Shown: piece by piece, positions 1-64,000 of the stretch
Layout of the letters: the number at the start of each line of letters is the position of its first letter
How positions within the stretch are numbered: the stretch's first letter is position 1
Assembly: GCF_055900595.2 (NCBI RefSeq)
Contig: NZ_CM148325.1
Reading direction: 5' to 3' (one strand)
Length of the DNA: 64,000 bases
Notes under the pieces: model-generated
Databases searched by the model: none
Told to the model about the DNA's origin: nothing
What the model saw: the letters and a program-made list of their open reading frames with translations, nothing else
Program-made: the position numbers and the translations under genes

Positions 1-1381
1 GCCAGTAATCCACCGTTGGCAGATAACCACTACCGTAGTAAATCGGACTGGGTCCGGTGGCGTATGGTGTAAGAATGCTCCCCAGACCAATGGCCGCGCC
101 AACCATCAGGCAGAACACGGGAAGCGGGATTTCCGGCATCGCCAGCGCGGCGGCAATCATCATCGGCGCGAGAGCGGAGGTATACGCCGTGGCGCTGGCA
201 AAGAAGTAGCGTAGCAGATAAAACACCACAATCAACGCCACCATCACCATCGTTGGCGAATAACCGCTTAAGCTGCCTGCTAACAGTTTGCCAAACCAGC
301 TAATAAAACCGGTGTTGTTGAGTCCGGTAGCGAGGGTGATAAGCGAGGCCAGCCAGAAGAAAACGTTCCACGCCGCTTTATTACTGACAATATCGTCCCA
401 GCAGATAATGCGCAGAAGCAGCATCAGTGCCACCACGCTGTAACCGACCATCGCGGCATCGATATAATCACCGCCGAAAATCCACAGCACCAGTGCGCCT
501 ACCATCAGCCCCAGCATCCGTTTTTCACGAGAACAGAGCGGGCCCATTGCCTGCAGTTCCGTCTCTGCCCAGCGCGGCACCTGATCGCCAGACTTCAGTA
601 CCGGCGGGTACAGCACGTAAGCCAGCCAGGGAACCAGCAGAACCAGTAAAATGCTGAGCGGCAACATCCCGAGGAACCAGTCGCCCCAGCTCAGCGTGGC
701 GTGAGATGCGCTTTTCATCAGGCCAATTAACAGCAAATTTGGAGCCATCGCCGTCAGGAAAATGGCGCTGGTCACGCAGTCGGCAATAATCCCCATCCAC
801 ATGATGTACGAGCCAATGCTGCGCGAACTGCTGTCGTTTGGTTGTGATTGATAGAGTGGTGGCAGGTTACGGATGATGGGATAGATAATCCCCGCACCGC
901 GCGCCGAGTTGGACGGTGTTACAGGTGCCAGGATCAGCTCGGAGAACATTACCGCATAGCCGAGAAACAGCGTACGATGCCCCATCTTTTTCACCAGAAT
1001 CAGCGCGATACGTCGCCCCAGCCCGGTTTTTTCATAGCCTGTGCCAAACATAAAGGCGGCGAAAATCAGCCAGATAACCGAATTAGAAAAACCAGAAACC
1101 GCCCAGGAGAGGGATTTGGCGGTGAACTTAAAACCTGGCTGGGCGAGCTGCTCCGGGCTAAACAGCAGCCACGGCGAGAGAATGGCGATAATGGAGATAC
1201 CCACCATCGCCACCACGGCACCCGGCACGGGTTCGAGGATCAGTCCAACGATCACGCCAGTAAAAACGGCAAAGTAGAGCCAGGTATGACTCTCCAGCCC
1301 TGCGGGAACCGGAATTAGAGCAATAATGGCGATGACCGCCAGCGGCGCAAGGTATCGCCACCATTCAGTGGAAGGTTTCAT
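1..1381 (-). CDS. ttdT: L-tartrate/succinate antiporter TtdT, partial (N-terminus at 1381, C-terminus beyond window start)
   Basis: Minus-strand translation from ATG at 1381 (MKPSTEWWRYLAPLAVIAII...) is a polytopic membrane protein; open to the window edge; position next to ttdB/ttdA. Not in ORF track because it is truncated. Confidence 0.8.
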   Translation of the reverse strand, partial: MKPSTEWWRYLAPLAVIAIIALIPVPAGLESHTWLYFAVFTGVIVGLILEPVPGAVVAMVGISIIAILSPWLLFSPEQLAQPGFKFTAKSLSWAVSGFSNSVIWLIFAAFMFGTGYEKTGLGRRIALILVKKMGHRTLFLGYAVMFSELILAPVTPSNSARGAGIIYPIIRNLPPLYQSQPNDSSSRSIGSYIMWMGIIADCVTSAIFLTAMAPNLLLIGLMKSASHATLSWGDWFLGMLPLSILLVLLVPWLAYVLYPPVLKSGDQVPRWAETELQAMGPLCSREKRMLGLMVGALVLWIFGGDYIDAAMVGYSVVALMLLLRIICWDDIVSNKAAWNVFFWLASLITLATGLNNTGFISWFGKLLAGSLSGYSPTMVMVALIVVFYLLRYFFASATAYTSALAPMMIAAALAMPEIPLPVFCLMVGAAIGLGSILTPYATGPSPIYYGSGYLPTVDYW

Positions 1382-1430
1382 CGTGTTATGCCTGCGAAAA
1401 AGGAGAGGGGGGTGAGCCTCTCCGGGAGGG

Positions 1431-2036
1431 TTATTTGATGTAGTGGACGTGCTCGCAAATCTCTTCCACGATGGGATCGCGGCGTTCGGCGAACAGCTTT
1501 TTGTTTTCGGCTATCAGGTTGTTGCCGTGGGTATCAATAGAGACAATCAGCGGACCGAACTCTTTGACCCGGCAGACCCACAGCGACTCCGGCATCCCGA
1601 GTTCTGTCCAGTGCACCTCTTCAATCTCTTCCACCTGGGTTGCCGCCAGTACTGCGCAGCCTGCCGGGAAAATCACATGCAGCGCCTTGAATTTCTGGCA
1701 GCCTTCTTCGGTCAGCGGCCCCATTCCGCCTTTGCCGACCACCAGTTTCACGCCGGTCTGTTCGATAAATTCACGTTCAAAACTTTCCATACGCATACTG
1801 GTTGTCGGGCCGACGGATACCATCTCCCATTTGTCGCCGTTTTTGCGCACGATGGGGCCAGCGTGGAAAATCGCTTTGCCGTTGAGATCGTAAGGGATCG
1901 GACGTTTGAGTTCGATCAAGCGACGGTGACAAACGTCACGGCAGGTTACCAGCGTACCGGTCAGGTAGATCACATCGCCGACGCGAATATCTTGCAGATC
2001 TTCAGCTTTGATCGGGGTTGTCAGGATCTTTTTCAT
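1431..2036 (-). CDS. ttdB: L(+)-tartrate dehydratase beta subunit
   Basis: 201-aa ORF; 4-bp overlap with upstream ttdA; fumarate-hydratase class I C-terminal-like sequence. Confidence 0.88.
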
Positions 2037-2944
2037 AACGCGCTCCGGGTGTGAGACAGATTTTCAAAGGTGAGATCGGCATGAACCAGCAGTGTGCCGC
2101 GACGATGCGCCCAGCAGCCGGTAGAAACAGCAACGCCGATGGTTGACGGATGGCGGGCGGCAGATTCGATATGTACGCCCATCACTGAACTGTTGCCAGT
2201 CAGCCCCTGTGGACCAATCCCCAGACGGTTGAGTCCTTCTTCCAGGCGTAGTTCCAGCTCTGCCGCTTTTGGATTGGGATGGCGGCTGCCAATTGGGCGC
2301 AAAATGGCTTTACGTGAGAGCACAGCGGCGGTTTCCACCGAGGTGGCGATGCCCACGCCTACCAGTACCGGTGGACAGGCGTTTACGGCGAGGGTGGAGA
2401 TATTTTCGAAGACGAATTTCACTACGCCTTCGTAGCCTTCCGACGGCATTAACACTTTCGAACGACCAGGCAACGTGCAGCCGCCGCCTGCCATGTAAAC
2501 TTCGATTTCCGCATCGTCACCGTCGGGGACGATATCCCAGGTGACCCACGGTACGCCGCTGCCGGTATTTTTGCCGGTGTTCACTTCGTCAAAAATTTCT
2601 ACCGCATTGTGACGCAGTGGCGCTTTGACGGTTGCCTCTTCCACGGCTTGCTTAAGAATGCTTTGCAGCTCGCCAAGCAGTGGGAAACGGGAACCGACCT
2701 TAACAAAAAACATGATTTCGCCGGTGTCCTGACAGGCAGGACGATTCAGGTCGATTGCTTTTTGCATGTTGTCGAACATCGTGTGGTAGATGATTTTCCC
2801 CATCGACGACGTTTCGGCATCCTTTAGCTGTTTTAGTTTGTCCACCACGTCATCGGGCATTCGGGTAGAAATCATGGCGGTAAAGTTAGCGACAATCTCC
2901 GTCAACTTATTCACTGCCTGTTGCTTATTACTTTCGCTCATCAT
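2033..2944 (-). CDS. ttdA: L(+)-tartrate dehydratase alpha subunit
   Basis: 303-aa ORF; divergent from LysR regulator ttdR; Fe-S hydrolyase alpha-like sequence. Confidence 0.88.
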
Positions 2945-3150
2945 GGCAACTCCAGTTTATGTATTTGTCTGGAAAAATTCACCGCCACAAACTACCACTA
3001 AAAATGTGGTTTTATATTTTTTGCCGCCGTGAATATGTAATTCACAGTTCGTGAATCAACGCGAAAATAAGAATGAATATTGCGCCAGAGCAGGGAATGG
3101 CAATGTTTTGCGAAATACACTGCGCTTATCATAACTGCGGATAATTAACG

Positions 3151-4083
3151 ATGCTGAATAGCTGGCCTTTAGCCAAAGATTTGCAGGTACTGGTAGAAAT
3201 CGTCCACAGCGGGAGTTTTAGCGCCGCAGCGGCGACGCTTGGGCAGACGCCTGCATTTGTCACCAAGCGGATCCAAATCCTTGAAAATACGCTGGCAACA
3301 ACGCTGCTGAACCGCTCCGCTCGCGGCGTGGCGCTGACTGAAAGTGGCCAACGTTGTTACGAGCATGCGCTGGAAATCCTCACCCAATATCAGAGACTGG
3401 TCGATGACGTCACGCAAATCAAAACGCGCCCGGAGGGGATGATTCGTATTGGCTGTAGTTTTGGTTTTGGGCGCAGCCATATTGCGCCAGCTATTACCGA
3501 ACTGATGCGCAATTATCCTGAGTTACAGGTGCATTTTGAATTGTTCGATCGGCAAATTGATTTAGTGCAGGATAATATTGATCTGGATATTCGTATTAAT
3601 GACGAAATTCCTGATTATTATATTGCGCATCTTTTGACAAAAAATAAACGAATATTATGTGCAGCACCTGAGTATCTGCAAAAATATCCGCAGCCACAAT
3701 CCTTGCAGGAATTAAGTCGTCATGACTGTCTGGTGACCAAAGAGCGCGATATGACCCACGGAATATGGGAGTTGGGGAACGGTCAGGAGAAAAAATCGGT
3801 GAAGGTAAGCGGGCACCTTTCCTCCAATAGCGGCGAGATTGTGCTGCAATGGGCGCTGGAAGGAAAAGGAATTATGCTGCGTTCTGAGTGGGATGTTTTA
3901 CCGTTTCTGGAGAGTGGCAAACTGGTGCGAGTATTGCCGGAGTATGCACAAAGCGCCAATATCTGGGCTGTTTACCGGGAGCCGCTCTATCGCAGCATGA
4001 AATTACGTGTCTGCGTGGAATTTCTGGCAGCATGGTGCCAGCAGCGGCTGGGCAAGCCCGACGAAGGCTATCAGGTTATGTAG
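3151..4083 (+). CDS. ttdR: LysR-family transcriptional activator of ttdAB
   Basis: 310-aa ORF with N-terminal HTH (LysR type) and substrate-binding domain; divergent from ttdA. Confidence 0.88.
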
Positions 4084-4095
4084 ACTCGCGAAAAA

Positions 4096-4713
4096 TCACT
4101 CAGGATCCTTTTCGCGCTTTCTTTTGAATTTCGTCCAGATTTTTGTCTCCTGACGACGCCACAGACGCTGGATGTTGTCATGATGGCGCAGCAGGATCAG
4201 GCATGAGAGCATCGAAACCGGGAAGGTGAATTGTGGCTTAAACCACCAGACGTAAAATGGAGCAATCAGTGCGCTGACAATCGCTCCCAGCGACGAGTAT
4301 CCGCTCAATAGCACGGTCAGTAACCAGGTTCCCGCCATTACTCCGGTGAGATCCCAGCCAATTGGTGCGATGGCACCAAAAGCGGTAGCAACGCCTTTTC
4401 CTCCTTTAAAACCGAAGAAAACGGGCCAGATGTGTCCAAGGCAGGCGGCGATGGCAATTAAGCCTAGCCAGAAGGGGCTGACACCTAATTCATACGCGCC
4501 CCAGACGGGCAACATTCCTTTCAGAACGTCGAAAATCAGTACTGCTACGGCTGCTCCCTTGCCACCGATACGTAACACATTGGTTGCGCCAGGATTACCG
4601 GAGCCGCTGGTTCGCGGATCGGGCAGCCCACACAAGCGGCAAACCAGAATGGCACTGGAAATGGAGCCGCAGAGGTACGCGATGAGGATCATTCCAGGCG
4701 CGATTGCACTCAT
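4096..4713 (-). CDS. plsY: glycerol-3-phosphate acyltransferase PlsY
   Basis: 205-aa polytopic membrane ORF matching PlsY (YgiH). Confidence 0.88.
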
Positions 4714-4817
4714 AAGCTGTTCCGTTTTGAAAATTCGTGTTCAACGATGAATCTGTGGATAATACGCACATTTCGCCGGAAGTGGTATCCGGTTAGCCAA
4801 AAAGCAGGCAGGACGTG

Positions 4818-5186
4818 ATGGATATTGTATTTATAGAGCAACTTTCGGTAATCACCACTATTGGTGTTTACGACTGGGAACAGACCATCGAACAGAAGTT
4901 AGTGTTTGATATCGAAATGGCGTGGGATAACCGTAAAGCGGCGAAAAGTGATGATGTGGCGGATTGCCTCAGTTACGCTGACATTGCAGAAACGGTAGTC
5001 AGCCACGTCGAGGGCGCGCGTTTTGCGCTGGTGGAACGTGTGGCGGAAGAGGTGGCGGAGCTGCTGTTAGCACGCTTCAACTCGCCGTGGGTGCGTATCA
5101 AACTCAGCAAGCCAGGCGCAGTGGCGCGGGCGGCGAATGTTGGCGTCATCATTGAGCGTGGCAATAATCTGAAAGAAAATAATTAA
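4818..5186 (+). CDS. folB: dihydroneopterin aldolase
   Basis: ORF MDIVFIEQLSVITTIGVYDWEQ...; track ORF starts at GTG 4815, ATG at 4818 chosen. Confidence 0.85.
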   Translation: MDIVFIEQLSVITTIGVYDWEQTIEQKLVFDIEMAWDNRKAAKSDDVADCLSYADIAETVVSHVEGARFALVERVAEEVAELLLARFNSPWVRIKLSKPGAVARAANVGVIIERGNNLKENN

Positions 5187-5276
5187 TTTTACAGCTGTTA
5201 AACCAAACGGTTATAACCTGGTCATACTGCAATAGTTTGGACAAGCGTTACATTTTTATAATTTAGGGGTTTATTG

Positions 5277-6098
5277 ATGAGCGATATGCACTCGCTGCTG
5301 ATAGCGGCAATATTGGGTGTGGTCGAAGGATTGACAGAATTTCTGCCGGTATCCAGCACGGGCCATATGATTATTGTCGGTCACTTGTTGGGATTTGAGG
5401 GCGACACGGCGAAAACCTTTGAAGTCGTGATCCAGTTAGGATCAATTCTGGCGGTAGTAGTGATGTTCTGGCGACGTCTGTTTGGCCTTATTGGTATTCA
5501 CTTTGGTCGTCCGCTGCAACACGAAGGAGAAAGCAAAGGCCGTTTAACGCTGATCCACATTCTGCTTGGCATGATCCCAGCGGTAGTACTGGGGCTGTTG
5601 TTCCACGACACGATTAAGTCGTTGTTTAATCCAATAAATGTGATGTATGCGCTGGTCGTTGGCGGTCTGTTGCTGATTGCCGCCGAATGCCTGAAACCAA
5701 AAGAACCGCGTGCGCCGGGTCTCGATGATATGACCTATCGTCAGGCGTTTATGATTGGCTGCTTCCAGTGTCTGGCGCTGTGGCCAGGTTTCTCCCGTTC
5801 CGGGGCGACCATTTCAGGTGGGATGCTGATGGGCGTGAGCCGTTATGCGGCTTCTGAGTTCTCGTTCCTGCTGGCGGTGCCGATGATGATGGGCGCAACG
5901 GCGCTCGATCTCTACAAAAGCTGGGGCTTCCTGACAACTGGCGATATCCCGATGTTTGCCGTTGGGTTTATCACTGCCTTCGTAGTGGCGCTGATAGCGA
6001 TTAAAACCTTCCTGCAATTGATTAAGCGCATTTCGTTTATCCCTTTCGCCATTTATCGCTTTATTGTGGCGGCTGCGGTGTATGTCGTGTTCTTTTGA
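5277..6098 (+). CDS. uppP: undecaprenyl-diphosphate phosphatase (BacA/UppP)
   Basis: Membrane [33 protein letters not shown]...; second ATG of track ORF chosen as start. Confidence 0.88.
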
Positions 6099-6110
6099 TT
6101 GAGGAATAGT

Positions 6111-6142
6111 GTCGGATATGACGCTTGTGCGTCTTATCCGAC
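6111..6142. repeat. REP-like imperfect palindrome between convergent uppP and cca
   Basis: gtcggatatgacgc...gcgtcttatccgac inverted repeat (one mismatch), followed by ctggccgg. Confidence 0.45.
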
Positions 6143-6178
6143 CTGGCCGGTGTTTGCAATAAATTGAAATTCAAGTGC

Positions 6179-7417
6179 TTAATCAGGCTTTGGACAACGT
6201 TGTTCCTTCCAGCTGGCTACCGCCGCAATCCGCCGTCGGGTCAGCTCTTCGCGAATCTCCACACCTTTAAATCCCGCTTCAACGACGGCTTTTGTCGGCA
6301 CTGACTGTGCCACTTCCCAGGCTTCGCGCAACCAGCGGCCTTGCGGGTAGTCCGCTGATTCAAAACCGGTTCTGCCGCGCACATCAGCCTCGCTGGTCAG
6401 CGCCAGTTGCTCGACACGCTGCGGTTTACGCCAGGCGTCGATGGAATCAAATAGTTTGACGATGGTTTTTGGGTTCAGCATTGGGAAGGTGTGGATGAGA
6501 TCGTGAAACTCAGCCACCAGTCTGGCTAAATCGCGAATTTCATTTGGCACGCGCAGACGCTGGCATAGTTGTTCCACTAACTTCACACCCACCGGGCCAT
6601 GACCATGATGACGCGGCCAAAGTTCTGGCGGCGTCAGTCCTTTACCGAGATCGTGGCATAGCGTTGCGAAACGGACATCGACCTGCGGACTTAGCATCGC
6701 CGCCATTGAGAGCGTCATTAAGGTGTGAATACCGGTGTCGATTTCCGGATGCCACTTGGCAGGGGCCGGAACGCCAAACAGGGCGTCAATTTCCGGGAAT
6801 AAAACGCGCAGTGCGCCGCAATCGCGCAGTACCTGGAAGAACACCTGGGGATTGCGGGTAGTGAGGGCGCTTTCCGTCTCTTTCCACACCCGTTCAGGCG
6901 TCAGGTGTTCCAGTTCACCCGCGTGGGTCATCTCGCGCATCAGCGCCAGAGTTTCATCGGCAATACGAAAACCGAGGTGGGCATAACGCGCAGCAAAACG
7001 CGCCACGCGCAGTACGCGTAACGGATCTTCGCCAAAAGCGGGGGAAACATGGCGCAACAGACGATTTTGCAGATCGCCCAGACCGTTGTACGGGTCGATA
7101 ATCTCGCCGTTATCGTCCTGGGCCAGCGCATTAATGGTCAGATCGCGCCGCTTAAGATCATCTTCCAGCGTGACATCCGGTGCGGCATAGCAGGTAAAAC
7201 CGGTGTAACCGGAACCGGATTTCCGTTCGGTACGTGCCAGCGCATACTCTTCATGCGTTTGCGGATGCAGAAAAACAGGAAAATCGCGGCCTACCTGCTG
7301 GTAGCCCGCGTCGAGCATCTCCTGTGGCGTACTACCGACTACCACCCAATCTCTGTCTTTGACCGGTAGCCCTAACAATGCATCCCGAACAGCACCACCG
7401 ACCAGATAAATCTTCAC
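6179..7417 (-). CDS. cca: tRNA nucleotidyltransferase (CCA-adding enzyme) with HD phosphohydrolase domain
   Basis: 412-aa [31 protein letters not shown]...; HD motif (LCHDLGKG). Confidence 0.9.
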
Positions 7418-7480
7418 GCCATCATCCCTTCGTCAAATACACAATTCCTAATAATAAGACAGTGCAACGAAGAAGGCGAT

Positions 7481-8101
7481 TTAGTTCATCCAGCGATCTT
7501 TACGTTTGCGCGTTGGGATCAGGTGCGGCAGTACCAGACCGAGCAGCAAGCCAAGCCCCAGCACGCCGCCACCATACATAAACCACTGCATGATGATGGT
7601 GCGCTGTTTGTCATCCAGCTGCACGCTGGCGGCATCGACCTTTTTCTGCGCGACAATCAGCTCGTTTTTCAGTTTCTGATTTTCTTCTTTTAACCCGTTG
7701 ATCACGCTGTCGCTCTGCGCCACTTTTTGCTGCATTTCTGCGGTGCGCTGATTCCAGGTGTTATCGATATTGGTGAGCTTATCGGTCAGGGTTTTGACCT
7801 GATTTTCCAGATCTGGCACACGGGAGCGCAGGCTTGGCTCTGTGCTAAGTTGTTTCAACGGGATCCAGGCAGTACGGCCAGAGCTGTCTTTCACCTGGGC
7901 ATAATTGGTGTTGGCGTCAGTTTGTAATAAGGTCACTTCCTCGCCGGCGTTAACCGTGCCCACGAGGCGATAATGGTCTCCCGGACCGCTACGGACCCAG
8001 GTATTCAGTTCGTCAGAAACATAGCGCGTTTCTTCAGCGTGTGAGACGGCAGTGGCGCTAAGCGCGAGTAAAGTTAATCCGATCAGGCGTAATTTTGGCA
8101 T
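7481..8101 (-). CDS. ygiM: SH3-domain signal-transduction protein YgiM (HtrG)
   Basis: 206-aa ORF with signal peptide, coiled-coil segment and C-terminal TM helix. Confidence 0.8.
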   Translation of the reverse strand: MPKLRLIGLTLLALSATAVSHAEETRYVSDELNTWVRSGPGDHYRLVGTVNAGEEVTLLQTDANTNYAQVKDSSGRTAWIPLKQLSTEPSLRSRVPDLENQVKTLTDKLTNIDNTWNQRTAEMQQKVAQSDSVINGLKEENQKLKNELIVAQKKVDAASVQLDDKQRTIIMQWFMYGGGVLGLGLLLGLVLPHLIPTRKRKDRWMN

Positions 8102-8443
8102 CAGGCTGTCGTTATTGTCATGGAAAGTGGAACGATAGTAGTGGCATCAGTGTCGCTACGCAAAGCATTCGACATCAATCGGAATCCTCTGTGTCAGGTC
8201 TTGCCACTGCTTCAAACTTTTACGCCCGTCAAATTGCCCGTTGCATGGCAATTTGGCGCAAAATACTATCTACTGACAAAAAAGATCGCATTAAGTTCGC
8301 CGTTCATCGTCACTTATGTGACATAACCGATAAGTAAAGGCCTTGACATCCTCCCCCACCTTCGCGCAAAGCGACTCAGGAGGGGGATTCCCTTGTCAGG
8401 GTAGCAATACGTTGCCGCATTGCCCGGTTCCTCGCTCGACGGC

Positions 8444-9649
8444 TTACGCCGCCTTACGGGCGCGTCCTTTACGGACTGACGGCAATATTTGTCCTGCCGC
8501 CATGACTTCAAAACCTGCTGTTAATATATTGCGAGCGCCGTTTACATCGGCGTTTGCCGTATAGCCGCACGCGGTACAGATAAAGCTCGCCTGCGTCCTG
8601 CGGTTATTTTTCGATGTATGCCCACAACATGCGCATTTCTGACTGGTGTACGCCGGATTAATCGCCAGCACATCACCGCCGCGCCATGCCTGCTTATATT
8701 CGAGCTGGCGGCGCATTTCTGCCCAGCCCTGATCCAGTATCGCCCGGTTAAGACCTGATTTTGCCGCGACGTTGCGCCCCGGCTGGTCTACCGTACCCGC
8801 TGCTGATTTTGACATGTTCGAAACCTTTAAATCCTCAATGACTATCATCGCGTGGTTTTTGCTGATCGTCGTCGTGGTTTTATGAAGGTAATCGCGGCGG
8901 ATGTTTGCGATATGAGAGTGGAAACGGGAAATCTTCGCTTTCTGCTTTTTCCAGTTGGCGGAGAATTTAACCATCCGGGCCAGACGGCGCTGTAAGCGAG
9001 CCAGCTTATCCTGATTTTTTTTAAAGCTGTTTACCGGTTCAAAGACCGTGCCGTCTGAAAGTGTTGCCAGCTTTGTTATACCTGCATCCAGGCCTATTGC
9101 GCTGGTCGATGCGTGAATCGGATCGGTAACAGCTAATTCGACCTGAAAAGACACATACCAGTGTCCGGCATGCTGGCTGATGGTGCAATTTTTAATGACG
9201 CCTTCAATCTTCCGGGACTGACGAAATTTAACCCAGCCCAGTCCTGACGAGAGTTTCACACGGCCATAATCCAGCCCACAATATTTGCTGAAATTGACGA
9301 ACCGGATAGAGTCGCAGCCTTTGGTTTTCTTTTTGAAAACGGGCTTTTCAGCCGTCAGGGATTTATCAAAACAGCGATCCCATGCGCTCCGCAGGTCTTT
9401 CAGTTTCTGCTGGAGGTTGTCAGTGTAACCCTCAGCAAGAAAGGCCAGCTCAGGGAGTTTTTTCCAGCCCGTAAGTCGTTTATTCAGGTCGAAAGCTGAC
9501 GGAATTTTTCCGCCCGCGTCATGAATGCTCAGTGTTTCATTCAGTGCATAGTTCCAGACAAAGCGAGCGCAACCGCACAACTGACGCAACCTTTGCGCCT
9601 GCTGGTCAGTGGGGTAGAGCCTGTATTTATATGCTTTCTGGATTAACAT
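8444..9649 (-). CDS. tnpB: TnpB (OrfB) RuvC-like putative RNA-guided endonuclease of IS200/IS605 family
   Basis: 401-aa ORF; RuvC-I (AIGLDAGI), RuvC-II (IVIEDLKV), zinc finger CACCGH...CTACGY, RuvC-III (NADVNGARNI) all present. Confidence 0.9.
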   Translation of the reverse strand: MLIQKAYKYRLYPTDQQAQRLRQLCGCARFVWNYALNETLSIHDAGGKIPSAFDLNKRLTGWKKLPELAFLAEGYTDNLQQKLKDLRSAWDRCFDKSLTAEKPVFKKKTKGCDSIRFVNFSKYCGLDYGRVKLSSGLGWVKFRQSRKIEGVIKNCTISQHAGHWYVSFQVELAVTDPIHASTSAIGLDAGITKLATLSDGTVFEPVNSFKKNQDKLARLQRRLARMVKFSANWKKQKAKISRFHSHIANIRRDYLHKTTTTISKNHAMIVIEDLKVSNMSKSAAGTVDQPGRNVAAKSGLNRAILDQGWAEMRRQLEYKQAWRGGDVLAINPAYTSQKCACCGHTSKNNRRTQASFICTACGYTANADVNGARNILTAGFEVMAAGQILPSVRKGRARKAA

Positions 9650-9661
9650 TTTGCATTCAGT

Positions 9662-10114
9662 ATGTGGTTATTTAGAATGTACAATATATCCACATTTTTT
9701 TGGGAGGATCAATACGTGTGCGAAATCAATCGTTCACGCTATTCAGCTTACCTGTTGCATGTTCACGTTGTTTTTATGACAAAATACCGCCGTCCAGTTT
9801 TTGGTGAATTGCATCATGCAAACATGCGTCAGTATGTAGCGGAGGTATGCGCGGACTTTGGCGCCGAGTTAAAGGAATGTGACGGCGAGGCAGATCATGT
9901 TCACATGCTGATTGAATACCCACCGTTGGTGCAACTCACAAAGCTGGTAAACAGCCTTAAGTCCGTTACCAGTAGGCGGCTGCGGAATGATTTTATTGAT
10001 TTGCGCGCCGCGTATTCAAAGCCCGTACTCTGGTCACGCTCTTATTTCATCGGTTCATGTGGTGGAGCACCGCTGGAAGTTGTGAAAAAGTATATTCAGA
10101 ATCAGCGTGGCTGA
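9662..10114 (+). CDS. tnpA: IS200/IS605-family Y1 (HUH) transposase TnpA
   Basis: 150-aa ORF; HVHML (HuH) motif and C-terminal catalytic Tyr region (SYFIGSCGG); true start may be internal to the track ORF. Confidence 0.82.
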   Translation: MWLFRMYNISTFFWEDQYVCEINRSRYSAYLLHVHVVFMTKYRRPVFGELHHANMRQYVAEVCADFGAELKECDGEADHVHMLIEYPPLVQLTKLVNSLKSVTSRRLRNDFIDLRAAYSKPVLWSRSYFIGSCGGAPLEVVKKYIQNQRG

Positions 10115-10184
10115 TAAACTGCGGGCTTAACAGCCCAAATTCCCCTCCCGCCTACGTTGGGGGGGAGTACCCAGTGGAGGAAGG

Positions 10185-11486
10185 ATGGCTCAGGAAATCG
10201 AATTAAAGTTTATTGTTAATCACAGTGCCGTTGAGGCGTTGCGTGACCATCTCAATACGCTGGGCGGCGAGCACCATGACCCCGTGCAGTTGCTGAATAT
10301 TTACTACGAAACGCTGGATAACTGGCTGCGTGGGCACGACATGGGCTTACGTATCCGTGGCGAAAACGGTCGCTATGAGATGACCATGAAAGTTGCAGGA
10401 AGAGTGACAGGCGGCTTACACCAGCGCCCGGAATATAACGTGGCTTTGAGCGAACCGACGCTCGACCTGGCGCAGTTACCGACGGAAGTCTGGCCGAACG
10501 GCGAATTGCCTGCCGATCTCGCTTCCCGCGTACAACCGCTGTTCAGCACCGATTTTTATCGCGAAAAGTGGCTGGTAGAGGTCGATGGTAGCCAAATTGA
10601 AATCGCTCTCGACCAGGGGGAAGTGAAAGCGGGGGAATTTGCTGAGCCTATCTGCGAGCTTGAACTGGAACTGCTTAGCGGCGACACGCGCGCCGTGCTG
10701 AAACTGGCGAACCAACTGGTATCGCAAACCGGATTACGTCAGGGCAGCCTGAGCAAAGCCGCGCGCGGCTATCATCTGGCGCAGGGCAATCCCGCGCGTG
10801 AAATCAAACCGACCACCATTTTGCATGTTGCGGCAAAAGCCGATGTGGAACAGGGGCTGGAAGCGGCGCTCGAGCTGGCGTTAGCGCAATGGCAGTATCA
10901 TGAAGAACTGTGGGTCCGCGGCAACGATGCGGCGAAAGAGCAAGTGCTGGCTGCCATTGGCCTGGTCCGTCATACGCTGATGCTGTTCGGTGGCATTGTG
11001 CCGCGTAAAGCGAGCACTCACTTACGTGACCTGCTGACTCAATGCGAAGCGACCATCGCATCTGCGGTGTCTGCCGTAACGGCGGTCTACTCTACCGAAA
11101 CGGCGATGGCGAAGCTGGCGTTGACCGAATGGCTGGTAAGCAAAGCCTGGCAGCCGTTTTTAGATGCCAAAGCGCAGGGCAAAATCAGCGATTCTTTCAA
11201 ACGCTTTGCCGATATCCATCTTTCCCGCCATGCCGCTGAACTGAAAAGCGTTTTCTGCCAGCCATTAGGCGATCGCTACCGTGACCAATTGCCGCGCCTG
11301 ACGCGTGACATTGACTCAATATTGTTGCTGGCGGGTTACTACGATCCTCTCGTCGCGCAAGCCTGGCTGGAGAACTGGCAGGGACTGCGTCATGCCATTG
11401 CGACCGGGCAACGCATTGAAATTGAACATTTCCGTAATGAGGCAAACAATCAGGAACCGTTCTGGTTGCACAGCGGAAAACGTTAA
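10185..11486 (+). CDS. ygiF: inorganic triphosphatase (CYTH + CHAD domains) YgiF
   Basis: 433-aa [14 protein letters not shown]... (CYTH EXEXK motif); immediately upstream of glnE. Confidence 0.88.
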
Positions 11487-11508
11487 TCAGGCAAGGATAA
11501 AATCGCTT

Positions 11509-14349
11509 ATGAAGCCGCTCTCTTCACCGTTACAGCAGTACTGGCAGACCGTTGTTGAGCGGCTGCCAGCGCCTTTAGCCGAGGAATCACTTAGCGCACA
11601 GGCGAAGTCAGTACTTACCTTCAGTGATTTTGTGCAGGACAGCGTAATTGCGCATCCAGAGTGGCTGACGGAACTGGAAAGCCAGCCGCCGCAGGCCGAC
11701 GAATGGCAGCATTACGGTGCATGGTTGCAGAAGGCGCTCAGTGATGTAAGCGACGAAGCAGGGTTAATGCGTGAGCTGCGTCTGTTCCGGCGGCGCATTA
11801 TGGTGCGCATTGCCTGGGCGCAAACGCTGGCACTGGTTACTGAAGAGAGCATATTGCAGCAGCTCAGCCATCTGGCGGAGACATTGATTGTCGCCGCGCG
11901 TGACTGGCTGTATGAGGCCTGCTGCCGCGAGTGGGGTACGCCCTGCAATGCGCAGGGTGAAGCGCAACCGCTGCTGATTTTAGGCATGGGTAAACTGGGC
12001 GGCGGGGAGCTGAATTTTTCCTCAGATATCGATCTGATTTTTGTCTGGCCGGAACATGGTTGCACGCAGGGCGGACGCAGGGAACTGGATAACGCTCAGT
12101 TCTTTACCCGCATGGGTCAGCGGCTGATTAAAGTGCTGGATCAACCAACGCAGGATGGTTTTGTTTATCGCGTGGATATGCGACTGCGTCCGTTTGGCGA
12201 AAGTGGCCCGCTGGTGCTGAGCTTTGCGGCACTGGAAGACTATTACCAGGAGCAGGGGCGCGACTGGGAGCGTTACGCGATGGTCAAGGCGCGGATTATG
12301 GGGGATAGCGAAGGCGTCTATGCTAACGAGTTGCGTGCGATGCTGCGCCCGTTTGTTTTCCGCCGTTACATCGATTTCAGCGTCATCCAGTCGCTGCGCA
12401 ACATGAAAGGGATGATTGCCCGTGAAGTACGTCGTCGTGGTTTGACCGATAACATCAAACTTGGCGCGGGTGGCATTCGCGAAATTGAATTTATCGTCCA
12501 GGTATTCCAGCTCATTCGCGGCGGGCGCGAACCGTCGCTGCAATCGCGCTCTTTACTGCCAACGCTCAGCGCCATTGCCGCGCTGCATCTGCTTTCTGAA
12601 AACGATGCCGAACAATTGCGAGTGGCGTATCTCTTCCTGCGGCGTCTGGAAAACCTGCTGCAAAGCATTAACGACGAACAAACTCAGACGCTTCCTTCGG
12701 ATGAGCTTAACCGTGCGCGGCTGGCATGGGCAATGGATTTCGCGGACTGGCCGCAACTAACCGGGGCGCTGACCGGACATATGACCAATGTGCGCCGGGT
12801 GTTTAACGAATTGATTGGCGATGACGAAAGCGAAACACAGGAAGAGTCGCTATCGGAACAGTGGCGTGAGTTGTGGCAGGATGCGTTGCAGGAAGATGAC
12901 ACTACGCCAGTACTGGCGCATCTTAGCGAAGATGATCGCAAACAGGTGCTAACACTGATTGCCGATTTCCGCAAAGAGCTGGATAAGCGCACAATCGGGC
13001 CGCGAGGACGTCAGGTGCTCGACCATCTGATGCCGCATCTGCTAAGTGATGTCTGTGCGCGTGAAGACGCTGCTGTCACGCTGTCGCGCATTACGGCTTT
13101 GCTGGTGGGGATTGTTACCCGCACTACCTATCTTGAGCTGCTTAGTGAATTCCCCGCAGCGCTTAAGCATTTGATTTCGCTGTGCGCCGCATCGCCGATG
13201 ATTGCCAGCCAACTGGCGCGTTATCCATTATTGCTGGACGAACTGCTCGATCCGAACACTCTTTACCAGCCGACGGCGACGGATGCCTACCGTGATGAAC
13301 TGCGCCAGTATTTGCTGCGCGTGCCGGAAGATGACGAAGAACAACAGCTTGAGGCGCTGCGTCAGTTCAAACAGGCGCAACTGTTACGTATTGCGGCAGC
13401 GGATATCGCCGGTACGCTACCGGTAATGAAAGTGAGCGATCACTTAACCTGGCTGGCGGAAGCTATGATAGATGCCGTCGTTCAGCAGGCGTGGGTTCAA
13501 ATGGTTGCCCGCTACGGTAAACCGAATCACCTGAACGAACGCGAAGGGCGTGGTTTTGCGGTGGTCGGCTACGGCAAGCTGGGCGGCTGGGAGTTAGGCT
13601 ACAGTTCCGATCTTGACCTGATCTTCCTCCATGATTGCCCAATGGATGCGATGACTGACGGCGAGCGGGAAATCGACGGGCGACAGTTTTATCTGCGTCT
13701 GGCGCAACGCATTATGCACCTGTTCAGCACGCGAACTTCTTCCGGTATTTTGTACGAAGTGGATGCACGGCTGCGTCCGTCCGGGGCGGCGGGAATGCTG
13801 GTTACCTCTGCAGAAGCGTTTGCCGATTATCAGAAAAACGAGGCCTGGACGTGGGAGCATCAGGCGCTGGTGCGTGCGCGTGTAGTGTACGGCGATCCGC
13901 AGCTCACCGCGCACTTTGACGCGGTGCGTCGCGAGATTATGACGCTGCCGCGTGAAGGTAAAACTCTGCAAACGGAAGTGCGGGAAATGCGCGAGAAAAT
14001 GCGCGCGCATCTCGGCAATAAACATCGCGATCGCTTTGATATCAAAGCCGATGAAGGCGGAATTACCGATATCGAATTTATTACCCAATATCTGGTGTTG
14101 CGCTACGCTCATGAAAAACCGAAGTTAACGCGCTGGTCAGACAACGTGCGTATTCTGGAGCTGCTGGCGCAAAACGACATTATGGAAGAGCAGGAAGCGA
14201 TGGCGCTGACCCGTGCTTACACGACGCTGCGCGATGAACTTCATCATCTGGCATTACAGGAATTGCCGGGTCATGTGCCGGAAGATTGCTTTACCGCAGA
14301 GCGTGAACTGGTGCGGGCAAGCTGGCAGAAGTGGCTGGTGGAAGAATGA
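11509..14349 (+). CDS. glnE: glutamine synthetase adenylyltransferase/adenylyl-removing enzyme
   Basis: 946-aa product from ATG 11509 ([20 protein letters not shown]...); track ORF 11305 is an upstream in-frame extension overlapping ygiF. Confidence 0.92.
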
Positions 14350-14396
14350 AGTATGGTATTATCGCGCGCAAATTTTGAATCTCTCAGGAGACAGGA

Positions 14397-15830
14397 ATGA
14401 AAGTAACGCTGCCAGAGTTTGAACGTGCAGGAGTGATGGTGGTTGGTGATGTGATGCTGGATCGTTACTGGTACGGTCCCACCAGCCGTATCTCGCCGGA
14501 AGCGCCGGTGCCCGTGGTTAAAGTGAATACCATCGAAGAACGTCCGGGCGGCGCGGCTAACGTGGCGATGAATATCGCTTCTCTCGGTGCTAATGCACGC
14601 CTGGTCGGGTTGACGGGCATTGACGATGCGGCGCGCGCGCTGAGTAAATCTCTGGCCGACGTCAACGTCAAATGCGACTTCGTTTCTGTACCGACGCATC
14701 CGACCATCACCAAATTACGGGTACTTTCCCGCAACCAACAGCTGATCCGTCTGGATTTTGAAGAAGGTTTCGAAGGGGTTGATCCGCAGCCGCTGCACGA
14801 GCGGATTAATCAGGCGCTGAGTTCGATTGGCGCGCTGGTGCTCTCTGACTACGCGAAAGGTGCGCTGGCAAGCGTGCAGCAGATGATCCAACTGGCGCGT
14901 AAAGCGGGCGTTCCGGTGCTGATTGATCCAAAAGGCACCGATTTTGAGCGCTACCGCGGCGCTACGCTGTTAACGCCGAATCTCTCGGAATTTGAAGCTG
15001 TTGTCGGTAAATGTAAGACCGAAGAAGAGATTGTTGAGCGCGGCATGAAACTGATTGCCGATTACGAACTCTCGGCTCTGTTGGTGACCCGTTCCGAACA
15101 AGGGATGTCGCTGCTGCAACCGGGTAAAGAGCCGCTGCATATGCCAACCCAGGCGCAAGAAGTGTATGACGTCACCGGTGCGGGCGATACGGTGATTGGT
15201 GTGCTGGCAGCAACGCTGGCGGCGGGTAATTCGCTGGAAGAAGCCTGCTTCTTTGCCAACGCGGCGGCCGGTGTGGTGGTTGGCAAACTGGGAACATCCA
15301 CGGTTTCGCCGATCGAGCTGGAAAATGCAGTACGTGGACGTGCAGATACCGGCTTTGGTGTGATGACCGAAGAGGAACTGAAGCTTGCTGTAGCGGCGGC
15401 GCGTAAACGCGGTGAAAAAGTGGTGATGACCAATGGCGTCTTCGACATCCTGCACGCCGGGCACGTCTCCTATCTGGCAAATGCCCGCAAACTGGGTGAC
15501 CGCCTGATTGTCGCTGTGAACAGCGATGCCTCCACCAAACGGCTGAAAGGGGATTCCCGCCCCGTTAACCCTCTCGAACAGCGTATGATTGTGCTGGGGG
15601 CACTGGAAGCGGTCGACTGGGTGGTGTCGTTTGAAGAAGACACGCCGCAGCGCTTGATCGCCGGGATCTTGCCAGACCTGCTGGTGAAAGGCGGCGACTA
15701 TAAACCAGAAGAGATTGCCGGGAGTAAAGAAGTCTGGGCCAACGGTGGCGAAGTGTTGGTGCTCAACTTTGAAGACGGTTGCTCAACGACCAACATCATC
15801 AAGAAGATCCAACAGGATAAAAAAGGCTAA
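14397..15830 (+). CDS. hldE: bifunctional D-glycero-beta-D-manno-heptose-7-phosphate kinase / heptose-1-phosphate adenylyltransferase
   Basis: 477-aa [30 protein letters not shown]... Confidence 0.92.
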
Positions 15831-15909
15831 CCGGAAAGCGGTTCACAGATCTCGCTTCGAACCAGGCAGGCCTATTGACGCTGTTGTTTTTTCAACCTAA
15901 AGTAAAGGA

Positions 15910-16058
15910 ACAAGGGTAAGGGAGGATTTCTCCCCCCTCTGAATTGGTTGTTAATAAGCCTGGAAACTTACTAGTAACAACACAATCAGTATGATGACGA
16001 ACTTCATCATAACCCTTTCCTTCTATAAGGCCCCTTCTTCGGGAGGGGCTTTCCCGTT
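15910..16058 (+). ncRNA. sibD: Sib-family antisense antitoxin RNA (predicted), fully overlapping ibs copy 1
   Basis: Plus-strand promoter TTGACG(15875-80)-17nt-TAAAGT(15898-903); hairpin gcccct-tcttcggg-aggggc at 16029-16049 followed by T-rich tract. Ends approximate. Confidence 0.5.
15951..16010 (-). CDS. ibsD: Ibs-family type I toxin, 19 aa (MMKFVIILIVLLLVSFQAY)
   Basis: Minus-strand ATGATG at 16010, stop at 15951-15953; hydrophobic peptide matching the Ibs toxin pattern; symbol by position (ibsD/ibsE assignment uncertain). Confidence 0.7.
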   Translation of the reverse strand: MMKFVIILIVLLLVSFQAY

Positions 16059-16286
16059 TCAGCCCCTTGCTGACTCCCCGATTGTTGATGAGCGCCAGAC
16101 CCCGCGCAATGCTTTCCCAGAGGCAGTTTTGCCTTCCCCGAGCAGTCACGCAAAACGCTGCAACAGCCTGATCATTTGCAGTTTTTTGTGGAACACAGAT
16201 ATAAAAAATCCCCGGTTTTTTGGGCCAGGGATATGTGTTAATGAAACCTTCTTGACGCTGATTTTTTTTCAACCTAAAGTAAAGGA

Positions 16287-16434
16287 ACAAGGGTAAGGGA
16301 GGATTTCTCCCCCCTCTGAATGGCCGTTAATAAGCGTGGAAACTTATCAGTAACAGCACAATCAGTATGATGACGAACTTCATCATAACCCTTTCCTTAT
16401 GTAAGGCCCCTTCCTCGGGAGGGGCTTTCCCGTT
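16287..16434 (+). ncRNA. sibE: Sib-family antisense antitoxin RNA (predicted), copy 2
   Basis: Promoter TTGACG(16252-57)-17nt-TAAAGT(16275-80); terminator hairpin 16405-16425 + T tract. Ends approximate. Confidence 0.5.
16327..16386 (-). CDS. ibsE: Ibs-family type I toxin, 19 aa (MMKFVIILIVLLLISFHAY)
   Basis: Second repeat copy; minus-strand ATGATG at 16386, stop 16327-16329. Confidence 0.7.
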   Translation of the reverse strand: MMKFVIILIVLLLISFHAY

Positions 16435-16624
16435 TCAGCCCCTTGCTGACTCCCCGATTGTTGATGAGCGCCAGACCCCGCGCAATGCTTTCTCTTATGC
16501 AGTTTTCTCTTCCCCGAGTTGGCTCGCAAAACGCTGTAACAACCTGATCATTTGTACTTTTTAGCGGAACGCAGATATAAAAAATCCCCGGCTTTTTGGG
16601 CCAGGGATGTTCATAGTTGAAAAT

Positions 16625-18301
16625 TTATTCTATGTTTTCTGCGACGGGAGTTGTTGAGGTTAAGGGTGAAGTCAATGCCGCCAGTGAGCCGCCTGAAACG
16701 CCAATTTCATTGAGCAAGGAGTCAATCAGCGGTGCCTGTGTGCGGTAAGAAAGGGCGGCAGACAATGCCTGTTCTGCCAGGTTTCCGCCACTAACGCTGC
16801 CTGATGCCGCATCCCCCGCAGCACCACCTCGGTTTAATCCATCGACCTGAATAATCTTGATGCCGTCAATGGACTTCATCGGCTCAACGGATTTCTCTAT
16901 TACTGCAGGTAACGACTGTAATAGCGCCAGTTTGAATTTAAGGCTGGTTTGCTCGTCAGAAAGTACGTTGATAGCGTCGTTCAGCGCACGTTGCGCTTCT
17001 GCTTCCGCCAGGCCTTTTTTGCGTGTTGCTTCGGCTAACTCAACGATCGCCGCCGCCTGCATCTCTGCGGCTTCTTTCTCTGCGGCTTCTTTCTCTGCTT
17101 TCGCCCGCACGGTCAGTTCAACCGCTTTGGTTTCTGCATCCTGCGCGGCAGCGATTAGGGCAACTTGTTTAGCACGATCGGCTTCTGCGGTCTGGCGAGT
17201 GGTTTCTACGTTTTGCTGGGCGCTTACCGCTTCTGCAAGTGCAAGGTTGGCACGCGCTTCCGCTTGTGACTGCTGTTCCGATTTGGCGGCAATAGCGATC
17301 GATTTCGTCTGGTTGGCGATTTCGGTGACCTGCTGCTGTTCGATCTCTTTAATGCGAACTTCACGTTCAGCTTCAACTTTTCTGGAACGGACGACCTGTT
17401 CGCGGTCGATTTCCGTTTCCTGAATCTGTCGTTCAGCCAGAATTCGCGTCTGCTCTGCTTCCCGACGACGCTCGGCCTCAAAAGCCGCAATTTTCGCATT
17501 CTGCTCAGCGGTACGGGTTTTAACCTGCTGCTCCTGCTCAAGCGTCATAAACGCTTCTTGCTGTTCAATCTCCAGCTTCCGCGAAAGCGCATCACGGTTT
17601 TTCTCACGCACCGCAACTTCTACATCCTGTTCAACTTCGTTACGTTCGCGACGACGGCGCTCCGTCTCCTGCGTCAGCTTGGTTAAACCTTCGGCGTCAA
17701 AGGCGTTGTTAGGATTGAAATGTTCCTTCGACGTCTGGTTAAAGTTGGTAAGTGAAACGCTTTCCAGTTCCAGGCCGTTTTTCGACAGATCTTCAGCAAC
17801 GGTATTTTGTACGCCCTGCACGAAGTTCTCGCGGGTATCCTGTAACTCATGCATGGTCATTTGTGCAGCTGTTGCACGGAGGGCATCGACAAATTTATCT
17901 TCAACCAACATACGTAAGTCTTCAGGCGACAGGGTGCGTTGCCCCAGCGTCTGGGCGGCGGTGGCAATACCTTCCACTGACGGTTTTACCCGCACAAAGA
18001 AAGCGACAACGACATCGACGCGCATACGATCTTTCGTAATCAGGCTATCAATGGTTGAGCGGCTGACTTCCAGCTTCAGAGTATTCATATTGATGGGGAT
18101 TATTTCATGAAAGATCGGCATCACGATTGCGCCACCGCTCATTACCACTTTTTGCCCACCTAAACCAGTACGAACAAAAGCTTGCTCTGCCGAAGCGCGA
18201 CGATAGAGCCTGGCGAAAATAATTCCAATAATAAACAGAATGCATACGGCAATAATTGCGGTAAACATCCAGGAGGGCACAGAATTAACAATATCATCCA
18301 T
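16625..18301 (-). CDS. yqiK: SPFH/band-7 (flotillin-like) membrane protein YqiK
   Basis: 558-aa ORF; N-terminal TM, SPFH domain, long Ala/Glu/Gln-rich coiled-coil. Confidence 0.85.
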   Translation of the reverse strand: MDDIVNSVPSWMFTAIIAVCILFIIGIIFARLYRRASAEQAFVRTGLGGQKVVMSGGAIVMPIFHEIIPINMNTLKLEVSRSTIDSLITKDRMRVDVVVAFFVRVKPSVEGIATAAQTLGQRTLSPEDLRMLVEDKFVDALRATAAQMTMHELQDTRENFVQGVQNTVAEDLSKNGLELESVSLTNFNQTSKEHFNPNNAFDAEGLTKLTQETERRRRERNEVEQDVEVAVREKNRDALSRKLEIEQQEAFMTLEQEQQVKTRTAEQNAKIAAFEAERRREAEQTRILAERQIQETEIDREQVVRSRKVEAEREVRIKEIEQQQVTEIANQTKSIAIAAKSEQQSQAEARANLALAEAVSAQQNVETTRQTAEADRAKQVALIAAAQDAETKAVELTVRAKAEKEAAEKEAAEMQAAAIVELAEATRKKGLAEAEAQRALNDAINVLSDEQTSLKFKLALLQSLPAVIEKSVEPMKSIDGIKIIQVDGLNRGGAAGDAASGSVSGGNLAEQALSAALSYRTQAPLIDSLLNEIGVSGGSLAALTSPLTSTTPVAENIE

Positions 18302-18327
18302 TATTAAATTTCCTTTTGATTAATAAA

Positions 18328-18957
18328 TTACAGTATTTGGGGCCAGGGTTTTTTTTTCGCCAAATATCGCGTTGCAGAAAGTCGGCAAATAATTAATACT
18401 TTGTCTCCTTTAGTGAAAGTTTTTTCTTCTTCAGGTTCCAGTAGTAAATAATGTATTTGGCCAAATTGATCGGTGAGTTTTCCTTCACAGGGGTTACCTG
18501 AAGTGGCCTGATGTCCGGTAATTAATGCCATGCAGCCAATATATTCTTCTTCTGTAATAGCTGAACTATGGTCGCGTGGAATCCAGGGCGCAACTATTTT
18601 ACCGGTATAATGCACCGCAATAATCGTTAGCAGTAAACTGACAGGAACCACAAACAGATTTGTGAGTGGTGATTGCCAGACCATGATGCAGACCTGCTGT
18701 AGCAGGATGCCAATAAGGCCAAAAAAACCAGCATGTAAGCAGAGAACGACGAGAGCTGGCAATCTTCCAAAATTGAGATAATGAAGTGCCTGGCTAATAT
18801 GACCTGTGGTTATGGAATCATAATGGTCAAGATGTGCATCAAGAGCACCGGAAAGCATGTGACCGCAGATAAGTGCAAAAATTTCTAAAAGGCCGATCAA
18901 AAGTACAAAAGAAATAGCGAAAAGATAAGGGGTGTTATAGTCAGCGAATAAAATCAT
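18328..18957 (-). CDS. yqiJ: NfeD-like inner membrane protein YqiJ (partner of YqiK)
   Basis: 209-aa membrane ORF immediately upstream of yqiK in the same orientation. Confidence 0.82.
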
Positions 18958-19226
18958 ATGTCACTCCAATGTCCATTTAGTGACGCAATATTTATTTTGC
19001 GATAATTTCCTTGCTTACATTTATCTTTGTTAATAATAACACATGTTAGCGATGTTCTGAAAGAGAAAGTCTTTTAATGTTGTTTTTTTATTTTTCACTA
19101 AAAAGTGTGATCGGGAACAATATATTTACGCACGTTATGTTTAAAGGCACTACACTGATTGGGGAATACTGAAATCAGAAAAAGCATATGGCCTTAAAAG
19201 GTATGCGATAACCGGAGGATGTGCTT

Positions 19227-19427
19227 ATGGATCATAGTCTTAATTCTTTAAATAACTTCGATTTCCTGGCGCGTAGTTTTGCCAGAATGCACGCAGAAGG
19301 TCGCCCGGTCGATATTCTGGCCGTTACTGGTAACATGGATGAAGAACATAGAACCTGGTTTTGCGCACGTTATGCCTGGTATTGCCAACAGATGATGCAA
19401 ACCAGAGAACTGGAATTAGAACATTGA
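19227..19427 (+). CDS. glgS: surface composition regulator GlgS
   Basis: 66-aa [32 protein letters not shown]... Confidence 0.85.
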
Positions 19428-19431
19428 TATT

Positions 19432-19454
19432 ACGGGCCGTCTGGCCCGTTTTTG
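19432..19454. terminator. bidirectional Rho-independent terminator between convergent glgS and ubiK
   Basis: acgggcc-gtct-ggcccgt stem-loop followed by TTTTG. Confidence 0.5.
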
Positions 19455-19461
19455 TGGTGCT

Positions 19462-19761
19462 TTATTCTGCTTTATCAACCGGCGGGATAGCTGGAGGAGA
19501 TTGAAGTTCTGCTACCGGATTATTGCGCGCTTCCAGTTCGCTGATGCGTTGTTCCAGTAACGCCAGTTTTTCACGAGTCCGTAACAGGACTTGCGTCTGA
19601 ACGTCGAATTCTTCGCGGCTTACCAGATCGAGACGCGTCAACTGCGCTTGTAGGGTTTGGCGGATTTTTTTCTCCACATCTTCCCCGAACTCCCTGATTC
19701 CTTTAGGCATTGATTCGTGAACCTGGCGAGCGATTTGCTCAATTTTTTTCGGGTCAATCAT
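19462..19761 (-). CDS. ubiK: ubiquinone biosynthesis accessory factor UbiK (YqiC)
   Basis: [35 protein letters not shown]...; coiled-coil BMFP-like; start chosen internal to the 119-aa track ORF. Confidence 0.8.
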
Positions 19762-19883
19762 TGTAGTTTCCCTGTACTGATAGGTGTTGAGTGCCATTGT
19801 AGTGCGATAAGGGTAAGTCATAAACCAGAATTATGTGAAGCTATGCGTTGCTGCCGCTAATCATTAGCGTTATAGTGAATCCG

Positions 19884-20134
19884 CTTATTCTCAGGGCGGG
19901 GCGAAATTCCCCACCGGCGGTAAATCAACTCAGTTGAAAGCCCGCGAGCGCTTTGGGTGCGAACTCAAAGGACAGCAGATCCGGTGTAATTCCGGGGCCG
20001 ACGGTTAGAGTCCGGATGGGAGAGAGTAACGATTCTGTCGGGCATGGACCCGCTCACGTTATTTTGGCTATATGCCGCCACTCCTAAGACTGCCCTGATT
20101 CTGGTAACCATAATTTTAGTGAGGTTTTTTTACC
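19884..20134 (+). promoter_or_regulatory. FMN riboswitch (RFN element) in ribB leader (sroG region)
   Basis: Conserved RFN aptamer motifs (ttctcagggcggggcgaaattcccc...ggacagcagatccggtgtaattccggggccgacggttagagtccggatgggagag); preceded by promoter TTGCTG(19848)-17-TATAGT(19871). Confidence 0.75.
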
Positions 20135-20788
20135 ATGAATCAGACGCTACTTTCCTCTTTTGGTACGCCTTTCGAACGTGTTGAAAATGCACTGGCTGCG
20201 CTGCGTGAAGGACGCGGTGTAATGGTGCTTGATGATGAAGACCGTGAAAACGAAGGCGATATGATCTTCCCGGCAGAAACCATGACCGTTGAGCAGATGG
20301 CGCTGACCATTCGCCACGGTAGCGGTATTGTTTGCCTGTGCATTACTGAAGATCGCCGTAAACAACTCGATCTGCCAATGATGGTAGAAAATAACACCAG
20401 CGCCTATGGCACCGGTTTTACCGTGACCATTGAAGCGGCTGAAGGTGTGACTACCGGTGTTTCTGCCGCTGACCGTATTACTACCGTTCGCGCAGCGATT
20501 GCCGATGGCGCAAAACCTTCTGATCTGAATCGTCCTGGCCACGTTTTCCCACTGCGCGCGCAGGCGGGTGGTGTGCTGACGCGTGGCGGCCATACTGAAG
20601 CGACTATTGATCTGATGACGCTGGCAGGCTTTAAACCGGCTGGTGTGCTGTGTGAGCTGACTAATGACGATGGCACGATGGCGCGTGCACCAGAGTGCAT
20701 TGAGTTTGCCAATAAACACAATATGGCGCTCGTGACTATTGAAGACCTGGTGGCATACCGTCAGGCACATGAGCGTAAAGCTAGCTGA
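20135..20788 (+). CDS. ribB: 3,4-dihydroxy-2-butanone-4-phosphate synthase
   Basis: 217-aa [45 protein letters not shown]... Confidence 0.92.
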
Positions 20789-20820
20789 AAACCGCTGCTT
20801 AATTTACCGCGTTAATCAAT

Positions 20821-21528
20821 AAATATCCTCCGGCATAGCCGGAGGTTTTTCAAATGCGCCTGTAAGGCTCTGTTACCAGCCGCGCCCTAACAGGCGCATA
20901 CGATCTGACATTTGCATTCAACTTCGTTACTTACGGCCCGTAAACGGGCTGCCCGGATATGGAATCGATAACTGCTCCCCCATTTTATCCTCTTCAAGCT
21001 GGTGCTTTATGTAGTCCTGTATCTTCGCCGTGTTCTTACCCACCGTATCGACATAGTACCCTCGGCACCAGAACTCCCTGTTTCTGTATTTGAATTTCAA
21101 ATCCCCAAACTGCTCGTAAAGCATCAGACTGCTTTTCCCTTTCAGATATCCCATAAAGCCGGATACGCTCATTTTGGGTGGGATTTCCACAAGCATATGG
21201 ATATGATCTGCGCAGCACTCTGCTTCCAGAATCCGTACGCTTTTCCACTCACACAGCTTTCTCAAAATACTGCCTATCGCCCTACGCTTCTCTCCGTAAA
21301 ACGCCAGTCTTCGGTATTTCGGCGCAAAAACTATGTGATATTTACAGTTCCAGCGGGTGTGCGCTAAGCTCTTTTCGTCCCCCATTGGGACCCCCTTTTG
21401 ATTTCTTGTTTGACACTTGCAGTTGCCAGACCGCAAGGTGTTTTAACAAATCAAAAGGGGTTTTAATAACTGGCTCAAAGCTGAAAGCTTTCCGGAACCC
21501 CCAGCCTAGCTGGGGGTTTTCTGTGCAC
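20821..21528 (-). mobile_element. IS200 insertion sequence (~708 bp); ends inferred (+/-20 bp)
   Basis: 152-aa IS200 TnpA; left end (high coordinate) inferred from hairpins at 21495-21517 and 21391-21460, which match the recalled IS200 leader positions (nt 12-34 and 69-138). Confidence 0.65.
20927..21385 (-). CDS. tnpA: IS200 transposase TnpA (Y1/HUH)
   Basis: MGDEKSLAHTRWNCKYHIVFAPKYRR...HIHMLVEIPP...; 152 aa from second in-frame ATG. Confidence 0.9.
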   Translation of the reverse strand: MGDEKSLAHTRWNCKYHIVFAPKYRRLAFYGEKRRAIGSILRKLCEWKSVRILEAECCADHIHMLVEIPPKMSVSGFMGYLKGKSSLMLYEQFGDLKFKYRNREFWCRGYYVDTVGKNTAKIQDYIKHQLEEDKMGEQLSIPYPGSPFTGRK

Positions 21529-21530
21529 AA

Positions 21531-21565
21531 GAAACCGAAGCTATTACTGGCTTCGGTTTTTATTT
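21531..21565 (+). terminator. Rho-independent terminator, probably the native ribB terminator displaced by IS200
   Basis: gaaaccgaagc-tattactg-gcttcggttt followed by TTTATTTT, immediately outside the inferred IS200 left end. Confidence 0.5.
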
Positions 21566-21761
21566 TGCTCTTGTTATGCAAGATGTTAATTCCTCTTCTC
21601 TTTCTATGAGAAAATTTCATTAATATCAGGCATTCTTTTCCATTATGATCAAAATCATATAATTGTTCCGTTATTATGCGACCATATGAATATATCCGAA
21701 AAAGGATATGTGAATTTTATGCGCTAAATGTTTAGTATTGTTAAATATTAAGGGTAAAAGG

Positions 21762-21932
21762 ATGTTTATCGCCTGGTACTGGATTGTATTGATTGCTCTG
21801 GTTGTGGTGGGTTATTTACTGCATTTGAAACGTTATTGTCGGGCGTTTCGTCAGGACAGAGACGCACTGCTTGAAGCGCGGAATAAATACTTAAACAGTA
21901 CGAGAGAAGAGACAGCCGAGAAGGTAGAATAG
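21762..21932 (+). CDS. small (56 aa) single-TM membrane protein, unnamed
   Basis: RBS aagggtaaaagg-ATG; N-terminal hydrophobic helix then charged tail; followed by a 12-bp-stem hairpin (21950-21980). Confidence 0.4.
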   Translation: MFIAWYWIVLIALVVVGYLLHLKRYCRAFRQDRDALLEARNKYLNSTREETAEKVE

Positions 21933-21949
21933 GGCTTTAGTGAAGCTGG

Positions 21950-21980
21950 CAGAAGTTGTCCATGCGCTGGACAACTTCTG
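21950..21980. terminator. bidirectional terminator hairpin between small ORF and zupT
   Basis: cagaagttgtcc-atgcgct-ggacaacttctg perfect 12-bp stem, T-rich 3' flank. Confidence 0.55.
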
Positions 21981-21989
21981 ATGTTGCTT

Positions 21990-22763
21990 TTAACCAATTC
22001 CCGCCGTTTGTAGTAGCACTAAACTGAATCCCATCACTGACATTCCACATAGCACGCCATAGCTGGGGTTATTATTGGGGTCAATCTCTTTAGCTAGCGG
22101 CATTAATTCATCAACCGAGAGCGCCACCATAATTCCTGCAACCGCCGCCATGATTGCCGCCATGACCACCGGAGAAATCATGCTACCGAGGATTAACCAC
22201 GCCAGAACACCACCAAGAATTTCTGCCAGCCCAGAAATGCCCGCCCACAAAATTGCGGTGCGTTTTGACCCCGTTGCCGCGTAAACCGGCCCCGCAACTG
22301 CCAGACCTTCAGGAATATTATGCAATGCAACAGCCAGCGCGATGCCAAAGCCCAGCTCCAGGTTACTGCTCGCCGTGACAAAGGTGGCAATGCCTTCCGG
22401 GAAGTTATGCAGACTGATGCCGAGAGTGAGCAGAATGGCTGTGCGCTTGATCGATTTTGGCAACGGCTGCACCGATTTTTGCATTAAATCCTGCGGATGC
22501 GCATGTGGCAACATGCGGTCCAGACCAAAATAGCCAAGCAGACCGAAGATAAACATTCCATAACCCAGCACAGGCGACATTCCTTCGGCGGCTAATGCGG
22601 CAGGAAGCATTTCCATTAATGAGATGAGCAACATAATCCCCGCCGCAAATCCTAGCGAAAACGCCAGTAAGCGGTTCGAGGGTTTTTGTCCGAGAACGCC
22701 GAGAAACGCGCCAATAAACGTGGCTGCCCCCGCCAGTATGGTCAGAATGAGAGGTACTGACAT
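21990..22763 (-). CDS. zupT: ZIP-family zinc transporter ZupT
   Basis: 257-aa membrane ORF from [20 protein letters not shown]... Confidence 0.88.
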
Positions 22764-22878
22764 CGACAACTCCTTATAAATCTTTACCTTCAGGCAGATC
22801 GTCAAAATAACTGATGATCATCATCATTGTTATCCGGGTTCTTACTCCGCCGAACAAGCGTATTGTGAGGATATCAAA

Positions 22879-23694
22879 ATGACACCTTTAGTTAAGGATA
22901 TCATCATGTCTTCAACACGTATGCCAGCATTGTTTTTAGGTCACGGTAGTCCGATGAACGTGCTGGAAGATAATTTGTATACCCGCAGCTGGCAGAAGTT
23001 GGGGATGACATTGCCACGCCCGCAAGCGATTGTTGTGGTTTCGGCTCACTGGTTTACCCGTGGAACTGGAGTGACCGCGATGGAGACGCCGCCCACGATT
23101 CATGATTTTGGCGGTTTTCCGCAGGCGCTGTACGACACCCATTATCCTGCTCCGGGTTCGCCTGCGCTGGCACAGCGTCTGGTTGAGCTGTTAGCGCCGG
23201 TCCCTGTGACGCTGGATAAAGAAGCCTGGGGCTTTGACCACGGTTCCTGGGGCGTGCTGATTAAGATGTATCCTGACGCCGATATCCCGATGGTGCAGTT
23301 GAGTATCGACAGTACCAAACCTGCCGCCTGGCACTTTGAGATGGGGCGTAAACTGGCGGCTCTGCGAGACGAAGGAATAATGTTGGTCGCCAGCGGTAAC
23401 GTGGTGCATAACCTGCGTACGGTGAAGTGGCACGGTGATAGTTCACCGTATCCTTGGGCGATGTCGTTTAATGAGTATGTGAAAGCGAATCTGACGTGGC
23501 AAGGACCGGTAGAACAGCATCCTCTGGTGAATTATCTCGACCATGAAGGTGGCGCGTTATCGAACCCAACGCCAGAGCACTATCTGCCGTTGTTGTATGT
23601 CTTAGGTGCGTGGGATGGGCAGGAGCCAATTACCATTCCGGTCGATGGTATAGAAATGGGCAGTTTAAGTATGTTGTCGGTGCAGATAGGCTAA
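22879..23694 (+). CDS. ygiD: 4,5-DOPA dioxygenase extradiol-like protein YgiD
   Basis: ORF ...MPALFLGHGSPMNVLED...; start could be the internal ATG at 22909. Confidence 0.8.
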   Translation: MTPLVKDIIMSSTRMPALFLGHGSPMNVLEDNLYTRSWQKLGMTLPRPQAIVVVSAHWFTRGTGVTAMETPPTIHDFGGFPQALYDTHYPAPGSPALAQRLVELLAPVPVTLDKEAWGFDHGSWGVLIKMYPDADIPMVQLSIDSTKPAAWHFEMGRKLAALRDEGIMLVASGNVVHNLRTVKWHGDSSPYPWAMSFNEYVKANLTWQGPVEQHPLVNYLDHEGGALSNPTPEHYLPLLYVLGAWDGQEPITIPVDGIEMGSLSMLSVQIG

Positions 23695-23731
23695 TAATTA
23701 CCGGATGGCGAGTGCCATCCGGTATCATGGC

Positions 23732-24892
23732 TTATTCAACAAAAATATGTGGATAAAACCGAGACATATCCTGGGTGATCAATGCACGGTCTTCACGAAT
23801 GCCAATTCCGGCAGGTTGATCGTTCACCAGCCAGCTACCAATCAGCATATAGCTATCGCCGAATTTTGGTAACGGGTGGAATTGCTGAACAATCATCCCT
23901 TCTTCGCCATACGGACCTTCTGCTGCTTCAATGGTTTTGCCGTTCTCAATGATCGACACGTTTGCGCCTTCACGGGAGAAGATCGGTTTAACCACATATT
24001 TTTCCATTTGCGGATGATCATCTTCCGCAAAATAAGCGGGCAGCAGGTTCGGGTGATTCGGGAACATCTCCCACAGTAGCGGCAGAAGCGCTTTGTTGGA
24101 GATAATGCTCTTCCACGCCGGTTCCAGCCAGCGTACGCCTGCATCCTCCAGCTTGGTGGAGAACATCTCACGCAGCATAAATTCCCACGGATACAGCTTG
24201 AACAGGTTAGAAATCACCTGATCCTGTAAATCCGTGAACTGACCTTTTTCGCCTAAACCGATATCGTCGATGTAGAGGAATTCAGTAGCGATTTCAGCTT
24301 CTGTCGCGCAGTCCTGCAAATACTGAATGGTTCCGCGATCTTCCACCGTGTCGCGACAGCAGGTGAGATGCAGCAACTGGAAGCCATACTGTTCACGCAG
24401 CTGGACAAAGCGATCGATCAGCTTCTCTTGCAGACTGTTAAACTGGTCGCTGCCTTCCGGCAGGTTACCGGCGTTAAGCTGATCTTCCAGCCAGATCCAC
24501 TGAAAGAATGCGGCTTCATACAGTGACGTTGGCGTATCGGCGTTATTTTCCAGAAGTTTAGGTTCGCCAGTACCATCCCACGCCAGATCAAGACGCGAAT
24601 AAAGCGATGGCTGGTGAGTCAGCCATGACTGGCGCACAAAACTCCAGGTGTGTTTTGGAATGCGGAATTTGGTCATCAGCTCATCGCTGGCGATCACTTT
24701 TTCAACCACTTTCAGGCACATCTGGTGCAGTTCGGCGGTGACTTCTTCCAGCTTTTCAACCTGGGAGAGGGTCAACTTGTAGTAAGCATCTTCACACCAG
24801 TATGGCTCTCCGTACATGGTGTGAAAATTGAAACCGTATTCGTGGGCTTTTTCGCGCCAGTCCGGACGCTCGGTAATACTGACTCTTTCCAT
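23732..24892 (-). CDS. ygiC: glutathionylspermidine synthase-like ATP-grasp protein YgiC
   Basis: 386-aa [35 protein letters not shown]... Confidence 0.88.
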
Positions 24893-24897
24893 CGGTA

Positions 24898-25569
24898 TCA
24901 GCCACCCATTGAACGAGAAGAGGTGCCAGTTGCGCTACGCTGCATGGTGCTTTGTTTGGCAACAGATTCACCAAAGCCACCGCGGGTAACGGTAGTGGTG
25001 GTCGCCGGTTTCGGTGCCATGGCTGTCTTCGGTACGGTCATGGTGCGGCCTGGCTGCGCTGCGCCATAGTTTTTACCGGTGGCATCAGTATATTTACCGT
25101 AAGCCGGGCTGGCTGGGTTTTTCGAGGAGAACAGCGGCTGTTGTGCAAAGCCCGCGCCGCCGCCCATCAGACGCCCCATCATGTAACCGGCCATCAGCGG
25201 CATCCAGAAACTCCCGCTGGATTGCTGGGCCTGCGCCTGGTTTTCTGGTGCCATACCAGCCTGGGCTGGTGCCTGCTGGCACTGGCCTTCGCCAAATTCA
25301 GCAATACAGTCTTCACGAGTGGCGTATTTCGGCGCAGTACGTTCGGCTTCTTTCAGCGCATTGTTGTACGCAGTGGTACATTCTGCGCTTTTGCCTGGGT
25401 TTGCGGCTGAGCAGTCATCAGCATTTTGATACAGAGACACTGTCTCATCACTCTTTTCACAGCCTGCCAGCATAAAAACAGTGGCAACAGCAAGAGCGAC
25501 AGGTGTCAGATGGCGTGCGCTCCAGTTTTTGCGGAACGATGCGTGGCGTATGGATTTTGTCCGTTTCAT
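24898..25569 (-). CDS. ygiB: DUF1190 lipoprotein-like protein YgiB
   Basis: [37 protein letters not shown]...; co-directional with tolC and ygiC. Confidence 0.82.
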
Positions 25570-25716
25570 TTTTGTCTTCCGGGACCAGTGGTAAATACCC
25601 ATCAGAATAGAGGATGGCTGGTCGAAATTGAAGCGGGAAGGGGGAAGAATGCGGCAGATAACCCGTATCTTTACGTTGCCTTACGTTCAGACGGGGCCGA
25701 AGCCCCGTCGTCAGCA

Positions 25717-27198
25717 TCAGTTACGGAAAGGGTTATGACCGTTACTGGTAGTCGTGCGTGCGGATGCTTGCTGAACGGCTGGGGCCGGGCTATCTGGTGC
25801 ATAACCATCAGCAATAGCATTTTGTTCTGGCGTTTGCGGCGCAACGTTTTCTGGATTAGTGGAAACCGGTTTGCTCAGCGCATTGTTCAGTGCCAGCAGA
25901 TCCTGCTCGTTCAACGTACCCAGAGCTGATTTAATATTCAACTGGTTAATCAGGTAGTTATAACGCGCATTCGCCAGCTCTTGCTTGGCGTTGTACAGCG
26001 TGGTGGTGGCATCCAGCACATCAACAATGGTACGCGTACCGACCGAGTAGCCCGCTTCCATCGCGTCTAATGAGCTTTGAGCGGAAACTACGGCTTGTTT
26101 GTAGGCGTTAATGCTACTGATAGAAGCATTAATATTGTTGAAGGAGGAACGTACGGTTTGCACGACGCTACGATGGGCGCTTTCCAGTTGCTCACTGGCA
26201 CCAACAAAGTTGTACTGGGCCTGTTTCACCTGCGAGTTAACCATTCCGCCCTGATAAATCGGCAGCGAGAAGCTCAGACCAACTTTGTTCTGGCCCATAT
26301 TGCTATCGTCATACTGGGTACCAGCGGCACCACGGGTTTTCGAACCGCTATATGAGGTGTCAGAAATCCCGGTAGAAGCCGTTAAATCCAGAGTCGGTAA
26401 GTGACCATCCTGCGCCTGGCGAATTTGCTCGCGCGCCAGGTCCTGGCTCAAACGTGCCTGTAACAGCGACAGGTTGCGTTTTTCGGCTTCTTTCAGCAGC
26501 GCGTTAACCGGCTGTGGTTTGTCGGTTTTAAAGTTATCGACATTCAGTGCCGCCAGTTCCGGATAGTAATTACCGGTGATCTGACGCAGTTGCTCTACAG
26601 CGTTATCGAGGTTATTACGTGCGGTCACTTCATTCGCCAGCACGGTATCGTACTGTGCACGGGCGTTCTGCACGTCGGTGATCGCCACCAGGCCCACGTT
26701 AAAACGTTGAGTGGTTTGATCTAACTGACGGTAGATCGCTTCTTTTTGCGCCTGCGTATAGGAAAGAACATCAATGGCATTCAACACGTTGAAATAAGCA
26801 GTCGCGGTGTTGAGGATCAAGGTTTGTTGATCGGTCTGATACGTGACGTCCTGAATACCCGCTGCTTTTTCCTGTAGCGTTAACGCACGCCATTTCGACA
26901 TATCAAAAATGGATTGAGTTAACTGCAGGGACGCACTGGTCGCGTTAGAGTTGATGCCGTTCGCGTCGCGGTAGCCGTTGCTATAGGTGTAATCTGCACC
27001 TAAACCTAGCTGTGGCAGTAATGGACTGCGCGCTTCATTAATTTTTTCAAAGGCAGCATCACGATCGGCGGCAGACTTACGCAATTCCGGGTTACTAAGG
27101 CGTGCTTGCTGATAAACTTGCATCAGGTTCTCGGCCTGGCTCAACGTACTGAACCCAGAAAGGCTCAGGCCGATAAGAATGGGGAGCAATTTCTTCAT
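25717..27198 (-). CDS. tolC: outer membrane efflux channel TolC
   Basis: 493-aa product from MKKLLPILIGLSLSGFS...; track ORF has a 13-codon upstream extension. Confidence 0.93.
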   Translation of the reverse strand: MKKLLPILIGLSLSGFSTLSQAENLMQVYQQARLSNPELRKSAADRDAAFEKINEARSPLLPQLGLGADYTYSNGYRDANGINSNATSASLQLTQSIFDMSKWRALTLQEKAAGIQDVTYQTDQQTLILNTATAYFNVLNAIDVLSYTQAQKEAIYRQLDQTTQRFNVGLVAITDVQNARAQYDTVLANEVTARNNLDNAVEQLRQITGNYYPELAALNVDNFKTDKPQPVNALLKEAEKRNLSLLQARLSQDLAREQIRQAQDGHLPTLDLTASTGISDTSYSGSKTRGAAGTQYDDSNMGQNKVGLSFSLPIYQGGMVNSQVKQAQYNFVGASEQLESAHRSVVQTVRSSFNNINASISSINAYKQAVVSAQSSLDAMEAGYSVGTRTIVDVLDATTTLYNAKQELANARYNYLINQLNIKSALGTLNEQDLLALNNALSKPVSTNPENVAPQTPEQNAIADGYAPDSPAPAVQQASARTTTSNGHNPFRN

Positions 27199-27402
27199 TT
27201 GCATTCCTTGTGGTGAAGCAGTATTTAGCGCGATCAAACTGTAAAATTATTGCGGATTCTAGCAGAAGCCGCTACCGCAAAAGGTTGGCGTTACGTGCCA
27301 TAGGGCGTTAATGTGCCTCAATTTAACACATGACTGCTCAAACGGCAGTCAAACGTCGCTGAAATTCACATTTAATTCACTATTAGTGCCAGGACATTAA
27401 CA

Positions 27403-28032
27403 ATGCTTAAGCCAGACAACCTGCCCGTTACTTTTGGCAAAAACGATGTTGAAATTATTGCACGAGAAACACTTTATCGCGGCTTTTTTTCATTAGATCT
27501 TTATAGATTTCGTCATCGTCTATTCAACGGGCAAATGAGTCGTGAGGTACGGCGGGAAATTTTTGAGCGCGGTCACGCCGCAGTCTTGCTACCCTTTGAC
27601 CCAGTGCGCGATGAAGTTGTGCTGATTGAGCAGATTCGGATTGCCGCGTATGACACCAGCGAAACCCCCTGGCTACTGGAGATGGTGGCCGGGATGATTG
27701 AAGAGGGTGAAAGTGTGGAAGATGTCGCCCGTCGCGAAGCGATTGAAGAGGCGGGACTGATAGTCAAACGGACCAAACCGGTGTTAAGTTTCCTGGCAAG
27801 CCCTGGGGGCACCAGTGAGCGTTCGTCAATTATGGTGGGCGAAGTGGACGCCACGACCGCAAGCGGTATTCACGGTCTGGCTGATGAAAACGAAGATATT
27901 CGCGTTCATGTGGTAAGCCGGGAACAGGCATACCAATGGGTAGAAGAGGGGAAAATCGACAACGCAGCGTCGGTCATCGCTTTGCAATGGCTGCAGCTGC
28001 ATCATCAAGCGTTAAAAAATGAGTGGGCATAA
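27403..28032 (+). CDS. nudF: ADP-ribose pyrophosphatase (Nudix)
   Basis: 209-aa ORF with Nudix box ([22 protein letters not shown]). Confidence 0.9.
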
Positions 28033-28455
28033 ATGAAGCGTTACACACCTGACTTTCCTGAAATGATGCGCCTGTGCGAGATGAACTTTTCACAATTGCG
28101 GCGTTTGTTACCGCGCAATGACGCACCCGGCGAAACTGTAAGCTATCAGGTGGCAAACGCACAATATCGGCTAACGATTGTGGAATCGACCCGATACACT
28201 ACCCTGGTGACAATCGAACAGACTGCGCCCGCGATCAGTTACTGGAGCCTTCCGTCAATGACGGTGCGTCTGTATCATGACGCGATGGTGGCTGAAGTGT
28301 GTTCAAGTCAGCAGATTTTTCGCTTCAAAGCGCGGTATGATTATCCTAATAAAAAGTTGCATCAACGCGACGAAAAGCATCAAATTAACCAGTTTTTAGC
28401 GGACTGGTTGCGATACTGTTTAGCACATGGAGCGATGGCGATTCCGGTTTATTAG
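28033..28455 (+). CDS. yqiB: DUF1249 protein YqiB
   Basis: 140-aa ORF abutting nudF stop. Confidence 0.82.
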
Positions 28456-28479
28456 CGTCGTGAAACCTAAGGACACCAT

Positions 28480-29307
28480 TTGGAAAGCCTGTTAACCCTT
28501 CCTCTGGCTGGTGAGGCCAGAGTCAGGATTTTACAAATTACCGACACTCACCTGTTTGCGCAAAAGCACGAAGCCCTGTTGGGGGTAAATACCTGGGAAA
28601 GCTACCAGGCGGTGCTGGAGGCGATTCGTCCACACCAGCACGAATTCGACCTGATTGTCGCGACCGGTGATTTAGCGCAGGATCAATCCTCTGCGGCCTA
28701 TCAGCATTTCGCTGAAGGCATCGCAAGTTTTCGTGCGCCCTGCGTCTGGCTGCCGGGCAACCACGATTTTCAGCCTGCGATGTACAGCGCGCTACAGGAT
28801 GCGGGGATCTCCCCGGCGAAGCGGGTGTTTATTGGTGAGCAATGGCAAATCCTGTTGCTGGATAGCCAGGTGTTTGGCGTGCCGCACGGTGAGCTGAGCG
28901 AGTTTCAGCTTGAGTGGCTGGAACGTAAACTGGCTGATGCGCCAGAACGCCATACGTTGCTGCTGCTGCACCATCATCCGTTGCCTGCGGGCTGTAGCTG
29001 GCTTGACCAACACAGTCTGCGTAACGCGGGCGAACTGGATAACGTGCTGGCGAAGTTTCCGAACGTTAAATACTTGCTGTGTGGACATATCCATCAGGAG
29101 CTGGATCTCGACTGGAATGGTCGCCGCCTGCTGGCAACGCCATCGACCTGTGTACAGTTTAAGCCGCATTGTTCCAACTTTACGCTGGACACCATCGCGC
29201 CTGGCTGGCGTACGCTCGAGTTACATGCTGATGGTACGCTGACCACCGAGGTGCACCGCCTGGCGGACACACGTTTCCAACCTGATACCGCTTCAGAAGG
29301 CTACTGA
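28480..29307 (+). CDS. cpdA: 3',5'-cyclic AMP phosphodiesterase (metallophosphoesterase)
   Basis: 275-aa ORF with GDLAQD and GNHD motifs. Confidence 0.9.
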
Positions 29308-29888
29308 TGTCTACGCTTCTTTATTTACACGGTTTCAACAGTTCGCCGCGCTCTGCAAAAGCGAGTTTGTTGAAAAACTGGCTGGCGGAACATCACCCTG
29401 ACGTTGAGATGATCATTCCGCAGTTACCACCGTACCCTTCCGATGCGGCAGAACTGCTGGAATCCATTGTCCTGGAACATGGCGGCGATTCGCTGGGGAT
29501 CGTCGGTTCATCACTGGGGGGATATTACGCCACCTGGTTGTCGCAATGTTTTATGCTGCCCGCCGTGGTGGTAAACCCAGCGGTGCGCCCGTTTGAACTG
29601 CTGACGGACTATCTCGGTCAGAACGAGAACCCCTACACCGGGCAGCAATATGTGCTAGAGTCACGCCATATTTACGATCTCAAAGTCATGCAGATTGACC
29701 CGCTGGAAGCGCCGGATTTGATTTGGCTGCTGCAACAGACGGGAGATGAAGTGCTGGATTACCGCCAGGCGGTGGCGTACTACGCTTCCTGCCGCCAGAC
29801 TGTTATAGAAGGCGGCAACCATGCATTCACAGGCTTCGAAGATTATTTCAACCCGATCGTCGATTTTCTTGGTCTGCACCATCTCTGA
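29307..29888 (+). CDS. yqiA: esterase YqiA (alpha/beta hydrolase)
   Basis: 193-aa [22 protein letters not shown]...; GSSLGG nucleophile elbow. Confidence 0.85.
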
Positions 29889-29913
29889 CGATCAACTCGA
29901 ATTGCTAACTTAA

Positions 29914-31809
<1,896 letters not shown>

Positions 31810-31856
31810 AGGAAAGAACATTGCCCGGTCAGGATGGCCGGGCAAACAAGGCAGGA

Positions 31857-32171
31857 TTAAATCCCTGGCTGCAGAATACGAATATTCATCTCCAGCACGT
31901 CGCCTTTTACGGCTTCGCTGTACGCCTTCATGTGCGGGGTTTGCAGATGCGCTTCAAGGTGCGCGATGCTTTCCCACTGCTCAATCATCACGATAGAATC
32001 CGGTGCCATAGACTGGAAACTCACGCCAGCAGCACAATCCACCATTGGCGCATAGCCGTGGCAACCTTCTTCTTTCAGTACGGTTGGAACGATTTTAGCA
32101 AACTGATCCAACACTGCCTGACGGTGATGTTGACCAGGACGAGTACGGATTTCTGCGATTACTGTAATCAT
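31857..32171 (-). CDS. ygiN: quinol monooxygenase YgiN (ABM domain)
   Basis: 104-aa ORF MITVIAEIRTRPGQHHRQAVLDQF... Confidence 0.85.
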   Translation of the reverse strand: MITVIAEIRTRPGQHHRQAVLDQFAKIVPTVLKEEGCHGYAPMVDCAAGVSFQSMAPDSIVMIEQWESIAHLEAHLQTPHMKAYSEAVKGDVLEMNIRILQPGI

Positions 32172-32201
32172 GGTTAACTCCTTCTAAAGCCAGAGCTCTA
32201 G

Positions 32202-32783
32202 TTAACCAAAAATTTCCACAAGATGCTTGCGATATTCTTCAGTATAGCGGGGAACATCAGGCATTTTTATCACGTCATTAGCGATAAATGTCGGCAGCGG
32301 TTCCATACCAAGGAATTGGTTTGCTTTATGGAATGGTAGATACACACCGTCAACGCCAACCCCGTGGAAGAACTGATCTTTTTCGGTGAAAGCTTCCATT
32401 GGTGCGTTCCAGGTCAGGGAAAGCATATATTTTTTACCTTGTACCAGACCGCCAGAACCGTATTTTTTCGACGGATCTTTGCGGGTACGACCATCGCTGG
32501 CATACAGCGTACCGTGACCTTCGGTGAATACATCATCAATGTATTTTTTCACCGTCCACGGCGCGCCCATCCACCAGCCTGGCATCTGCCAGATCACCAC
32601 ATCAGCCCAGAGAAAGTTTTGTACTTCCGCTTTGACATCGTAGTCGCTGTCGGCGCGAACGATGCGGACATCATGCCCGAGGTCGCGCAGCGTGCCATCC
32701 GCGACTTCGGTCAGGGTGTCGTTCAGTTGACCATTGGAGTGGGCGAATTTTTTCGCGCCGTTGATAATCAGGATGTTGCTCAT
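32202..32783 (-). CDS. mdaB: NADPH:quinone oxidoreductase MdaB
   Basis: 193-aa flavodoxin-like ORF MSNILIINGAKKFAHSNGQLNDTL... Confidence 0.9.
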   Translation of the reverse strand: MSNILIINGAKKFAHSNGQLNDTLTEVADGTLRDLGHDVRIVRADSDYDVKAEVQNFLWADVVIWQMPGWWMGAPWTVKKYIDDVFTEGHGTLYASDGRTRKDPSKKYGSGGLVQGKKYMLSLTWNAPMEAFTEKDQFFHGVGVDGVYLPFHKANQFLGMEPLPTFIANDVIKMPDVPRYTEEYRKHLVEIFG

Positions 32784-33099
32784 TTTTTAACCTCAAGGTG
32801 AGACGTTTGCCGACTATAGTACGTCACAGAGCGGTACGGTGAAATTAGCAAAATGTGCAAACTCTTTTGCGAATTTAGCAAAAGTCTGATCTTGCTCCGA
32901 TTCACCGATGCAGGATAAATATTTTCTGAAAATGACAATACTGATAGCCATTCCTCATAATTCCTACTCGCACCGGATTAATTTACAGGTTTGGTTCGGT
33001 TTTTTGGGGATTAAAAATATGGCGTTGGATAAGTAAAAATGAAAATATCAACGCGTCACGTTGATAATTATAAATGGATTTTTATGAGCGTGCTAACAT

Positions 33100-33432
33100 A
33101 TGTTAAAGCATAAAATTCAAACAATATTTGAAGCTCTGTTATATATAATGCTTACTTATTGGTTAATAGATGCTTTTTTTGCATTCAATAAGTATGACTG
33201 GATGCTTGAGTCGGGAGACAATATTTGCAGTATACCTTCCGTTTCAGGCGAAGATCGTATATTGCAAACAATGATTGCAGCATTTTTTCTTCTGACGCCA
33301 CTTATTATTATTATCTTAAGAAAACTCTTTGTGCGAGAAATGTTTGAGTTTTGGTTATATGTAATCTCGCTCGTTATTTGTTTGGTTTGTGGTTGGTGGC
33401 TTTTTTGGGGACGGTTTATATTTTGCTATTAA
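33100..33432 (+). CDS. ygiZ: inner membrane protein YgiZ
   Basis: 110-aa hydrophobic ORF in AT-rich context adjacent to qseC. Confidence 0.7.
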   Translation: MLKHKIQTIFEALLYIMLTYWLIDAFFAFNKYDWMLESGDNICSIPSVSGEDRILQTMIAAFFLLTPLIIIILRKLFVREMFEFWLYVISLVICLVCGWWLFWGRFIFCY

Positions 33433-33438
33433 TAAAAT

Positions 33439-33468
33439 CTATGAGAGTCGTTTTAACGGCTCTCATAG
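33439..33468. terminator. bidirectional terminator hairpin between convergent ygiZ and qseC
   Basis: ctatgagag-tcgttttaacgg-ctctcatag 9-bp stem. Confidence 0.45.
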
Positions 33469-33477
33469 ACAGAGAAG

Positions 33478-34827
33478 TTACCAGCTTACTTTCGCCTCAA
33501 ATCCACCTTGTTCCGCATTCCCAAACTCAACATTCATGCCATGCAGCTTGGCGATTCGCTGGACAATTGAAAGCCCAAGTCCACTGCCGGTAGCGGTTTG
33601 TCCGGGTGGGCGATAGAAGCGTTCGCCAATTCTCGCCAGTGCCTCTGGTGTCACACCGGGGCCGTTATCCCTCACGATGAAATTATCGGCATTCAGCGTG
33701 ACGTCCACCACGCTACCTTGTGGACTGTAGCGCACGGCGTTATCCAGCAAATTTCGCACCAACAAACTTAGCAATAGCGGTTGTCCGGTGCGTTTGATGC
33801 CGTGGGCATTGAGTGTCAGTCGCACGTCAATTTTCGCCTGCTGCGCCGTGTGGTAAATATCCATCACCGACGATTGCAGGAGATCTTCAAGCGGGATCTC
33901 CGCGACGTCCTGAAGGTTATCCAGTGAGTCCAGCCGCGATAGCGTGAGCAGTTGATCAACCAGACGAGTAGCACGATCGATTCCGGAATGTAATTGAAGC
34001 AGCGCTTTTTTCCGCGCCTGCGGATCATCGTCAGAGAGCTGCGCAACTTCGGTTTGCACTTTCAGCGCCGTTAACGGGCTACGAAGTTCGTGAGCTGCGT
34101 CGGAGGTAAAGCGTCGTTCACGAACCATCATCGCATGTGTGCGGGCGAACAGTTGATTCAACGACTCAACCAGTGGACGCACTTCGCTGGGTACGCCCGT
34201 CGCGTTTAGTGGTTTTTCCGAGTCAGGGTCACGCATACGTAGTGCCAGCGCCAGTTTGTTCAGCGGCGCGAGTTCACGACCCAGTAGTACCATCATGATG
34301 ATTAACATAATCGGCAGTGCGACAAGCCACGGGATCAATTGCCCGGCAACAATTGCCAGCGCCATGTCTTCGCGGTATTCCCATTCCTGACCAACAACGA
34401 TGCGATATTTGCCATCAGGTGAGGTCATCCAGACAAAACGCCAGGGATCGTCTTCACCGACCAGTTGCCCGTCAGCAAAACCTTCCCGTTGATAGCTATA
34501 GGGAATATCTTCTCCGTTATCGCCATCGTTAAGGACCATTCTGCCGTCGTGGGTAAAGATGGCAAAGGTCAGCGCATCGTCATCAACATGACCGTGTTTT
34601 AATTTATTTGGCGTCTGTGCCATGCGATCCGCCGCGTTGATTTCGTTGAGATCGAGCGTACTTAACCGTTTGGCAAACAGCATCAGTTGGGTGTCGAACA
34701 ACTCATCGACGTTATCCGTTGTTTGTTTCCAGGCGACAAAGCTGGAAAGCAGCCAGGTCACCGAGGCCAGAATTAAAAAGATTAGCGTCAGCCTGACTCG
34801 CAGACTAAGACGTTGGGTAAATTTCAT
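33478..34827 (-). CDS. qseC: two-component sensor histidine kinase QseC
   Basis: 449-aa ORF with two TM segments, HAMP and H-box (AAHELRSPL) and HATPase domain; 4-bp overlap with qseB. Confidence 0.9.
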
Positions 34828-35483
34828 TTCTCACCTAATGTGTAGCCAATACCATGCACGGTACGAATAAAATCACTACCGAGTTTGCGTCGCAGATGAT
34901 GCACATGCACTTCAACGGCATTACTGGTGACCTCTTCGTCCCAGGTATACAGTTTCTCTTCAATCAGTTTGCGCGGCAGTACTCGACCAGCGTTACGCAT
35001 CAGTAATTCCAGCAGGGCAAATTCTTTTGGTTTCAGCGTTAAGGGTTCGCCAGCCAGCGTGGCGATACGTTTGCCGGGGTCGAGCATGACGTTGCCGTGG
35101 CGCAGCTCGTTGCTGGCCTGGCCGTTGGTTCGGCGCATCAGAGCTTCCAGCCTGGCGGCGACTTCTATCAACGCAAAAGGTTTACACAGATAATCGTCAG
35201 CTCCCAGACGCAGCCCTTCTACACGTTCCGCCAGCGCATCGCGCGCAGTCAGGATTAATACCGGCTCACGCTGACCTTTTTCTCGCCATTCGCGCAAAAT
35301 ATCGCGACCATCCATGCCCGGTAAGGTTAAATCCAGGATCACCGCATCATAAGGTGCGCTATATAGCGCCTCTTTTCCCTGACGACCTTGTGTAAACCAG
35401 TCGACGCTAAAACCCATTTTACTAAGGCCCGTTTTGATGCCGTCGCCAATCAGCATGTCATCTTCTATCAGTAAAATTCGCAT
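34824..35483 (-). CDS. qseB: OmpR-family response regulator QseB
   Basis: 219-aa [18 protein letters not shown]...; receiver + winged helix. Confidence 0.9.
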
Positions 35484-35634
35484 TTTTTCATCCCTGCGAT
35501 AACCATATTTGCTGCCAGTAAACCGTGTTGTAACGCGCTCTGTACAGCACTAAATTTTATTTTTTTCCCTTAAGAAGTTGTTAAGGACTATCTTGTTAAA
35601 TGCTCGAAAACAGACATTAAAGGGAGTAATAAAC

Positions 35635-36027
35635 ATGAAAAAATTCGCAGCAGTAATCGCAGTAATGGCCCTGTGCAGTGCACCGGTGATGGCAGCAGAG
35701 CAGGGCGGTTTTTCTGGTCCATCGGCAACACAAAGTCAGGCCGGAGGATTCCAGGGGCCGAATGGCAGCGTAACGACCGTAGAAAGCGCAAAATCCCTGC
35801 GTGATGACACTTGGGTCACCCTGCGCGGCAATATCGTTGAACGTATCTCTGACGATCTCTACGTGTTCAAAGATGCCAGCGGTACTATCAATGTTGATAT
35901 CGACCACAAACGCTGGAACGGCGTGACGGTGACCCCGAAAGATACCGTTGAGATTCAGGGTGAAGTCGATAAAGACTGGAACTCTGTTGAAATTGACGTC
36001 AAACAGATCCGCAAAGTAAATCCGTAA
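35635..36027 (+). CDS. ygiW: BOF/YgiW-family periplasmic OB-fold stress protein
   Basis: 130-aa product from MKKFAAVIAVMALCSAPVMAAEQGGF...; signal peptide. Confidence 0.85.
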   Translation: MKKFAAVIAVMALCSAPVMAAEQGGFSGPSATQSQAGGFQGPNGSVTTVESAKSLRDDTWVTLRGNIVERISDDLYVFKDASGTINVDIDHKRWNGVTVTPKDTVEIQGEVDKDWNSVEIDVKQIRKVNP

Positions 36028-36079
36028 TTGTTAGCGCTCCCGGGACACGTTCCCGGGAATAATTTCGCAGGGAGGCAAA

Positions 36080-36562
36080 ATGAAAAACCTGACACTGGAT
36101 GTAAATATTATCGATTTCCCATCAATCCCTGTGGCGATGTTGCCACATCGCTGTAGCCCTGAATTGCTCAACTACAGCGTGGCGAAATTTATCATGTGGC
36201 GTAAAGAAACGGGGCTTTCTCCTGTTAACCAAAGCCAGACTTTTGGTGTCGCCTGGGATGACCCTGCCACCACCGTACCGGAAGCGTTTCGCTTTGATAT
36301 CTGCGGCAGCGTTAACGAACCGATTCCCGATAATCGTTATGGCGTGAGTAATGGTGAACTTACCGGTGGACGTTATGCCGTGGCCCGCCACGTTGGCGAG
36401 CTGGACGATATTTCACATACGGTATGGGGCATCATTCGCCACTGGCTGCCTGCAAGCGGCGAGAAAATGCGTAAAGCACCGATTCTGTTTCACTACACCA
36501 ATCTTGCCGAAGGGGTAACAGAGCAGCGACTGGAAACGGATGTTTATGTGCCGTTGGCGTGA
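36080..36562 (+). CDS. ygiV: GyrI-like small-molecule-binding domain protein YgiV
   Basis: 160-aa ORF MKNLTLDVNIIDFPSIPVAMLPHR... Confidence 0.78.
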   Translation: MKNLTLDVNIIDFPSIPVAMLPHRCSPELLNYSVAKFIMWRKETGLSPVNQSQTFGVAWDDPATTVPEAFRFDICGSVNEPIPDNRYGVSNGELTGGRYAVARHVGELDDISHTVWGIIRHWLPASGEKMRKAPILFHYTNLAEGVTEQRLETDVYVPLA

Positions 36563-36899
36563 TGAAGAATCTTTACCGGAGTGTGAGTCAAATCACTCGC
36601 TATCAGTTTAAGTTAACGATGCCACAGGCGTAATGTTGTCCGCTCAGACTCTGACGGCACAGGATTTTGTCCTTCCACACAGAAACCGCCATTGGCGGTT
36701 TTCCGCTGCATAATCCTCAGGATTATGTCTATAGCAAAGAGTTGTATATAAAGGCACATTGGTGCCTTTATCGCCGTCGGAGCACGTCCGGCGGCGCTAT
36801 TCACGCTGATCTCCTGTGACTCGACGCGGCAGATAATGTAGTATCTCCGGCAATATTGCCCCTTTGAAGGCTGGCGAATAAGTTGAGGAATCAGAATTA

Positions 36900-39158
36900 A
36901 TGAGCGATATGGCAGAGCGCCTTGCGCTACATGAATTTACGGAAAACGCCTACTTAAATTACTCCATGTACGTAATCATGGACCGTGCGTTGCCGTTTAT
37001 TGGTGATGGTCTGAAACCTGTTCAGCGCCGCATTGTGTATGCGATGTCTGAACTGGGACTAAATGCCAGCGCCAAATTTAAAAAATCGGCCCGTACCGTC
37101 GGTGACGTACTGGGTAAATACCATCCGCACGGTGATAGCGCCTGTTATGAAGCGATGGTCCTGATGGCACAGCCGTTCTCTTACCGTTATCCGCTGGTTG
37201 ATGGTCAGGGGAACTGGGGCGCGCCGGACGATCCGAAATCGTTCGCAGCAATGCGTTACACCGAATCCCGGTTGTCGAAATATTCCGAGCTGCTATTGAG
37301 CGAGCTGGGGCAGGGGACGGCTGACTGGGTGCCAAACTTCGACGGCACTTTGCAGGAGCCGAAAATGCTGCCTGCCCGTCTGCCAAACATTTTGCTTAAC
37401 GGCACCACCGGTATTGCCGTCGGTATGGCGACCGATATTCCACCGCATAACCTGCGTGAAGTGGCTCAGGCAGCAATCGCATTAATCGACCAGCCGAAAA
37501 CCACGCTCGACCAGCTGCTGGATATCGTGCAGGGGCCGGATTATCCGACTGAAGCGGAAATCATCACTTCGCGCGCCGAGATCCGTAAAATTTACGAGAA
37601 CGGACGTGGTTCAGTGCGTATGCGCGCGGTGTGGAAGAAAGAAGATGGCGCGGTGGTTATCAGCGCATTGCCGCATCAGGTTTCAGGTGCGCGTGTACTG
37701 GAGCAAATTGCTGCGCAAATGCGCAACAAAAAGCTGCCGATGGTTGACGATCTGCGCGATGAATCTGACCACGAGAATCCGACCCGTCTGGTGATTGTGC
37801 CGCGTTCCAACCGTGTGGATATGGATCAGGTGATGAACCACCTCTTCGCAACCACCGATCTGGAAAAGAGCTATCGTATTAACCTCAATATGATCGGTCT
37901 GGATGGGCGTCCGGCGGTGAAAAACCTGCTGGAAATCCTTTCCGAATGGCTGGTGTTCCGCCGTGATACCGTGCGCCGCCGTCTGAACTATCGTCTGGAG
38001 AAAGTCCTCAAGCGCCTGCATATTCTGGAAGGTTTGCTGGTGGCGTTTCTCAATATCGACGAAGTGATTGAGATCATTCGCAATGAAGATGAACCGAAAC
38101 CGGCGCTGATGTCGCGCTTTGGCCTCACGGAAACTCAGGCGGAAGCGATCCTCGAACTGAAACTGCGTCATCTCGCCAAACTGGAAGAGATGAAGATTCG
38201 CGGTGAGCAGAGTGAGCTGGAAAAAGAGCGCGACCAGTTGCAAGGCATTCTGGCGTCCGAGCGTAAAATGAATAACCTGCTGAAGAAAGAACTGCAGGCA
38301 GACGCGCAAGCCTATGGTGACGATCGTCGTTCGCCGTTGCAGGAACGCGAAGAAGCGAAAGCGATGAGCGAGCACGACATGTTGCCGTCTGAACCTGTCA
38401 CCATTGTGCTGTCGCAGATGGGCTGGGTACGCAGCGCTAAAGGCCATGACATCGACGCGCCGGGCCTGAATTATAAAGCGGGTGATAGTTTCAAAGCAGC
38501 GGTGAAAGGTAAGAGCAACCAACCGGTAGTGTTTGTTGACTCCACCGGTCGTAGCTATGCTATCGACCCGATTACGCTGCCGTCGGCACGTGGTCAGGGC
38601 GAGCCGCTCACCGGCAAATTGACGTTGCCGCCTGGGGCGACCGTTGACCATATGCTGATGGAAAGCGACGATCAGAAACTGTTGATGGCTTCCGATGCGG
38701 GTTACGGTTTCGTCTGCACCTTTAACGATCTGGTGGCGCGTAACCGTGCAGGTAAGGCCTTAATCACTTTACCGGAAAATGCCCATGTTATGCCGCCTGT
38801 GGTGATTGAGGACGCTTCTGATATGCTGCTGGCAATCACTCAGGCAGGCCGTATGTTGATGTTCCCGGTAAGCGATCTGCCGCAGCTGTCGAAGGGCAAA
38901 GGCAACAAGATTATCAACATTCCATCGGCAGAAGCCGCGCGTGGAGAAGATGGTCTGGCGCAACTGTACGTTCTGCCGCCGCAAAGCACGCTGACCATTC
39001 ATGTTGGGAAACGCAAAATTAAACTGCGTCCGGAAGAGCTACAGAAAGTCACTGGCGAACGTGGACGCCGCGGTACGTTGATGCGCGGTTTGCAGCGTAT
39101 CGATCGTGTCGAGATCGACTCTCCTCGCCGCGCCAGCAGCGGCGATAGCGAAGAGTAG
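36900..39158 (+). CDS. parC: DNA topoisomerase IV subunit A
   Basis: 752-aa ORF; active-site AAMRYTE motif. Confidence 0.95.
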
Positions 39159-39199
39159 TATGCCGGGGAGGGTATTGCTTCCTCCCGCTTGCAAGGAAC

Positions 39200-39229
39200 G
39201 CCGGATGAAACGTTAAGTCGTCATCCGGC
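39200..39229. repeat. REP-like palindrome/terminator downstream of parC
   Basis: gccggatga-aacgttaagtcg-tcatccggc 9-bp stem; preceded by a second hairpin at ~39165-39190. Confidence 0.4.
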
Positions 39230-39391
39230 AGCATATTCAACCCCCGGAAACGATAAAAATTCCCTTGAAACCGTTGTTTATTCATGCGTTGCGATTAACA
39301 ATACGCTTTTCCAGAGAGCGGCTTTTAACAATGCCCTAACCTGATTTCAGGTGACGTACAATGCCAGTCTCTCAGACCTTCAGAGGGTGTT

Positions 39392-40129
39392 ATGCTATAT
39401 ATCTTTCGTCTTATTATTACCGTGATTTACAGCATCTTAGTCTGTGTATTCGGCTCCATTTACTGCCTTTTCAGCCCGCGTAACCCGAAACATGTAGCCA
39501 CCTTTGGGCATATGTTTGGTCGTCTTGCGCCGCTGTTCGGCCTGAAAGTTGAGTGTCGCAAACCTGCAGATGCTGAAAGCTACGGCAATGCTATTTATAT
39601 TGCTAACCACCAGAACAACTATGACATGGTGACAGCATCGAACATTGTGCAACCGCCGACGGTGACGGTAGGTAAAAAGAGTTTGCTGTGGATCCCCTTC
39701 TTTGGTCAGTTGTACTGGCTAACCGGCAACTTATTGATCGACAGAAATAACCGCACTAAAGCTCACGGCACCATTGCAGAAGTAGTGAATCACTTCAAAA
39801 AACGCCGTATTTCCATCTGGATGTTCCCGGAAGGTACCCGCAGCCGTGGTCGCGGCCTGCTGCCGTTCAAGACCGGAGCATTTCACGCGGCAATTGCGGC
39901 GGGCGTCCCGATTATTCCCGTGTGCGTCTCTACAACTTCGAATAAGATTAATCTTAATCGGCTACACAACGGTCTGGTGATTGTCGAAATGCTGCCGCCA
40001 ATTGACGTCAGTCAGTATGGCAAAGATCAGGTTCGCGAGTTGGCTGCCCATTGTCGTTCGATAATGGAACAAAAAATCGCTGAGCTCGATAAAGAAGTCG
40101 CAGAACGCGAAGCCGCCGGAAGAGTTTAA
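39392..40129 (+). CDS. plsC: 1-acyl-sn-glycerol-3-phosphate acyltransferase
   Basis: 245-aa ORF with HQNNYD (HX4D) and FPEGTR motifs. Confidence 0.9.
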   Translation: MLYIFRLIITVIYSILVCVFGSIYCLFSPRNPKHVATFGHMFGRLAPLFGLKVECRKPADAESYGNAIYIANHQNNYDMVTASNIVQPPTVTVGKKSLLWIPFFGQLYWLTGNLLIDRNNRTKAHGTIAEVVNHFKKRRISIWMFPEGTRSRGRGLLPFKTGAFHAAIAAGVPIIPVCVSTTSNKINLNRLHNGLVIVEMLPPIDVSQYGKDQVRELAAHCRSIMEQKIAELDKEVAEREAAGRV

Positions 40130-40202
40130 GTCGGCAATCTGTATTTTTGCGGGAACACTTTCCTGCACGGTATTACTTTAGCCAGTTTTACATGGAGCAA
40201 AT

Positions 40203-41615
40203 ATGTCACTCAGTCGGCGTCAGTTCATTCAGGCATCGGGGATTGCACTTTGTGCAGGCGCTGTTCCCCTGAAGGCCAGCGCAGCCGGGCAACAGCAACC
40301 GCTACCCGTTCCGCCGCTGCTTGAATCTCGCCGTGGGCAACCGCTGTTTATGACTGTACAACGTGCGCACTGGTCATTTACGCCAGGAACGCGCGCATCG
40401 GTCTGGGGAATCAATGGTCGTTACCTGGGGCCGACTATCCGCGTCTGGAAGGGCGATGATGTTAAGCTGATCTACAGTAACCGCCTGACAGAAAATGTCT
40501 CAATGACGGTGTCTGGTTTACAGGTGCCTGGCCCGCTGATGGGCGGTCCGGCACGGATGATGTCGCCAAACGCTGACTGGGCACCCGTATTACCCATTCG
40601 CCAGAACGCAGCGACATTGTGGTATCACGCTAATACCCCCAATCGCACGGCTCAGCAGGTCTATAATGGCCTTGCCGGAATGTGGCTGGTGGAAGATGAA
40701 GTCAGCAAGTCGCTGCCTATCCCCAACCATTATGGTGTGGATGATTTTCCGGTCATTATCCAGGATAAACGGCTGGATAATTTTGGTACGCCAGAATACA
40801 ACGAACCGGGAAGCGGCGGCTTTGTTGGAGATACGCTGCTGGTCAACGGTGTACAAAGCCCGTACGTTGAAGTCTCGCGTGGCTGGGTGCGCTTGCGTCT
40901 GTTGAACGCGTCGAACTCTCGTCGCTATCAACTACAGATGAGCGATGGTCGCCCGTTACATGTGATTTCTGGCGATCAGGGATTCTTGCCTGCTCCTGTA
41001 TCGGTGAAGCAACTTTCGCTGGCACCGGGCGAGCGCCGCGAGATTCTGGTGGATATGAGCAACGGTGATGAAGTGTCGATCACCTGTGGCGAAGCGGCGA
41101 GCATTGTTGATCGTATTCGTGGCTTCTTTGAGCCATCCAGCATTCTGGTTTCTACGCTGGTGCTCACGTTGCGCCCGACCGGGCTACTGCCGCTGGTTAC
41201 TGACAGCCTGCCGATGCGCCTGCTGCCAACTGAAATTATGGCCGGTTCGCCGATTCGCAGTCGCGATATCAGTCTGGGTGATGACCCGGGTATCAATGGG
41301 CAGCTGTGGGACGTCAACCGTATTGATGTCACCGCGCAGCAAGGAACGTGGGAACGCTGGACGGTACGCGCGGACGAGCCGCAAGCGTTCCATATTGAAG
41401 GCGTGATGTTCCAGATCCGTAACGTGAATGGCGCGATGCCGTTCCCGGAAGACAGAGGCTGGAAAGATACCGTTTGGGTTGACGGACAAGTGGAGCTGCT
41501 TGTTTATTTCGGTCAGCCTTCCTGGGCGCACTTCCCGTTCTACTTCAACAGTCAGACGCTGGAAATGGCGGACCGTGGCTCGATTGGGCAATTGTTGGTC
41601 AATCCGGTACCGTAA
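40203..41615 (+). CDS. ftsP: cell division protein FtsP (SufI), multicopper-oxidase fold, Tat substrate
   Basis: 470-aa ORF with twin-arginine signal (SRRQFIQASG). Confidence 0.9.
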   Translation: MSLSRRQFIQASGIALCAGAVPLKASAAGQQQPLPVPPLLESRRGQPLFMTVQRAHWSFTPGTRASVWGINGRYLGPTIRVWKGDDVKLIYSNRLTENVSMTVSGLQVPGPLMGGPARMMSPNADWAPVLPIRQNAATLWYHANTPNRTAQQVYNGLAGMWLVEDEVSKSLPIPNHYGVDDFPVIIQDKRLDNFGTPEYNEPGSGGFVGDTLLVNGVQSPYVEVSRGWVRLRLLNASNSRRYQLQMSDGRPLHVISGDQGFLPAPVSVKQLSLAPGERREILVDMSNGDEVSITCGEAASIVDRIRGFFEPSSILVSTLVLTLRPTGLLPLVTDSLPMRLLPTEIMAGSPIRSRDISLGDDPGINGQLWDVNRIDVTAQQGTWERWTVRADEPQAFHIEGVMFQIRNVNGAMPFPEDRGWKDTVWVDGQVELLVYFGQPSWAHFPFYFNSQTLEMADRGSIGQLLVNPVP

Positions 41616-41724
41616 TCGCCATACTCGCCCGAGAGGGCGAGTATGGAATACTTTTCGATTTCTCTTTCGTTCCGGCTTATAATCCCCGGCCTTTGATTAT
41701 TTTTTTATCATTTCTGGAAGCAAA

Positions 41725-43944
41725 ATGAGCTCTATCTCCCTGATCCAACCGGATCGCGACCTGTTCTCCTGGCCGCAGTACTGGGCCGCCTGTTTTGGAC
41801 CGGCACCGTTTTTGCCGATGTCTCGTGAAGAGATGGATCAACTTGGCTGGGATAGCTGCGACATCATTTTGGTTACTGGCGACGCGTATGTCGATCACCC
41901 CAGCTTTGGGATGGCGATTTGCGGTCGTATGCTTGAAGCGCAGGGCTTTCGTGTCGGGATCATCGCCCAGCCAGACTGGAGCAGCAAAGACGACTTTATG
42001 CGTCTGGGCAAACCGAATCTGTTTTTCGGCGTTACCGCAGGCAACATGGACTCGATGATCAACCGTTACACTGCCGATCGCCGTTTGCGTCATGACGATG
42101 CCTACACGCCAGATAACGTCGCGGGTAAGCGCCCGGATCGCGCCACCCTGGTTTATACCCAACGCTGTAAAGAGGCGTGGAAAGATGTGCCGGTGATCCT
42201 CGGCGGTATTGAGGCTAGTTTGCGTCGTACCGCGCATTATGATTACTGGTCTGATACCGTGCGCCGTTCCGTGCTGGTGGATTCCAAAGCCGACATGCTG
42301 ATGTTCGGTAACGGTGAGCGTCCGCTGGTGGAAGTGGCGCATCGTCTGGCGATGGGTGAGCCGATTAGTGAAATCCGCGATGTGCGTAATACCGCGATTA
42401 TCGTAAAAGAGGCGTTGCCAGGCTGGAGCGGTGTGGATTCCACCCGTCTTGATACTCCTGGGAAAATCGACCCGATCCCGCATCCGTATGGTGAAGATTT
42501 GCCGTGCGCGGATAACAAACCGGTGGCCCCGAAAAAGCAGGAAGCGAAAGCCGTAACCGTGCAGCCACCGCGCCCGAAACCGTGGGAAAAAACTTACGTA
42601 TTGCTGCCTTCTTTCGAGAAAGTGAAGGGCGATAAAGTGCTGTACGCTCATGCTTCGCGTATTCTGCACCATGAAACCAACCCAGGCTGCGCGCGTGCGC
42701 TGATGCAAAAACATGGCGACCGCTATGTATGGATCAACCCGCCTGCCATCCCGCTTTCTACCGAAGAGATGGACAGCGTCTTTGCGCTGCCGTACAAGCG
42801 CGTGCCGCATCCGGCTTACGGTAATGCCCGAATTCCGGCTTACGAAATGATCCGTTTCTCTGTCAACATTATGCGCGGCTGCTTTGGCGGCTGCTCTTTC
42901 TGCTCTATTACCGAGCATGAAGGTCGCATTATTCAGAGCCGTTCGGAAGATTCGATCATCAACGAGATTGAAGCGATCCGCGACACCGTGCCAGGCTTTA
43001 CGGGCGTGATTTCCGATCTCGGTGGGCCAACTGCCAACATGTATATGTTGCGCTGCAAATCGCCGCGCGCCGAGCAGACTTGCCGCCGTTTATCGTGCGT
43101 TTACCCGGATATTTGTCCTCATATGGACACTAACCACGAACCGACGATCAACCTCTATCGCCGCGCGCGTGATCTGAAAGGCATTAAAAAGATCCTCATC
43201 GCTTCCGGCGTGCGTTATGACATCGCCGTGGAAGATCCGCGCTATATCAAAGAGCTGGCGACCCATCACGTTGGCGGTTATCTGAAGATTGCCCCGGAAC
43301 ATACCGAAGAAGGGCCGTTGTCGAAGATGATGAAGCCGGGCATGGGCAGCTATGACCGCTTTAAAGAGCTGTTCGATACCTACTCGAAACAGGCAGGTAA
43401 AGAGCAATATCTGATCCCGTATTTCATCTCGGCACACCCCGGTACGCGTGATGAAGATATGGTGAATCTGGCGCTGTGGCTGAAAAAGCATCGCTTCCGT
43501 CTCGACCAGGTACAGAACTTCTACCCGTCGCCGTTGGCTAACTCCACCACCATGTATTACACCGGGAAAAACCCGCTGGCGAAGATCGGTTACAAGAGTG
43601 AAGACGTCTTCGTACCGAAGGGCGACAAACAGCGTCGTTTGCATAAAGCGTTGTTGCGTTACCACGATCCGGCAAACTGGCCGTTAATCCGTCAGGCGCT
43701 GGAAGCGATGGGTAAAAAGCATCTGATTGGCAGCCGTCGTGATTGCTTAGTGCCTGCGCCAACCATTGAAGAGATGCGCGAAGCCCGCCGTCAGAACCGC
43801 AATACCCGTCCGGCGTTGACTAAACATACGCCGATGGCGACCCAGCGTCAGACGCCTGCTACGGCAAAAAAAGCGTCGTCTACGCCATCTCGCCCGGTGA
43901 ATGCTGGTGCAAAGAAACGGCCTAAAGCGGCGGTTGGTCGTTAA
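41725..43944 (+). CDS. ygiQ: radical SAM protein YgiQ (UPF0313)
   Basis: 739-aa ORF with CxxxCxxC-like radical SAM cluster (CFGGCSFCS) and basic C-terminal tail. Confidence 0.88.
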
Positions 43945-43982
43945 GTGAAATGTGCCCGGCAGCAATGATACTGCCGGGAAAT

Positions 43983-44213
43983 TTATAACCTTGGTTTATA
44001 AGGACTGTTACGAACGTCTAAGCGGTAATGCGCTCTTGCTGTTTCGTCTTTAACTTGCTGAATTTCCGGACGCAGGGCGTCAATATCCTGTTGCAGTTGA
44101 TTAATTTTGTTATTCAATGCCTGAATATCATGTTCCAGGTGTTCAATTTTGGCATTGCTGGTACAGCCAACAAGATACAGCGCCAGCGGAATGGATAAGA
44201 TAAGTTTGTTCAT
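43983..44213 (-). CDS. Lpp-like coiled-coil lipoprotein (paralog of the adjacent gene)
   Basis: MNKLILSIPLALYLVGC lipobox then heptad-repeat segment (IEHLEHDIQALNNKINQLQQDIDALRPEIQQ); start chosen internal to the track ORF. Confidence 0.6.
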   Translation of the reverse strand: MNKLILSIPLALYLVGCTSNAKIEHLEHDIQALNNKINQLQQDIDALRPEIQQVKDETARAHYRLDVRNSPYKPRL

Positions 44214-44230
44214 TATGAATTCCAGAACCG

Positions 44231-44488
44231 TCATTCCGCATACATACGCAAGCAGCGCAGGCAATCAAAATAGTCCTGAGCATCAAGACGCGTATTGGCT
44301 CTGTTAGCTTCGGATTTTGCCGCATAGATTTGCGGGCGTAATGCTTTCATATCCTGCTCAAGCCGGGCGATTTTGGCATTTAATGTTTGCACATTGCTCG
44401 CCAGCTGATTGACCTTTTGCTCATTGACGCAGCCGCTGAGCAAGCAGGTTGCCAGAACAACAGCCCCCACGGTGAAAATCGTTTTCAT
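44231..44488 (-). CDS. yqhH: Lpp-like coiled-coil lipoprotein YqhH
   Basis: 85-aa [23 protein letters not shown]... lipobox plus heptad repeats ([29 protein letters not shown]). Confidence 0.72.
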
Positions 44489-44538
44489 ATAGTATTCCCT
44501 TTTATTTATTGTTCCGGCTAATTGTTATTTAATTCAGC

Positions 44539-45465
44539 TCATTGCTTTAATCTGGCGGCGGTTTTCACCTCAATCTGTTTAAGTAGGCTGCCGCTGTTCG
44601 GGCGGATAAAATCAGCGATTTCCCACTTACCTTCGCGCCGCTGTAAAACCAGTTCTTGCTCTTCGTTGTTGCCATTGGTCAGCGTAAAACGAACATGAAT
44701 GCGGGCGGAATCGGTGGTTTTCTCCAGGACACGGATTTCATCAACGCGTGAAAATAGCGACTCTTCGCCAAAACAGATCGGATTGTCGTAAATAAATTGC
44801 CGTTCTATTTGCATATCTTCATCGGGATTGTTGGCAGTCTTGAAGGTGGTTTTATAGAAGGCATTGACCGCCTGGCGGTAAGAGTCGGAAACCACCCACG
44901 TCCACGGCCAGCTATAATCAGCAATATGTTCAAAGAGTTCGGCAACAAAGGCTTCCGGCTGTTCTTTTTGCAACGAAGCTACAGCGGCCAGCGTTTTTTC
45001 ATTCTCGCTATTAACTGCTTGTAAGACGCTGCCATGATTGCTGACAATATCGTCAATGACCCAACGACCATTTTCCGCCACCATTTTCAGTGTCTGCGTG
45101 GTCTTTTCTTTATCGTCTTTAAAGATACGAAAGCGCACAACGGCATCGGCATGATCGGCGTCAGGTTGGGTTATCGCTACGCTTTCTAACACCAGATCGC
45201 CAAAATCCTGACAATCACAAACCGGATCATAATCCAGCCAGCCAATATTGCCCGGCAGCGTAAGATTGTCGTTCAGGGTAAGCGCCTGTTGAATACGCGC
45301 AGAAGTTATCGCTCGCTCTCCGGTTTCACCAAAATAAGGCGTACTGGCATCTGATTTATAGTTCTGATAAATCTGCCGGACTGTTTGTTCTACGGTCTGT
45401 GAAGGAGGCTGCGCGTGTACGGTAAAACTTGCCAGGGCTGCTAAAAACAGAAGTATTATTTTCAT
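44539..45465 (-). CDS. yqhG: DUF3828 periplasmic protein YqhG
   Basis: 308-aa ORF with signal peptide MKIILLFLAALASFTVHA. Confidence 0.8.
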   Translation of the reverse strand: MKIILLFLAALASFTVHAQPPSQTVEQTVRQIYQNYKSDASTPYFGETGERAITSARIQQALTLNDNLTLPGNIGWLDYDPVCDCQDFGDLVLESVAITQPDADHADAVVRFRIFKDDKEKTTQTLKMVAENGRWVIDDIVSNHGSVLQAVNSENEKTLAAVASLQKEQPEAFVAELFEHIADYSWPWTWVVSDSYRQAVNAFYKTTFKTANNPDEDMQIERQFIYDNPICFGEESLFSRVDEIRVLEKTTDSARIHVRFTLTNGNNEEQELVLQRREGKWEIADFIRPNSGSLLKQIEVKTAARLKQ

Positions 45466-45664
45466 CTGTTTTTCACCTCTCCGTTGCGTTTATCCCGGGT
45501 GTAGATGAATTGTTCCTTTAAGAGCTTCCTGCTCTGCATGATGATGTCCTTATATTTGGCATTCCTGAACAAGGAAGAGTAACAATGGGCAGGACGCGAG
45601 GGGAATAAATGATTTCTGAAAAGTCCGGTAGCGGAACATTACCGCCACCGGGAGAATTTGCGCG

Positions 45665-46492
45665 TTAGCCGCCGAACTGGTCGGGATCGGGGCCGAGGCG
45701 TTTGCCCTGGTCGAGTTTGGCAATTTCACCTAGCTCGTCTTTGTCGAGACGGAAATCCCAGACATCAAAGTTTTCGGCAATACGTGAAGGTGTTACCGAT
45801 TTCGGGATCACCACCAGGCCGTTATCCAGATGCCAGCGGATAACAATCTGCGCCGGGGTTTTGCCGTATTTATCTGCCAGATCGCGAATGACTTTCTGAT
45901 CGAAAACGCCTTTCCCACCTTGCGCTAATGGGCTCCAGGATTCGGTCTGGATTTTGTGTGTCGCGTTCCAGGCGTGAAGCTGGCGTTGCTGCATCAGCGG
46001 GTGGAGTTCAATCTGGTTTATCACCGGCGTCACGCCAGTTTCATCAATCAGGCGTTGCAGGTGGTGGATCTGGAAGTTGCACACGCCGATGCTTTTGATT
46101 AAGCCCTCTTTTTGCAATTCGATCATGCCCTTCCATGCTTCGACATAATGGTCAATAGCAGGAACGGGCCAGTGCATTAAGTAAAGGTCGACATAATCAA
46201 GCTGGAGTTTTTTCAGGCTGTCGAGCAGGGCTTCGCGGGGGCGCTTGTGGTCGTCGTTCCACAGTTTAGTGGTGATGAACAGTTCTTCTCTGTTAACTGA
46301 GGCATTTTTCAGGGCTTTGCCGACACCTTCTTCGTTCTTATAGGCCGCGGCGGTATCAATCGAGCGATAACCCACGTCTAACGCTTTTTGAATGGCAGTG
46401 ATTACTTCCTCATTACTTGCTTGCCAGACGCCCAGTCCCAACTGGGGCATGACATTGCCATCCTGTAGCTTAATAACGGTTGGATTAGCCAT
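45665..46492 (-). CDS. dkgA: aldo-keto reductase (2,5-diketo-D-gluconate reductase A / methylglyoxal reductase)
   Basis: 275-aa AKR ORF MANPTVIKLQDGNVMPQLGLGVWQ... Confidence 0.9.
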   Translation of the reverse strand: MANPTVIKLQDGNVMPQLGLGVWQASNEEVITAIQKALDVGYRSIDTAAAYKNEEGVGKALKNASVNREELFITTKLWNDDHKRPREALLDSLKKLQLDYVDLYLMHWPVPAIDHYVEAWKGMIELQKEGLIKSIGVCNFQIHHLQRLIDETGVTPVINQIELHPLMQQRQLHAWNATHKIQTESWSPLAQGGKGVFDQKVIRDLADKYGKTPAQIVIRWHLDNGLVVIPKSVTPSRIAENFDVWDFRLDKDELGEIAKLDQGKRLGPDPDQFGG

Positions 46493-46596
46493 ACGTTCCT
46501 CCTTTATATGAACTCACCGGAGCAGGCTCCGGTGAGGTGTTGTGAACTTAAGTCTGGACGAAATGCCCGAAAACGAAAGTTTGAGGCGTAAAAAGC

Positions 46597-47760
46597 TTAG
46601 CGGGCGGCTTCGTATATGCGGCGGCTGACATCCAGCGTAATGTCATGATTTTCGCCCAGTTGGGTCATACCGTGCTCTTCCAGTTTTTTCAACAAAGCCG
46701 GGATGGAGCTGCCGTCCAGACCGTAGTCGGAGAGGTGGGTCGGCACGCCTAATTGCTCAAAGAAATTGCGGGTTGCGGCAATCGCGGCGTCAATACGCTC
46801 ATCGTCAGAACCTTCTGTGATGTTCCAGACGCGTTCAGCATATTGCAGCAGTTTAGCGCGTTTAGTGTCGCGTTTCTCATTCCACAGTGCAGGCAGGACG
46901 ATAGCCAGCGTTTGCGCGTGATCCAGACCGTGCATCGCAGTCAGTTCGTGGCCCAGCATATGCGTTGCCCAATCCTGGGGTACACCTGCGCCAATTAAAC
47001 CGTTCAGCGCCTGAGTCGCCGCCCACATAACGTTGGCGCGTACATCGTAGTTTTCTGGCTCTTTCAGGGCTTTCGGACCATCTTCGATCAGCGTCAGCAA
47101 AATGCCTTCTGCGAAACGGTCCTGAATTTTGGCATCAACCGGTTTGGTAACATACTGTTCCACGGTGTGCACAAAGGCATCCACTACACCGTTAGCCACC
47201 TGACGCGGCGGCAGAGTGTAGGTATAAACCGGATCGAGCACGGCAAATACCGGCTGAACATGGGCAGAATGGAACGCCTGCTTGTCGCCTGTAGTTTTAC
47301 GGGAGATGACCGCACCTGCGTTGGATTCTGAACCGGTTGCTGGCAGCGTCAGCACACAGCCCATCGGGATGGCGCTTTTAATCTCTTTACCGCCCGTTTG
47401 TAGAATGTGCCACGGATCGATATTTTCTGGATAGTTAGCCGCCGCAGCGATAAATTTGGTGCCGTCCAGTACAGAACCGCCGCCAACCGCCAGCAGGAAG
47501 GTTACTTTCTGTTCGCGAACCAGTTTCACGGCATTCATCAGCGTTTCATAAGCCGGGTTTGGCTCAATACCGCCAAATTCCAGCACGTCCATGCCTTTCA
47601 GGGCATCCAGAACTTGATCGAGAACGCCGGTTTTTTTCACGCTGCCGCCGCCGTAGGTAATCAATACGCGTGCATCGTGAGGAATTTGCTCGCGTAAACA
47701 AGCGATTGCGCCTTTACCAAACAGAATGCGGGTTGGGGTGTGCAGATTAAAGTTGTTCAT
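46597..47760 (-). CDS. yqhD: NADPH-dependent aldehyde reductase (iron-containing alcohol dehydrogenase family)
   Basis: 387-aa product from [19 protein letters not shown]...; track ORF has an 8-codon extension. Confidence 0.9.
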
Positions 47761-47896
47761 TACTTGCTCCCTTTGCTGGGTCAATATGAGGGCAGAGATC
47801 GGTCTGCCTGATGTTTTTCATTGTGGTCGCCAGCGCCGTACCTCTCAATGCTCATTTCTGCCAATGTCTTGCCTATTTCTCCAGAGTGCTGGAGAA

Positions 47897-48853
47897 ATGC
47901 TACAAAATTGCGCACAATCAAATTGCCGCATTATTCCTAAGAAATTACGCGATATGAAACGTGAAGAGATTTGCCGCTTGCTGGCGGGTAAAGTTAATAA
48001 ACTGAAAAATAAAGAAAATAGTTTGTCAGAGCTATTGCCCGATGTGCGTTTGTTGTATGGCGAGACGCCTTTCGCACGTACGCCGGTGATGTACGAGCCC
48101 GGCATCATAATTCTCTTTTCTGGGCATAAAATCGGTTATATCAATGAACGCGTGTTTCGTTATGATGCCAATGAATATCTGCTGCTGACGGTGCCGTTGC
48201 CGTTTGAGTGCGAAACTTATGCAACGTCAGAGGTACCGCTGGCAGGGTTGCGTCTCAATGTCGATGTTTTGCAGTTACAAGAGCTGTTGATGGACATTGG
48301 CGAAGATGAGCATTTTCGTCCGTCGATGGCAGCCAGCGGGATTAACTCTGCCACGTTATCAGAAGAGATTTTATGTGCGGCGGAGCGGTTACTCGACGTG
48401 ATGGAGCGACCGCTGGATGCGCGTATTCTCGGCAAACAGATCATCCGCGAAATTCTGTACTACGTGCTGACCGGACCTTGCGGTGGCGCGTTACTGGCGC
48501 TGGTCAGCCGTCAGACCCACTTCAGCCTGATTAGTCGTGTGCTGAAACGAATTGAGAATAAATACACCGAAAACCTGAGCGTCGAGCAACTGGCGGCAGA
48601 AGCCAACATGAGCGTATCGGCGTTCCACCATAATTTTAAGTCTGTCACTAGCACCTCGCCGTTGCAGTATTTGAAGAATTACCGTCTGCATAAGGCGCGG
48701 ATGATGATTATCCACGACGGCATGAAGGCCAGTGCAGCAGCGATGCGCGTCGGCTACGAAAGCGCGTCGCAATTTAGCCGTGAGTTTAAACGTTACTTTG
48801 GTGTGACACCGGGGGAGGATGCGGCAAGAATGCGGGCGATGCAGGGGAGTTAA
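47897..48853 (+). CDS. yqhC: AraC-family transcriptional activator of yqhD-dkgA
   Basis: 318-aa product from [16 protein letters not shown]...; C-terminal AraC HTH; track ORF start 47726 overlaps the yqhD start. Confidence 0.85.
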
Positions 48854-48892
48854 ATGCGTTCCCGGTACCGCAACCGGGAACGGGGGAAATTG

Positions 48893-49552
48893 TCAGGCGT
48901 TACAGTATTTCTTTTTAATCACCACAAACAGCGTGCCTAACAAGCCTGCAGTTAACAAGGCAATCGGCAGGATCATCAGGAATGTCATTACCTGATCTTC
49001 ATGCCGTTTAACGAACGGAATCATGCTTAAGGCATAGCCGAAACTGGTTACTACGCTGACCCACAGCAATCCGCTTAGCCAGTTGAAAAACTGGAAGCGA
49101 CGGTTTGGTAGACCGGAAATACCCGCCATGGTTGGCAACAGCGTACGGACAAATGCGAGAAAACGTCCAGCCAGCAGCGCCAGCAGACCGTGACGGTCAA
49201 ACATACAGGTAGCACGCTGGTGATATTTGGCAGGAAGCTGTGCCAGCCAGCCTTTCACCGTTTTAGTATTCCCTAACCAGCGCCCCTGAATATAACTTAA
49301 CCAGCAGCCCAAACTTGCTGCGGCGGTCAGAATCGCAATCGTTGGCAGAAAATCCATAACCCCCTGGGCAATCAATGCGCCTGCCAGTATCAACAAGCTG
49401 TCGCCTGGCAAAAATGAGGCGGGCAGCAGGCCGTTTTCTAAAAACAGCGTGGCAAACATGACAAAGTAAACAACGCTAACAATATGAGGATCCGCCAGCG
49501 CGGCAAAGTCGTGTTGCCAGAGCGCAGCGATGATATCTTGAATAACAGCCAT
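48893..49552 (-). CDS. yghB: DedA-family inner membrane protein YghB
   Basis: 219-aa membrane ORF. Confidence 0.85.
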
Positions 49553-49690
49553 GGACTTTCCTGTGGAACAGCGTTTAAGCCTTTATCTGCCTATTGTACT
49601 CCTGAATCACCCGGGACGCCTTGATCCCGGACGCAACAATTTAAGACTTTTCACAATTAAATGTCTGCAAATTTGTCCAAACTGGCAACA

Positions 49691-50878
49691 TTACACAATT
49701 CGCGCAAAACCGGCGTCCAGATCGGCAATCAAATCGTCGACATCTTCCAGACCAATATGCAGGCGAATCAAGGTCCCGCTAAAATCGATCTCGCCTTGTG
49801 GACGAATGGCGGCGATATGTTCTGGTTGATTTGCCAGGATCAACGATTCATAACCGCCCCACGAGTAGGCCATGCTGAATAAACTGAAGTTATCCAGATA
49901 GTTCGCCAGCTCTTCATCATTGAGTTTTTTCTTAAGCACAAAGGAAAATAGCCCGCTGCTACCTGTAAAGTCTCGTTGCCAGAATTCGTGACCTTTACTG
50001 CCAGGCAGAGCAGGGTGGTTAACTCGTGCTACTTGCGGATGTTCCGCCAGCCATTTAGCTACTTTCAGGCTACTTTCGTGATGTTGACGCAGGCGAACAC
50101 CCAAAGTGCGCAGGCCACGGCTGGTTATATAGGCGGTATCGGCATCGACCATCTGCCCCATCAGATAGGCATTCTCCCGTAGCTGCTCCCAGCAACGGGC
50201 ATTGCATACGGCAGTACCAATCATCGCATCTGAATGCCCAACCAGATATTTGGTAGCGGCCTGAATGGAAACATCAATGCCAAAATCCAGCGCCTTAAAC
50301 AGCACGCCGGCCGCCCAGGTGTTATCGATCATAATGATGGCATCTGGCACTACACTGCGCACGGCGGCAACAATCGCCGGAACGTCGTGGACTTCCATGG
50401 TGATGGAGCCCGGCGATTCCAGAAATACAATTTTAGTGTTTGGCTGCACATGTTTAACAATATTCGCGCCAATCAGCGGATCAAACCACGATGTCGTTAC
50501 GCCCAGTTTGCTGAGGATTTTGCTACAGAAATCCTGACTCGGTTCATAGGCGGTGTTGGTCATCAACACATGATCGCCCTGTTCGACAAAAGCAAGAATG
50601 GAATTAGCAACCGCTGCTGCTCCGCAGGGGAACAGCACGCAGCCTGCGCCACCTTCCAGTTCGCACATCGCTTCTTGTAAGGAGAAATGGGTTAACGTTC
50701 CACGCCGTCCATAAAACAACTCGCCATTGGCGCGATTGCGTGTCGCGTGTTTTTTGGCTTCCACACTGTCAAAGACCAGCGAAGAAGCGCGCTGAATCAC
50801 GCTATTTACCGCGCCGAGAGTGTATTTTTTGCTGCGTCCTGCGTTGACCAGTTGAGTATCAAGCTTGTTTTCCGCCAT
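49691..50878 (-). CDS. metC: cystathionine beta-lyase (PLP-dependent)
   Basis: 395-aa product from [27 protein letters not shown]...; track ORF has a 45-codon extension. Confidence 0.9.
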
Positions 50879-50896
50879 GTCCGGATTCCTGTTTTT

Positions 50897-50912
50897 ATAC
50901 GTCTGGATGTCT
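50897..50912. promoter_or_regulatory. putative MetJ operator (tandem met-box-like 8-mers) upstream of metC
   Basis: atacgtct ggatgtct resemble the AGACGTCT met-box consensus (7/8 and 6/8), 19-34 bp upstream of the metC start. Confidence 0.4.
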
Positions 50913-51129
50913 AAACTAGCATGAATATTCGCGGGCGCATCCTGAAGAATTGGCATAAAGCAGAAAATTTTTGCAAATGGCGTGCTGGTGACTTTTTTAC
51001 TGCGTAAACGCAAGGAAAAGAAAGCAAAGGTACGGCAGTATGCAAATAGTAATGAGAACGACTATCAATTCGACGCCGTTTTGATATTATTATGCGCAGA
51101 TTTTGTGACTTGCGTCCTGGAGATACACA

Positions 51130-51864
51130 GTGGGTAATAATTTAATGCAGACGGACCTTTCCGTCTGGGGTATGTATCAGCACGCCGATATTGTCGTTAA
51201 GTGCGTGATGATTGGGCTTATTTTGGCCTCCGTAGTCACTTGGGCAATCTTCTTCAGTAAGAGCGTTGAGTTCTTCAATCAGAAGCGTCGCCTGAAACGC
51301 GAACAGCAACTGCTGGCCCAAGCGCGTTCCTTGAACCAGGCCAACGATATCGCCGCTGATTTTGGTAGCAAAAGCTTAAGCCTGCATTTGCTCAATGAAG
51401 CGCAGGATGAGCTGGAACTGTCAGAAGGCAGCGACGATAACGAAGGTATTAAAGAACGTACCAGCTTCCGTCTGGAGCGTCGGGTCGCCGCCGTGGGGCG
51501 TCAAATGGGCCGCGGTAACGGCTACCTTGCAACCATCGGCGCGATTTCGCCGTTTGTGGGCCTCTTTGGTACGGTCTGGGGCATCATGAACAGCTTTATC
51601 GGTATTGCGCAAACGCAGACCACTAATCTGGCTGTCGTTGCGCCGGGTATCGCAGAAGCTCTGTTAGCAACGGCAATCGGCCTCGTGGCAGCGATTCCAG
51701 CGGTCGTTATCTATAACGTATTTGCACGTCAGATTGGCGGCTTTAAAGCGATGCTGGGTGATGTCGCAGCGCAGGTATTATTGCTGCAAAGTCGTGACCT
51801 GGATCTGGAAGCCAGCGCCGCTGCGCATCCGGTTCGTGTCGCCCAAAAATTACGCGCAGGATAA
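51130..51864 (+). CDS. exbB: TonB-system energizer ExbB
   Basis: 244-aa ORF, GTG start, MGNNLMQTDLSVWGMYQHADIVVK... Confidence 0.9.
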   Translation: MGNNLMQTDLSVWGMYQHADIVVKCVMIGLILASVVTWAIFFSKSVEFFNQKRRLKREQQLLAQARSLNQANDIAADFGSKSLSLHLLNEAQDELELSEGSDDNEGIKERTSFRLERRVAAVGRQMGRGNGYLATIGAISPFVGLFGTVWGIMNSFIGIAQTQTTNLAVVAPGIAEALLATAIGLVAAIPAVVIYNVFARQIGGFKAMLGDVAAQVLLLQSRDLDLEASAAAHPVRVAQKLRAG

Positions 51865-51870
51865 TGTTCG

Positions 51871-52296
51871 ATGGCAATGCATCTTAACGAAAACCTCGAC
51901 GATAACGGCGAAATGCATGATATCAACGTGACGCCGTTTATCGACGTGATGTTGGTTCTGCTGATTATCTTTATGGTGGCAGCGCCGTTAGCGACGGTAG
52001 ATGTGAAGGTGAACTTGCCTGCTTCTACCAGCACGCCGCAGCCTCGTCCGGAAAAACCGGTTTATCTGTCGGTGAAGGCGGACAACTCGATGTTTATCGG
52101 TAACGATCCGGTCACCGATGAAACAATGGTTACAGCGCTGAATGCGTTAACCGAAGGTAAGAAAGATACCACTATCTTCTTCCGTGCGGATAAAACCGTC
52201 GATTACGAGACGTTGATGAAGGTAATGGATACGCTGCATCAGGCGGGTTACCTGAAGATAGGTCTGGTCGGCGAAGAAACTGCCAAAGCGAAGTAA
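51871..52296 (+). CDS. exbD: TonB-system energizer ExbD
   Basis: 141-aa ORF MAMHLNENLDDNGEMHDINVTPFIDVMLVLLIIFMV... Confidence 0.9.
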   Translation: MAMHLNENLDDNGEMHDINVTPFIDVMLVLLIIFMVAAPLATVDVKVNLPASTSTPQPRPEKPVYLSVKADNSMFIGNDPVTDETMVTALNALTEGKKDTTIFFRADKTVDYETLMKVMDTLHQAGYLKIGLVGEETAKAK

Positions 52297-52304
52297 AGAC
52301 AATT

Positions 52305-52402
52305 GCCTGATGCGCTACGCTTATCAGGCCTACAAAATATATTGCAACATATTGAATTTGCATGACATGTAGGCCGGATAAGGCGTTTAGACCGCATCCG
52401 GC
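52305..52402. repeat. BIME: two REP elements in inverted orientation
   Basis: gcctgatgcgctacgcttatcaggcctac ... gtaggccggataaggcgtttagaccgcatccggc. Confidence 0.6.
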
Positions 52403-52423
52403 AAGAGTTAAATGCATAATGAT

Positions 52424-52457
52424 GCCCGGTTGCTTTTCGCAACCGGGCATTTTTTTA
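52424..52457. terminator. Rho-independent terminator (exbBD / yghA convergent)
   Basis: gcccggttgc-ttttc-gcaaccgggc followed by ATTTTTTT. Confidence 0.55.
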
Positions 52458-53339
52458 GCCTAAATGCTCGCCGCCGCACACGCCGTGCACTTCTGCGGTG
52501 ACATAGCTCGACTCCTGACTTGCTAGATAAACATATACAGGGGCCAGTTCCGCCGGTTGCCCCGCACGTTTCATTGGTGTTTGCTGACCAAACTGCGGGA
52601 TCTTATCCTGCGTTTGTCCACCGGAAATTTGCAGTGCTGTCCAGATAGGGCCTGGTGCGACAATGTTCACTCGAATGCCTTTTTCTGCGACCTGTTTTGC
52701 CAGGCCACGGCTGTAGTTCAGAATCGCCGCCTTCGTAGCCGCATAGTCCAGCAAATGTGGGCTTGGCTGGTACGCCTGGATTGACGAAGTGGTGATGATA
52801 CTGGCACCTTTCGGTAGCAGGGGGATCGCTTCCTGGGTGAGCCAGAACAGTGCGAAAACGTTAATGGCAAACGTCTTTTGAAACTGTTCGCTGGTGAGGT
52901 CTGCAATATCAGGAATAGCAACCTGTTTCCCGGCGACCAGCGCCATAATATCCAGCCCGCCTAACGCCTTATGCGCTTCGTGAACCAGCGAACGGGCAAA
53001 CTTCTCATCGCTTAAATCGCCAGGCAGCAGGACGGCTTTGCGTCCGCATTCTTCAATGATCTTTTTCACATCCTGAGCGTCTTCTTCTTCCACGGGAAGA
53101 TAACTGATCGCTACGTCAGCGCCTTCACGCGCGTAAGCGATGGCGGCAGCACGACCGATTCCGGAATCGCCCCCTGTCACCAGTGCTTTACGATCTTTCA
53201 GGCGACCGCTACCAACATAGGTTTTCTCGCCGCAATCCGGCACCGGTGTCATTTTCGCCTGGATGCCTGGCGTCGGTTGTTTCTGTTTGGGATATTCACC
53301 AGTGTAATACTGCGTGGTCGGGTCTTTTAAATGAGACAT
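52455..53339 (-). CDS. yghA: NADP-dependent short-chain dehydrogenase/reductase YghA
   Basis: 294-aa ORF with TGGDSGIG Rossmann motif. Confidence 0.85.
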
Positions 53340-53460
53340 TGTTTTTCTCCCTTCAGGTTCAACGTCCTTTAAGGGTAGACGCTCTCGATGCGTTGATAAG
53401 GGAACCAGGAAGATCCCTAAACCTCGGATTTATGCGACAAAGGTTTAACGGATATGTTGA

Positions 53461-54024
<564 letters not shown>

Positions 54025-54063
54025 TCTGATTCGGGCGCGGTTCTCGCGCCCGTTATTAACAGG

Positions 54064-55104
54064 TCATTTATCGGAAGACGCCTGCCACAGATTCAGCTCG
54101 CCATCGGCGATATGCTGATCAATCTGCGCCAGCTCCTCGGTGCTAAATGTCAGATTATTTAGTGCCTGCACATTCTCTTCCAGTTGCTCCGCGCGGCTGG
54201 CACCAATCAATACCGACGTCACTCGCTCATCTTTCAGCAACCAGCTTAACGCCATTTGCGCCATTGATTGTCCACGCTGCTGTGCCATTTCATTCAATAA
54301 CCGCAGGCTGTTGAGGTTGGCTTCGGTGAGCATTTTCGGCGTCAGGCCACGAACTTTATTCCCTTCACGATGCATACGTGAATTTTCAGGAATACCGTTG
54401 AGATATTTGCCGGTCAGCAATCCCTGAGCCAGAGGAGTAAAGGCAATGCAGCCCACGCCGTTATGTTGCAGGGTATCCAGCAGGCCGCTTTTATCCACCC
54501 AGCGGTTCAGCAAATTGTACGAAGGTTGATGAATTAACAGCGGAATTTTCCACTCGCGCAGCAACTCGACCATTTTTTGCGTCCGCTCTGGCGAGTAAGA
54601 GGAGATCCCGACATAAAGCGCCTTACCGCTTTGTACCACATGAGCCAGCGCAGAGGCGGTTTCTTCCATCGGCGTATTTTCATCGACGCGATGAGAGTAA
54701 AAGATATCGACATACTCAAGCCCCATCCGCTTCAGGCTTTGGTCGAGGCTGGCGAGCAGGTATTTACGTGAGCCGCCAGAGCCGTACGGGCCGGGCCACA
54801 TATCGTATCCGGCTTTGGTAGAGATAATCAGTTCATCGCGATAAGCGGCAAAATCCTCCCGCAGCAGGCGACCAAAGTTCTCTTCTGCGCTTCCTGGAGG
54901 CGGCCCGTAATTGTTGGCTAAATCAAAGTGCGTAATGCCCAAATCAAACGCTTTGCGCAGGATCGCACGCTGTGATTCCAGTGCGTTAACGTGACCGAAA
55001 TTGTGCCATAAACCGAGCGATAACGCGGGCAGGCGTAAACCGCTTTTTCCGCAATAGCGGTATTGCATCTGCCCGTAACGTTCGGGATTCGCTAACCAGA
55101 CCAT
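54064..55104 (-). CDS. gpr: L-glyceraldehyde 3-phosphate reductase (aldo-keto reductase)
   Basis: 346-aa product from MVWLANPERYGQMQYRYCGKSGLRLPALSLGLW...; track ORF has a 37-codon extension. Confidence 0.9.
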   Translation of the reverse strand: MVWLANPERYGQMQYRYCGKSGLRLPALSLGLWHNFGHVNALESQRAILRKAFDLGITHFDLANNYGPPPGSAEENFGRLLREDFAAYRDELIISTKAGYDMWPGPYGSGGSRKYLLASLDQSLKRMGLEYVDIFYSHRVDENTPMEETASALAHVVQSGKALYVGISSYSPERTQKMVELLREWKIPLLIHQPSYNLLNRWVDKSGLLDTLQHNGVGCIAFTPLAQGLLTGKYLNGIPENSRMHREGNKVRGLTPKMLTEANLNSLRLLNEMAQQRGQSMAQMALSWLLKDERVTSVLIGASRAEQLEENVQALNNLTFSTEELAQIDQHIADGELNLWQASSDK

Positions 55105-55791
55105 GACCTCTCCTTTCCACCATTCAATTTCGAAACAATGTTTCCAGTTTAGCGATTTACCAGGGGGGATCCCGTAGCATCGCTCACAGTGTGACGAAAA
55201 ACTGGGCAAAAACACGTGCTTATGCTTTGCTTAAAAAAACACCAATTAAGGAGTGCAATGATGCCGCGTCTGACCGCTAAAGATTTCCCACAAGAGTTGC
55301 TGGATTACTACGACTATTACGCTCACGGGAAAATTTCGAAACGTGAGTTCCTCAACCTTGCGGCGAAGTATGCGGTGGGCGGGATGACGGCATTAGCGTT
55401 GTTTGATTTGCTCAAGCCAAATTATGCGCTGGCGACTCAGGTAGAGTTTACCGACCCGGAAATTGTTGCTGAGTACATCACGTATTCTTCGCCAAATGGT
55501 CACGGCGAGGTACGGGGTTATCTGGTGAAGCCCGCAAAGATGAGCGGCAAAACGCCAGCCGTGGTGGTGGTGCATGAGAATCGTGGACTGAATCCGTATA
55601 TCGAAGATGTGGCACGGCGAGTAGCGAAGGCGGGGTATATCGCCCTGGCACCTGACGGCTTAAGTTCCGTTGGAGGTTATCCGGGTAATGATGATAAAGG
55701 TCGTGAGCTGCAACAGCAGGTTGATCCAACCAAACTGATGAATGATTTCTTTGCCGCAATTGAGTTTATGCAACGCTATCCGCAAGCGACA

Positions 55792-55800
55792 GGCAAAGTG
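55792..55800. repeat. 9-bp target site duplication (GGCAAAGTG), left copy
   Basis: Identical 9-mer directly flanks both IS10 ends. Confidence 0.85.
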
Positions 55801-55813
55801 CTGAGAGATCCCC

Positions 55814-57022
55814 TCATAATTTCCCCAAAACGTAACCATGTGTGAATAGATTTTGAGTAAGCAGGGTTGCAGCCACGAGTGAGTCTTCCCTTGTTATTGT
55901 GTAGCCAGAATGCCGCAAAACTTCCATGCCTAAGCGAACTGTTGAGAGTACGTTTCGATTTCTGACTGTGTTAGCCTGGAAGTGCTTGTCCCAACCTTGT
56001 TTCTGAGCATGAACGCCCGCAAGCCAACATGTTAGTTGAAGCATCAGGGCGATTAGCAGCATGATATCAAAACGCTCTGAGCTGCTCGTTCGGCTATGGC
56101 GTAGGCCTAGTCCGTAGGCAGGACTTTTCAAGTCTCGGAAGGTTTCTTCAATCTGCATTCGCTTCGAATAGATATTAACAAGTTGTTTGGGTGTTCGAAT
56201 TTCAACAGGTAAGTTAGTTGCTAGAATCCATGGCTCCTTTGCCGACGCTGAGTAGATTTTAGGTGACGGGTGGTGACAATGAGTCCGTGTCGAGCGCTGA
56301 TTTTTTCGGCCTTTAGAGCGAGATTTATACAATAGAATTTGGCATGAGATTGGATTGCTTTTAGTCAGCCTCTTATAGCCTAAAGTCTTTGAGTGACTAG
56401 ATGACATATCATGTAAGTTGCTGATAGGTTTCCAGTTTTCCGCTCCTAGGTCTGCATATTGTACTTTTCCTCTTACTCGACTTAACCAGTACCAACCCAG
56501 CTTCTCAACGGATTTATACCATGGCACTTTAAAGCCAGCATCACTGACAATGAGCGGTGTGGTGTTACTCGGTAGAATGCTCGCAAGGTCGGCTAGAAAT
56601 TGGTCATGAGCTTTCTTTGAACATTGCTCTGAAAGCGGGAACGCTTTCTCATAAAGAGTAACAGAACGACCGTGTAGTGCGACTGAAGCTCGCAATACCA
56701 TAAGCCGTTTTTGCTCACGGATATCAGACCAGTCAACAAGTACAATGGGCATCGTATTGCCCGAACAGATAAAGCTAGCATGCCAACGGTATACAGCGAG
56801 TCGCTCTTTGTGGAGGTGACGATTACCTAACAATCGGTCGATTCGTTTGATGTTATGTTTTGTTCTCGCTTTGGTTGGCAGGTTACGGCCAAGTTCGGTA
56901 AGAGTGAGAGTTTTACAGTCAAGTAAGGCGTGGCAAGCCAACGTTAAGCTGTTGAGTCGTTTTAAGTGTAATTCGGGGCAGAATTGGTAAAGAGAGTCGT
57001 GTAAAATATCGAGTTCGCACAT
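55814..57022 (-). CDS. tnp: IS10 transposase (IS4 family, DDE)
   Basis: 402-aa ORF MCELDILHDSLYQFCPELHLKRLNSLTLACHALLDCKTLTLTELGRNLPTKARTKHNIKRIDRLLGN... Confidence 0.95.
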   Translation of the reverse strand: MCELDILHDSLYQFCPELHLKRLNSLTLACHALLDCKTLTLTELGRNLPTKARTKHNIKRIDRLLGNRHLHKERLAVYRWHASFICSGNTMPIVLVDWSDIREQKRLMVLRASVALHGRSVTLYEKAFPLSEQCSKKAHDQFLADLASILPSNTTPLIVSDAGFKVPWYKSVEKLGWYWLSRVRGKVQYADLGAENWKPISNLHDMSSSHSKTLGYKRLTKSNPISCQILLYKSRSKGRKNQRSTRTHCHHPSPKIYSASAKEPWILATNLPVEIRTPKQLVNIYSKRMQIEETFRDLKSPAYGLGLRHSRTSSSERFDIMLLIALMLQLTCWLAGVHAQKQGWDKHFQANTVRNRNVLSTVRLGMEVLRHSGYTITREDSLVAATLLTQNLFTHGYVLGKL

Positions 57023-57083
57023 TTTGTTGTCTGATTATTGATTTTTGGCGAAACCATTTGATCATATGACAAGATGTGTATCC
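57015..57083 (+). ncRNA. IS10 RNA-OUT antisense RNA (predicted from IS10 coordinates)
   Basis: Corresponds to IS10 bp 115-47; sequence tcgcacattttgttgtctgattattgatttttggcgaaaccatttgatcatatgacaagatgtgtatcc is antisense to the transposase start; GATC (dam) site in the pIN -10 region. Confidence 0.5.
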
Positions 57084-57129
57084 ACCTTAACTTAATGATT
57101 TTTACCAAAATCATTAGGGGATTCATCAG

Positions 57130-57138
57130 GGCAAAGTG
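57130..57138. repeat. 9-bp target site duplication (GGCAAAGTG), right copy
   Basis: Identical to 55792-55800. Confidence 0.85.
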
Positions 57139-57604
57139 GGTATTACCGGATTTTGCTATGGCGGTGGTGTATCGAACGCGGCGGCTGTCGCGTATCCGGA
57201 ACTGGCCTGCGCGGTGCCGTTTTATGGTCGTCAGGCACCCACTGCCGATGTGGCGAAGATTGAAGCGCCTTTACTGCTCCACTACGCGGAACTGGATACC
57301 CGAATCAACGAGGGCTGGCCCGCTTACGAGGCGGCGTTGAAAGCCAATAATAAGGTCTATGAGGCGTATATCTATCCGGGGGTTAATCACGGATTCCATA
57401 ATGATTCCACGCCCCGTTATGACAAATCTGCCGCCGATCTTGCCTGGCAAAGGACGCTGAAATGGTTCGATAAATATCTCTCCTGATAGGTTTATCTCTT
57501 ACGGGATTACGTCTTAAACAAGCATGAAAAAATAGCGTGCGCAAAAGTCGTTCTTTGCCTAAAATATCGCTATATATGACAATATATAGCGAATGAGGTG
57601 AACG

Positions 57605-57892
57605 ATGAATAACCATTTTGGTAAAGGCTTAATGGCGGGATTAAAAGCAACGCATGCCGACAGTGCGGTTAATGTGACAAAATACTGTGCCGGTTATAAA
57701 CGCGGTTTTGTATTAGGCTACTCACACCGGATGTACGAAAAGACCGGAGATCGCCAGCTTAGCGCCTGGGAAGCGGGGATTCTGACGCGCCGCTATGGAC
57801 TGGATAAAGAGATGGTAATGGATTTCTTTCGTGAGAATAATTCCTGTTCTACGTTGCGCTTTTTTATGGCCGGTTATCGCCTCGAAAATTGA
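57605..57892 (+). CDS. yghW: DUF2623 protein YghW
   Basis: 95-aa [38 protein letters not shown]... Confidence 0.75.
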
Positions 57893-58080
57893 TCAAACAT
57901 ACGTATTATCTTGCTTTAATTAATTACACTAATGCTTATTCCCTTCGTTTTAGTGCCCCGCCGCAGTATCATGATATCGATAACCATAATAAATGTGTGG
58001 TAAATGGCGCATCGATCGCATTATTGATTTTGCGATTGAGGCAAAATATATGCCAGGTCTTCGCAACGGAATAACTATAA

Positions 58081-59199
58081 ATGACTGGAGATAACACCCT
58101 CATCCATTCTCACGGCATTAACCGTCGTGATTTCATGAAGCTTTGTGCAGCATTAGCCGCCACCATGGGGTTAAGTAGCAAAGCCGCTGCAGAGATGGCC
58201 GAATCGGTTACTAACCCGCAGCGTCCGCCAGTTATCTGGATTGGCGCGCAGGAGTGCACCGGTTGTACGGAATCTCTGCTTCGTGCAACGCATCCAACGG
58301 TAGAAAACCTCATGCTGGAGACGATCTCTCTGGAGTATCACGAAGTGCTTTCCGCCGCCTTCGGTCATCAGGTCGAAGAGAACAAACATAACGCTCTTGA
58401 GAAGTACAAAGGGCAGTATGTGTTAGTGGTAGATGGTTCCATCCCATTAAAAGATAATGGTATTTATTGCATGGTTGCTGGTGAGCCGATTGTGGATCAC
58501 ATCCGCAAAGCGGCGGAAGGCGCAGCAGCCATTATCGCTATCGGTTCCTGCTCTGCGTGGGGCGGTGTTGCTGCAGCTGGAGTTAACCCAACTGGCGCTG
58601 TCAGCCTGCAAGAAGTTCTGCCGGGCAAAACCGTTATCAACATTCCGGGCTGCCCACCGAACCCGCACAACTTCCTCGCGACCGTTGCGCACATCATCAC
58701 TTACGGCAAACCGCCGAAACTGGATGACAAAAACCGTCCGACTTTCGCCTATGGCCGTCTGATTCACGAACACTGCGAACGCCGCCCGCACTTCGATGCT
58801 GGTCGTTTTGCCAAAGAGTTCGGTGATGAAGGCCACCGCGAAGGCTGGTGCCTGTACCACCTCGGCTGTAAAGGGCCAGAAACTTACGGCAACTGCTCAA
58901 CGCTGCAATTCTGCGATGTTGGTGGTGTGTGGCCGGTGGCGATTGGTCACCCGTGCTATGGCTGTAACGAAGAAGGTATCGGCTTCCATAAAGGCATCCA
59001 TCAGCTTGCCAACGTCGAAAACCAGACTCCGCGTTCGCAGAAACCGGATGTTAACGCTAAAGAGGGCGGCAACGTCTCTGCGGGCGCTATCGGTTTGCTC
59101 GGCGGTGTGGTTGGGCTGGTTGCCGGTGTCAGCGTGATGGCGGTGCGTGAACTGGGTCGTCAGCAAAAGAAAGATAACGCTGACTCACGGGGAGAATAA
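58081..59199 (+). CDS. hybO: [NiFe] hydrogenase 2 small subunit
   Basis: 372-aa ORF with Tat signal ([16 protein letters not shown]) and Fe-S cysteine motifs. Confidence 0.95.
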
Positions 59200-59201
59200 C
59201 C

Positions 59202-60188
59202 GTGAACAGACGTAATTTTATTAAAGCAGCCTCCTGCGGGGCATTGCTGACGGGCGCGTTGCCGTCTGTCAGTCATGCGGCTGCTGAAAACCGCCCGCCA
59301 ATTCCGGGATCGCTGGGGATGTTGTATGACTCGACGCTGTGCGTAGGCTGCCAGGCTTGCGTCACTAAGTGTCAGGATATCAACTTCCCTGAACGTAACC
59401 CACAAGGGGAACAGACCTGGTCGAATAACGACAAACTGTCGCCGTACACCAATAACATTATCCAGGTGTGGACCAGCGGCACGGGAGTCAACAAAGACCA
59501 GGAAGAGAACGGCTATGCGTACATTAAGAAACAGTGTATGCACTGCGTCGATCCGAACTGTGTCTCCGTGTGCCCGGTCTCCGCGCTGAAAAAAGATCCG
59601 AAAACCGGCATTGTCCATTACGACAAAGATGTGTGCACCGGCTGCCGTTACTGCATGGTCGCCTGCCCGTACAACGTGCCGAAGTACGACTACAACAACC
59701 CGTTTGGTGCGCTGCATAAGTGCGAGCTGTGCAACCAGAAAGGTGTGGAACGTCTTGATAAAGGCGGTCTGCCTGGCTGCGTAGAAGTGTGCCCGGCGGG
59801 CGCGGTGATTTTTGGTACGCGTGAAGAGCTGATGGCGGAGGCGAAAAAACGTCTGGCGCTGAAGCCTGGCAGCGAATACCACTATCCGCGTCAGACGCTG
59901 AAATCTGGCGACACTTACCTGCATACGGTGCCGAAATATTATCCGCATCTGTACGGCGAGAAAGAGGGCGGCGGTACTCAGGTACTGGTACTGACGGGTG
60001 TGCCTTATGAAAATCTCGACCTGCCGAAACTGGACGATCTTTCTACTGGTGCGCGTTCCGAACATGTTCAACACACCCTGTATAAAGGCATGATGCTACC
60101 ACTGGCTGTGCTGGCGGGCTTAACCGTGCTGGTTCGTCGCAACACCAAAAACGACCATCACGACGGAGGAGACGATCATGAGTCATGA
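59202..60188 (+). CDS. hybA: hydrogenase 2 4Fe-4S ferredoxin-type component
   Basis: 328-aa ORF with Tat-like signal ([13 protein letters not shown]) and multiple CxxCxxCxxxCP motifs. Confidence 0.92.
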
Positions 60189-61356
60189 TCCACAACCGCT
60201 GGGCGGCAAAATCATCAGTAAACCGGTCATGATTTTTGGACCGTTAATCGTCATCTGTATGCTCCTGATTGTGAAGCGTCTGGTGTTCGGTCTGGGCTCT
60301 GTCTCTGACCTGAACGGCGGCTTCCCGTGGGGCGTGTGGATCGCGTTTGACCTGTTGATCGGCACCGGCTTCGCCTGTGGCGGCTGGGCGCTGGCGTGGG
60401 CGGTATACGTCTTTAACCGTGGGCAATACCATCCGCTGGTACGTCCGGCACTGTTGGCAAGTCTGTTTGGTTACTCACTGGGTGGCTTGTCGATCACTAT
60501 CGACGTGGGGCGCTACTGGAACCTGCCGTACTTCTACATTCCGGGTCACTTCAACGTGAACTCGGTACTGTTCGAGACGGCGGTCTGTATGACCATCTAC
60601 ATCGGCGTGATGGCACTGGAGTTTGCTCCGGCACTGTTTGAACGTCTGGGCTGGAAAGTGTCGCTACAGCGTCTGAACAAGGTGATGTTCTTCATCATCG
60701 CGCTCGGCGCGCTGCTGCCAACTATGCACCAGTCTTCAATGGGGTCGCTGATGATCTCGGCGGGCTACAAGGTGCATCCGCTGTGGCAAAGCTATGAAAT
60801 GTTGCCGCTGTTCTCGCTGTTGACGGCGTTCATCATGGGCTTCTCGATTGTCATCTTTGAAGGTTCGCTGGTGCAGGCGGGTCTGCGTGGCAACGGTCCG
60901 GATGAAAAGAGCCTGTTCGTCAAACTGACCAACACCATCAGTGTGTTGCTGGCGATTTTCATCGTGTTGCGCTTTGGCGAGCTGATCTATCGCGACAAGC
61001 TGTCGTTAGCGTTTGCCGGTGACTTCTACTCCGTGATGTTCTGGATTGAAGTCCTGCTGATGCTCTTCCCGCTGGTTGTTCTGCGTGTGGCGAAGCTGCG
61101 TAATGATTCCCGCATGCTGTTCCTGTCAGCATTGAGCGCACTGTTAGGTTGTGCAACCTGGCGTCTGACCTATTCGCTGGTGGCATTCAACCCGGGCGGC
61201 GGTTACGCCTACTTCCCGACCTGGGAAGAACTGTTGATTTCTATTGGTTTTGTGGCTATTGAGATTTGCGCTTACATCGTACTCATTCGTCTACTGCCGA
61301 TACTTCCTCCTTTAAAACAAAACGATCATAATCGTCATGAGGCGAGCAAAGCATGA
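60178..61356 (+). CDS. hybB: hydrogenase 2 integral membrane subunit (NrfD/PsrC-like)
   Basis: 392-aa polytopic membrane ORF; 11-bp overlap with hybA. Confidence 0.92.
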
Positions 61357-63056
61357 GCCAGAGAATTACTATTGATCCGGTAACCCGAATTGAAGGGCAT
61401 TTACGCATCGATTGCGAAATCGAAAATGGCGTCGTTTCGAAAGCATGGGCTTCCGGTACCATGTGGCGCGGCATGGAAGAGATCGTGAAAAACCGCGATC
61501 CGCGCGATGCATGGATGATTGTGCAACGTATCTGTGGCGTATGTACTACCACTCACGCGCTGTCTTCTGTCCGTGTGGCAGAGAGCGCGCTGAATATCGA
61601 CGTTCCGGTTAACGCGCAATACATCCGTAACATCATTCTGGCTGCGCACACCACGCATGACCATATCGTTCATTTCTATCAGCTTTCAGCGCTGGACTGG
61701 GTGGACATCACTTCTGCACTGCAAGCTGACCCAACCAAAGCCTCGGAAATGCTGAAAGGCGTTTCGACCTGGCATCTGAACAGCCCGGAAGAGTTCACTA
61801 AAGTTCAGAACAAGATCAAAGATCTGGTTGCCAGCGGTCAGTTGGGTATTTTCGCTAATGGCTACTGGGGGCACCCGGCAATGAAACTGCCGCCGGAAGT
61901 GAACCTGATTGCGGTAGCGCACTACCTGCAGGCGCTGGAGTGCCAGCGTGACGCTAACCGCGTCGTGGCGCTGCTGGGCGGTAAAACGCCGCACATTCAG
62001 AACCTGGCGGTAGGTGGTGTCGCGAACCCGATCAACCTCGACGGTCTGGGTGTGCTGAACCTTGAGCGCCTGATGTACATCAAGTCTTTCATCGACAAAC
62101 TGAGCGACTTTGTTGAGCAGGTTTACAAGGTTGATACCGCGGTTATCGCCGCGTTCTATCCGGAATGGCTGACGCGCGGCAAAGGTGCGGTGAACTACCT
62201 GAGCGTGCCGGAATTCCCGACCGACAGCAAAAACGGCAGCTTCCTGTTCCCGGGCGGCTACATTGAGAATGCGGATCTGTCCTCGTATCGCCCGATCACT
62301 TCCCACTCCGATGAATACCTGATCAAAGGCATTCAGGAAAGCGCGAAGCACTCCTGGTATAAAGACGAAGCGCCGCAGGCACCGTGGGAAGGTACCACCA
62401 TTCCGGCTTATGATGGTTGGTCTGACGACGGGAAATATTCCTGGGTGAAATCACCGACTTTCTACGGCAAAACGGTAGAAGTGGGTCCGCTGGCTAATAT
62501 GCTGGTGAAACTGGCGGCAGGTCGCGAATCTACCCAGAATAAACTGAATGAAATCGTTGCGATTTATCAGAAACTGACTGGCAACACGCTGGAAGTGGCG
62601 CAGCTGCACTCCACGCTGGGCCGTATTATTGGTCGTACCGTTCACTGCTGCGAATTGCAGGATATCCTGCAAAACCAATACAGTGCACTGATCACCAATA
62701 TCGGCAAAGGCGATCACACCACCTTCGTGAAACCGAACATTCCGGCAACGGGTGAGTTCAAAGGTGTTGGCTTCCTCGAAGCGCCGCGCGGTATGCTCTC
62801 TCACTGGATGGTTATTAAAGACGGTATCATCAGCAACTACCAGGCGGTTGTTCCATCAACCTGGAACTCTGGCCCGCGTAACTTCAATGATGACGTCGGT
62901 CCTTACGAGCAGTCGCTGGTGGGTACGCCGGTTGCCGATCCGAATAAACCGCTGGAAGTGGTGCGTACCATTCACTCCTTCGACCCGTGCATGGCCTGTG
63001 CGGTACACGTAGTGGATGCCGACGGCAACGAAGTGGTTTCAGTGAAGGTTCTGTAA
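61353..63056 (+). CDS. hybC: [NiFe] hydrogenase 2 large subunit
   Basis: 567-aa ORF; N-terminal RICGVCTTTH and C-terminal DPCMACAVH Ni-binding motifs. Confidence 0.95.
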   Translation: MSQRITIDPVTRIEGHLRIDCEIENGVVSKAWASGTMWRGMEEIVKNRDPRDAWMIVQRICGVCTTTHALSSVRVAESALNIDVPVNAQYIRNIILAAHTTHDHIVHFYQLSALDWVDITSALQADPTKASEMLKGVSTWHLNSPEEFTKVQNKIKDLVASGQLGIFANGYWGHPAMKLPPEVNLIAVAHYLQALECQRDANRVVALLGGKTPHIQNLAVGGVANPINLDGLGVLNLERLMYIKSFIDKLSDFVEQVYKVDTAVIAAFYPEWLTRGKGAVNYLSVPEFPTDSKNGSFLFPGGYIENADLSSYRPITSHSDEYLIKGIQESAKHSWYKDEAPQAPWEGTTIPAYDGWSDDGKYSWVKSPTFYGKTVEVGPLANMLVKLAAGRESTQNKLNEIVAIYQKLTGNTLEVAQLHSTLGRIIGRTVHCCELQDILQNQYSALITNIGKGDHTTFVKPNIPATGEFKGVGFLEAPRGMLSHWMVIKDGIISNYQAVVPSTWNSGPRNFNDDVGPYEQSLVGTPVADPNKPLEVVRTIHSFDPCMACAVHVVDADGNEVVSVKVL

Positions 63057-63550
63057 TGCGTATTTTAGTCTTAGGGGTTGGCAATATTTTGCTGACCGAT
63101 GAAGCCATCGGTGTGCGGATTGTCGAAGCGTTAGAGCAACGATATATTCTGCCAGATTATGTTGAGATCCTCGATGGCGGCACGGCGGGAATGGAGCTGC
63201 TTGGCGACATGGCAAATCGTGATCATCTGATCATTGCGGATGCCATTGTGTCGAAGAAGAGCGCGCCGGGAACGATGATGATCCTGCGGGATGAAGAAGT
63301 TCCGGCGTTGTTTACCAACAAAATCTCTCCGCATCAGCTTGGCCTGGCCGACGTATTGTCGGCCCTGCGCTTCACCGGTGAGTTTCCGAAAAAGCTGACC
63401 CTGGTCGGCGTGATCCCGGAATCGCTGGAGCCACACATCGGCTTAACGCCGACGGTTGAAGCAATGATTGAACCTGCGCTTGAGCATGTTCTGGCTGCGC
63501 TGCGCGAATCAGGCGTGGAAGCCATCCCACGGGAGGCGATTCATGACTGA
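63056..63550 (+). CDS. hybD: hydrogenase 2 maturation endopeptidase
   Basis: 164-aa product from MRILVLGVGNILLTDEAIGVRIVE...; start overlaps hybC stop. Confidence 0.9.
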   Translation: MRILVLGVGNILLTDEAIGVRIVEALEQRYILPDYVEILDGGTAGMELLGDMANRDHLIIADAIVSKKSAPGTMMILRDEEVPALFTNKISPHQLGLADVLSALRFTGEFPKKLTLVGVIPESLEPHIGLTPTVEAMIEPALEHVLAALRESGVEAIPREAIHD

Positions 63551-64000
63551 AGAGATAGCAGGTTTCCAGACCTCCCCGAAGGCGCAAGTACAGGCAGCGT
63601 TTGAAGAAATTGCCCGGCGTTCGATGCACGATCTCTCTTTTCTGCATCCTTCAATGCCGGTGTATGTTTCTGACTTTACGCTGTTCGAAGGTCAGTGGAC
63701 GGGGTGTGTGATCACCCCGTGGATGCTGAGTGCGGTTATCTTCCCCGGCCCGGATCAACTCTGGCCACTGCGCAAAGTGAGTGAAAAAATTGGTCTGCAA
63801 CTGCCGTATGGCACCATGACCTTTACCGTTGGCGAACTGGACGGTGTTTCGCAATACCTCTCCTGCTCGCTGATGTCGCCGCTTTCGCACAGCATGTCGA
63901 TTGAAGAGGGCCAACGCCTGACGGATGACTGCGCACGAATGATCCTTTCGCTGCCAGTCACGAATCCGGATGTACCACACGCAGGGCGTCGCGCCCTGCT
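63543..64000 (+). CDS. hybE: hydrogenase 2-specific chaperone HybE, partial (runs off window end)
   Basis: ATG 63543 (MTEEIAGFQTSPKAQVQAAFEEIARR...), 8-bp overlap with hybD; open to the window edge. Confidence 0.8.
   Translation, partial: MTEEIAGFQTSPKAQVQAAFEEIARRSMHDLSFLHPSMPVYVSDFTLFEGQWTGCVITPWMLSAVIFPGPDQLWPLRKVSEKIGLQLPYGTMTFTVGELDGVSQYLSCSLMSPLSHSMSIEEGQRLTDDCARMILSLPVTNPDVPHAGRRAL

Follow-up and report, generated by a model that had tools for sequence, protein, structure and literature searches.

Organization and conservation of the locus

In the 64,000-nt stretch of contig NZ_CM148325.1 (assembly GCF_055900595.2) analyzed here (hereafter, the window), the yqiK and yqiJ genes, both on the minus strand, fill positions 16,625–18,957 exactly, as follows from the comparison of the ORF list with this span. 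Downstream of yqiK are two tandem units, each with an ibs toxin ORF and an antisense Sib RNA, followed by hldE (Table 1). The gene order and orientation are those of Escherichia coli K-12 MG1655, namely, yqiJ (b3050)-yqiK (b3051)-sibD/ibsD-sibE/ibsE-hldE, and the collinear nucleotide alignment gives 94% identity (~94% overall, 91–93% in the repeats). The window shares with K-12 the terminator hairpin that follows yqiK, the 376-bp tandem duplication and the 26-nt yqiJ-yqiK spacer, which is 100% identical between the two. The ibs peptides differ by a few residues, the 16 nt from the yqiK stop codon to the hairpin differ as well, and the ygiL-yqiGHI fimbrial operon, a neighbor of the locus in K-12, is absent in the window.

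At least 80% of the region 15,800–19,200 is held in one place by 5336 of the 5426 complete E. coli genomes (98%); the features of the locus are conserved and far beyond chance expectation. In a 100% identical genome, RefSeq names the products of yqiK and yqiJ “flotillin family protein” and “OB-fold-containing protein,” respectively. All parts of the locus are already annotated and published, i.e., the YqiJ/YqiK NfeD2-flotillin pair, the Sib/Ibs repeats and their placement between yqiK and hldE. With its parts known and its layout so widespread, the locus by itself carries little weight.

Table 1. Features of the yqiJ-yqiK locus and the adjacent Ibs/Sib repeats (coordinates in the window).
Feature	Coordinates	Strand	Description and evidence
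hldE	14397..15830	+	ORF and annotation; converges on the locus; context
Small hairpin followed by U-run	15829..15843	-	Terminator scan; overlaps the hldE stop codon; weak candidate end for unit 1 ibs transcripts
Repeat unit 1	15875..16251		Position of K-12 sibE/ibsE
Sib antitoxin RNA, unit 1	15910..16054	+	Rfam, 142.9 bits; promoter-like site at 15875
ibs toxin ORF, unit 1	15951..16010	-	MMKFVIILIVLLLVSFQAY; RefSeq annotation, K-12 Ibs alignment
Hairpin copy at the start of unit 1	16198..16232	-	Downstream of unit 2 ibs; 8-bp stem, 9-nt loop, UUUUUUAUAU; alignment
Repeat unit 2	16252..16608		Position of K-12 sibD/ibsD; orthology to K-12 from annotation and alignment
Sib antitoxin RNA, unit 2	16287..16430	+	Rfam; promoter 16252-16280, +1 A at 16287; terminator stem 16403-16428, then CCCGUUU
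ibs toxin ORF, unit 2	16327..16386	-	MMKFVIILIVLLLISFHAY; RefSeq annotation of an identical genome, alignment with K-12 IbsA-E
ibs promoter, unit 2	16447..16475	-	TTGCGC, 17-nt spacer, AACAAT; probable start site near 16440; conserved in D/E-type ibs copies
Putative intrinsic terminator of yqiK, first element of unit 2	16574..16608	-	9-bp stem (AUCCCUGGC/GCCGGGGAU), 7-nt loop, then UUUUUAUAUC; terminator scan
Putative counterpart of the K-12 Rho-dependent termination region	16600..16625	+	K-12 position 3194538 maps to ~16612 by alignment; transferred by homology
Non-repeat spacer, 16 nt	16609..16624	-	yqiK stop codon to repeat edge; no inter-unit homology beyond 16608; differs from K-12
yqiK	16625..18301	-	SPFH protein of the flotillin type, 558 aa; predicted membrane anchor at the N-terminus, then SPFH domain, Glu/Ala-rich coiled coil and C-terminal Flot domain; ORF, Pfam
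15-bp perfect tandem repeat in yqiK	17062..17098	-	2.5 copies; Tandem Repeats Finder; 15-nt gap in K-12 alignment
yqiJ-yqiK spacer, 26 nt	18302..18327	-	Shine-Dalgarno AAGGAA 8 nt before the yqiK ATG; no hairpin; read from sequence
yqiJ	18328..18957	-	209-aa inner-membrane protein: N-terminal transmembrane helices, C-terminal OB-fold; NfeD2-like flotillin partner; ORF, Pfam, AlphaFold
Candidate sigma-70 promoter of yqiJK	19033..19061	-	TTCAGA, 17-nt spacer, TATTAT, extended TG; ~75 nt upstream of the yqiJ ATG; weak; consensus scan

The yqiJ-yqiK pair

The YqiK protein contains a Band_7/SPFH domain (PF01145; residues 39–190, E = 1.3e-18, 68 bits against a cut-off of 23.6) and a Flot domain (PF15975; residues 411–535, E = 7.9e-40), and its translation includes a stretch rich in E, A, Q and R (approximately residues 245–433). 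The hydrophobic residues 11–33 (WMFTAIIAVCILFIIGIIFARLY) are predicted, from the sequence, to form a membrane anchor. E. coli proteins 100% identical to YqiK carry the name “flotillin family protein.” A phmmer search of the PDB with YqiK gave nothing at E ≤ 0.001, with flotillin-2 (1win) appearing only at E = 0.38. Compared to K-12, yqiK shows 89 synonymous and 10 non-synonymous codon differences, and the protein is longer (558 aa vs. 553 aa in K-12) by one extra AEKEA, which comes from the 15-bp repeat. In the protein alignment, there are one, two or three AEKEA copies depending on the strain, and the length of the coiled coil varies widely among strains (a short YqiK variant has 527 aa, a long one 575 aa), which could be of interest to students of SPFH cage geometry. 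In K-12, YqiK-GFP was undetectable (PMC10434171), and there is hardly any expression of yqiJK in laboratory media (~70 reads per 800 nt).

The only Pfam families matched by YqiJ are YqiJ_N (E = 7.8e-16) and YqiJ_OB (E = 6.1e-15); there is no match to NfeD (PF01957) even at E ≤ 10, nor does a sequence search against solved structures yield a match. Judged by its sequence, YqiJ is a member of its own Pfam families and not of NfeD, and a comparison of folds was therefore needed. The AlphaFold model (mean pLDDT 79.6) has long helices at residues 6–30, 68–94 and 100–125, taken as the N-terminal transmembrane helices, and a beta domain at residues 143–202 (pLDDT ~90); by AlphaFold and Foldseek, the C-terminal domain is an OB-fold beta-barrel like those of PH0471, 1510-C and YuaF. 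The top four Foldseek matches of the model in the PDB are all NfeD-type: the best is YbbJ of the QmcA-YbbJ complex (8z5g, E = 1.8e-4), and the others are 1510-C (3wwv, E = 3.0e-4, target TM-score 0.79), MTH693 (2k5h) and YuaF (2k14). Thus, the fold of YqiJ, as modeled, is NfeD-like.

The preliminary description of this region presented the NfeD-like membrane protein and the flotillin-like SPFH protein as a conserved pair, and this view is well supported by the common strand and short spacer of the two genes, by their same-strand adjacency also in K-12, Salmonella, E. albertii and Citrobacter rodentium, by the best matches of the YqiJ model, and by the literature, where the YqiJ/YqiK pairing is published as an NfeD2-SPFH2 operon (PMC2636767; PMC10434171). 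A parallel is the yuaF-floT (yuaG) pair of Bacillus subtilis, in which the gene for an NfeD-type OB-fold membrane protein likewise lies immediately upstream of the gene for a flotillin-type SPFH protein; both pairs have been placed in the NfeD2/SPFH2 group (Hinderhofer et al., 2009; PMC2636767), and the YqiJ model matches the soluble domain of YuaF (2k14), with 10% identity in the structural match. The two pairs differ in that their sequence similarity is very low and that YqiJ falls into separate Pfam families instead of NfeD. Another SPFH-NfeD partnership, in the same organism as yqiJK, is that of E. coli qmcA-ybbJ (SPFH1-NfeD1, with the cryo-EM structure 8z5g), but QmcA is of the stomatin type whereas YqiK is of the flotillin type, the SPFH gene precedes its partner, opposite to the order in yqiJK (PMC10434171), and there are no Sib/ibs neighbors.

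We propose that yqiJ and yqiK form a two-gene operon for an NfeD2-like OB-fold membrane protein and a flotillin-type SPFH scaffold. If they resemble the SPFH assemblies with solved structures, QmcA-YbbJ among them, the two proteins should assemble into an oligomeric cage at the cytoplasmic side of the inner membrane. The candidate promoter upstream of yqiJ is a weak call because such sites occur in this region at the frequency expected from shuffled sequence. In K-12, Term-seq detects RNA from the 5′ UTR of yqiJ, where an orphan 3′ end is located 28 nt before the ATG, so that the start site should lie upstream of that point.

The Ibs/Sib tandem repeats

The tandem repeat at 15,875–16,608 has a period of 376 bp and 1.9 copies, with 91% matches (Tandem Repeats Finder score 1258). 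The Rfam SIB_RNA model (RF00113, gathering threshold 56 bits) matches the plus strand twice, in both cases over the full model length, at 15,875–16,025 (142.9 bits) and at 16,252–16,401 (147.4 bits). Both ibs ORFs are contained within the Sib spans on the opposite strand, i.e., each Sib RNA is fully antisense to its ibs and has its own promoter-like site and terminator fold (−24.6 kcal/mol in unit 2 and −23.4 kcal/mol in unit 1); the ends of the unit 2 Sib RNA are placed by homology to K-12 sibD. The Ibs proteins are 19-aa hydrophobic peptides homologous to the five K-12 peptides IbsA-E and are annotated in RefSeq as “Ibs family toxin”; the Salmonella Ibs orthologue matches the Pfam family Ibs_toxin. 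In K-12, the toxicity of Ibs is repressed by the cognate Sib RNA, and the sites at which ibsC and ibsD transcripts start have been mapped to conserved promoter elements upstream of the ORFs (Han et al., 2010; PMC2943612).

Along the yqiK strand, each unit would begin with a terminator, continue with the ibs promoter and then the ibs ORF, which the antisense Sib RNA overlaps, and close with the Sib promoter; this arrangement is tandemly duplicated in E. coli. The small hairpin at the hldE stop codon is a weak candidate for the end of the unit 1 ibs transcripts because the surrounding region folds no better than shuffled sequences do.

The putative terminator hairpin at the repeat edge

The yqiK stop codon occupies positions 16,625–16,627. 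The earlier statement that yqiK directly abuts the repeats holds, the gap being 16 nt; as for the distance of ~5 bp given there, an ungapped extension of the homology to 16,620 reproduces it, but the true homology ends at 16,608. Beyond that position, the two units match at only 13 of 30 bases, and the real gap is 16 nt (16,609–16,624). An extension of the repeat into the yqiK coding sequence was also considered and rejected: the 120 nt upstream of each hairpin align with a score of 15, compared to a shuffle mean of 14.8, and 228 of the 500 shuffles reach this score.

The base of the hairpin that we consider to be the intrinsic terminator of yqiK marks the exact limit of the repeat homology. 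Six of the 9 bp in its stem are G-C pairs, and the U-tract follows directly on the transcribed strand; the fold has an energy of −18.3 kcal/mol (z = −3.0), with none of the 200 shuffles as good, and the stem recurs in K-12, E. albertii and Salmonella, where the substitutions leave the pairing intact (four lineages in all). Consensus scans for promoters and terminators gave no enrichment of sites over shuffled sequence, so that the case for the terminator is built on position, fold energy and conservation. From these features, we infer that the hairpin terminates yqiK transcripts in vivo. Neither the K-12 Term-seq tables (Adams et al., 2021) nor the TERMITe supplements contain a 3′ end of the yqiK mRNA, probably because the operon is very weakly expressed in laboratory media. 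A bidirectional function as an intrinsic terminator was rejected: on the plus strand, no U-tract follows, and the fold is unremarkable (z = −1.2). The copy of the hairpin at the start of unit 1 is weaker because of a G-to-A change and folds no better than shuffled sequence (−14.1 kcal/mol, z = −1.1).

According to the proposed scheme, the operon would end at this intrinsic terminator, 16 nt past the yqiK stop codon, and the same hairpin would open the 376-bp unit. Each ibs gene, being downstream of and co-directional with yqiK, would be shielded from upstream read-through by a copy of the terminator. The serA-ibsC/sibC locus of K-12 presents a parallel, with a co-directional upstream gene that has an intrinsic terminator ~200 nt upstream of the ibs ATG and with a Sib RNA that converges on serA as Sib does on yqiK. 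It differs from the yqiK locus in that the unit is present in a single copy, the hairpin sequence is unrelated, and the upstream gene is a highly expressed metabolic one.

The exact coincidence of the hairpin base with the start of the repeat homology and the duplication of the hairpin along with the unit raise the alternative that the hairpin belongs to the Ibs/Sib repeat as an imported boundary or insulator and serves yqiK only secondarily. The ibsC copy also has a hairpin with a U-tract at an equal distance upstream of ibs, and C. rodentium, in which Sib/ibs is missing from this place, has a different hairpin between yqiK and hldE. However, the ibsC hairpin, unrelated in sequence, is the serA terminator, the sibA/sibB units lack such a hairpin, and homology that extends to each of the five copies in K-12 does not begin before TTGCGAG, ~55 nt downstream of the U-tract. 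This alternative, which is compatible with the explanation that we favor, appears rather unlikely, although it fares better than the other alternatives discussed below.

Transcription across the boundary

The transcript data considered here are all from K-12, whose identity to the window across this intergenic unit is only 91%; the K-12 transcript ends probably apply to the strain represented by the window as well. In K-12, the 3′ end of the ibsD mRNA is at 3194855 (plus strand) and that of SibD at 3194756 (minus strand; supplementary tables of Adams et al., 2021). The ibs gene is on the yqiK strand and downstream of it, and in K-12 its mRNA 3′ end lies 330 nt past the stop codon of yqiK, so that ibs transcripts at no point overlap that gene. 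Each Sib RNA runs toward yqiK but ends ~190 nt away from it, at its own hairpin of approximately −24 kcal/mol.

On the Sib strand, a strong signal of Rho-dependent termination (Rho score 24.5, p = 5e-222; supplementary file 2 of Adams et al., 2021) has been reported at 3194538, which is outside yqiK and 13 nt from its stop codon, with coarse resolution given that the score is built on 800-nt windows. The DirectRNA-seq counts upstream/downstream of this point are 1130/53 without bicyclomycin (BCM) and 1252/1439 with BCM (Adams et al., 2021), i.e., the antisense coverage of yqiK in K-12 increases from 53 to 1439 reads, or ~27-fold. The Sib strand upstream of the corresponding point in the window contains a C-rich, G-poor tract (16,430–16,560, C/G 1.4–1.7). 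The low antisense coverage without BCM and the high coverage with BCM suggest that antisense transcription could enter yqiK but that Rho normally stops it; the Rho score does not separate antisense RNA that originates from the Sib or hldE promoters from that produced by cryptic promoters inside yqiK.

We propose that the Sib RNAs would stop at their own strong terminators and that the remainder heading toward yqiK would be halted by Rho just outside the stop codon. Together, the terminator hairpin and, on the opposite strand, termination by Rho appear to separate yqiJK from Ibs/Sib, and the evidence points to insulation with a latent antisense threat that is held back by Rho. It is highly probable that this locus of a divergent E. 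coli lineage is orthologous to yqiJ-yqiK/sibD-ibsD/sibE-ibsE/hldE of K-12, and that its two systems are insulated neighbors rather than a coupled regulatory unit. The suggestion in the preliminary description that toxin-antitoxin transcription may interfere with the 3′ end of yqiJK does not fare well, since ibs is downstream and co-directional, a hairpin in the yqiK orientation lies in between, and Sib has its own terminators; what support it retains comes from the BCM data. The modest gain is a clear map of the boundary, where the repeat edge coincides with the putative yqiK terminator, duplicated together with the toxin module, and where, on the opposite strand, the published K-12 data put a strong Rho-dependent stop at the same point, which answers the earlier question of interference.

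A specific form of interference is read-through of Sib, possibly joined by hldE, antisense into the 3′ end of yqiK, which would lower yqiJK expression by polymerase collision or RNA duplex formation. The convergence of Sib on yqiK is compatible with such an effect, as are the extreme abundance of the K-12 Sib RNAs (Term-seq counts of 1.8–4.4 million), the very strong Rho-dependent region with the antisense increase under BCM, and the low expression of YqiK, although a weak or uninduced promoter explains low yqiJK expression equally well. The scan gave no promoter-like site on the plus strand at 16,430–16,612, which makes read-through the simplest source of the antisense RNA. However, the coverage downstream of the Rho point is ~5% of the upstream coverage without BCM, so that Rho normally prevents the overlap of Sib with yqiK, the Sib terminators are strong (−23 to −25 kcal/mol), and the literature found contains no phenotypic or expression link between Sib and yqiK. 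We therefore give little credence to this form of interference.

Even less probable is a yqiK terminator that is leaky by design, such that induction of yqiJK would lead to read-through into ibs, and toxin would be made whenever the flotillin is. In favor of this idea, yqiK and both ibs genes point in one direction at a distance of ~240 nt, the U-tract (UUUUUAUAUC) is interrupted and the unit 1 hairpin is weakened. Against it, ibs is transcribed from a mapped promoter of its own into a short (~160 nt) mRNA (PMC2943612), the K-12 ibsD 3′ end is discrete, the hairpin stem is conserved from Salmonella to E. coli, and abundant Sib RNA would neutralize long read-through ibs transcripts as well.

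One can further speculate, as a distinctly unlikely possibility, that the hairpin at the repeat edge is a two-way boundary element, selected and duplicated with the toxin module, which on the yqiK strand blocks read-through into ibs and on the Sib strand marks and protects the 3′ end of Rho-terminated read-through RNA. If so, a drop in Rho activity under stress would allow abundant Sib or hldE transcription to invade yqiK in the antisense direction and turn the flotillin operon off, which would make membrane-scaffold expression conditionally dependent on a type I toxin-antitoxin locus.

The yqiJ-yqiK Pair and its Genomic Context

As noted in the preliminary description, yqiJ and yqiK (16625-18957) adjoin tandem Sib/Ibs repeats, and this observation is borne out by the ORFs, the Pfam domains, the annotation and the repeat map. 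The predicted YqiK protein matches the Pfam families Band_7/SPFH (E 1.3e-18) and Flot (E 7.9e-40), and YqiJ has the YqiJ_N and YqiJ_OB domains. A genome with 100% identity over 15800-19200 has these genes annotated as "flotillin family protein" (yqiK) and "OB-fold-containing protein" (yqiJ), with two "Ibs family toxin" genes and hldE alongside. The gene order is that of E. coli K-12 MG1655 (yqiJ, yqiK, sibD/ibsD, sibE/ibsE, hldE), with the window being the reverse complement of K-12. The locus is already known, and the entire arrangement is present in one place in 5336 of 5426 complete genomes; the allele itself is rare, with 8 of 5426 genomes at least 99% identical over 15800-19200. Judging from the sequence, the source of the window is a divergent E. 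coli lineage; most of the window is 96-98% identical to K-12, vs. 94.6% in 10185-19456.

Features of the yqiJK-Sib/Ibs locus (window coordinates; the Sib RNAs are on the + strand)
Feature	Coordinates	Strand	Remarks
yqiJ ORF	18957->18328	-	209 aa
yqiK ORF	18301->16625	-	558 aa
yqiK-side hairpin	16608..16584	-	last 25 nt of repeat; 9-bp G+C-rich stem, then UUUUUAUAUC
ibs promoter, unit 2	16475..16447	-	TTGCGC-17-AACAAT
Sib terminator, unit 2	16403-16436	+	~190 nt before yqiK stop codon
ibs ORF, unit 2	16327-16386	-	antisense within SIB_RNA unit
Second hairpin copy	16232..16208	-	between the two ibs genes; slightly weaker
ibs ORF, unit 1	15951-16010	-	antisense within SIB_RNA unit

The adjacency of yqiJ and yqiK extends to Salmonella, E. 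albertii and Citrobacter rodentium. The 26-nt spacer (TAA-TTTATTAATCAAAAGGAAATTTAATA-ATG) is 100% identical to that of K-12, includes a Shine-Dalgarno sequence and contains no hairpin; the two genes are predicted to form an operon. A promoter-like site, recognized by consensus match only, precedes yqiJ by ~75 nt. In K-12 the genes are expressed at a very low level: DirectRNA-seq gives ~70 reads for the 800 nt that follow the yqiJ 5' UTR, and YqiK-GFP expressed from the chromosome was undetectable in that strain (PMC10434171). K-12 Term-seq also contains a weak "orphan" RNA 3' end at 3192180 (+ strand of that genome; window ~18985), 28 nt before the ATG of yqiJ, which is probably not a regulated stop given its low Rho and intrinsic-terminator scores (1.1 and 1.55, respectively). 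It is adjoined by a 6-bp hairpin, GUCACU...AGUGAC, that immediately follows the yqiJ Shine-Dalgarno sequence, with the 3' arm ending 2 nt short of the ATG.

YqiJ had been described as NfeD-like and the two genes as a conserved pair. By sequence, YqiJ is not a member of the Pfam NfeD family, with no match even at E <= 10, and a sequence search against solved structures yielded no match either. A structure predicted from a 30-sequence alignment (mean pLDDT 79.6) suggests a C-terminal beta domain (residues 143-202, pLDDT ~90) preceded by three long membrane helices. The best four Foldseek matches of this model in the PDB are all NfeD-type: YbbJ in the E. coli QmcA-YbbJ SPFH-NfeD complex (8z5g, E 1.8e-4), Pyrococcus horikoshii 1510-C (3wwv, target TM-score 0.79), MTH693 (2k5h) and Bacillus subtilis YuaF (2k14). 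Thus, at the level of predicted fold and operon context, the label holds. The pair, likewise supported by fold and by adjacency across lineages, has already been published: NfeD2/SPFH2 pairs were defined by these same two features, fold and operon context, and yqiJ/yqiK were named explicitly (Hinderhofer et al., 2009, PMC2636767).

A Predicted Terminator at the Edge of the Sib/Ibs Repeats

Tandem Repeats Finder detects a tandem repeat spanning 15875-16608 (period 376 bp, 91% matches), and Rfam SIB_RNA is found on the + strand of both units (143 and 147 bits for unit 1, 15875-16251, and unit 2, 16252-16608, respectively). The repeat and yqiK indeed adjoin, but the gap is not the reported ~5 bp, a value that follows from ungapped extension of the repeat to 16620. 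Past 16608, the similarity between the units is no better than chance, so that 16 nt separate the true edge from the yqiK stop codon. In the direction of yqiK transcription, each unit would comprise, in this order, a terminator, the ibs promoter, the ibs ORF with the antisense Sib RNA, and the Sib promoter. In unit 2, the ibs ORF and the next ~40 nt (16327-16400) differ from K-12 ibsD and match the only ibs copy of E. albertii at every base.

The hairpin at the repeat edge (-18.3 kcal/mol, z -3.0) is a predicted intrinsic terminator oriented for yqiK. A bidirectional intrinsic terminator is ruled out because no U-tract follows the hairpin on the + strand. The hairpin is kept across lineages: the K-12 copy is identical, that of E. 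albertii carries two one-sided changes that leave base pairing intact, and in Salmonella a loop change lengthens the stem. Salmonella and E. albertii each have a single Sib/ibs unit, whereas C. rodentium has none, and its 49-nt yqiK-hldE gap contains an unrelated hairpin. The second copy, between the ibs genes, is accounted for by a duplication in E. coli that took in the hairpin. At the single-copy sibC/ibsC locus of K-12, serA is co-directional with ibsC, as yqiK is with ibs; the serA terminator is unrelated in sequence, yet is located at the same distance upstream of ibsC as the yqiK hairpin is from ibs.

Probable Insulation of yqiK from Sib/Ibs Transcription

The proposed interference of the toxin-antitoxin transcripts with the yqiJK 3' end is not borne out for ibs, which is downstream of yqiK and co-directional, and hence cannot disturb that end. 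The ibs genes have their own mapped promoter and an mRNA of ~160 nt (Han 2010, PMC2943612), and the K-12 ibs 3' end (3194855; Adams et al., 2021) lies 330 nt beyond the stop codon of yqiK.

The Sib RNAs do converge on yqiK, but each stops at a hairpin that has a UUCG-type loop and a folding energy of -23 to -25 kcal/mol; the main SibD 3' end in K-12, at 3194756, corresponds to the known 110-nt form. The published result that bears most on this question is a region of Rho termination, classed as "antisense yqiK", that is listed for the Sib strand at K-12 3194538 (Rho score 24.5, p 5e-222, computed from 800-nt windows, such that the authors refer to "regions" rather than sites); in the absence of bicyclomycin, 1130 reads lie upstream of it and 53 downstream, vs. 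1252 and 1439 with the drug (Adams et al., 2021, supplementary file 2). This position lies outside yqiK, at a distance of 13 nt from the stop codon and 5 nt beyond the hairpin, and maps to ~16612 in the window, all Rho and transcript-end data being from K-12. Immediately before it (16430-16560), the Sib strand is rich in C and poor in G, the composition expected of a Rho loading site.

In our reading, the potential for antisense invasion of yqiK exists and is suppressed ~20-fold by Rho in ordinary growth. The antisense RNA could come from Sib or hldE read-through, or from cryptic promoters inside yqiK. No obvious intrinsic terminator of hldE is present on its own strand (15822-15880), so that hldE read-through would enter the Sib genes in sense; a small hairpin with a U-run at the hldE stop codon faces the opposite (ibs) strand. 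Given the Sib terminators and the Rho region before the stop codon, interference by Sib is latent only. We conclude that yqiJK and Sib/Ibs are insulated neighbors.

Variation in YqiK and Other Differences from K-12

Among the best 120 E. coli/Salmonella protein clusters, YqiK varies from 527 to 575 aa, and every indel falls in the coiled coil (residues ~245-433; window 16990-17570). The indels are duplications or deletions of short blocks, namely EQ repeats, AERRREAEQTRIL, AEADRAKQVALI, AEATRKKGL and AEKEA (1-3 copies); they include the 15-bp repeat of the window (17062-17098). The helical (coiled-coil) region forms the wall of SPFH cages, and cage height may therefore differ among strains. 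To our knowledge, this length polymorphism has not been described. Coiled-coil indels aside, YqiK is under strong purifying selection, with 89 synonymous vs. 10 non-synonymous codon differences from K-12. Codons 437-520 (~16740-16990), with 84% nucleotide identity to K-12 vs. 96% in the 5' part of the gene and 27 synonymous and 5 non-synonymous differences, look like an old or imported allele segment.

Elsewhere in the window, glgS and ubiK are direct neighbors (19428-19461), whereas in K-12 they are separated by the ygiL-yqiGHI fimbrial operon with IS2 in yqiG (~6.5 kb). By megablast only, ~130 bp (36564-36692) replace ~2.5 kb of K-12 (3166181-3168747) that include most of ygiS and the mqsR-mqsA toxin-antitoxin pair. 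A 1.84-kb insertion relative to K-12, adjoining the ygiF start (8346-10184), encodes a 150-aa Y1 transposase of the IS200 type, together with a 401-aa IS605 OrfB/TnpB-like protein in which a Cas12f1-like TNB domain is present. Another insertion, of 1.3 kb (55800-57130), with a 402-aa DDE transposase and an Rfam RNA-OUT match at 57015-57084, is an IS10-like element. Finally, a ~700-bp segment without a megablast match to the K-12 region (20823-21528) contains a match to the Hfq-binding sRNA STnc490 (Rfam, 21395-21518, - strand, 146 bits).

Follow-up and report, generated by a model that had tools for sequence, protein, structure and literature searches.

In Escherichia coli K-12 MG1655 (NC_000913.3), a fimbrial operon lies between the ubiK (yqiC) and glgS genes, in the order ubiK - ygiL - yqiG::IS2I - yqiH - yqiI - glgS. 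The question raised by the locus described here is what it means that, in another E. coli strain, the same two genes are found next to each other with nothing but a short spacer between them: was a fimbrial island lost from this place, or was it never there? We analysed a 64-kb stretch of DNA, called here the window in its full length, in which glgS (plus strand) and ubiK (minus strand) run convergently with their stop codons only 34 bp apart, as read from the sequence and from the list of open reading frames (Table 1); the RefSeq annotation of the 99.97% identical strain Z0117EC0005 has gene calls identical to those of the window. A preliminary description of this DNA had already pointed out the convergent pair with its 34-bp gap, and had placed ygiL-yqiGHI with an IS2 copy between both genes on the K-12 map; the two statements proved right, and K-12, once checked, does not have the direct glgS-ubiK adjacency. 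Very probably, as far as gene order, sequence comparison and outgroups can tell, the window carries the ordinary ancestral and never-occupied layout of the convergent glgS/ubiK pair of Enterobacteriaceae.

Table 1. Features of the glgS/ubiK neighbourhood, in positions of the 64-kb window
Feature	Position	Strand	Evidence
yqiK (flotillin family), 558 aa	16625..18301	-	ORF; annotated in near-identical Z0117EC0005
yqiJ	18328..18957	-	ORF; Pfam YqiJ_N + YqiJ_OB
glgS CDS, 66 aa	19227..19427	+	ORF; Pfam GlgS PF08971, residues 1-66 of 66, E=1e-45
Spacer between both stop codons, 34 bp	19428..19461	.	direct reading; outgroup spacers 28-73 bp
Intrinsic-terminator-like hairpin, putative glgS terminator	19432..19453	+	terminator scan, fold energies, conserved stem
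74-bp segment, equivalent of the K-12 island position	19457..19530	.	blastn breakpoints 19456|19457 and 19530|19531
ubiK (yqiC) CDS, 99 aa	19462..19761	-	ORF; Pfam BMFP PF04380, residues 1-78, E=2e-27
FMN riboswitch (ribB leader)	19883..20031	+	Rfam RF00050, 120.9 bits
ribB	20135..20788	+	ORF; annotation of homologous loci
IS200-family insertion, ~711 bp, 7-bp boundary ambiguity	20824..21527	-	absent from K-12 and Z0117EC0005
tnpA of the IS200 element	20927-21385	-	Pfam Y1_Tnp, E=8e-37
STnc490 RNA of the IS200 element	21395-21518	-	Rfam, 146 bits
yqiD (small protein)	21762..21932	+	ORF; annotated in K-12, Z0117EC0005, O157:H7
zupT	21990..22763	-	ORF; annotation of homologous loci

In the window, ubiK and glgS, which border the island in K-12, are contiguous, with 34 bp here vs. 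6.6 kb there, and no trace of the island was found either at the junction, where the segment 19428-19530 holds no ygiL or yqiI remnants, or elsewhere in the window, where tblastn with the K-12 YgiL, YqiH and YqiI queries (E<=1e-3) returned no fimbrial homologue over the 64 kb. The short gap and the empty search together bear out the earlier statement that no fimbrial cluster is present here, and, given this empty search, a relocation of the operon to another place within the 64 kb was tried as an explanation and rejected. In addition, the junction is of the type common to the outgroups in its gene order, its hairpin core and the tail of its UbiK protein, all of which are described below.

The contiguous junction is by no means rare in the species, being found in 2,062 of 5,426 complete E. 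coli genomes (38%), among them UTI89 and O157:H7, with one complete genome 100% identical across the junction query. The K-12-type yqiH-yqiI genes occur in 3,356 of the 5,426 (62%), as two allelic classes of at least 99% and about 91% identity, and the genomes with the direct junction and those with the K-12-type genes together make up about all genomes; the class of about 91% has the junctions of K-12 and the same 291-nt ubiK, along with an intact usher. These counts also dispose of the idea that a fimbrial cluster was collapsed or lost in assembling the window, an artefact for which we found no supporting point and to which we give practically no probability: the same junction is present in 2,062 genomes that were finished independently, including one with 99.97% identity over the flanking ~12 kb, and in outgroup species as well.

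For the polarity of the change, 80 UbiK loci of other species were retrieved, a set that does not include E. fergusonii, E. marmotae or E. ruysiae. An adjoining glgS was detected in 18 of the 80, and in all 18 it was convergent with ubiK, with 28-73 bp between the stops: 28 bp in E. albertii, 31 bp in Raoultella, 32-33 bp in seven Citrobacter loci (six species-level genomes), 34 bp in the GTDB E. coli representative, 39 bp in Superficieibacter, 58 bp in Klebsiella spallanzanii, 71-72 bp in Pseudocitrobacter, and 73 bp in Salmonella enterica subsp. diarizonae and arizonae. An equivalent order of glgS and yqiC has been described in S. Typhimurium (Carrica et al. 2011, PMC3107778). No fimbrial chaperone gene follows ubiK in any of these 80 loci, and 11 of the 80 have one beyond ribB, at the site used by UTI89. 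The proteins agree with the gene order: the UbiK tail of the window fits the cross-genus consensus ...(K/S)PAPAIPPVD..., which the K-12 tail does not, and the PAIPPVD motif is common to the window, Citrobacter, Salmonella and Enterobacter, with a shortened form in E. albertii; the E. fergusonii UbiK, seen as a protein only and not as a locus, also has the ancestral-type tail. From the outgroup order together with the tail type of the window, we infer by parsimony, with one genome per outgroup species, that the direct adjacency and the tail of the window are ancestral and the K-12 arrangement is derived. The empty-site configuration claimed in the preliminary description is thus upheld by the outgroups as a true ancestral empty site and not a deletion.

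A secondary loss would give the same gene order, if the lineage of the window had once had a K-12-type island and then lost it by deletion or through replacement by an empty-site allele. Fimbrial operons are often lost or inactivated, the usher of K-12 itself being disrupted by IS2; recombination at the glgS-ubiK locus is evidently active; and an allelic exchange is conceivable, given that the window shares 96-100% identity with UTI89 and O157 across the glgS-ubiK-ribB core, against 79-95% for the neighbouring yqiK. However, a simple deletion cannot restore the 22 codons of the ancestral UbiK tail, nor the ancestral flanks shared with E. albertii and other genera, and the window, as said, retains nothing of an island. 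The only route of loss that fits the data is replacement by an ancestral-type allele, which would leave the site ancestral-type regardless. We therefore consider such a loss very unlikely and retain the never-occupied site as the reading of this locus.

If the window is the ancestral form, what happened in K-12? The breakpoints between both sequences can be placed to the nucleotide. On the glgS side, the homology with K-12 ends at 19456, just 3 nt past the T-run of the hairpin, and on the other side it resumes at 19531, the exact border of ubiK codons 77 and 78, so that window positions 19457-19530 have no alignment to K-12, and 74 bp in the window correspond to 6,639 bp in K-12, or 5,303 bp once IS2 and its GTTAT duplication are set aside. 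The difference between K-12 and the window is, then, a replacement and not a clean insertion. A plain insertion event that duplicated its target at the island edges was ruled out, given the 74 replaced bp, the diverged homologous flanks and the lack of repeats; the only target duplication seen is the GTTAT of IS2, inside yqiG. Within the replaced segment, ubiK codons 78-99 (19465-19530) encode the ancestral-type tail in the window, and in the K-12 form these last 22 codons are replaced by another tail of 19 codons, leaving UbiK with 99 residues in the window vs. 96 in K-12 and with different C-terminal tails. The break falls where the Pfam BMFP domain (residues 1-78) ends, and likewise where the coiled-coil helix predicted for Salmonella YqiC, spanning residues 49-79, comes to its end (PMC3107778); hence, the exchanged part is only the tail outside the conserved domain.

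The flanks of the K-12 island also carry a distinct signal. The K-12 segment has 40.2% GC vs. 49-50% in its flanks, and, when K-12 was aligned with three empty-site strains (the window, UTI89 and O157:H7), the substitutions private to K-12 were found to be 12 on the glgS side, confined to the last 72 bp, and 12 on the ubiK side, confined to the first 103 bp and causing no amino-acid change; further out, at least 300 bp are free of them. Both stretches of K-12, with 82% and 88% identity to the window, are about 85% identical to E. coli and E. albertii alike, while the window and E. albertii share 91-96% identity there. This pattern of divergence is probably the signature of a foreign haplotype imported by homologous recombination. 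A haplotype made up of a glgS 3' end, a terminator, the AT-rich operon and a ubiK 3' part would have entered some E. coli lineages ready-made, through one crossover within glgS and another within ubiK, from a donor no less divergent than E. albertii, and the import would have overwritten the last 22 ubiK codons with the foreign 19-codon tail. Part of the divergence of the flanks could also come, rather than from a single import, from recombination having long been suppressed near an old indel.

The donor haplotype was not found when the K-12 ubiK tail and ubiK-ygiL spacer were compared by blastn with the 80 outgroup loci, in which only the conserved part of ubiK was matched, and among 5.8 billion proteins the K-12-type UbiK tail appeared in E. 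coli/Shigella entries only, plus one diverged version. The latter, ending in ...ENRSTVTVVKDDQETLPPTL, belongs to an enterobacterium (locus L088, Logan SRR33454298, 152-846) whose locus consists of ubiK, a 191-bp spacer with a GGGCC hairpin, a convergent glgS and yqiJ, and no island; its GlgS has 70 aa and a divergent C-terminus. Given that a diverged K-12-like tail exists at an island-free locus, the K-12 tail is a genuine UbiK variant and not a read-through into island DNA. This enterobacterium was rejected as the donor itself, being too distant with 77-82% nucleotide identity to E. coli; the lineage from which the K-12 ubiK 3' end came may be a relative of it. In its strongest form, the proposal is that the K-12-type operon was imported as a complete foreign glgS'-operon-'ubiK haplotype and that, in consequence, ~62% of E. 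coli would carry a chimeric UbiK with a xenologous tail of 19 residues. We regard this full version as unlikely and put it forward for what it would imply: the window would carry the "native" E. coli UbiK, K-12, in which UbiK was characterised, would have the chimeric form, and the two tail forms might differ in function, for instance in the formation of the UbiK-UbiJ complex or in membrane association.

The preliminary description also proposed that a single bidirectional terminator hairpin separates the two stops. The single hairpin was found: ACGGGCC-GTCT-GGCCCGT at 19432-19449, followed by a T-run, with a 7-bp stem of 6 G-C pairs and a 4-nt loop, starting 4 nt past the glgS stop. Its folding energy is -16.1 kcal/mol on the plus strand and -15.4 on the minus strand (z = -2.8 and -3.6 vs. 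shuffles, with equally good folds in 2 of 200 shuffles). On the glgS strand the tail after the hairpin is TTTTGTGG, and the hairpin followed by UUUUGUGG has the build of a canonical intrinsic terminator, with a stem-loop, its stem conserved in orthologous loci, and a U-tract, and would presumably function as one. On the ubiK strand the same hairpin starts 12 nt downstream of the ubiK stop, and its tail is AAUAUCAAUG, in which 4 of 10 positions are U and none form a run. The terminator scan matched the plus strand only and called no terminator on the ubiK strand; the bidirectional part of the proposal finds no U-tract on both strands in the window, the T-run being present on the glgS strand alone.

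The stem itself is well conserved. The GGGCC-N4-GGCCC core is kept in Escherichia, Citrobacter, Salmonella and Raoultella, and with N5 in Klebsiella, while the loops vary across orthologous loci (GTCT, TGAT, ATTT, TTGC, GTCA); Superficieibacter and Pseudocitrobacter have different hairpins in the equivalent position. The possibility that this one hairpin is a genuine bidirectional intrinsic terminator, ending both the glgS and the ubiK transcripts, draws on its being the sole stable structure of the 34-bp spacer, with similar energies on both strands, on its retention between the convergent genes across genera, and on the Citrobacter and Raoultella orthologues, in which an A-run upstream and a T-run downstream make a more symmetric hairpin of the classic bidirectional design; in addition, yqiC is treated as monocistronic in PMC3107778. 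Against it, besides the scan and the missing U-run on the ubiK strand of the E. coli window, stands K-12, where the hairpin still adjoins glgS, with its stem intact and a different loop, although ubiK has moved 6.6 kb away. As it stays with glgS after the displacement of ubiK, the hairpin would primarily be the glgS terminator. Bidirectional termination in E. coli is thus plausible, if somewhat less probable than its alternative.

In the comparison of the junction with K-12 and with strains causing extraintestinal disease (ExPEC), suggested in the preliminary description as a check, K-12 indeed differs, but UTI89, an ExPEC strain, has the direct glgS/ubiK junction too. In UTI89 a homologous operon, known in B2 strains as ExPEC adhesin I and described as missing from both K-12 and O157:H7 (Antao et al. 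2009, PMC2771359), is located between ribB and yqiD, ~1.3 kb away from the glgS/ubiK junction, and its products have amino-acid identities to K-12 of 60% (YgiL), 50% (YqiH) and 36% (YqiI). Since the ExPEC operon occupies another site and the direct junction is kept, comparing K-12 with ExPEC does not separate strains at this junction. The UTI89-type operon is present in 994 complete genomes, including UTI89, ATCC 11775 and ST131, and the ribB-yqiD spacer is contiguous in 4,429; the direct glgS/ubiK junction is kept in all 994 carriers of the UTI89-type operon, and therefore ~1,068 genomes (~20%) have neither operon, O157:H7 and the window being examples. It is already published that the Yqi fimbriae of phylogroup B2 and the Yqi-like fimbriae of A, B1, D and E are closely related, lie at different loci and are mutually exclusive (Wurpel 2013, PMC3559732), and our counts confirm this mutual exclusion.

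In the window, no four-gene chaperone-usher operon exists between ribB and yqiD. Instead, the intergenic place where B2 strains carry the Yqi/EA-I operon holds an IS200 copy, recognised as a member of IS200/IS605 by its Y1 (HuH) transposase, its size of ~0.7 kb and the structured RNA at the IS200 5' end; apart from it, the ribB-yqiD spacer of the window is collinear with those of K-12 and Z0117EC0005. The element lies downstream of the ribB stop (20788) and ahead of the ribB terminator hairpin (AAACCGAAGC...GCTTCGGTTTTT, from ~21531), so the ribB transcripts would need to cross IS200 in antisense to reach their own terminator. At this ribB-yqiD position an IS is absent from all 5,426 complete E. 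coli genomes, including the eight that are otherwise ~100% identical; copies 99.9% identical to it are found elsewhere in related genomes, with up to ~17 copies in the lineage of the window. As a separate observation, a YqiH-like chaperone gene (40-56% amino-acid identity) is found ~1.8 kb beyond ribB in loci L007, L012, L016, L024, L026, L042, L061, L072 and L082, from Citrobacter, Enterobacter, Lelliottia, Leclercia, Pseudocitrobacter and Klebsiella spallanzanii; to judge from these loci, the site beyond ribB may be an old and widely shared location for the YqiH-type fimbrial family.

As to the strain itself, E. coli Z0117EC0005, isolated from a dog in Korea, matches the window with 99.97% identity across ~12 kb surrounding the junction (in the region 13000-26000). 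In 12 kb of core genes (the tolC-parE region, window 22000-34000), eight complete genomes are ~100% identical and one 99.0%, so that 9 of 5,425 complete genomes reach at least 99%, with a handful at 98.1-98.3% and the rest at 96.3% or below. With the bulk of E. coli at 96.3% or below, the strain belongs to a rare and divergent lineage. MFDS1022581, a ~98% relative, has the operon on the ribB side, its adhesin gene carrying an IS2 copy, and the lineage of the window has none.

Some further features of the window were recorded in passing. YqiK has 558 aa in the window vs. 553 aa in K-12, and the 3' part of its gene (16625-17200) is only 79-89% identical in nucleotides to K-12, UTI89 and O157:H7, a divergence far above that of its neighbours. 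Two tandem copies of the type I Sib antitoxin RNA/Ibs toxin system (15875-16025 and 16252-16401, plus strand; Rfam SIB_RNA, 143 and 147 bits) lie in a ~377-bp repeat between hldE and yqiK, where one ibs gene is annotated in UTI89 and two in K-12, O157:H7 and Z0117EC0005. An Rfam match to RNA-OUT, the antisense RNA of IS10 (57015-57084, plus strand, 97 bits), hints at an element of the IS10/Tn10 type in this region.

The weight of these results is small overall, given that the window shows an ordinary ancestral configuration and that the polymorphism had been described before. They do correct a K-12-centred expectation: at glgS/ubiK, it is the reference strain that appears derived, and the direct convergence of both genes appears ancestral, besides being common. 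Whether a genome has the Yqi-like or the Yqi/EA-I operon is a known marker of lineage, and the strain of the window, having neither, is without the Yqi adhesin type. What is mildly new is that the acquisition of the K-12-type island seems to have rewritten the C-terminus of UbiK, with sharp recombination breakpoints inside glgS and ubiK, and that ~20% of complete genomes have neither operon; the location of the ExPEC operon at a site other than glgS/ubiK is a modest addition.

Compared with known systems, the closest is the K-12 Yqi-like operon (ygiL-yqiG-yqiH-yqiI; PMC3559732), whose locus is exactly that of the window; the window is its unoccupied allele and, where the operon is present, it takes the place of the 74 bp that include the UbiK tail and comes with diverged flanks of ~72 and 103 bp. 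The Yqi/EA-I operon of UTI89, ATCC 11775 and ST131 (PMC2771359) is homologous, also has four genes and belongs to the same neighbourhood; it differs in lying at ribB|yqiD and not at ubiK|glgS, and is absent from the window, whose ribB-yqiD site holds only IS200. The yqiC-glgS region of Salmonella Typhimurium (PMC3107778) is alike in that ubiK/yqiC is divergent from ribB and convergent with glgS, and its yqiC product also has 99 aa and a ...PAIPPV... tail, with a GGGCC/GGCCC hairpin in the spacer, whereas the loci of the Salmonella subspecies differ by their longer spacer of 73 bp with extra sequence. Lastly, the bidirectional terminators of convergent genes share with the window the single GC-rich hairpin between two converging stops, with the difference that the E. 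coli window has a U-tract on one strand only.

Follow-up and report, generated by a model that had tools for sequence, protein, structure and literature searches.

The known FMN riboswitch of the Escherichia coli ribB leader and its start-codon-sequestering expression platform

The window, i.e. the whole 64-kb stretch of DNA that was analyzed, derives from Escherichia coli and contains at 20135-20788 on the plus strand the gene ribB, which encodes 3,4-dihydroxy-2-butanone-4-phosphate synthase (217 aa). This assignment had already been made in an earlier reading based on the letters alone (the sequence-only reading). It is confirmed by the equivalog-domain model TIGR00506, which RibB matches with 287.7 bits at a cutoff of 177.45, and by the RefSeq annotation. 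The neighbor on the upstream side is ubiK (19462-19761). The gene glgS (19227-19427) adjoins ubiK in the window and likewise in strain Z0117EC0005, whereas in K-12 MG1655 (locus L002, 3341-5501) ygiL, an IS2-disrupted yqiG and further fimbrial genes are found next to ubiK in its place. The ygiL-yqiG fimbrial genes and the IS2 found beyond ubiK in K-12 are missing at this place in the window strain.

The sequence-only reading had placed an FMN riboswitch in front of ribB, at 19884-20134, an interval that ends one base before the ATG of the gene (20135). The covariance-model scan proposed in that same reading as a check gave a match to the Rfam model RF00050 at 19883-20031 (+), covering model positions 1-138 of 138 and not truncated, with a cmscan score of 120.9 bits, which is nearly twice the gathering score of 66.2. 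The E-value of the match was 1e-28 if positions 17000-23000 were scanned against all Rfam models and 1.1e-27 for the scan of the complete window, in which the FMN riboswitch was matched only once, at this same site. At the most conserved (upper-case) positions of the RF00050 consensus the window is identical in 65 of 66 cases. The single mismatch, a change from U to C at alignment position 20, is located in the loop of P2. The riboswitch is thereby confirmed, at a significance that chance could not produce.

The matched region represents the FMN aptamer (RFN element) with helices P1 to P6 and bears the name sroG. In the Rfam structure the closing helix P1 is formed by the 5' strand UUAUUCUC (nt 3-10 in the published leader numbering, 19885-19892) and the 3' strand GAGAGUAA (nt 140-147, 20022-20029), both on the plus strand, with 92% of cells paired across 40 species. 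From the 3' end of the aptamer to the ATG of ribB, which lies on the same (+) strand, the distance is 103 nt. The annotation of the best-matching genome by PGAP contains an "FMN riboswitch" at the equivalent of 19883-20031. Score, core nucleotides, P1-P6 architecture and leader position all assign the RNA to RF00050, and we found no evidence against its identity as an FMN riboswitch; the caveats given below concern the mechanism. It is practically certain that we are dealing with the FMN riboswitch of E. coli ribB, which acts in cis as an OFF switch within the 252-nt leader of this gene and whose 5' part has been catalogued as sroG.

The segment from 19740 to 20160 (421 bases) is 100% identical to K-12 MG1655. 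It includes the promoter, the aptamer, the expression platform and the first ribB codons, and both the downstream gene and the upstream neighbor ubiK are the same in K-12. The element itself thus shows no difference to the K-12 riboswitch (sroG), only its surroundings do. Its description as a known element was correct in two respects, as RefSeq/PGAP annotates an FMN riboswitch at the equivalent coordinates and as the sequence is the same as that of the K-12 riboswitch studied in PMC11571811. Because of the complete identity of the leader the published experiments on K-12 ribB apply directly to the DNA of the window. Of 5,426 complete E. coli genomes, 5,425 contain a match to a 1.2-kb query that surrounds the element, with ubiK, the riboswitch and ribB as the annotated features beneath the match. 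In 5,390 of these 5,425 genomes the 301-base segment from the promoter to the start codon shows an identity of 99% or more.

The sequence-only reading had further claimed a promoter belonging to the riboswitch. A -35 element TTGCTG (19848-19853, +) and a -10 element TATAGT (19871-19876, +) are separated by a spacer of 17 nt; the -10 element is preceded by a conserved GCG(T/C) and ends 6 nt before the first base of the RNA. We compared 29 Enterobacterales leaders that were anchored on the start of the aptamer. TTGC and GCG(T/C)TATAGT occur in them at fixed distances while the flanks diverge, TTGC being kept at 80% or more and TATAGT in about 27 of the 29 species. A scan of positions 19400-21000 with a generic sigma-70 consensus called no promoter, because this promoter matches only 8 of the 12 consensus positions (3 of 6 in the -35 element). 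The miss is not taken as absence, as the conservation together with the published transcription start settles the matter: the start of sroG/ribB was mapped experimentally in K-12 (PMC2760140). In agreement with this, a dCas9 guide placed right at the beginning of sroG was strongly depleted and caused a strong fitness defect, which is explained by blocked transcription of the essential gene ribB (PMC6242692). The claim of an own promoter therefore holds, with a mapped start and a conserved footprint whose spacing to the first base of the RNA is as expected, the promoter being located upstream of the interval for which it had been claimed.

Transcription starts at 19883 (+) from this dedicated promoter of the sigma-70 type. 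Position 19883 is +1 of the published ribB leader numbering and the first base of the Rfam match. Eschbach et al. 2024 used a transcript of 282 nt that ends after ribB codon 10 (PMC11571811), and it follows that the AUG begins at nt 253 and that +1 corresponds to 19883, the window coordinate being 19882 plus the nt number. With this assignment C175, G176, U181, C148 and G149 all match the published base identities.

To compare the leader between species, a DNA-pattern scan with the exact 23-nt P6/J6-1 segment CCGACGGTNNNAGTCCGGATGGGAGA was performed on one genome per species, which led to at least 120 loci from many phyla. The exact segment occurs in genomes of Chloroflexota, Actinomycetota, Bacillota, Thermus, Zixibacteria and others. 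In 39 of the 120 listed loci (L003-L122), which come from other species, a ribB start follows 98-225 nt downstream; the remaining listed loci presumably precede other riboflavin genes. These 39 loci and the window form an alignment of 40 ribB leaders (alignment A3), in which P6/J6-1 is invariant by construction, as the exact sampling pattern enforces it. Across the 40 species the helices of the aptamer are 92-100% paired, with the exception of one non-canonical pair in P4 that belongs to the consensus. P5 is paired to 100% in A3 and shows compensatory changes, from CG to UA in 3 species and from GC to AU in 8 species.

The expression platform follows the aptamer. Its dominant feature is a stem of 13 base pairs between CUGAUUCUGGUAA (nt 213-225, 20095-20107, +) and UUACCAUGAAUCAG (nt 248-261, 20130-20143, +), the latter strand containing the start codon and ribB codons 2-3. 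The 3' strand reads UUACCA-U-GAAUCAG in the pairing, the U of the AUG being bulged out. The stem is 98.1% paired in the 40 species. The Shine-Dalgarno sequence GAGG (nt 239-242, 20121-20124, +), 10 nt upstream of the AUG, is located in an apical hairpin enclosed by this stem, and the hairpin itself is weak (nt 230-235 with nt 239-244) and 70-80% paired across species. On the level of the DNA the two strands appear as conserved blocks, GCCCTG(A/G)TTCTGGTAA upstream of the Shine-Dalgarno sequence and TTACCATGAATCAG across the start codon. The blocks are complementary to each other and essentially invariant across Enterobacterales, and the cores of both are kept in Vibrio, Pleionea, Thalassospira and one Desulfobulbaceae genome.

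Codons 2-3 of ribB (AAT CAG, 20138-20143) are invariant including their synonymous sites in all 40 species, from Enterobacterales to a Desulfobulbaceae MAG, compared to codons 4-11, where synonymous sites vary freely in the same species. This invariance is the signature of a constraint on the RNA level, which acts on exactly those bases that make up the 3' strand of the sequestering stem. As codons 2-3 are frozen as part of this strand, the functional element extends to 20143, 9 nt past the earlier end at 20134. The interval of the sequence-only reading therefore contains the aptamer and most of the platform; the RNA starts one base earlier, at 19883, and the platform reaches beyond the interval into the gene.

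Two further helices compete with P1 for its strands. The first one, called anti*-P1, is a published pairing (PMC11571811) between AGAGUAACG (nt 141-149, 20023-20031, +) and CGUUAUUUU (nt 175-183, 20057-20065, +), and these two segments are complementary in the window as published. Mutations of C175 and G176 support the stem, and the pause sites 175 and 181 are located within its 3' strand (PMC11571811). In the alignment it is 87.8% paired and two of its pairs are changed on both sides. The second one emerged from minimum-free-energy folds of transcripts of increasing length. A transcript of 150 nt folds into the aptamer with P1. In transcripts of 215-247 nt, nt 9-15 (UCAGGGC, 19891-19897, +) pair with nt 210-216 (GCCCUGA, 20092-20098, +), whereby P1 is lost and the J1/2 core becomes occupied, and at 262 nt or more the sequestering stem forms. 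The 5' strand of this helix overlaps the end of P1 and the ligand-binding core J1/2. We infer that it corresponds to the anti-P1 stem of the literature, its register being derived from the folds.

The helices exclude each other by shared bases, namely nt 9-10 between P1 and anti-P1, nt 141-147 between P1 and anti*-P1, and nt 213-216 between anti-P1 and the sequestering stem. The platform thus holds a helix that sequesters the start codon and that is mutually exclusive with the anti-P1 helix. The anti-P1 pairing is found in 100% of cells across the 40 species, and GCCCUG in its 3' strand is invariant in 40 of 40. Position nt 216 (20098 in the window, column 496 of A3) is A in 33 and G in 7 of the 40 species. 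Its partner is a U in anti-P1 as well as in the sequestering stem, and the change between A and G is tolerated in each of them by means of a G-U pair. For the OFF structure as a whole (the Rfam aptamer, the sequestering stem and the Shine-Dalgarno hairpin) 93.0% of the cells in A3 are paired, compared to 39-55% in a control where the 3' partners were slid by 1-3 columns. Most platform pairs never vary, and the comparative signal is one of conservation with little true covariation. Modest independent support for the published model comes from three observations between species: the codons AAT-CAG never change, the anti-P1 pairing is kept throughout, and the A/G change at nt 216 is tolerated by both alternative helices.

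One must keep in mind the limits of the equilibrium folds. The fold of the full leader contains the sequestering stem without ligand and lacks P1, and the stability of the leader as a whole is nothing out of the ordinary (z = -0.63). Folding a single sequence at equilibrium therefore cannot tell ON from OFF. As the equilibrium fold buries the start codon even in the absence of FMN, the switch must be kinetic and act during transcription. In the register derived here, formation of anti-P1 costs the sequestering stem no more than 4 of its 13 pairs, so that this helix can account only in part for an accessible start codon in the ON state. According to the authors of PMC11571811 the platform structures are not yet fully resolved.

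The following order of events may be proposed from these helices and from the published work on the identical sequence. The first 149 nt would fold into the six-helix aptamer, and FMN binding to the nascent aptamer would lock P1 (19885-19892 with 20022-20029). FMN binding and the resulting structural change are attributed to the RNA of the window on the basis of the experiments with the identical K-12 RNA. There the 3' strand of P1 is protected by FMN against RNase H with probe 137 (Kswitch 176 nM), as is the 5' strand of the sequestering stem (nt 215-227) in nascent transcripts (Kswitch 206 nM), the Kswitch values for FMN-dependent protection of the K-12 RNA ranging from 23 to 206 nM (PMC11571811). 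With P1 locked, CUGAUUCUGGUAA (20095-20107) would be free to pair with UUACCAUGAAUCAG (20130-20143). The start codon would then be buried and the Shine-Dalgarno sequence enclosed, and ribosomes could not initiate. If FMN is scarce, anti*-P1 (20023-20031 with 20057-20065) and anti-P1 (19891-19897 with 20092-20098) would take both strands of P1. The aptamer would thereby be broken up and the base of the sequestering stem engaged in other pairs, which would permit transcription and translation of ribB and a rise in riboflavin synthesis.

Pauses of the polymerase were reported at nt 175/181 and at nt 247-249 (PMC11571811). The latter pause region (20129-20131, +; PMC5234074, PMC11571811) is reached just before the polymerase synthesizes the 3' strand of the sequestering stem, and FMN prolongs the pause in the start region (PMC5234074). 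FMN binding was 23 nM for complexes halted at nt 175 and about 7.7 µM at nt 247, a roughly 330-fold fall in affinity (PMC11571811). Because of this drop between nt 175 and nt 247, sensing is confined to a transcriptional window, which would close around the pause at nt 247-249.

In the OFF state the untranslated and restructured leader would finally allow Rho to terminate transcription before or early in ribB. In a rho mutant the transcriptional control of ribB is lost, and a Rho termination score of 3.1 was given (PMC5499598). If 223 bp of the leader are deleted, both ribB mRNA and riboflavin production are derepressed (PMC9885008). Ligand-dependent Rho termination is thus taken over from the literature on the identical sequence; the window itself adds a stretch in which C exceeds G, and which could be relevant for Rho loading. 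The C/G ratio is above 1 from about nt 144 to nt 299 with a peak of 1.67 at nt 196-273. The C-rich and G-poor segment of 30 nt at nt 191-220 (20073-20102, +; 40% C, 17% G) is a candidate for the Rho-loading (rut) region. In the literature rut sites are placed in the riboswitch and its platform (PMC5499598, PMC11571811, PMC12360218).

A purely translational switch with the same aptamer is one rival explanation. It would lower ribB mRNA indirectly, by exposing untranslated mRNA to Rho or RNases, and would not need a rut site to be unmasked. The conserved stem that buries the start codon as the dominant platform feature fits such a mechanism, and so does the fact that no intrinsic terminator was called in the leader. 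An indirect control by Rho through lost translation has moreover been documented for thiM, whereas for ribB a direct control of rut access was proposed (PMC5499598). Opposed to this, secondary sources credit Hollands 2012 with showing that Rho acts directly on the ribB leader and terminates in dependence on the ligand (PMC10085680, PMC5499598, PMC12360218), and a minimal single-molecule system free of ribosomes gives ligand-gated Rho termination in vitro (PMC10085680), which refutes the purely indirect version. We therefore consider a purely translational switch unlikely and favor the combination of start-codon sequestration with ligand-gated Rho termination.

A Bacillus-type FMN riboswitch with an intrinsic, Rho-independent terminator in the leader would be another way to stop transcription. 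The aptamer class is the same as that of Bacillus subtilis ribD, and a U-run (GGUUUUUUUACC, 20123-20134) does follow a small hairpin. This hairpin, however, consists of A-U and G-U pairs only, and a scan of the plus strand from 20031 to 20135, i.e. from the aptamer to the ATG, called no terminator-like site (a G+C-rich hairpin followed by a T-run). With no site called and a hairpin devoid of G-C pairs the intrinsic terminator was rejected as highly improbable.

The mechanical list of open reading frames also contains an ATG-initiated frame of 46 codons at 20044-20184 that begins inside the leader. It could be thought to encode a leader peptide that mediates attenuation by ribosomes in place of metabolite sensing. 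Its ATG (nt 162-164) is present in just 6 of the 40 aligned species, it is located where the leader is least conserved, and no Shine-Dalgarno sequence precedes the frame. Since the regulation is accounted for by the aptamer match and by published data on ligand binding, the probability of this explanation is close to nil, and a conserved leader peptide was rejected. The riboswitch with its sequestering stem and Rho remains the preferred interpretation.

The name sroG leads to a further question, namely whether the 5' fragment of approximately 150 nt acts in trans as a small RNA with its own targets besides its role as a cis riboswitch. Terminated riboswitch fragments that act in trans are exemplified by the SAM riboswitches of Listeria, which may serve as a precedent. 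SroG was listed as a small RNA in its own right, a transcription start was mapped for it, and its function was called unknown (PMC2760140). The literature searched, on the other hand, yielded neither a target nor a phenotype independent of ribB, the fitness effect is explained by the polar loss of essential ribB (PMC6242692), and the conservation is fully accounted for by the helices of the aptamer and the platform. A role of sroG in trans is regarded as quite improbable.

The closest relatives in mechanism differ from ribB in part of their equipment. The FMN riboswitch of B. subtilis ribD (rib operon) belongs to the same aptamer family, responds to the same ligand and likewise switches off genes of riboflavin biosynthesis, but its platform is an intrinsic terminator/antiterminator under kinetic control (PMC11571811), in contrast to the start-codon-sequestering stem and Rho of the window. 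In E. coli the TPP riboswitches of thiC, thiM and tbpA and the lysine riboswitch of lysC have aptamers and ligands different from those of ribB. Like ribB, they sense their ligands co-transcriptionally during a period that is delimited by a pause close to the start codon, and they share with it an anti-P1 helix, a block of translation and Rho-dependent termination (PMC5234074, PMC5499598). The Mg2+ leader of Salmonella mgtA is the other founding riboswitch that gates Rho-dependent termination and was studied alongside ribB (PMC5499598, PMC10085680), although it senses Mg2+, has an unrelated structure and contains a leader ORF.

The FMN riboswitch is a validated antibiotic target, addressed by roseoflavin and ribocil. 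The riboswitch of the window is real and functional but ordinary and already known, without any novelty, and since its sequence is identical to that of K-12 the window yields nothing new on riboswitch biology. Its significance is one of correct annotation, as the control of an essential gene of the riboflavin pathway is invisible to annotation based on open reading frames. The sequence-only reading had recognized this structured RNA from the raw letters to within one base.

A second difference of the window strain from K-12 concerns the region behind ribB. After the ribB stop codon (20788) and ahead of the native terminator of this gene there is a copy of an IS200-type element (711 bp, about 20820-21530), with its tnpA open reading frame at 20927-21436 (-) and an Rfam match to STnc490 at 21395-21518 (-). 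The native terminator hairpin GAAACCGAAGC...GCTTCGGTTTTT now begins at about 21531. None of the 5,426 complete E. coli genomes contains the junction between ribB and IS200, although the closest strains carry 16-18 copies of the end of the IS200 element. At 20827-20845 the terminal hairpin of IS200, CCTCCGGCATAGCCGGAGG, is followed by the T-run TTTTTC on the plus strand and is terminator-like on both strands. It is the first terminator-like structure that transcripts of ribB meet in the window strain, and it may now end them; the 3' UTR of ribB probably differs from that of K-12. Among the more speculative ideas are an altered 3'-end formation or stability of the ribB mRNA caused by IS200 and, separately, a second task of the SroG fragment in FMN titration or in base-pairing with mRNAs. 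We assign little probability to either of them, and the evidence supports neither.

The Rfam scan of the window detected other RNAs apart from the riboswitch. Two full-length Sib antitoxin RNAs (RF00113) are arranged in tandem at 15875-16025 (+; 142.9 bits) and 16252-16401 (+; 147.4 bits). They presumably represent the sibD/sibE-ibs type I toxin-antitoxin pair next to yqiK. The sRNA ES173 was matched at 46531-46594 (-) with 99 bits at a gathering score of 90. A match to RNA-OUT, the antisense RNA of IS10, at 57015-57084 (+; 97.3 bits) indicates an element of the IS10/Tn10 type near 57 kb.

Follow-up and report, generated by a model that had tools for sequence, protein, structure and literature searches.

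An intact IS200 element joined to the reverse face of the ribB terminator in Escherichia coli

The window analysed here, a stretch of 64,000 nucleotides from contig NZ_CM148325.1 of NCBI RefSeq assembly GCF_055900595.2, includes the interval of E. coli that comprises ubiK, the FMN riboswitch, ribB, yqiD and zupT, and the same set of genes is found in the syntenic records of E. coli Z0117EC0005 and K-12 W3110. Downstream of ribB, which codes for 3,4-dihydroxy-2-butanone-4-phosphate synthase, the small gene yqiD is uninterrupted, and a Pfam search with its product returned no match. A 13-pair hairpin at 21950-21980, unrelated to the insertion described below, lies between the convergent stop codons of yqiD and zupT and is probably the terminator that these two genes share. 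Between ribB and yqiD the window contains a complete copy of the insertion sequence IS200, the features of which are collected together with those of its surroundings in Table 1.

Table 1. Features of the ribB-yqiD interval, with positions in the 64,000-nt window (a slash marks a junction between element and flank)
Feature	Position	Strand	Evidence
FMN riboswitch, 5' of ribB	19883-20031	+	Rfam RF00050, 120.9 bits; annotated riboswitch in syntenic RefSeq records
ribB (3,4-dihydroxy-2-butanone-4-phosphate synthase) CDS	20135-20788, stop codon 20786-20788	+	ORF list; annotated ribB in Z0117EC0005 and K-12 W3110
Remnant of the native 3' untranslated region adjoining ribB	20789-20817	+	Same sequence as the empty site as far as the junction
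Complete IS200, 711 bp	20818-21528	-	Reads GTGCACAG...GGAGGATATTTATT; empty-site deletion, ends common to 13 copies, tandem IS1541 junctions
Right-end subterminal hairpin CCTCCGGC-TAT-GCCGGAGG (element strand)	Stem-loop 20827-20845, with TTTTT 20846-20850 on plus	both	-15.9 kcal/mol; terminator-like on both strands
tnpA, 152-aa Y1 (HUH) transposase	20927-21385 including stop codon	-	ORF list, Pfam, motif residues
Long inverted repeat, stem-loop hiding the ribosome-binding site	21392-21460	-	-34.8 kcal/mol, z = -4.65, 0/200 shuffles as stable
Rfam STnc490 (RF01405), full model length	21395-21518	-	146.4 bits, E = 3e-31; gathering score 56
Left-end perfect hairpin AACCCCCAGC-TAG-GCTGGGGGTT	21496-21518	both	-18.7 kcal/mol; 0 matches in 100 window shuffles
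Target TT	21529-21530	-	Flank ...GCTTCGGTTTCTT/, element joined 3' of TT; empty site CGGTTTCTT/GATTAAC
Native ribB intrinsic terminator, intact, displaced	21530-21571	+	14-pair stem 21530-21561 and T-rich tail; -20.3 kcal/mol, z = -5.27
yqiD, 56-aa small protein, downstream neighbour, uninterrupted	21762-21932	+	Annotated in Z0117EC0005 and K-12 W3110; clean translation

A query of 1,551 nt spanning positions 20400-21950 was compared with a set of 5,426 complete E. coli genomes. Of these, 5,425 have matches to the flanks, with the two flank pieces lying approximately 840 bp apart as against the 1,551 bp found here; none of the 5,426 genomes has an IS200 at the ribB site, or any single place covering at least 80% of the query. 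Removal of 711 bp from the window recovers the ribB-yqiD interval of strain Z0117EC0005 with no mismatch in 3,128 bp. This exact deletion test was used to position the gap, a MAFFT alignment of the window with the empty sites having misplaced it. Four registers satisfy the test, from 20817-21527 to 20820-21530, and registers beyond this range fail. The ambiguity arises because the trinucleotide CAA (TTG on the minus strand) is present at both junctions, and owing to these three nucleotides the empty site by itself neither fixes the register nor strictly excludes a duplication of 2-3 bp.

The ends of other copies were used to choose among the four registers. The 13 further E. coli copies compared, which lie at unrelated loci and are bordered by unrelated DNA, all read TT/GTGCACAG...GGAGGATATTTATT/, with the right tail being ATATTTATT/. 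The junctions of tandem copies of IS1541 in Yersinia pestis read ...ATATTTATT/GTGCCCAG with a single TT, which argues against the duplication of TT. Taken together these comparisons favour a minus-strand element at 20818-21528, running from GTGCACAG to ATATTTATT, with a range of +2/-1 on this register, and the exact gain of 711 bp relative to the empty site corresponds to an insertion without target-site duplication. An earlier note on this DNA, prepared from the letters alone, had predicted the left end near 21528, which is the end best supported here (the empty site permits 21527-21530). It had also proposed that IS200 lies between ribB and its terminator, and comparison with empty sites, including that of K-12, bears this out, in that 711 bp have been cleanly added between the stop codon of ribB and the terminator hairpin; the proposal is correct because the native terminator is the hairpin at 21530-21571. 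The span given for the locus, 20821-21565, encloses features that are all real and were located to within 1 nt, but its start falls about 3 nt inside the element.

The only ORF of the element with a family match is tnpA, and tnpB is absent. The 152-residue product on the minus strand, correctly recognized from the sequence as an IS200 TnpA, matches the Pfam family Y1_Tnp (PF01797, "Transposase IS200 like") with 126.5 bits and E = 8e-37, against a cut-off of 23, and is identical to WP_000502112.1 annotated in other strains. Its HUH motif takes the form HIH at residues 61-63, and it possesses Y125, the residue whose replacement in the Y125F mutant yielded a catalytically dead enzyme in a study of IS200 (PMC4513863). 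The two ends, GTGCACAGAAAA... and ...GGATATTTATT, form no inverted repeats; instead a different subterminal hairpin is found at each, and both hairpins are preceded by a run of A. The perfect hairpin near the left end had been noticed before at 21495-21517, one nucleotide away from its actual position. The long inverted repeat sequestering the ribosome-binding site, formerly placed at 21391-21460, is likewise present, at 21392-21460, and folds with the Shine-Dalgarno sequence GGGGG (21391-21395) within its 3' arm.

Numbering the element from 21528 as nucleotide 1, the left-end hairpin occupies nt 11-33 and the stem-loop nt 69-137, as compared with nt 12-34 and nt 69-138 for the left-end hairpin and the 5'UTR stem-loop of the Salmonella IS200 (PMC4513863). 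In Salmonella this hairpin is a bidirectional terminator that blocks incoming transcription (PMC4513863), and it is presumed that the corresponding hairpin of the present copy is also the one bound by the transposase. The STnc490 model of Rfam is matched here on the tnpA-sense strand, with the left-end terminator hairpin being included in the match. STnc490/art200 has been described as antisense to the tnpA 5'UTR (PMC4513863), i.e. on the strand opposite to that of the Rfam match, and by analogy with that description we infer that the antisense RNA art200 would be templated by the plus strand at the stem-loop, spanning about 21377-21466.

Thus, the element shares with the IS200 of Salmonella enterica and E. 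coli a single 152-aa Y1/HUH transposase, a size of about 0.7 kb, the lack of terminal inverted repeats, a left-end terminator hairpin and a Shine-Dalgarno stem-loop at the published positions, and the STnc490/art200 region, while differing from the Salmonella element in length (711 bp here, 707 bp as given there). Copies with 100% nucleotide identity to it are present in RefSeq records of E. coli, and what is new is its location at ribB. In every tested respect it is an intact IS200, belonging to the IS200 group of the IS200/IS605 family, and no degenerate relic. Both the element and its position next to a terminator are of an already known kind, and in this sense the case is an ordinary one.

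In the empty site the stem of the native ribB terminator starts 30 nt past the ribB stop codon. The strong hairpin and T-tract just outside the element, reported previously at 21531-21565 and interpreted as the displaced ribB terminator, prove to be precisely that, in that the stem at 21530-21561 adjoins ribB in the empty site. Between the window strain and K-12 the stem (21531-21561) is kept, whereas the loop and upper stem differ (GCTATTACTGGC versus GTTGTAGCAGGC), a pattern consistent with selection on structure rather than on sequence. Both strands of the terminator show a hairpin with a T-rich tail after it, the minus-strand tail being TTTCTT; on that strand it reads AAAAACCGAAGCCAGTAATAGCTTCGGTTTCTT/, and the element is joined exactly there. 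At most of the comparison loci the element is co-directional with the upstream gene and lies after the terminator of that gene, but at ribB it is the reverse face of the terminator that has been used. Because the terminator can be read as a hairpin with a T-rich tail on either strand, use of its reverse face has resulted in the element separating ribB from its own terminator.

This arrangement recurs at other insertion sites. Just outside the left end of all 13 E. coli comparison copies we found a GC-rich hairpin with a T-rich tail ending in TT. Scanning one genome per species with the exact 19-nt left-end hairpin CCCCCAGCTAGGCTGGGGG gave at least 120 loci, and the matches listed come from Yersinia pestis, Vibrio, Brenneria, Dickeya, Edwardsiella, Oxalobacter, Mailhella and Desulfovibrio, as well as from MAGs assigned to Bacillota, Peptococcaceae, Saccharibacteria, Elusimicrobia and other groups. 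Among these listed matches, the 10-12 nt that separate the 19-nt hairpin from the tip of the element vary by lineage. The last 40 nt of 111 distinct left-end flanks among the matches listed have a mean folding energy of -18.9 kcal/mol, versus -7.4 kcal/mol in 495 control windows taken 150-550 nt further upstream in mostly coding DNA (Mann-Whitney p = 1e-53). A stable hairpin ends 0-9 nt before the T-rich junction in 110 of 112 flanks among the matches listed (with the junction re-placed); the loose hairpin criterion is also passed by 166 of 500 controls and is therefore not very specific, so that the distribution of folding energies is the figure to trust. A strict detector, demanding a perfect stem and a tail of at least 60% T, recovered 57 of the 111 flanks among the matches listed and passed over many others with obvious hairpins, and was replaced by folding energy and the distance to the hairpin foot. 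The flank carries T at position -2 in 107 and at position -1 in 89 of these 111 cases. Right-end flanks, in contrast, do not have the hairpin pattern (mean -6.0 kcal/mol, n = 39 flanks). We considered the idea that the upstream hairpins are themselves part of the element and rejected it, since their sequence changes from locus to locus and the empty site already contains the ribB hairpin.

The Yersinia pestis element IS1541 resembles the present one in its left-end hairpin and in the right-end hairpin with its tail, and differs in the first bases of its left end (GTGCCCAG as opposed to GTGCACAG), in its host and in its copy number. Among the matches listed, the left-end flanks of IS1541 in Y. 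pestis NCTC5923 show the same pattern of hairpin and T-run. In 1998, Odaert et al. reportedly found that 8 of 14 IS1541 sites have terminator-like stem-loops, which they proposed as hot spots. At three loci of NCTC5923 (L109, L110 and L112) IS1541 occurs in tandem, with the right end of one copy abutting the left end of the next as ...GGAGGATATTTATT/GTGCCCAG. Such a junction has the sequence that would be expected of an excised circle, or else of an insertion against the right-end hairpin of another copy, and is no proof of mechanism. A further observation concerns MAGs of Ruminococcus/Eubacteriales (L044, L099-L102, L105-L107; L041, L097, L098, L103, L104), in which either ATGCTTATT or TATTTCTTT comes after the 19-nt hairpin, with unrelated DNA beyond. 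This geometry of a hairpin with a 9-nt T-rich tail resembles the IS200 right end, and to judge by this likeness a related element in these MAGs may use the 19-nt hairpin at its other end.

Terminator-like sequences have recently been found to be over-represented upstream of insertion sequences, most strongly so for the IS200/IS605 family (preprint 10.1101/2025.07.22.666184), and when we searched the literature for an explicit target rule for the IS200 group this statistical statement was all that it gave (10.1101/2025.07.22.666184). The register of hairpin, T-run and TT/ that is seen across phyla is sharper than what we found in print, and constitutes an extension rather than a new kind of thing. 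As a terminator hairpin is the type of site that IS200 targets, the position of the insertion downstream of ribB is no coincidence.

The link between left ends and terminators could alternatively be a matter of survival after random insertion, with copies persisting where they are harmless to the host and where tnpA is silent, rather than of target choice by the transposase. The preprint itself takes the pattern to reflect contexts in which transposase expression is limited and persistence is favoured (10.1101/2025.07.22.666184), and most of the insertions are indeed intergenic, past the ends of genes. Against survival stand the nucleotide-precise position of the junction among the matches listed, 0-9 nt past the hairpin and always after TT, the confinement of the hairpin to the left-end side in a single orientation among the same matches, and the presence of the pattern also in copies that are 100% identical and apparently recent. 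Selection alone is not expected to fix the register of a junction, which weakens this explanation, and we regard it as rather unlikely. Positions of IS200 copies are not all harmless: next to the copy at clcB/bioD of Z0117EC0005, clcB is annotated as a C-terminally truncated pseudogene, and a copy in strain KTa008 splits the gene for the small subunit of a prophage terminase; this second copy also supplies one of two flanks in which the hairpin is no more than weak.

Target choice by the transposase can be pictured by analogy with the better-studied elements IS608 of Helicobacter pylori and ISDra2 of Deinococcus. By that analogy the Y1/HUH transposase would excise one strand as a circle, which would re-insert into single-stranded DNA without target duplication; at ribB, joining would have taken place 3' of the TT that closes the T-rich tail TTTCTT in the minus-strand reading of the terminator. 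Like these elements, the present one carries subterminal hairpins at both ends, leaves its target unduplicated, and is joined 3' of a specific short sequence lying against its left end. In IS608 the transposase binds the subterminal hairpins, and guide sequences 5' of the hairpin feet read the cleavage and target sites (PMC3201880). In a like manner to these guide and cleavage sequences, the A-run just 5' of the foot of the left-end hairpin of IS200 might pair with the T-run of the target. On the minus strand the right-end hairpin is followed by ATATTTATT, up to the right-end cleavage site, which is thus 9 nt from the hairpin foot as compared with 10 nt in IS608 (PMC3201880). The corresponding distance at the left end is about 10 nt here and 19 nt in IS608. 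The target likewise differs, being a T-run ending in TT beside a host hairpin rather than the TTAC or TTGAT of IS608/ISDra2, and unlike those elements the present one has no tnpB.

The host hairpin with its T-tail resembles the element's own right end, and this likeness may explain both the requirement for a hairpin and the occurrence of tandem copies. We tentatively propose that transposases of the IS200 group pick their targets by structure, the terminator hairpin and T-tail in single-stranded DNA mimicking the right end (hairpin plus ATATTTATT/) and the A-run guide pairing with the T-run, and that the right-end hairpin then restores termination for the gene that has been cut off, with the rule extending from Enterobacteria to Bacillota and Desulfovibrionaceae. 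Under this proposal, since the terminator-like right-end hairpin can be read on both strands, termination would be restored as at ribB and insertions would be nearly seamless as regards transcription. We hold the proposal in its entirety to be a reasonable possibility that still falls somewhat short of being probable.

With regard to replication, the GC skew of the plus strand is positive in seven of the eight 8-kb bins of the window and -0.001 in the bin with the element (16001-24000). This positive skew suggests that the plus strand is the leading strand, and the tnpA-sense strand is therefore placed on the leading-strand template. IS608 and ISDra2 show a preference for the lagging-strand template (PMC3201880, PMC5371812); the orientation of the present element is opposite to that bias, which a single copy cannot test.

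Five other strains have copies with 100% identity to the 711 bp, at unrelated loci that adjoin clcB/bioD, paaY, hrpA, ydgJ/add and a DUF905 gene, respectively, whereas 31 mismatches (about 4% divergence) separate the element from the copy labelled IS200C in RefSeq. Strain Z0117EC0005, which has identical flanks, carries 17 copies of IS200, yet its site at ribB is empty. More generally, the related strains have 15-17 copies, compared to a median of two among E. coli genomes with any copy. These sequence comparisons suggest that the copy at ribB has probably transposed recently.

Elements of the IS200/IS605 family excise seamlessly (PMC3201880), and because of this the empty site alone does not give the direction of change: the element could in principle be ancestral at ribB and have been lost elsewhere by precise excision. 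However, the 5,426 genomes, drawn from all lineages, include no occupied site, the copy matches others elsewhere with 100% identity, and its flanks are those of a strain in which the site is empty, all of which makes an ancestral element very improbable. To an assembly artefact, in which a repeat has been misplaced, we likewise attach very little weight. IS200 is admittedly a multi-copy repeat, with the 15-17 copies of related strains, and the insertion is seen in this sequence alone; but the junctions follow the rules of the family, namely TT/G on the left, ATATTTATT/ on the right, a hairpin and T-run beside the left end and a gain of exactly 711 bp, and one would hardly expect a misjoin to bring all of them about together. 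In E. coli Ecol_745 (NZ_CP015074.2, 1343037-1343091) similarity stops at the ribB stop codon, and an operon coding for pilus, chaperone and usher proteins replaces yqiD-zupT. This was considered as a second insertion-sequence event at the same site and rejected: synteny is broken here beside a fimbrial operon, and no IS200 is annotated at this break.

The hairpin at 20827-20850, which had earlier been left as either a ribB terminator or part of the IS200 right end, is on comparison of copies the right-end hairpin of IS200 and no native ribB terminator: all 13 further E. coli copies have it unchanged, and the empty site lacks it. That it should nevertheless be the native terminator, with the right end of IS200 beyond it, is scarcely credible in spite of its location 38 nt past the ribB stop codon and its plus-strand likeness to a good intrinsic terminator, as none of the other E. 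coli genomes examined has it at the empty site, 13 IS200 copies from unrelated loci carry it without a base change, and the right end maps to 20818 (range 20817-20820) rather than after 20850. An intact and probably recent IS200, inserted against the reverse face of the ribB terminator, is hence the best overall explanation of the locus, and one that we consider very probable.

As for the consequences, the sequence suggests that ribB transcripts now probably end at the right-end hairpin and its U5, CCUCCGGCAUAGCCGGAGG-UUUUU, 38 nt past the stop codon. With this, ribB would probably retain an efficient terminator and a 3' untranslated region similar in length to that in the empty site, where 30 nt precede the native stem, and ribB expression is therefore probably little changed; indeed the expression of both ribB and yqiD is likely to be nearly unchanged by the insertion. 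On the other side of the element, the native terminator and the left-end hairpin together would form a double barrier, which we infer to shield tnpA from outside transcription and yqiD from transcription exiting the element.

For the IS200 group as a whole, the rule of hairpin, T-run and TT, with its 110 of 112 flanks among the matches listed, offers a testable account of how targets are chosen. For E. coli, the unique site at ribB, the complete identity to copies elsewhere and the lineage with about 17 copies argue for recent movement of IS200 in some lineages. This fits poorly with the dormancy usually ascribed to the element (PMC4513863; 10.1101/2024.06.26.600842).

Follow-up and report, generated by a model that had tools for sequence, protein, structure and literature searches.

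Conservation, predicted topology and candidate partners of YqiD, an annotated small protein encoded beside zupT in Escherichia coli

The stretch of DNA analysed here (the window) comprises 64,000 nucleotides (nt) of contig NZ_CM148325.1 from RefSeq assembly GCF_055900595.2, numbered from its first letter. On the forward strand, the open reading frame (ORF) list and translation place a 56-codon ORF with an ATG at 21762 and a TAG at 21930–21932, encoding MFIAWYWIVLIALVVVGYLLHLKRYCRAFRQDRDALLEARNKYLNSTREETAEKVE. This is exactly the peptide picked out by the first-pass annotation, a model's reading of the sequence made without database searches. The same reading described the gene as unannotated-looking, which is wrong: RefSeq E. 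coli genomes already carry this ORF as yqiD ("protein YqiD"). Based on the ORF, the annotation match and the signature of purifying selection, the yqiD coding sequence (CDS; 56 aa plus stop) was assigned to positions 21762–21932 (+).

A BLAST search with positions 21560–22000 gave a match in 5,424 of 5,426 complete E. coli genomes, and the feature beneath it is "yqiD: protein YqiD". Strain EC42405 has 100% nucleotide identity at the locus, and its CDS, WP_000469268.1, starts and stops where the window ORF does and has an identical product; the K-12 MG1655 record carries the same annotation. The b-number of yqiD is b4756, and in K-12 the gene lies between zupT and ribB at K-12 positions 3183381–3183551 (VanOrsdel et al. 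2018, PMC6001520), the same position and orientation as in the window. The K-12 YqiD sequence printed in that paper is identical to the window protein at 55 of 56 residues (F19 in K-12, L19 here). It is thus virtually certain that the ORF is the real yqiD gene. The gene is already known, being named, annotated and shown to be translated, so the first-pass finding is correct and not new: yqiD is no discovery and belongs to the many validated E. coli small proteins without an assigned function. In the searchable literature we found no function, partner, phenotype or measured membrane localization for YqiD, and searches for the palindrome described below, for b4756 or for a small protein together with ZupT found nothing about function.

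In EC42405 the gene order is ubiK, FMN riboswitch, ribB, yqiD, zupT, ygiD and ygiC. The riboswitch upstream of ribB was also recovered in the window (19883–20031, 121 bits) and is annotated so in reference genomes. As the first pass had described, yqiD lies between an IS200 copy on its left and zupT on its right; the latter (21990–22763, −) encodes a ZIP-family metal importer and is convergent with yqiD. The IS200 copy (711 bp, 20819–21529, tnpA on the minus strand) was delimited by empty-site comparison and by its tnpA ORF, and matching records annotate an "IS200/IS605 family transposase". Here the window strain differs from K-12: the element sits upstream of the yqiD promoter region, in the gap that separates ribB from its terminator hairpin (21530–21561, +); this hairpin bounds the native upstream region of yqiD on the left. 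Where the IS is absent, in strain EC42405, the hairpin lies about 30 nt past the ribB stop, and ribB in the window is now separated from its own terminator because IS200 sits between them. The 200 nt from the ribB terminator to yqiD are identical to the IS-free strain, as is the CDS (100% identity of both to other annotated strains in this comparison), so the control region of yqiD is intact despite the insertion; tnpA reads away from yqiD.

No match spanning the IS and both flanks was found among the 5,426 complete E. coli genomes; the best matches listed for the IS query cover 86–87% of the query, which corresponds to the IS alone, and related strains have 16–18 IS200 copies elsewhere. An Rfam match to STnc490 (146 bits, 21395–21518, −) falls in the IS200 tnpA leader region.

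A Shine–Dalgarno sequence read directly from the sequence, AAGGG at 21750–21754 (+), ends 7 nt before the ATG, which bears out the good ribosome-binding site noted in the first pass, and it is kept as TAAGGGTAAAAG in 29 loci from Escherichia to Citrobacter, Salmonella and Intestinirhabdus. A longer, 64-aa version starting from a TTG at 21738 was considered and is unsupported: several Escherichia, Salmonella and Citrobacter loci carry a 1-nt indel (an additional A ahead of the ATG) that shifts the TTG out of frame.

Downstream, sequence and folding place a terminator-like hairpin at 21950–21980 (+), beginning 18 nt past the yqiD stop, with a 13-bp stem containing 6 GC pairs, a 5-nt loop and then ATGTTGCTTTT. 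A 71-nt fold around it has a free energy of −25 kcal/mol (z = −3.7 versus shuffles) and, with the tail ATGTTGCTTT, it has the stem and tail of an intrinsic terminator, with an efficiency made uncertain by the interrupted U-run. The first pass had called this a very strong terminator with a 12-bp stem; its place directly downstream stands, but the stem is 13 bp and the T-tract is imperfect. With no T-run on the minus strand, the hairpin is not an obvious terminator for zupT. Among 15 loci examined, 10 have a hairpin with a different stem at the same place, and it is absent where the yqiD–zupT spacer is 9–22 nt. In the spacers compared (L001–L030), hairpins with differing stems were seen in most Escherichia, Salmonella and Citrobacter freundii-group loci; C. 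amalonaticus/sedlakii-type loci, Intestinirhabdus, Enterobacter kpr-6 and Phytobacter lack one, their stop codons being 9–22 nt apart.

We identified 108 relatives of YqiD in a search of 5.8 billion proteins; those with names belong to Escherichia, Citrobacter and Salmonella, and part of the set bears the label DUF4051. A one-genome-per-species scan gave 30 loci from several species of Escherichia and from Citrobacter, Salmonella, Intestinirhabdus, an Enterobacter, Phytobacter and Kosakonia. The frame is intact and begins with ATG in 32 of 32 related loci, encoding 56–60 aa (70 aa in Phytobacter and Kosakonia), and both frame and start codon persist down to 37–39% protein identity in the latter two genera. 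Estimates of dN/dS, obtained by the Nei–Gojobori method over codons 1–45 with each sequence compared to that of the window, range from 0.06 to 0.14, with between-genera dS at or near saturation, and variable columns number 23, 19 and 40 at codon positions 1, 2 and 3. Conservation of the frame and constraint judged against synonymous sites were two checks suggested in the first pass; the unbroken frames answer the first, and the low dN/dS and dominant third-position variation the second. As judged from these comparisons, yqiD is under strong purifying selection; Escherichia and its close relatives have inherited the gene vertically.

Constraint is uneven along the protein. The proportion of nonsynonymous differences (pN) is lower in residues 23–42 (0.084) than in the membrane span (0.143), and the invariant columns of the family alignment are M1, I3, W5, R24, C26, A28, R30, D32, R33, D34 and A35. 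Eight of these form a core, R24-x-C26-x-A28-x-R30-x-D32-R33-D34-A35, that follows directly on the membrane helix; the C-terminal tail varies but stays acidic.

The family is small and occurs in only some of the Enterobacteriaceae. When 1.84 billion cluster representatives were searched exhaustively with a profile, 22 proteins scored E < 0.001, essentially all of them members of the yqiD family or fragments, and one WD-repeat protein matched by chance; the family amounts to about 20 clusters at 50% identity, and its further named members come from Enterobacter spp., Kosakonia cowanii, Phytobacter massiliensis and an Atlantibacter. Scans of YqiD against NCBIfam, Pfam and PADLOC gave sub-threshold matches or none, and a profile search of PDB sequences gave no match. 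NCBI and UniRef apply the label DUF4051 to homologues from Citrobacter, Salmonella, Kosakonia and E. coli that align with YqiD over its full length and have the N-terminal helix and CRAFRQDRDA core in common with it. We treat the label as source annotation because no DUF4051 model matched in the Pfam-A copy searched, which gave just sub-threshold matches to unrelated DUFs.

Translation of yqiD has been demonstrated experimentally in K-12. YqiD carrying a chromosomal SPA tag was detected by immunoblot in rich medium, yqiD was positive in tetracycline ribosome profiling, and YqiD is among the proteins described as mostly abundant (VanOrsdel et al. 2018, PMC6001520). Epitope tagging and ribosome profiling, which the first pass had put forward as further checks, were therefore already published for K-12, with a positive immunoblot and a ribosome-profiling signal, respectively. 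The two outcomes that the first pass had named as refuting, a reading frame not kept in related genomes and a missing ribosome footprint, thus both turned out the other way, in favour of the gene. Two other studies bear on expression. In a pangenome study based on a genome-wide association study (GWAS) of cis non-coding variants, yqiD was among four genes with concordant cis-variant effects, the three methods concordant for yqiD being GWAS, promoter modelling and a reporter assay. In enteroaggregative E. coli (EAEC) strain 042, the DUF4051-family gene orf3334 was one of three genes expressed at a higher level in an aar mutant, and we infer that orf3334 is the yqiD allele of that strain.

Hydropathy and charge agree with the architecture proposed in the first pass, one predicted N-terminal transmembrane helix followed by a charged tail, basic and then acidic. 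Residues 2–20 are hydrophobic (Kyte–Doolittle mean of 2.48 over 19 residues), five lysines or arginines fall in residues 23–35 and there is no charge before the helix. An AlphaFold model computed with the family alignment is a single continuous helix over residues 3–55 (mean pLDDT of 74). Judged by its hydrophobic helix and the distribution of positive charge, YqiD is predicted to be a single-pass small protein of the inner membrane. It would insert there as an N-out/C-in helix, because only Met1 precedes the hydrophobic stretch and five K/R residues follow it, as the positive-inside rule predicts for this orientation. With that topology the R-x-C-x-A-x-R-x-DRDA helix would be cytoplasmic and directly below the membrane, so that YqiD would present a continuous, conserved basic–acidic helix (approximately residues 23–42) on the cytoplasmic face, followed by the variable acidic tail.

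Several enterobacterial small membrane proteins, including MgtS, MntS, AcrZ, KdpF and CydX, act by binding larger membrane proteins. YqiD is like MgtS, MntS, AcrZ, KdpF and SgrT in its size class, its single helix and its own promoter or small transcription unit, and it likewise has a metal-transporter gene nearby; it has no sequence similarity to them, and what it has in common with them is architecture alone. By this analogy, the conserved cytoplasmic helix may bind, modulate or stabilize a larger membrane protein, and partner binding would be the most likely mode of action because constraint is concentrated on the juxtamembrane helix and not on the membrane span. That YqiD serves a larger inner-membrane protein as an accessory or modulatory subunit is a plausible reading that we hold tentatively, and the "regulatory membrane protein" of the first pass is a label by analogy only. 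A metal-binding role was also considered, given His21 and Cys26 (and Cys20 in Citrobacter and Salmonella) at the cytoplasmic edge of the membrane, and is weakened because the distant members P0117 and P0120 are without His21 and Cys26.

The best candidate partner would be ZupT, the neighbouring metal importer. The yqiD gene is convergent with and adjacent to zupT in 32 of 32 loci, including those in which 0.5–3.5 kb of unrelated DNA lies between it and ribB. The distance between yqiD and ribB varies from about 0.2 kb to >3.5 kb through insertions, among them the yqi fimbrial operon in E. coli strains SaT040 and 042 and, in one metagenomic relative, an assT-dsbL-dsbI cluster. The order ribB-yqiD-zupT-ygiD is kept in Kosakonia and in another metagenomic relative. 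The adjacency is nevertheless weak evidence for a partnership, because the two genes are convergent and not co-transcribed and because local gene order is conserved across the Enterobacteriaceae anyway. The palindrome that yqiD has in common with the zupT–ygiD promoter region (described below) also counts for the link; family members located away from zupT and the reported constitutive expression of zupT count against it. ZIP transporters are, moreover, far more widespread than the YqiD family, and therefore ZupT does not need YqiD. We thus regard ZupT specifically as the leading candidate but a weak one, and a YqiD–ZupT partnership as unlikely. Taken as a whole, the explanation that we prefer, in which yqiD is a genuine gene for an N-out/C-in membrane protein with a partner-binding cytoplasmic helix and ZupT is one candidate for the partner, is probable.

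In one relative, a 125-aa ORF (L033, 1499–1876, on a single 2-kb contig) joins ZupT residues 1–72 to a YqiD-like C-terminus. We dropped this fusion as Rosetta-stone evidence, since its layout fits an inversion of zupT and yqiD or an assembly artefact.

The rival that survives best ties YqiD to something other than ZupT: it would help to assemble, or be an accessory part of, a membrane complex that has nothing to do with zupT, or it would belong with the periplasmic aryl-sulfotransferase and DsbL–DsbI system, with the zupT adjacency simply inherited. Many of the characterized small membrane proteins are part of complexes whose genes lie elsewhere, and some family members do lie away from zupT, beside ygiC or assT-dsbL-dsbI (L034, L037 and L040). 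YqiD-like genes occur next to assT-dsbL-dsbI in other Enterobacteriaceae in three arrangements (L037, 3001–3162; L039, 3001–3204; L040, 3001–3213), and EAEC 042 retains a degenerate YqiD-like remnant between ygiC and assT (L043, 4181–4309). These assT-linked copies, however, form a diverged subgroup, about 50% identical, and both the window strain and K-12 have yqiD while the assT cluster is absent. As no data point to a partner in the assT cluster or in another complex, we consider this alternative somewhat unlikely.

The possibility that YqiD is a type I toxin-like peptide, damaging the inner membrane on accumulation and normally restrained by an antisense or overlapping RNA such as zupT read-through, is highly improbable. 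Type I toxins such as Ibs, Ldr, Hok and TisB are short hydrophobic peptides encoded intergenically, and yqiD resembles them in size, single hydrophobic helix and intergenic location; the hairpin without a minus-strand T-run could let zupT transcripts read antisense into yqiD, and Ibs-type toxins occur in the wider region of strain 042. Unlike such toxins, YqiD accumulates in normal growth, being detectable from its native locus in rich medium, and yqiD is a single syntenic copy at a fixed chromosomal position. Its strongest selection falls on a conserved, charged cytoplasmic helix and not on the hydrophobic span. No antisense RNA is known or predicted for yqiD: a consensus scan gave no minus-strand promoter-like site within or just downstream of the gene, an Rfam scan gave no small RNA over it, and YqiD matched no PADLOC models or toxin families. 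That the ORF is a chance or non-functional translated frame over what is really a conserved RNA or DNA feature has in its favour an AT-rich region whose upstream 60 nt are also highly conserved as DNA, but it is excluded for practical purposes by the dN/dS values with saturated synonymous sites and predominantly third-position variation, by a frame and start kept in Phytobacter and Kosakonia, and by the published immunoblot.

Upstream of yqiD lies a conserved palindrome, ATGATCAAAATCAT (21645–21658), which we consider a candidate operator. In an extended form, TATGATC(A/G)AAATCATA (window 21644–21659), it is kept within the ~130 nt preceding the ATG, beyond which the upstream alignment is unrelated between genera, and in 28 of the 29 loci from Escherichia, Citrobacter, Salmonella and Intestinirhabdus its 14-nt core precedes the ATG by 115–118 nt, most often by 117. 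A second copy, ATGATCATCATCAT (22814–22827), lies in the divergent intergenic region between zupT and ygiD, and loci of Escherichia, Citrobacter and Salmonella keep this copy as well. By chance, 0.07 occurrences of ATGAT-N4-ATCAT would be expected in the 64-kb window, and two were observed. The CRP/FNR family recognizes the core TGA-N6-TCA, and the FNR consensus is TTGAT-N4-ATCAA. By inspection, the palindrome has this TGA-N6-TCA core and agrees with either the FNR or the CRP consensus at 8 of 10 positions.

Other explanations of the palindrome were considered and set aside. The two regions are not duplicated promoters, their local alignment score of 18 being no higher than the shuffle mean of 18.4. 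Nor is the second copy the YhaJ box of ygiD, which lies about 40 bp away and has the form TCA-N7-TGA; with the mutations reported in PMC5031710 as a guide, we place that box at approximately 22854–22866. A Fur or Zur box aligned poorly by hand (4-nt versus 1-nt spacer), and a Fur ChIP paper makes no mention of ribB, ygiD or yqiC.

A consensus scan gave a candidate yqiD promoter, TTAATA-18-TATGAT (21620–21649, +), overlapping the palindrome; it is only a candidate because promoter-like matches in the region do not exceed those in shuffles. For zupT, the Reg-Seq paper reports constitutive expression, with an RNA polymerase site only and no regulator sites. A more ambitious proposal, in which YqiD would be a dedicated partner of ZupT and a single palindrome-recognizing factor would control yqiD together with the zupT–ygiD promoter region, is very doubtful; if true, the supposedly constitutive ZupT would carry a hidden regulatory layer.

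The last ~60 nt before the yqiD start (window 21705–21755) are unusually conserved between genera and contain a direct repeat of the form ATGTGAA(A)TTTTA ... (T/A)TGTTAAAT(A/T)TTA; this region may act as a promoter or in the control of translation. In Enterobacter sp. kpr-6 the yqiD palindrome is degenerate, and in Phytobacter and Kosakonia it is missing. These three (L026 and L030–L032) have a Fur-box-like sequence, TTATGATAATAATTCTCATT, in the ~40 nt directly upstream of zupT; Escherichia, Citrobacter and Salmonella lack it.

For functional study of YqiD, the comparison offers several handles: the invariant RxCxAxRxDRDA core, the near-constant pairing with zupT, the palindrome common to yqiD and zupT–ygiD, the two deeply divergent alleles in E. 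coli and the paralogue linked to assT-dsbL-dsbI. The palindrome, the zupT pairing, the allele dimorphism and the assT-linked paralogue are leads, as yet unproven.

The second of the two alleles is found in about 985 complete E. coli genomes, for example SaT040 and EAEC 042 (L002, 1560–1730; L043, 9670–9840). Its product has 67% protein identity, with a dS of about 1.45, and the adjacent ZupT is 99.6–100% identical. SaT040 and EAEC 042, the two such genomes examined, both carry the yqi fimbrial operon between ribB and yqiD and list the allele just as "hypothetical protein", which suggests that the divergent allele came with the fimbrial island by recombination.

Follow-up and report, generated by a model that had tools for sequence, protein, structure and literature searches.

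A probable never-filled mqsRA site and the remnants of ygiS in the 337-bp ygiV-parC spacer of an Escherichia coli genome

The window analysed here, i.e. the whole stretch of 64,000 nucleotides of contig NZ_CM148325.1 (NCBI RefSeq assembly GCF_055900595.2), carries on its minus strand the ORFs of qseC (33478-34827) and qseB (34824-35483), followed on the plus strand by ygiW (within the ORF 35578-36027) and ygiV (36080-36562, stop codon TGA at 36560-36562). The ygiV CDS encodes a 160-aa GyrI-like/AraC effector-binding-domain protein, which shares 98% amino acid identity with K-12 YgiV over 160 aa, and RefSeq gives the gene the same name in the near-identical genome NZ_CP098223.1. The next gene on the plus strand is parC (36900-39158), coding for the 752-aa subunit A of DNA topoisomerase IV (TIGR01062, 1425.7 bits), with plsC and then ftsP downstream. 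Between the end of ygiV at 36562 and the start of parC at 36900 lies a spacer of only 337 bp (36563-36899), a short distance that had been pointed out in a preliminary description of this DNA and is borne out by the ORF coordinates. The same description had placed ygiS, mqsA and mqsR between parC and ygiV in K-12. The MG1655 annotation agrees: the order is parC-ygiS-mqsA-mqsR-ygiV (b3019-b3023), and ygiV does not adjoin parC directly but is separated from it by 2,775 bp and these three genes. Because the same spacer occurs in 13 independent complete genomes, it is not an artefact of the assembly.

The closest complete genome, NZ_CP098223.1 (strain Z0117EC0005), is 99.97% identical to the window in blastn comparisons, apart from two IS insertions, which shows that the window comes from a close relative and not from this very genome. 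A 1,329-bp insertion at 55801-57129, absent from NZ_CP098223.1, interrupts yghX and contains an ORF for a 402-aa IS4-family transposase (55814-57022, minus strand); its size fits IS10. Beyond it, at 57130-64000, the identity to NZ_CP098223.1 falls from 99.97% to 98.9%, a drop in the sequence comparison that suggests a recombination tract. Another insertion absent from this genome, of approximately 704 bp (20824-21527), is situated between yqiD and ribB and includes an ORF for an IS200/IS605-family transposase (20927-21436, minus strand). By collinearity with NZ_CP098223.1, the ygiF-ygiM interval (approximately 8444-10114) harbors the tnpA gene of ISEc41 (IS200/IS605) together with a gene for the RNA-guided TnpB/InsQ protein.

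The spacer was dissected by blastn against K-12 and EDL933, and all segments described in the following are given on the plus strand. Its first two bases (TG, 36563-36564) are still collinear with K-12 past the ygiV stop codon; together with the following AAGAA they form the empty mqsRA site (36563-36569), of which the five bases 36565-36569 are absent from K-12. The adjacent segment, 36570-36639, is a remnant of the ygiV-ygiS intergenic region, i.e. of the ygiS 5' leader from about -103 to -31, with 88.6-89% identity to K-12 and EDL933; its counterpart in K-12 is found downstream of mqsA. Within this remnant, 36594-36618 differs from K-12 by 6 substitutions in 25 bp (GCTATCAGTTTAAGTTAACGATG), and the part GCTATCAG of this stretch is common to the Escherichia lineages MOD1-EC7003 and SCPM-O-B-8794. 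Since these outgroup lineages share it, part of the leader divergence would represent an old allele rather than decay.

The start codon of ygiS is gone in the window. An internal scrap of the gene (nt 315-347, codons about 105-116) follows at 36641-36673, with 91% identity over 33 nt and E values from 1e-6 to 7e-9, and it is collinear with the other ygiS scraps. A possible third scrap, a weak 13-nt exact match to nt 896-908 (blastn-short E 0.008), lies at 36681-36693. Folding of 36640-36745 placed this segment in the left arm of a hairpin at 36682-36700 (AAACCGCC-ATT-GGCGGTTT), which is new and located on a deletion junction. The 3' end of ygiS (nt 1538-1608, the last 23 codons) is preserved at 36692-36762 with 96% identity to K-12, but its stop codon is mutated from TGA to TGG at 36760-36762; RefSeq annotates a partial pseudogene at the corresponding position of NZ_CP098223.1. 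The native ygiS-parC intergenic region upstream of parC (36763-36899) is intact. It belongs to a 208-bp block (36692-36899, spacer positions 130-337) that is 98.1% identical to EDL933, and the longer stretch 36692-37400 shows 98.0% blastn identity with K-12. Two adjacent hairpins from the ygiS 3' end and terminator region, corresponding to inverted repeat I1, occupy 36748-36796 (MFE -32.6 kcal/mol, z = -5.4 versus shuffled sequences), and their sequence is conserved in K-12 and in the 545-bp-type spacer of strain VG12A2 described below.

The spacer contains only two ORFs. The one on the minus strand (36613-36804, 63 aa) is without a family match, and the one on the plus strand (36667-36819, 50 aa) comprises the last 24 YgiS residues and reads through the mutated stop codon. 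The latter matches NF007287 at profile positions 512-535 of 535 with 39 bits, compared to a cut-off of 1098, and a full-length YgiS of approximately 535 aa (PRK09755/NF007287, ABC-transporter substrate-binding protein) was not found in the window. The preliminary description had seen no plausible ORF here, but the spacer is not blank, since it holds collinear scraps of ygiS and terminator hairpins. A simple consensus scan of 36400-37000 found no promoter or terminator, and in Rfam neither 35400-37100 nor the 545-bp-type locus matched an RNA family, a snoRNA match with E 0.68 being noise.

The absence of MqsRA from this locus, also proposed in the preliminary description, is supported for the entire window, including the DNA directly beyond the spacer. 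The best tblastn match of K-12 MqsR (approximately 98 aa) against the 64 kb reached E 0.82, which is noise, that of MqsA (approximately 131 aa) E 1.6, and blastn with the 927-bp K-12 cassette returned only an 18-nt chance match. The ygiV-mqsR spacer of K-12 carries two ACCT-N4-AGGT palindromes, while none of the MqsA operator type ACCT-N(2-4)-AGGT occurs in 36563-36899; the single match in the 64 kb, at 32790, compares with 1.27 expected by chance. A tandem repeat pair of approximately 358 bp (15875-16232 and 16252-16608, 91.6% identical) corresponds to a region of NZ_CP098223.1 in which two type I toxin genes of the Ibs family are annotated. From this correspondence, the window possesses toxin-antitoxin loci of another type than MqsRA.

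Toxin-antitoxin modules are mobile, and the preliminary description had raised the question whether mqsRA resides elsewhere in the genome of the strain; a prophage or a plasmid would be candidate places. Nevertheless, such a relocation appears very unlikely, given that the 64-kb window has no mqsRA match and that all 2,313 mqsRA matches in 5,426 complete E. coli genomes are chromosomal, none on a plasmid, with a median of one place per genome. Furthermore, none of the 13 complete genomes that have the window-type spacer showed mqsRA at the DNA level in any part, i.e. the spacer of the window and its close variants. For this search we used a chimeric query of the window locus and the reverse-complemented K-12 mqsRA coding sequence, which is sensitive to about 65-70% identity, so that a paralogue of the MqsR/MqsA family below approximately 65% nucleotide identity would escape. 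The query found exactly two places in each of the 13 genomes and at least two in every genome of the collection. The universal second place is a cross-match to the gyrA paralogue (66% over 484 nt, E 5e-21 at database size). As this cross-match is seen in all genomes and the other place is the locus itself, the 13 contain no mqsRA-like DNA at blastn sensitivity.

At the mqsRA site itself, the blastn breakpoints fall at positions 2754 and 3682 of the reverse-complemented K-12 sequence: window 36000-36564 aligns to 2190-2754 and 36570-36639 to 3682-3751. The 927-bp block in between consists in K-12 of the ygiV-mqsR spacer with operator and promoter, mqsR, mqsA and a terminator made of a hairpin and a T-run. 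In contrast, the uninterrupted junction GATG-(A/G)(A/G)GAA-TCTTTACCGG is shared by the window, the 545-bp type, E. albertii, E. whittamii and three other Escherichia lineages. The outgroups were obtained by a YgiV scan with one genome per species, which recovered five other Escherichia lineages, and in all five the ygiV stop codon is followed by 4-6 nt and (T/G)CTTT(A/T)(C/G)(C/T)GGAGT without a cassette. The site pentamer (AAGAA or GGGAA) is present in all outgroups and absent in K-12. Three of these lineages, E. albertii, E. whittamii and strain SCPM-O-B-8794, have the arrangement ygiV, full-length ygiS and parC without mqsRA; the other two, Escherichia sp. E1V33 and MOD1-EC7003, retain ygiS fragments, likewise without mqsRA. 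The mqsRA-free order ygiV-ygiS-parC also exists in E. coli O157:H7 EDL933 and in UM146. Because the outgroups as well as EDL933 and UM146 lack mqsRA at an uninterrupted junction, the empty site is most probably the original condition of the genus and the cassette of K-12 an insertion. Hence, with respect to mqsRA the window would show the ancestral state and K-12 the derived one. The cassette would never have entered this haplotype, in which the site remained empty as in the ancestor (ygiV stop, TG, AAGAA, TCTTTACCGGAGTG); K-12-type strains have there, in place of 5 nt, a self-contained module of 927 bp.

The situation of ygiS appears to be different. This gene is most probably ancestral at the locus, and its absence in the window a derived loss via multiple internal deletions. 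We assume at least two, probably three, such deletions between ygiV and parC with a total of approximately 1.5 kb, which would have removed the start codon together with about 94% of the coding sequence and would have left the short collinear scraps, a stop codon that is now mutated and the terminator hairpins of the original gene. The preliminary description had treated the absence of ygiS and mqsRA as a joint feature. Both are indeed missing, but the spacer very likely combines two unrelated histories, an mqsRA cassette that was never inserted and a ygiS gene that was destroyed by internal deletions.

In K-12, the three genes are contiguous in the interval, and the window is devoid of all three, as would be expected if one single deletion had taken mqsR, mqsA and ygiS together from a K-12-like ancestor. 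Yet, this is extremely improbable. The 70 bp at 36570-36639, which lie between mqsA and ygiS in K-12, would have vanished in a deletion reaching from mqsR to ygiS, and their retention points to separate events; the internal ygiS scrap survives as well. Moreover, such a deletion from a K-12-like ancestor does not account for a pentamer that K-12 is missing and all outgroups possess, nor for the mqsRA-free ygiV-ygiS-parC arrangement in EDL933, UM146, E. albertii, E. whittamii and SCPM-O-B-8794.

It could also be argued that mqsRA was formerly present in the lineage and disappeared later, either through precise excision or because homologous recombination brought in an allele with the empty site, separately from the erosion of ygiS. 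Recombination is frequent in E. coli, and the identity of at least 99% among the mqsRA cassettes of 2,299 carriers is consistent with movement between lineages, for which the reverse replacement is possible, too. However, the flanks of the site share around 97% identity with VG12A2 as well as with the representatives of phylogroups A, B2 and E, and therefore give no sign of a tract recently imported from those groups. In addition, the part GCTATCAG of the leader remnant, shared with the outgroups and not with K-12, suggests an old native haplotype, and no cassette-derived bases are left at the site. A secondary loss thus seems very unlikely, and we continue with the reading that the cassette never entered this haplotype.

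Among the 5,426 complete E. coli genomes that served as the population sample, the mqsRA cassette is found in 2,299 (42%), always on the chromosome, a count cross-checked by a junction-spanning query, for which about 2,300 genomes gave an alignment split at this breakpoint. Full-length ygiS is present in 4,053 genomes (75%), while ygiV adjoins parC in 1,369 (25%). The window-type spacer is confined to 13 genomes (0.24%): nine of them share at least 99% identity with the window, and the other four form a sub-variant that kept the TGA stop codon and has a K-12-like leader (sister variant L005). Nearly all other genomes with adjoining ygiV and parC have a spacer of 545 bp, as exemplified by NZ_CP128592.1 (strain VG12A2). 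In this common type, which does not include the window, nt 1-22 and 1567-1608 of ygiS surround a foreign filler of 236 bp replacing nt 23-1566. The filler was detected in 1,357 genomes (25%), and an empty mqsRA site contiguous with it in 1,354 (25%). It corresponds to positions 2194-2429 of the VG12A2 locus (L002 in our set) and has partial matches of 83-85% at 195 plasmid sites. Two of these plasmid contexts were inspected; in one the match is found downstream of a gene for an IS3-family transposase, at a distance of a few hundred bp, in the other there is no transposase nearby. Rfam returned no match for the filler.

Two further genomes, BS-04 and BS-01, have 337-bp spacers with 92-93% identity and were considered as divergent carriers of the window type, which was rejected by the alignment of BS-04. 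The spacer of BS-04 (2799-3135 of locus L004, NZ_CP172819.1) is of the 545-bp type, shortened by another internal deletion, and its length of 337 bp is coincidental.

The ygiS breakpoints differ among the window type, the 545-bp type, MOD1-EC7003 and E1V33, which implies at least four independent losses of ygiS in Escherichia. All four patterns are found on mqsRA-free DNA, and the mqsRA site is empty in about 1,367 of about 1,369 ygiS-less E. coli genomes. One may speculate that the loss of ygiS is convergent and contingent on the absence of MqsRA, which would fit selection against a deoxycholate importer in strains that have no MqsR to down-regulate it, in line with the bile-stress model discussed below. 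We consider this unlikely, and a few clonal events together with the ancestry of the empty site are an alternative explanation for the co-absence.

With regard to function, the gene content predicts that the MqsR mRNA interferase, the MqsA repressor and the periplasmic binding protein YgiS are all missing from the cell. The 137 bp native to the upstream side of parC are preserved, and the hairpins should continue to shield this gene against read-through out of ygiW-ygiV, as judged from their predicted fold, the simple consensus scan having given no terminator match. According to Kwan et al. and their bile-stress model, YgiS reportedly promotes the uptake of deoxycholate and MqsR is said to cleave the ygiS mRNA. 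Fraikin et al. (2019; PMC6918082) could not reproduce any effect of MqsRA on deoxycholate tolerance and dispute the work of Kwan et al. (2015). Due to this conflict, any phenotype of the strain is uncertain.

Outside strain characterization the importance of these results is small. They indicate that K-12 represents the derived state at this locus, with MqsRA as an accessory insertion of about 42% of the complete E. coli genomes, and that ygiS, the reported target of MqsR, is itself dispensable and was repeatedly lost. Phenotypes ascribed to MqsRA and YgiS, such as bile tolerance, biofilm formation and persistence, should hence not be generalized from K-12 to the species.

The absence of mqsRA and ygiS is an instance of a documented strain-to-strain polymorphism; what is rare is just the specific pattern in which ygiS was eroded. 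The uneven spread and horizontal acquisition of the toxin-antitoxin modules of K-12 are established, and no toxin-antitoxin system was found to be conserved across four reference strains (reviewed in PMC7167474). Chromosomal type II cassettes in core intergenic regions have been described (Ramisetty and Santhosh, 2016; Fiedoruk et al., 2015; as cited in PMC7167474 and PMC5120126), and a table in PMC5120126 places mqsRA between ygiV and ygiS. Moreover, a pan-genome study of mastitis strains lists mqsR, mqsA and ygiS among the variably present genes (PMC11390585), and the B2 strain NRG857c was reported to be without MqsRA (PMC7232551).

Compared with known arrangements, the locus resembles that of K-12 MG1655 in the genes on either side and the direction in which they run, as well as in the ygiS-parC intergenic region, with 97-98% nucleotide identity. 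It differs in that K-12 possesses an intact ygiS of 1,608 bp in addition to the 927-bp mqsRA cassette, whereas the window has 5 nt instead of the cassette and approximately 175 nt of ygiS-derived scraps. The mqsRA-free haplotype of EDL933, UM146, E. albertii and E. whittamii shares an empty mqsRA site of identical structure, but ygiS is full-length there and eroded in the window. With the common ygiS-less haplotype of the 545-bp type, the window has in common the empty mqsRA site, the adjoining ygiV and parC and the retained 3' tail of ygiS; nevertheless, the breakpoints are different and no filler is present, which makes it an independent event. Finally, the locus shows the features of horizontally acquired type II cassettes, i.e. 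presence/absence polymorphism, clean junctions and a syntenic core region, from which it does not differ in kind, the window representing the empty state.
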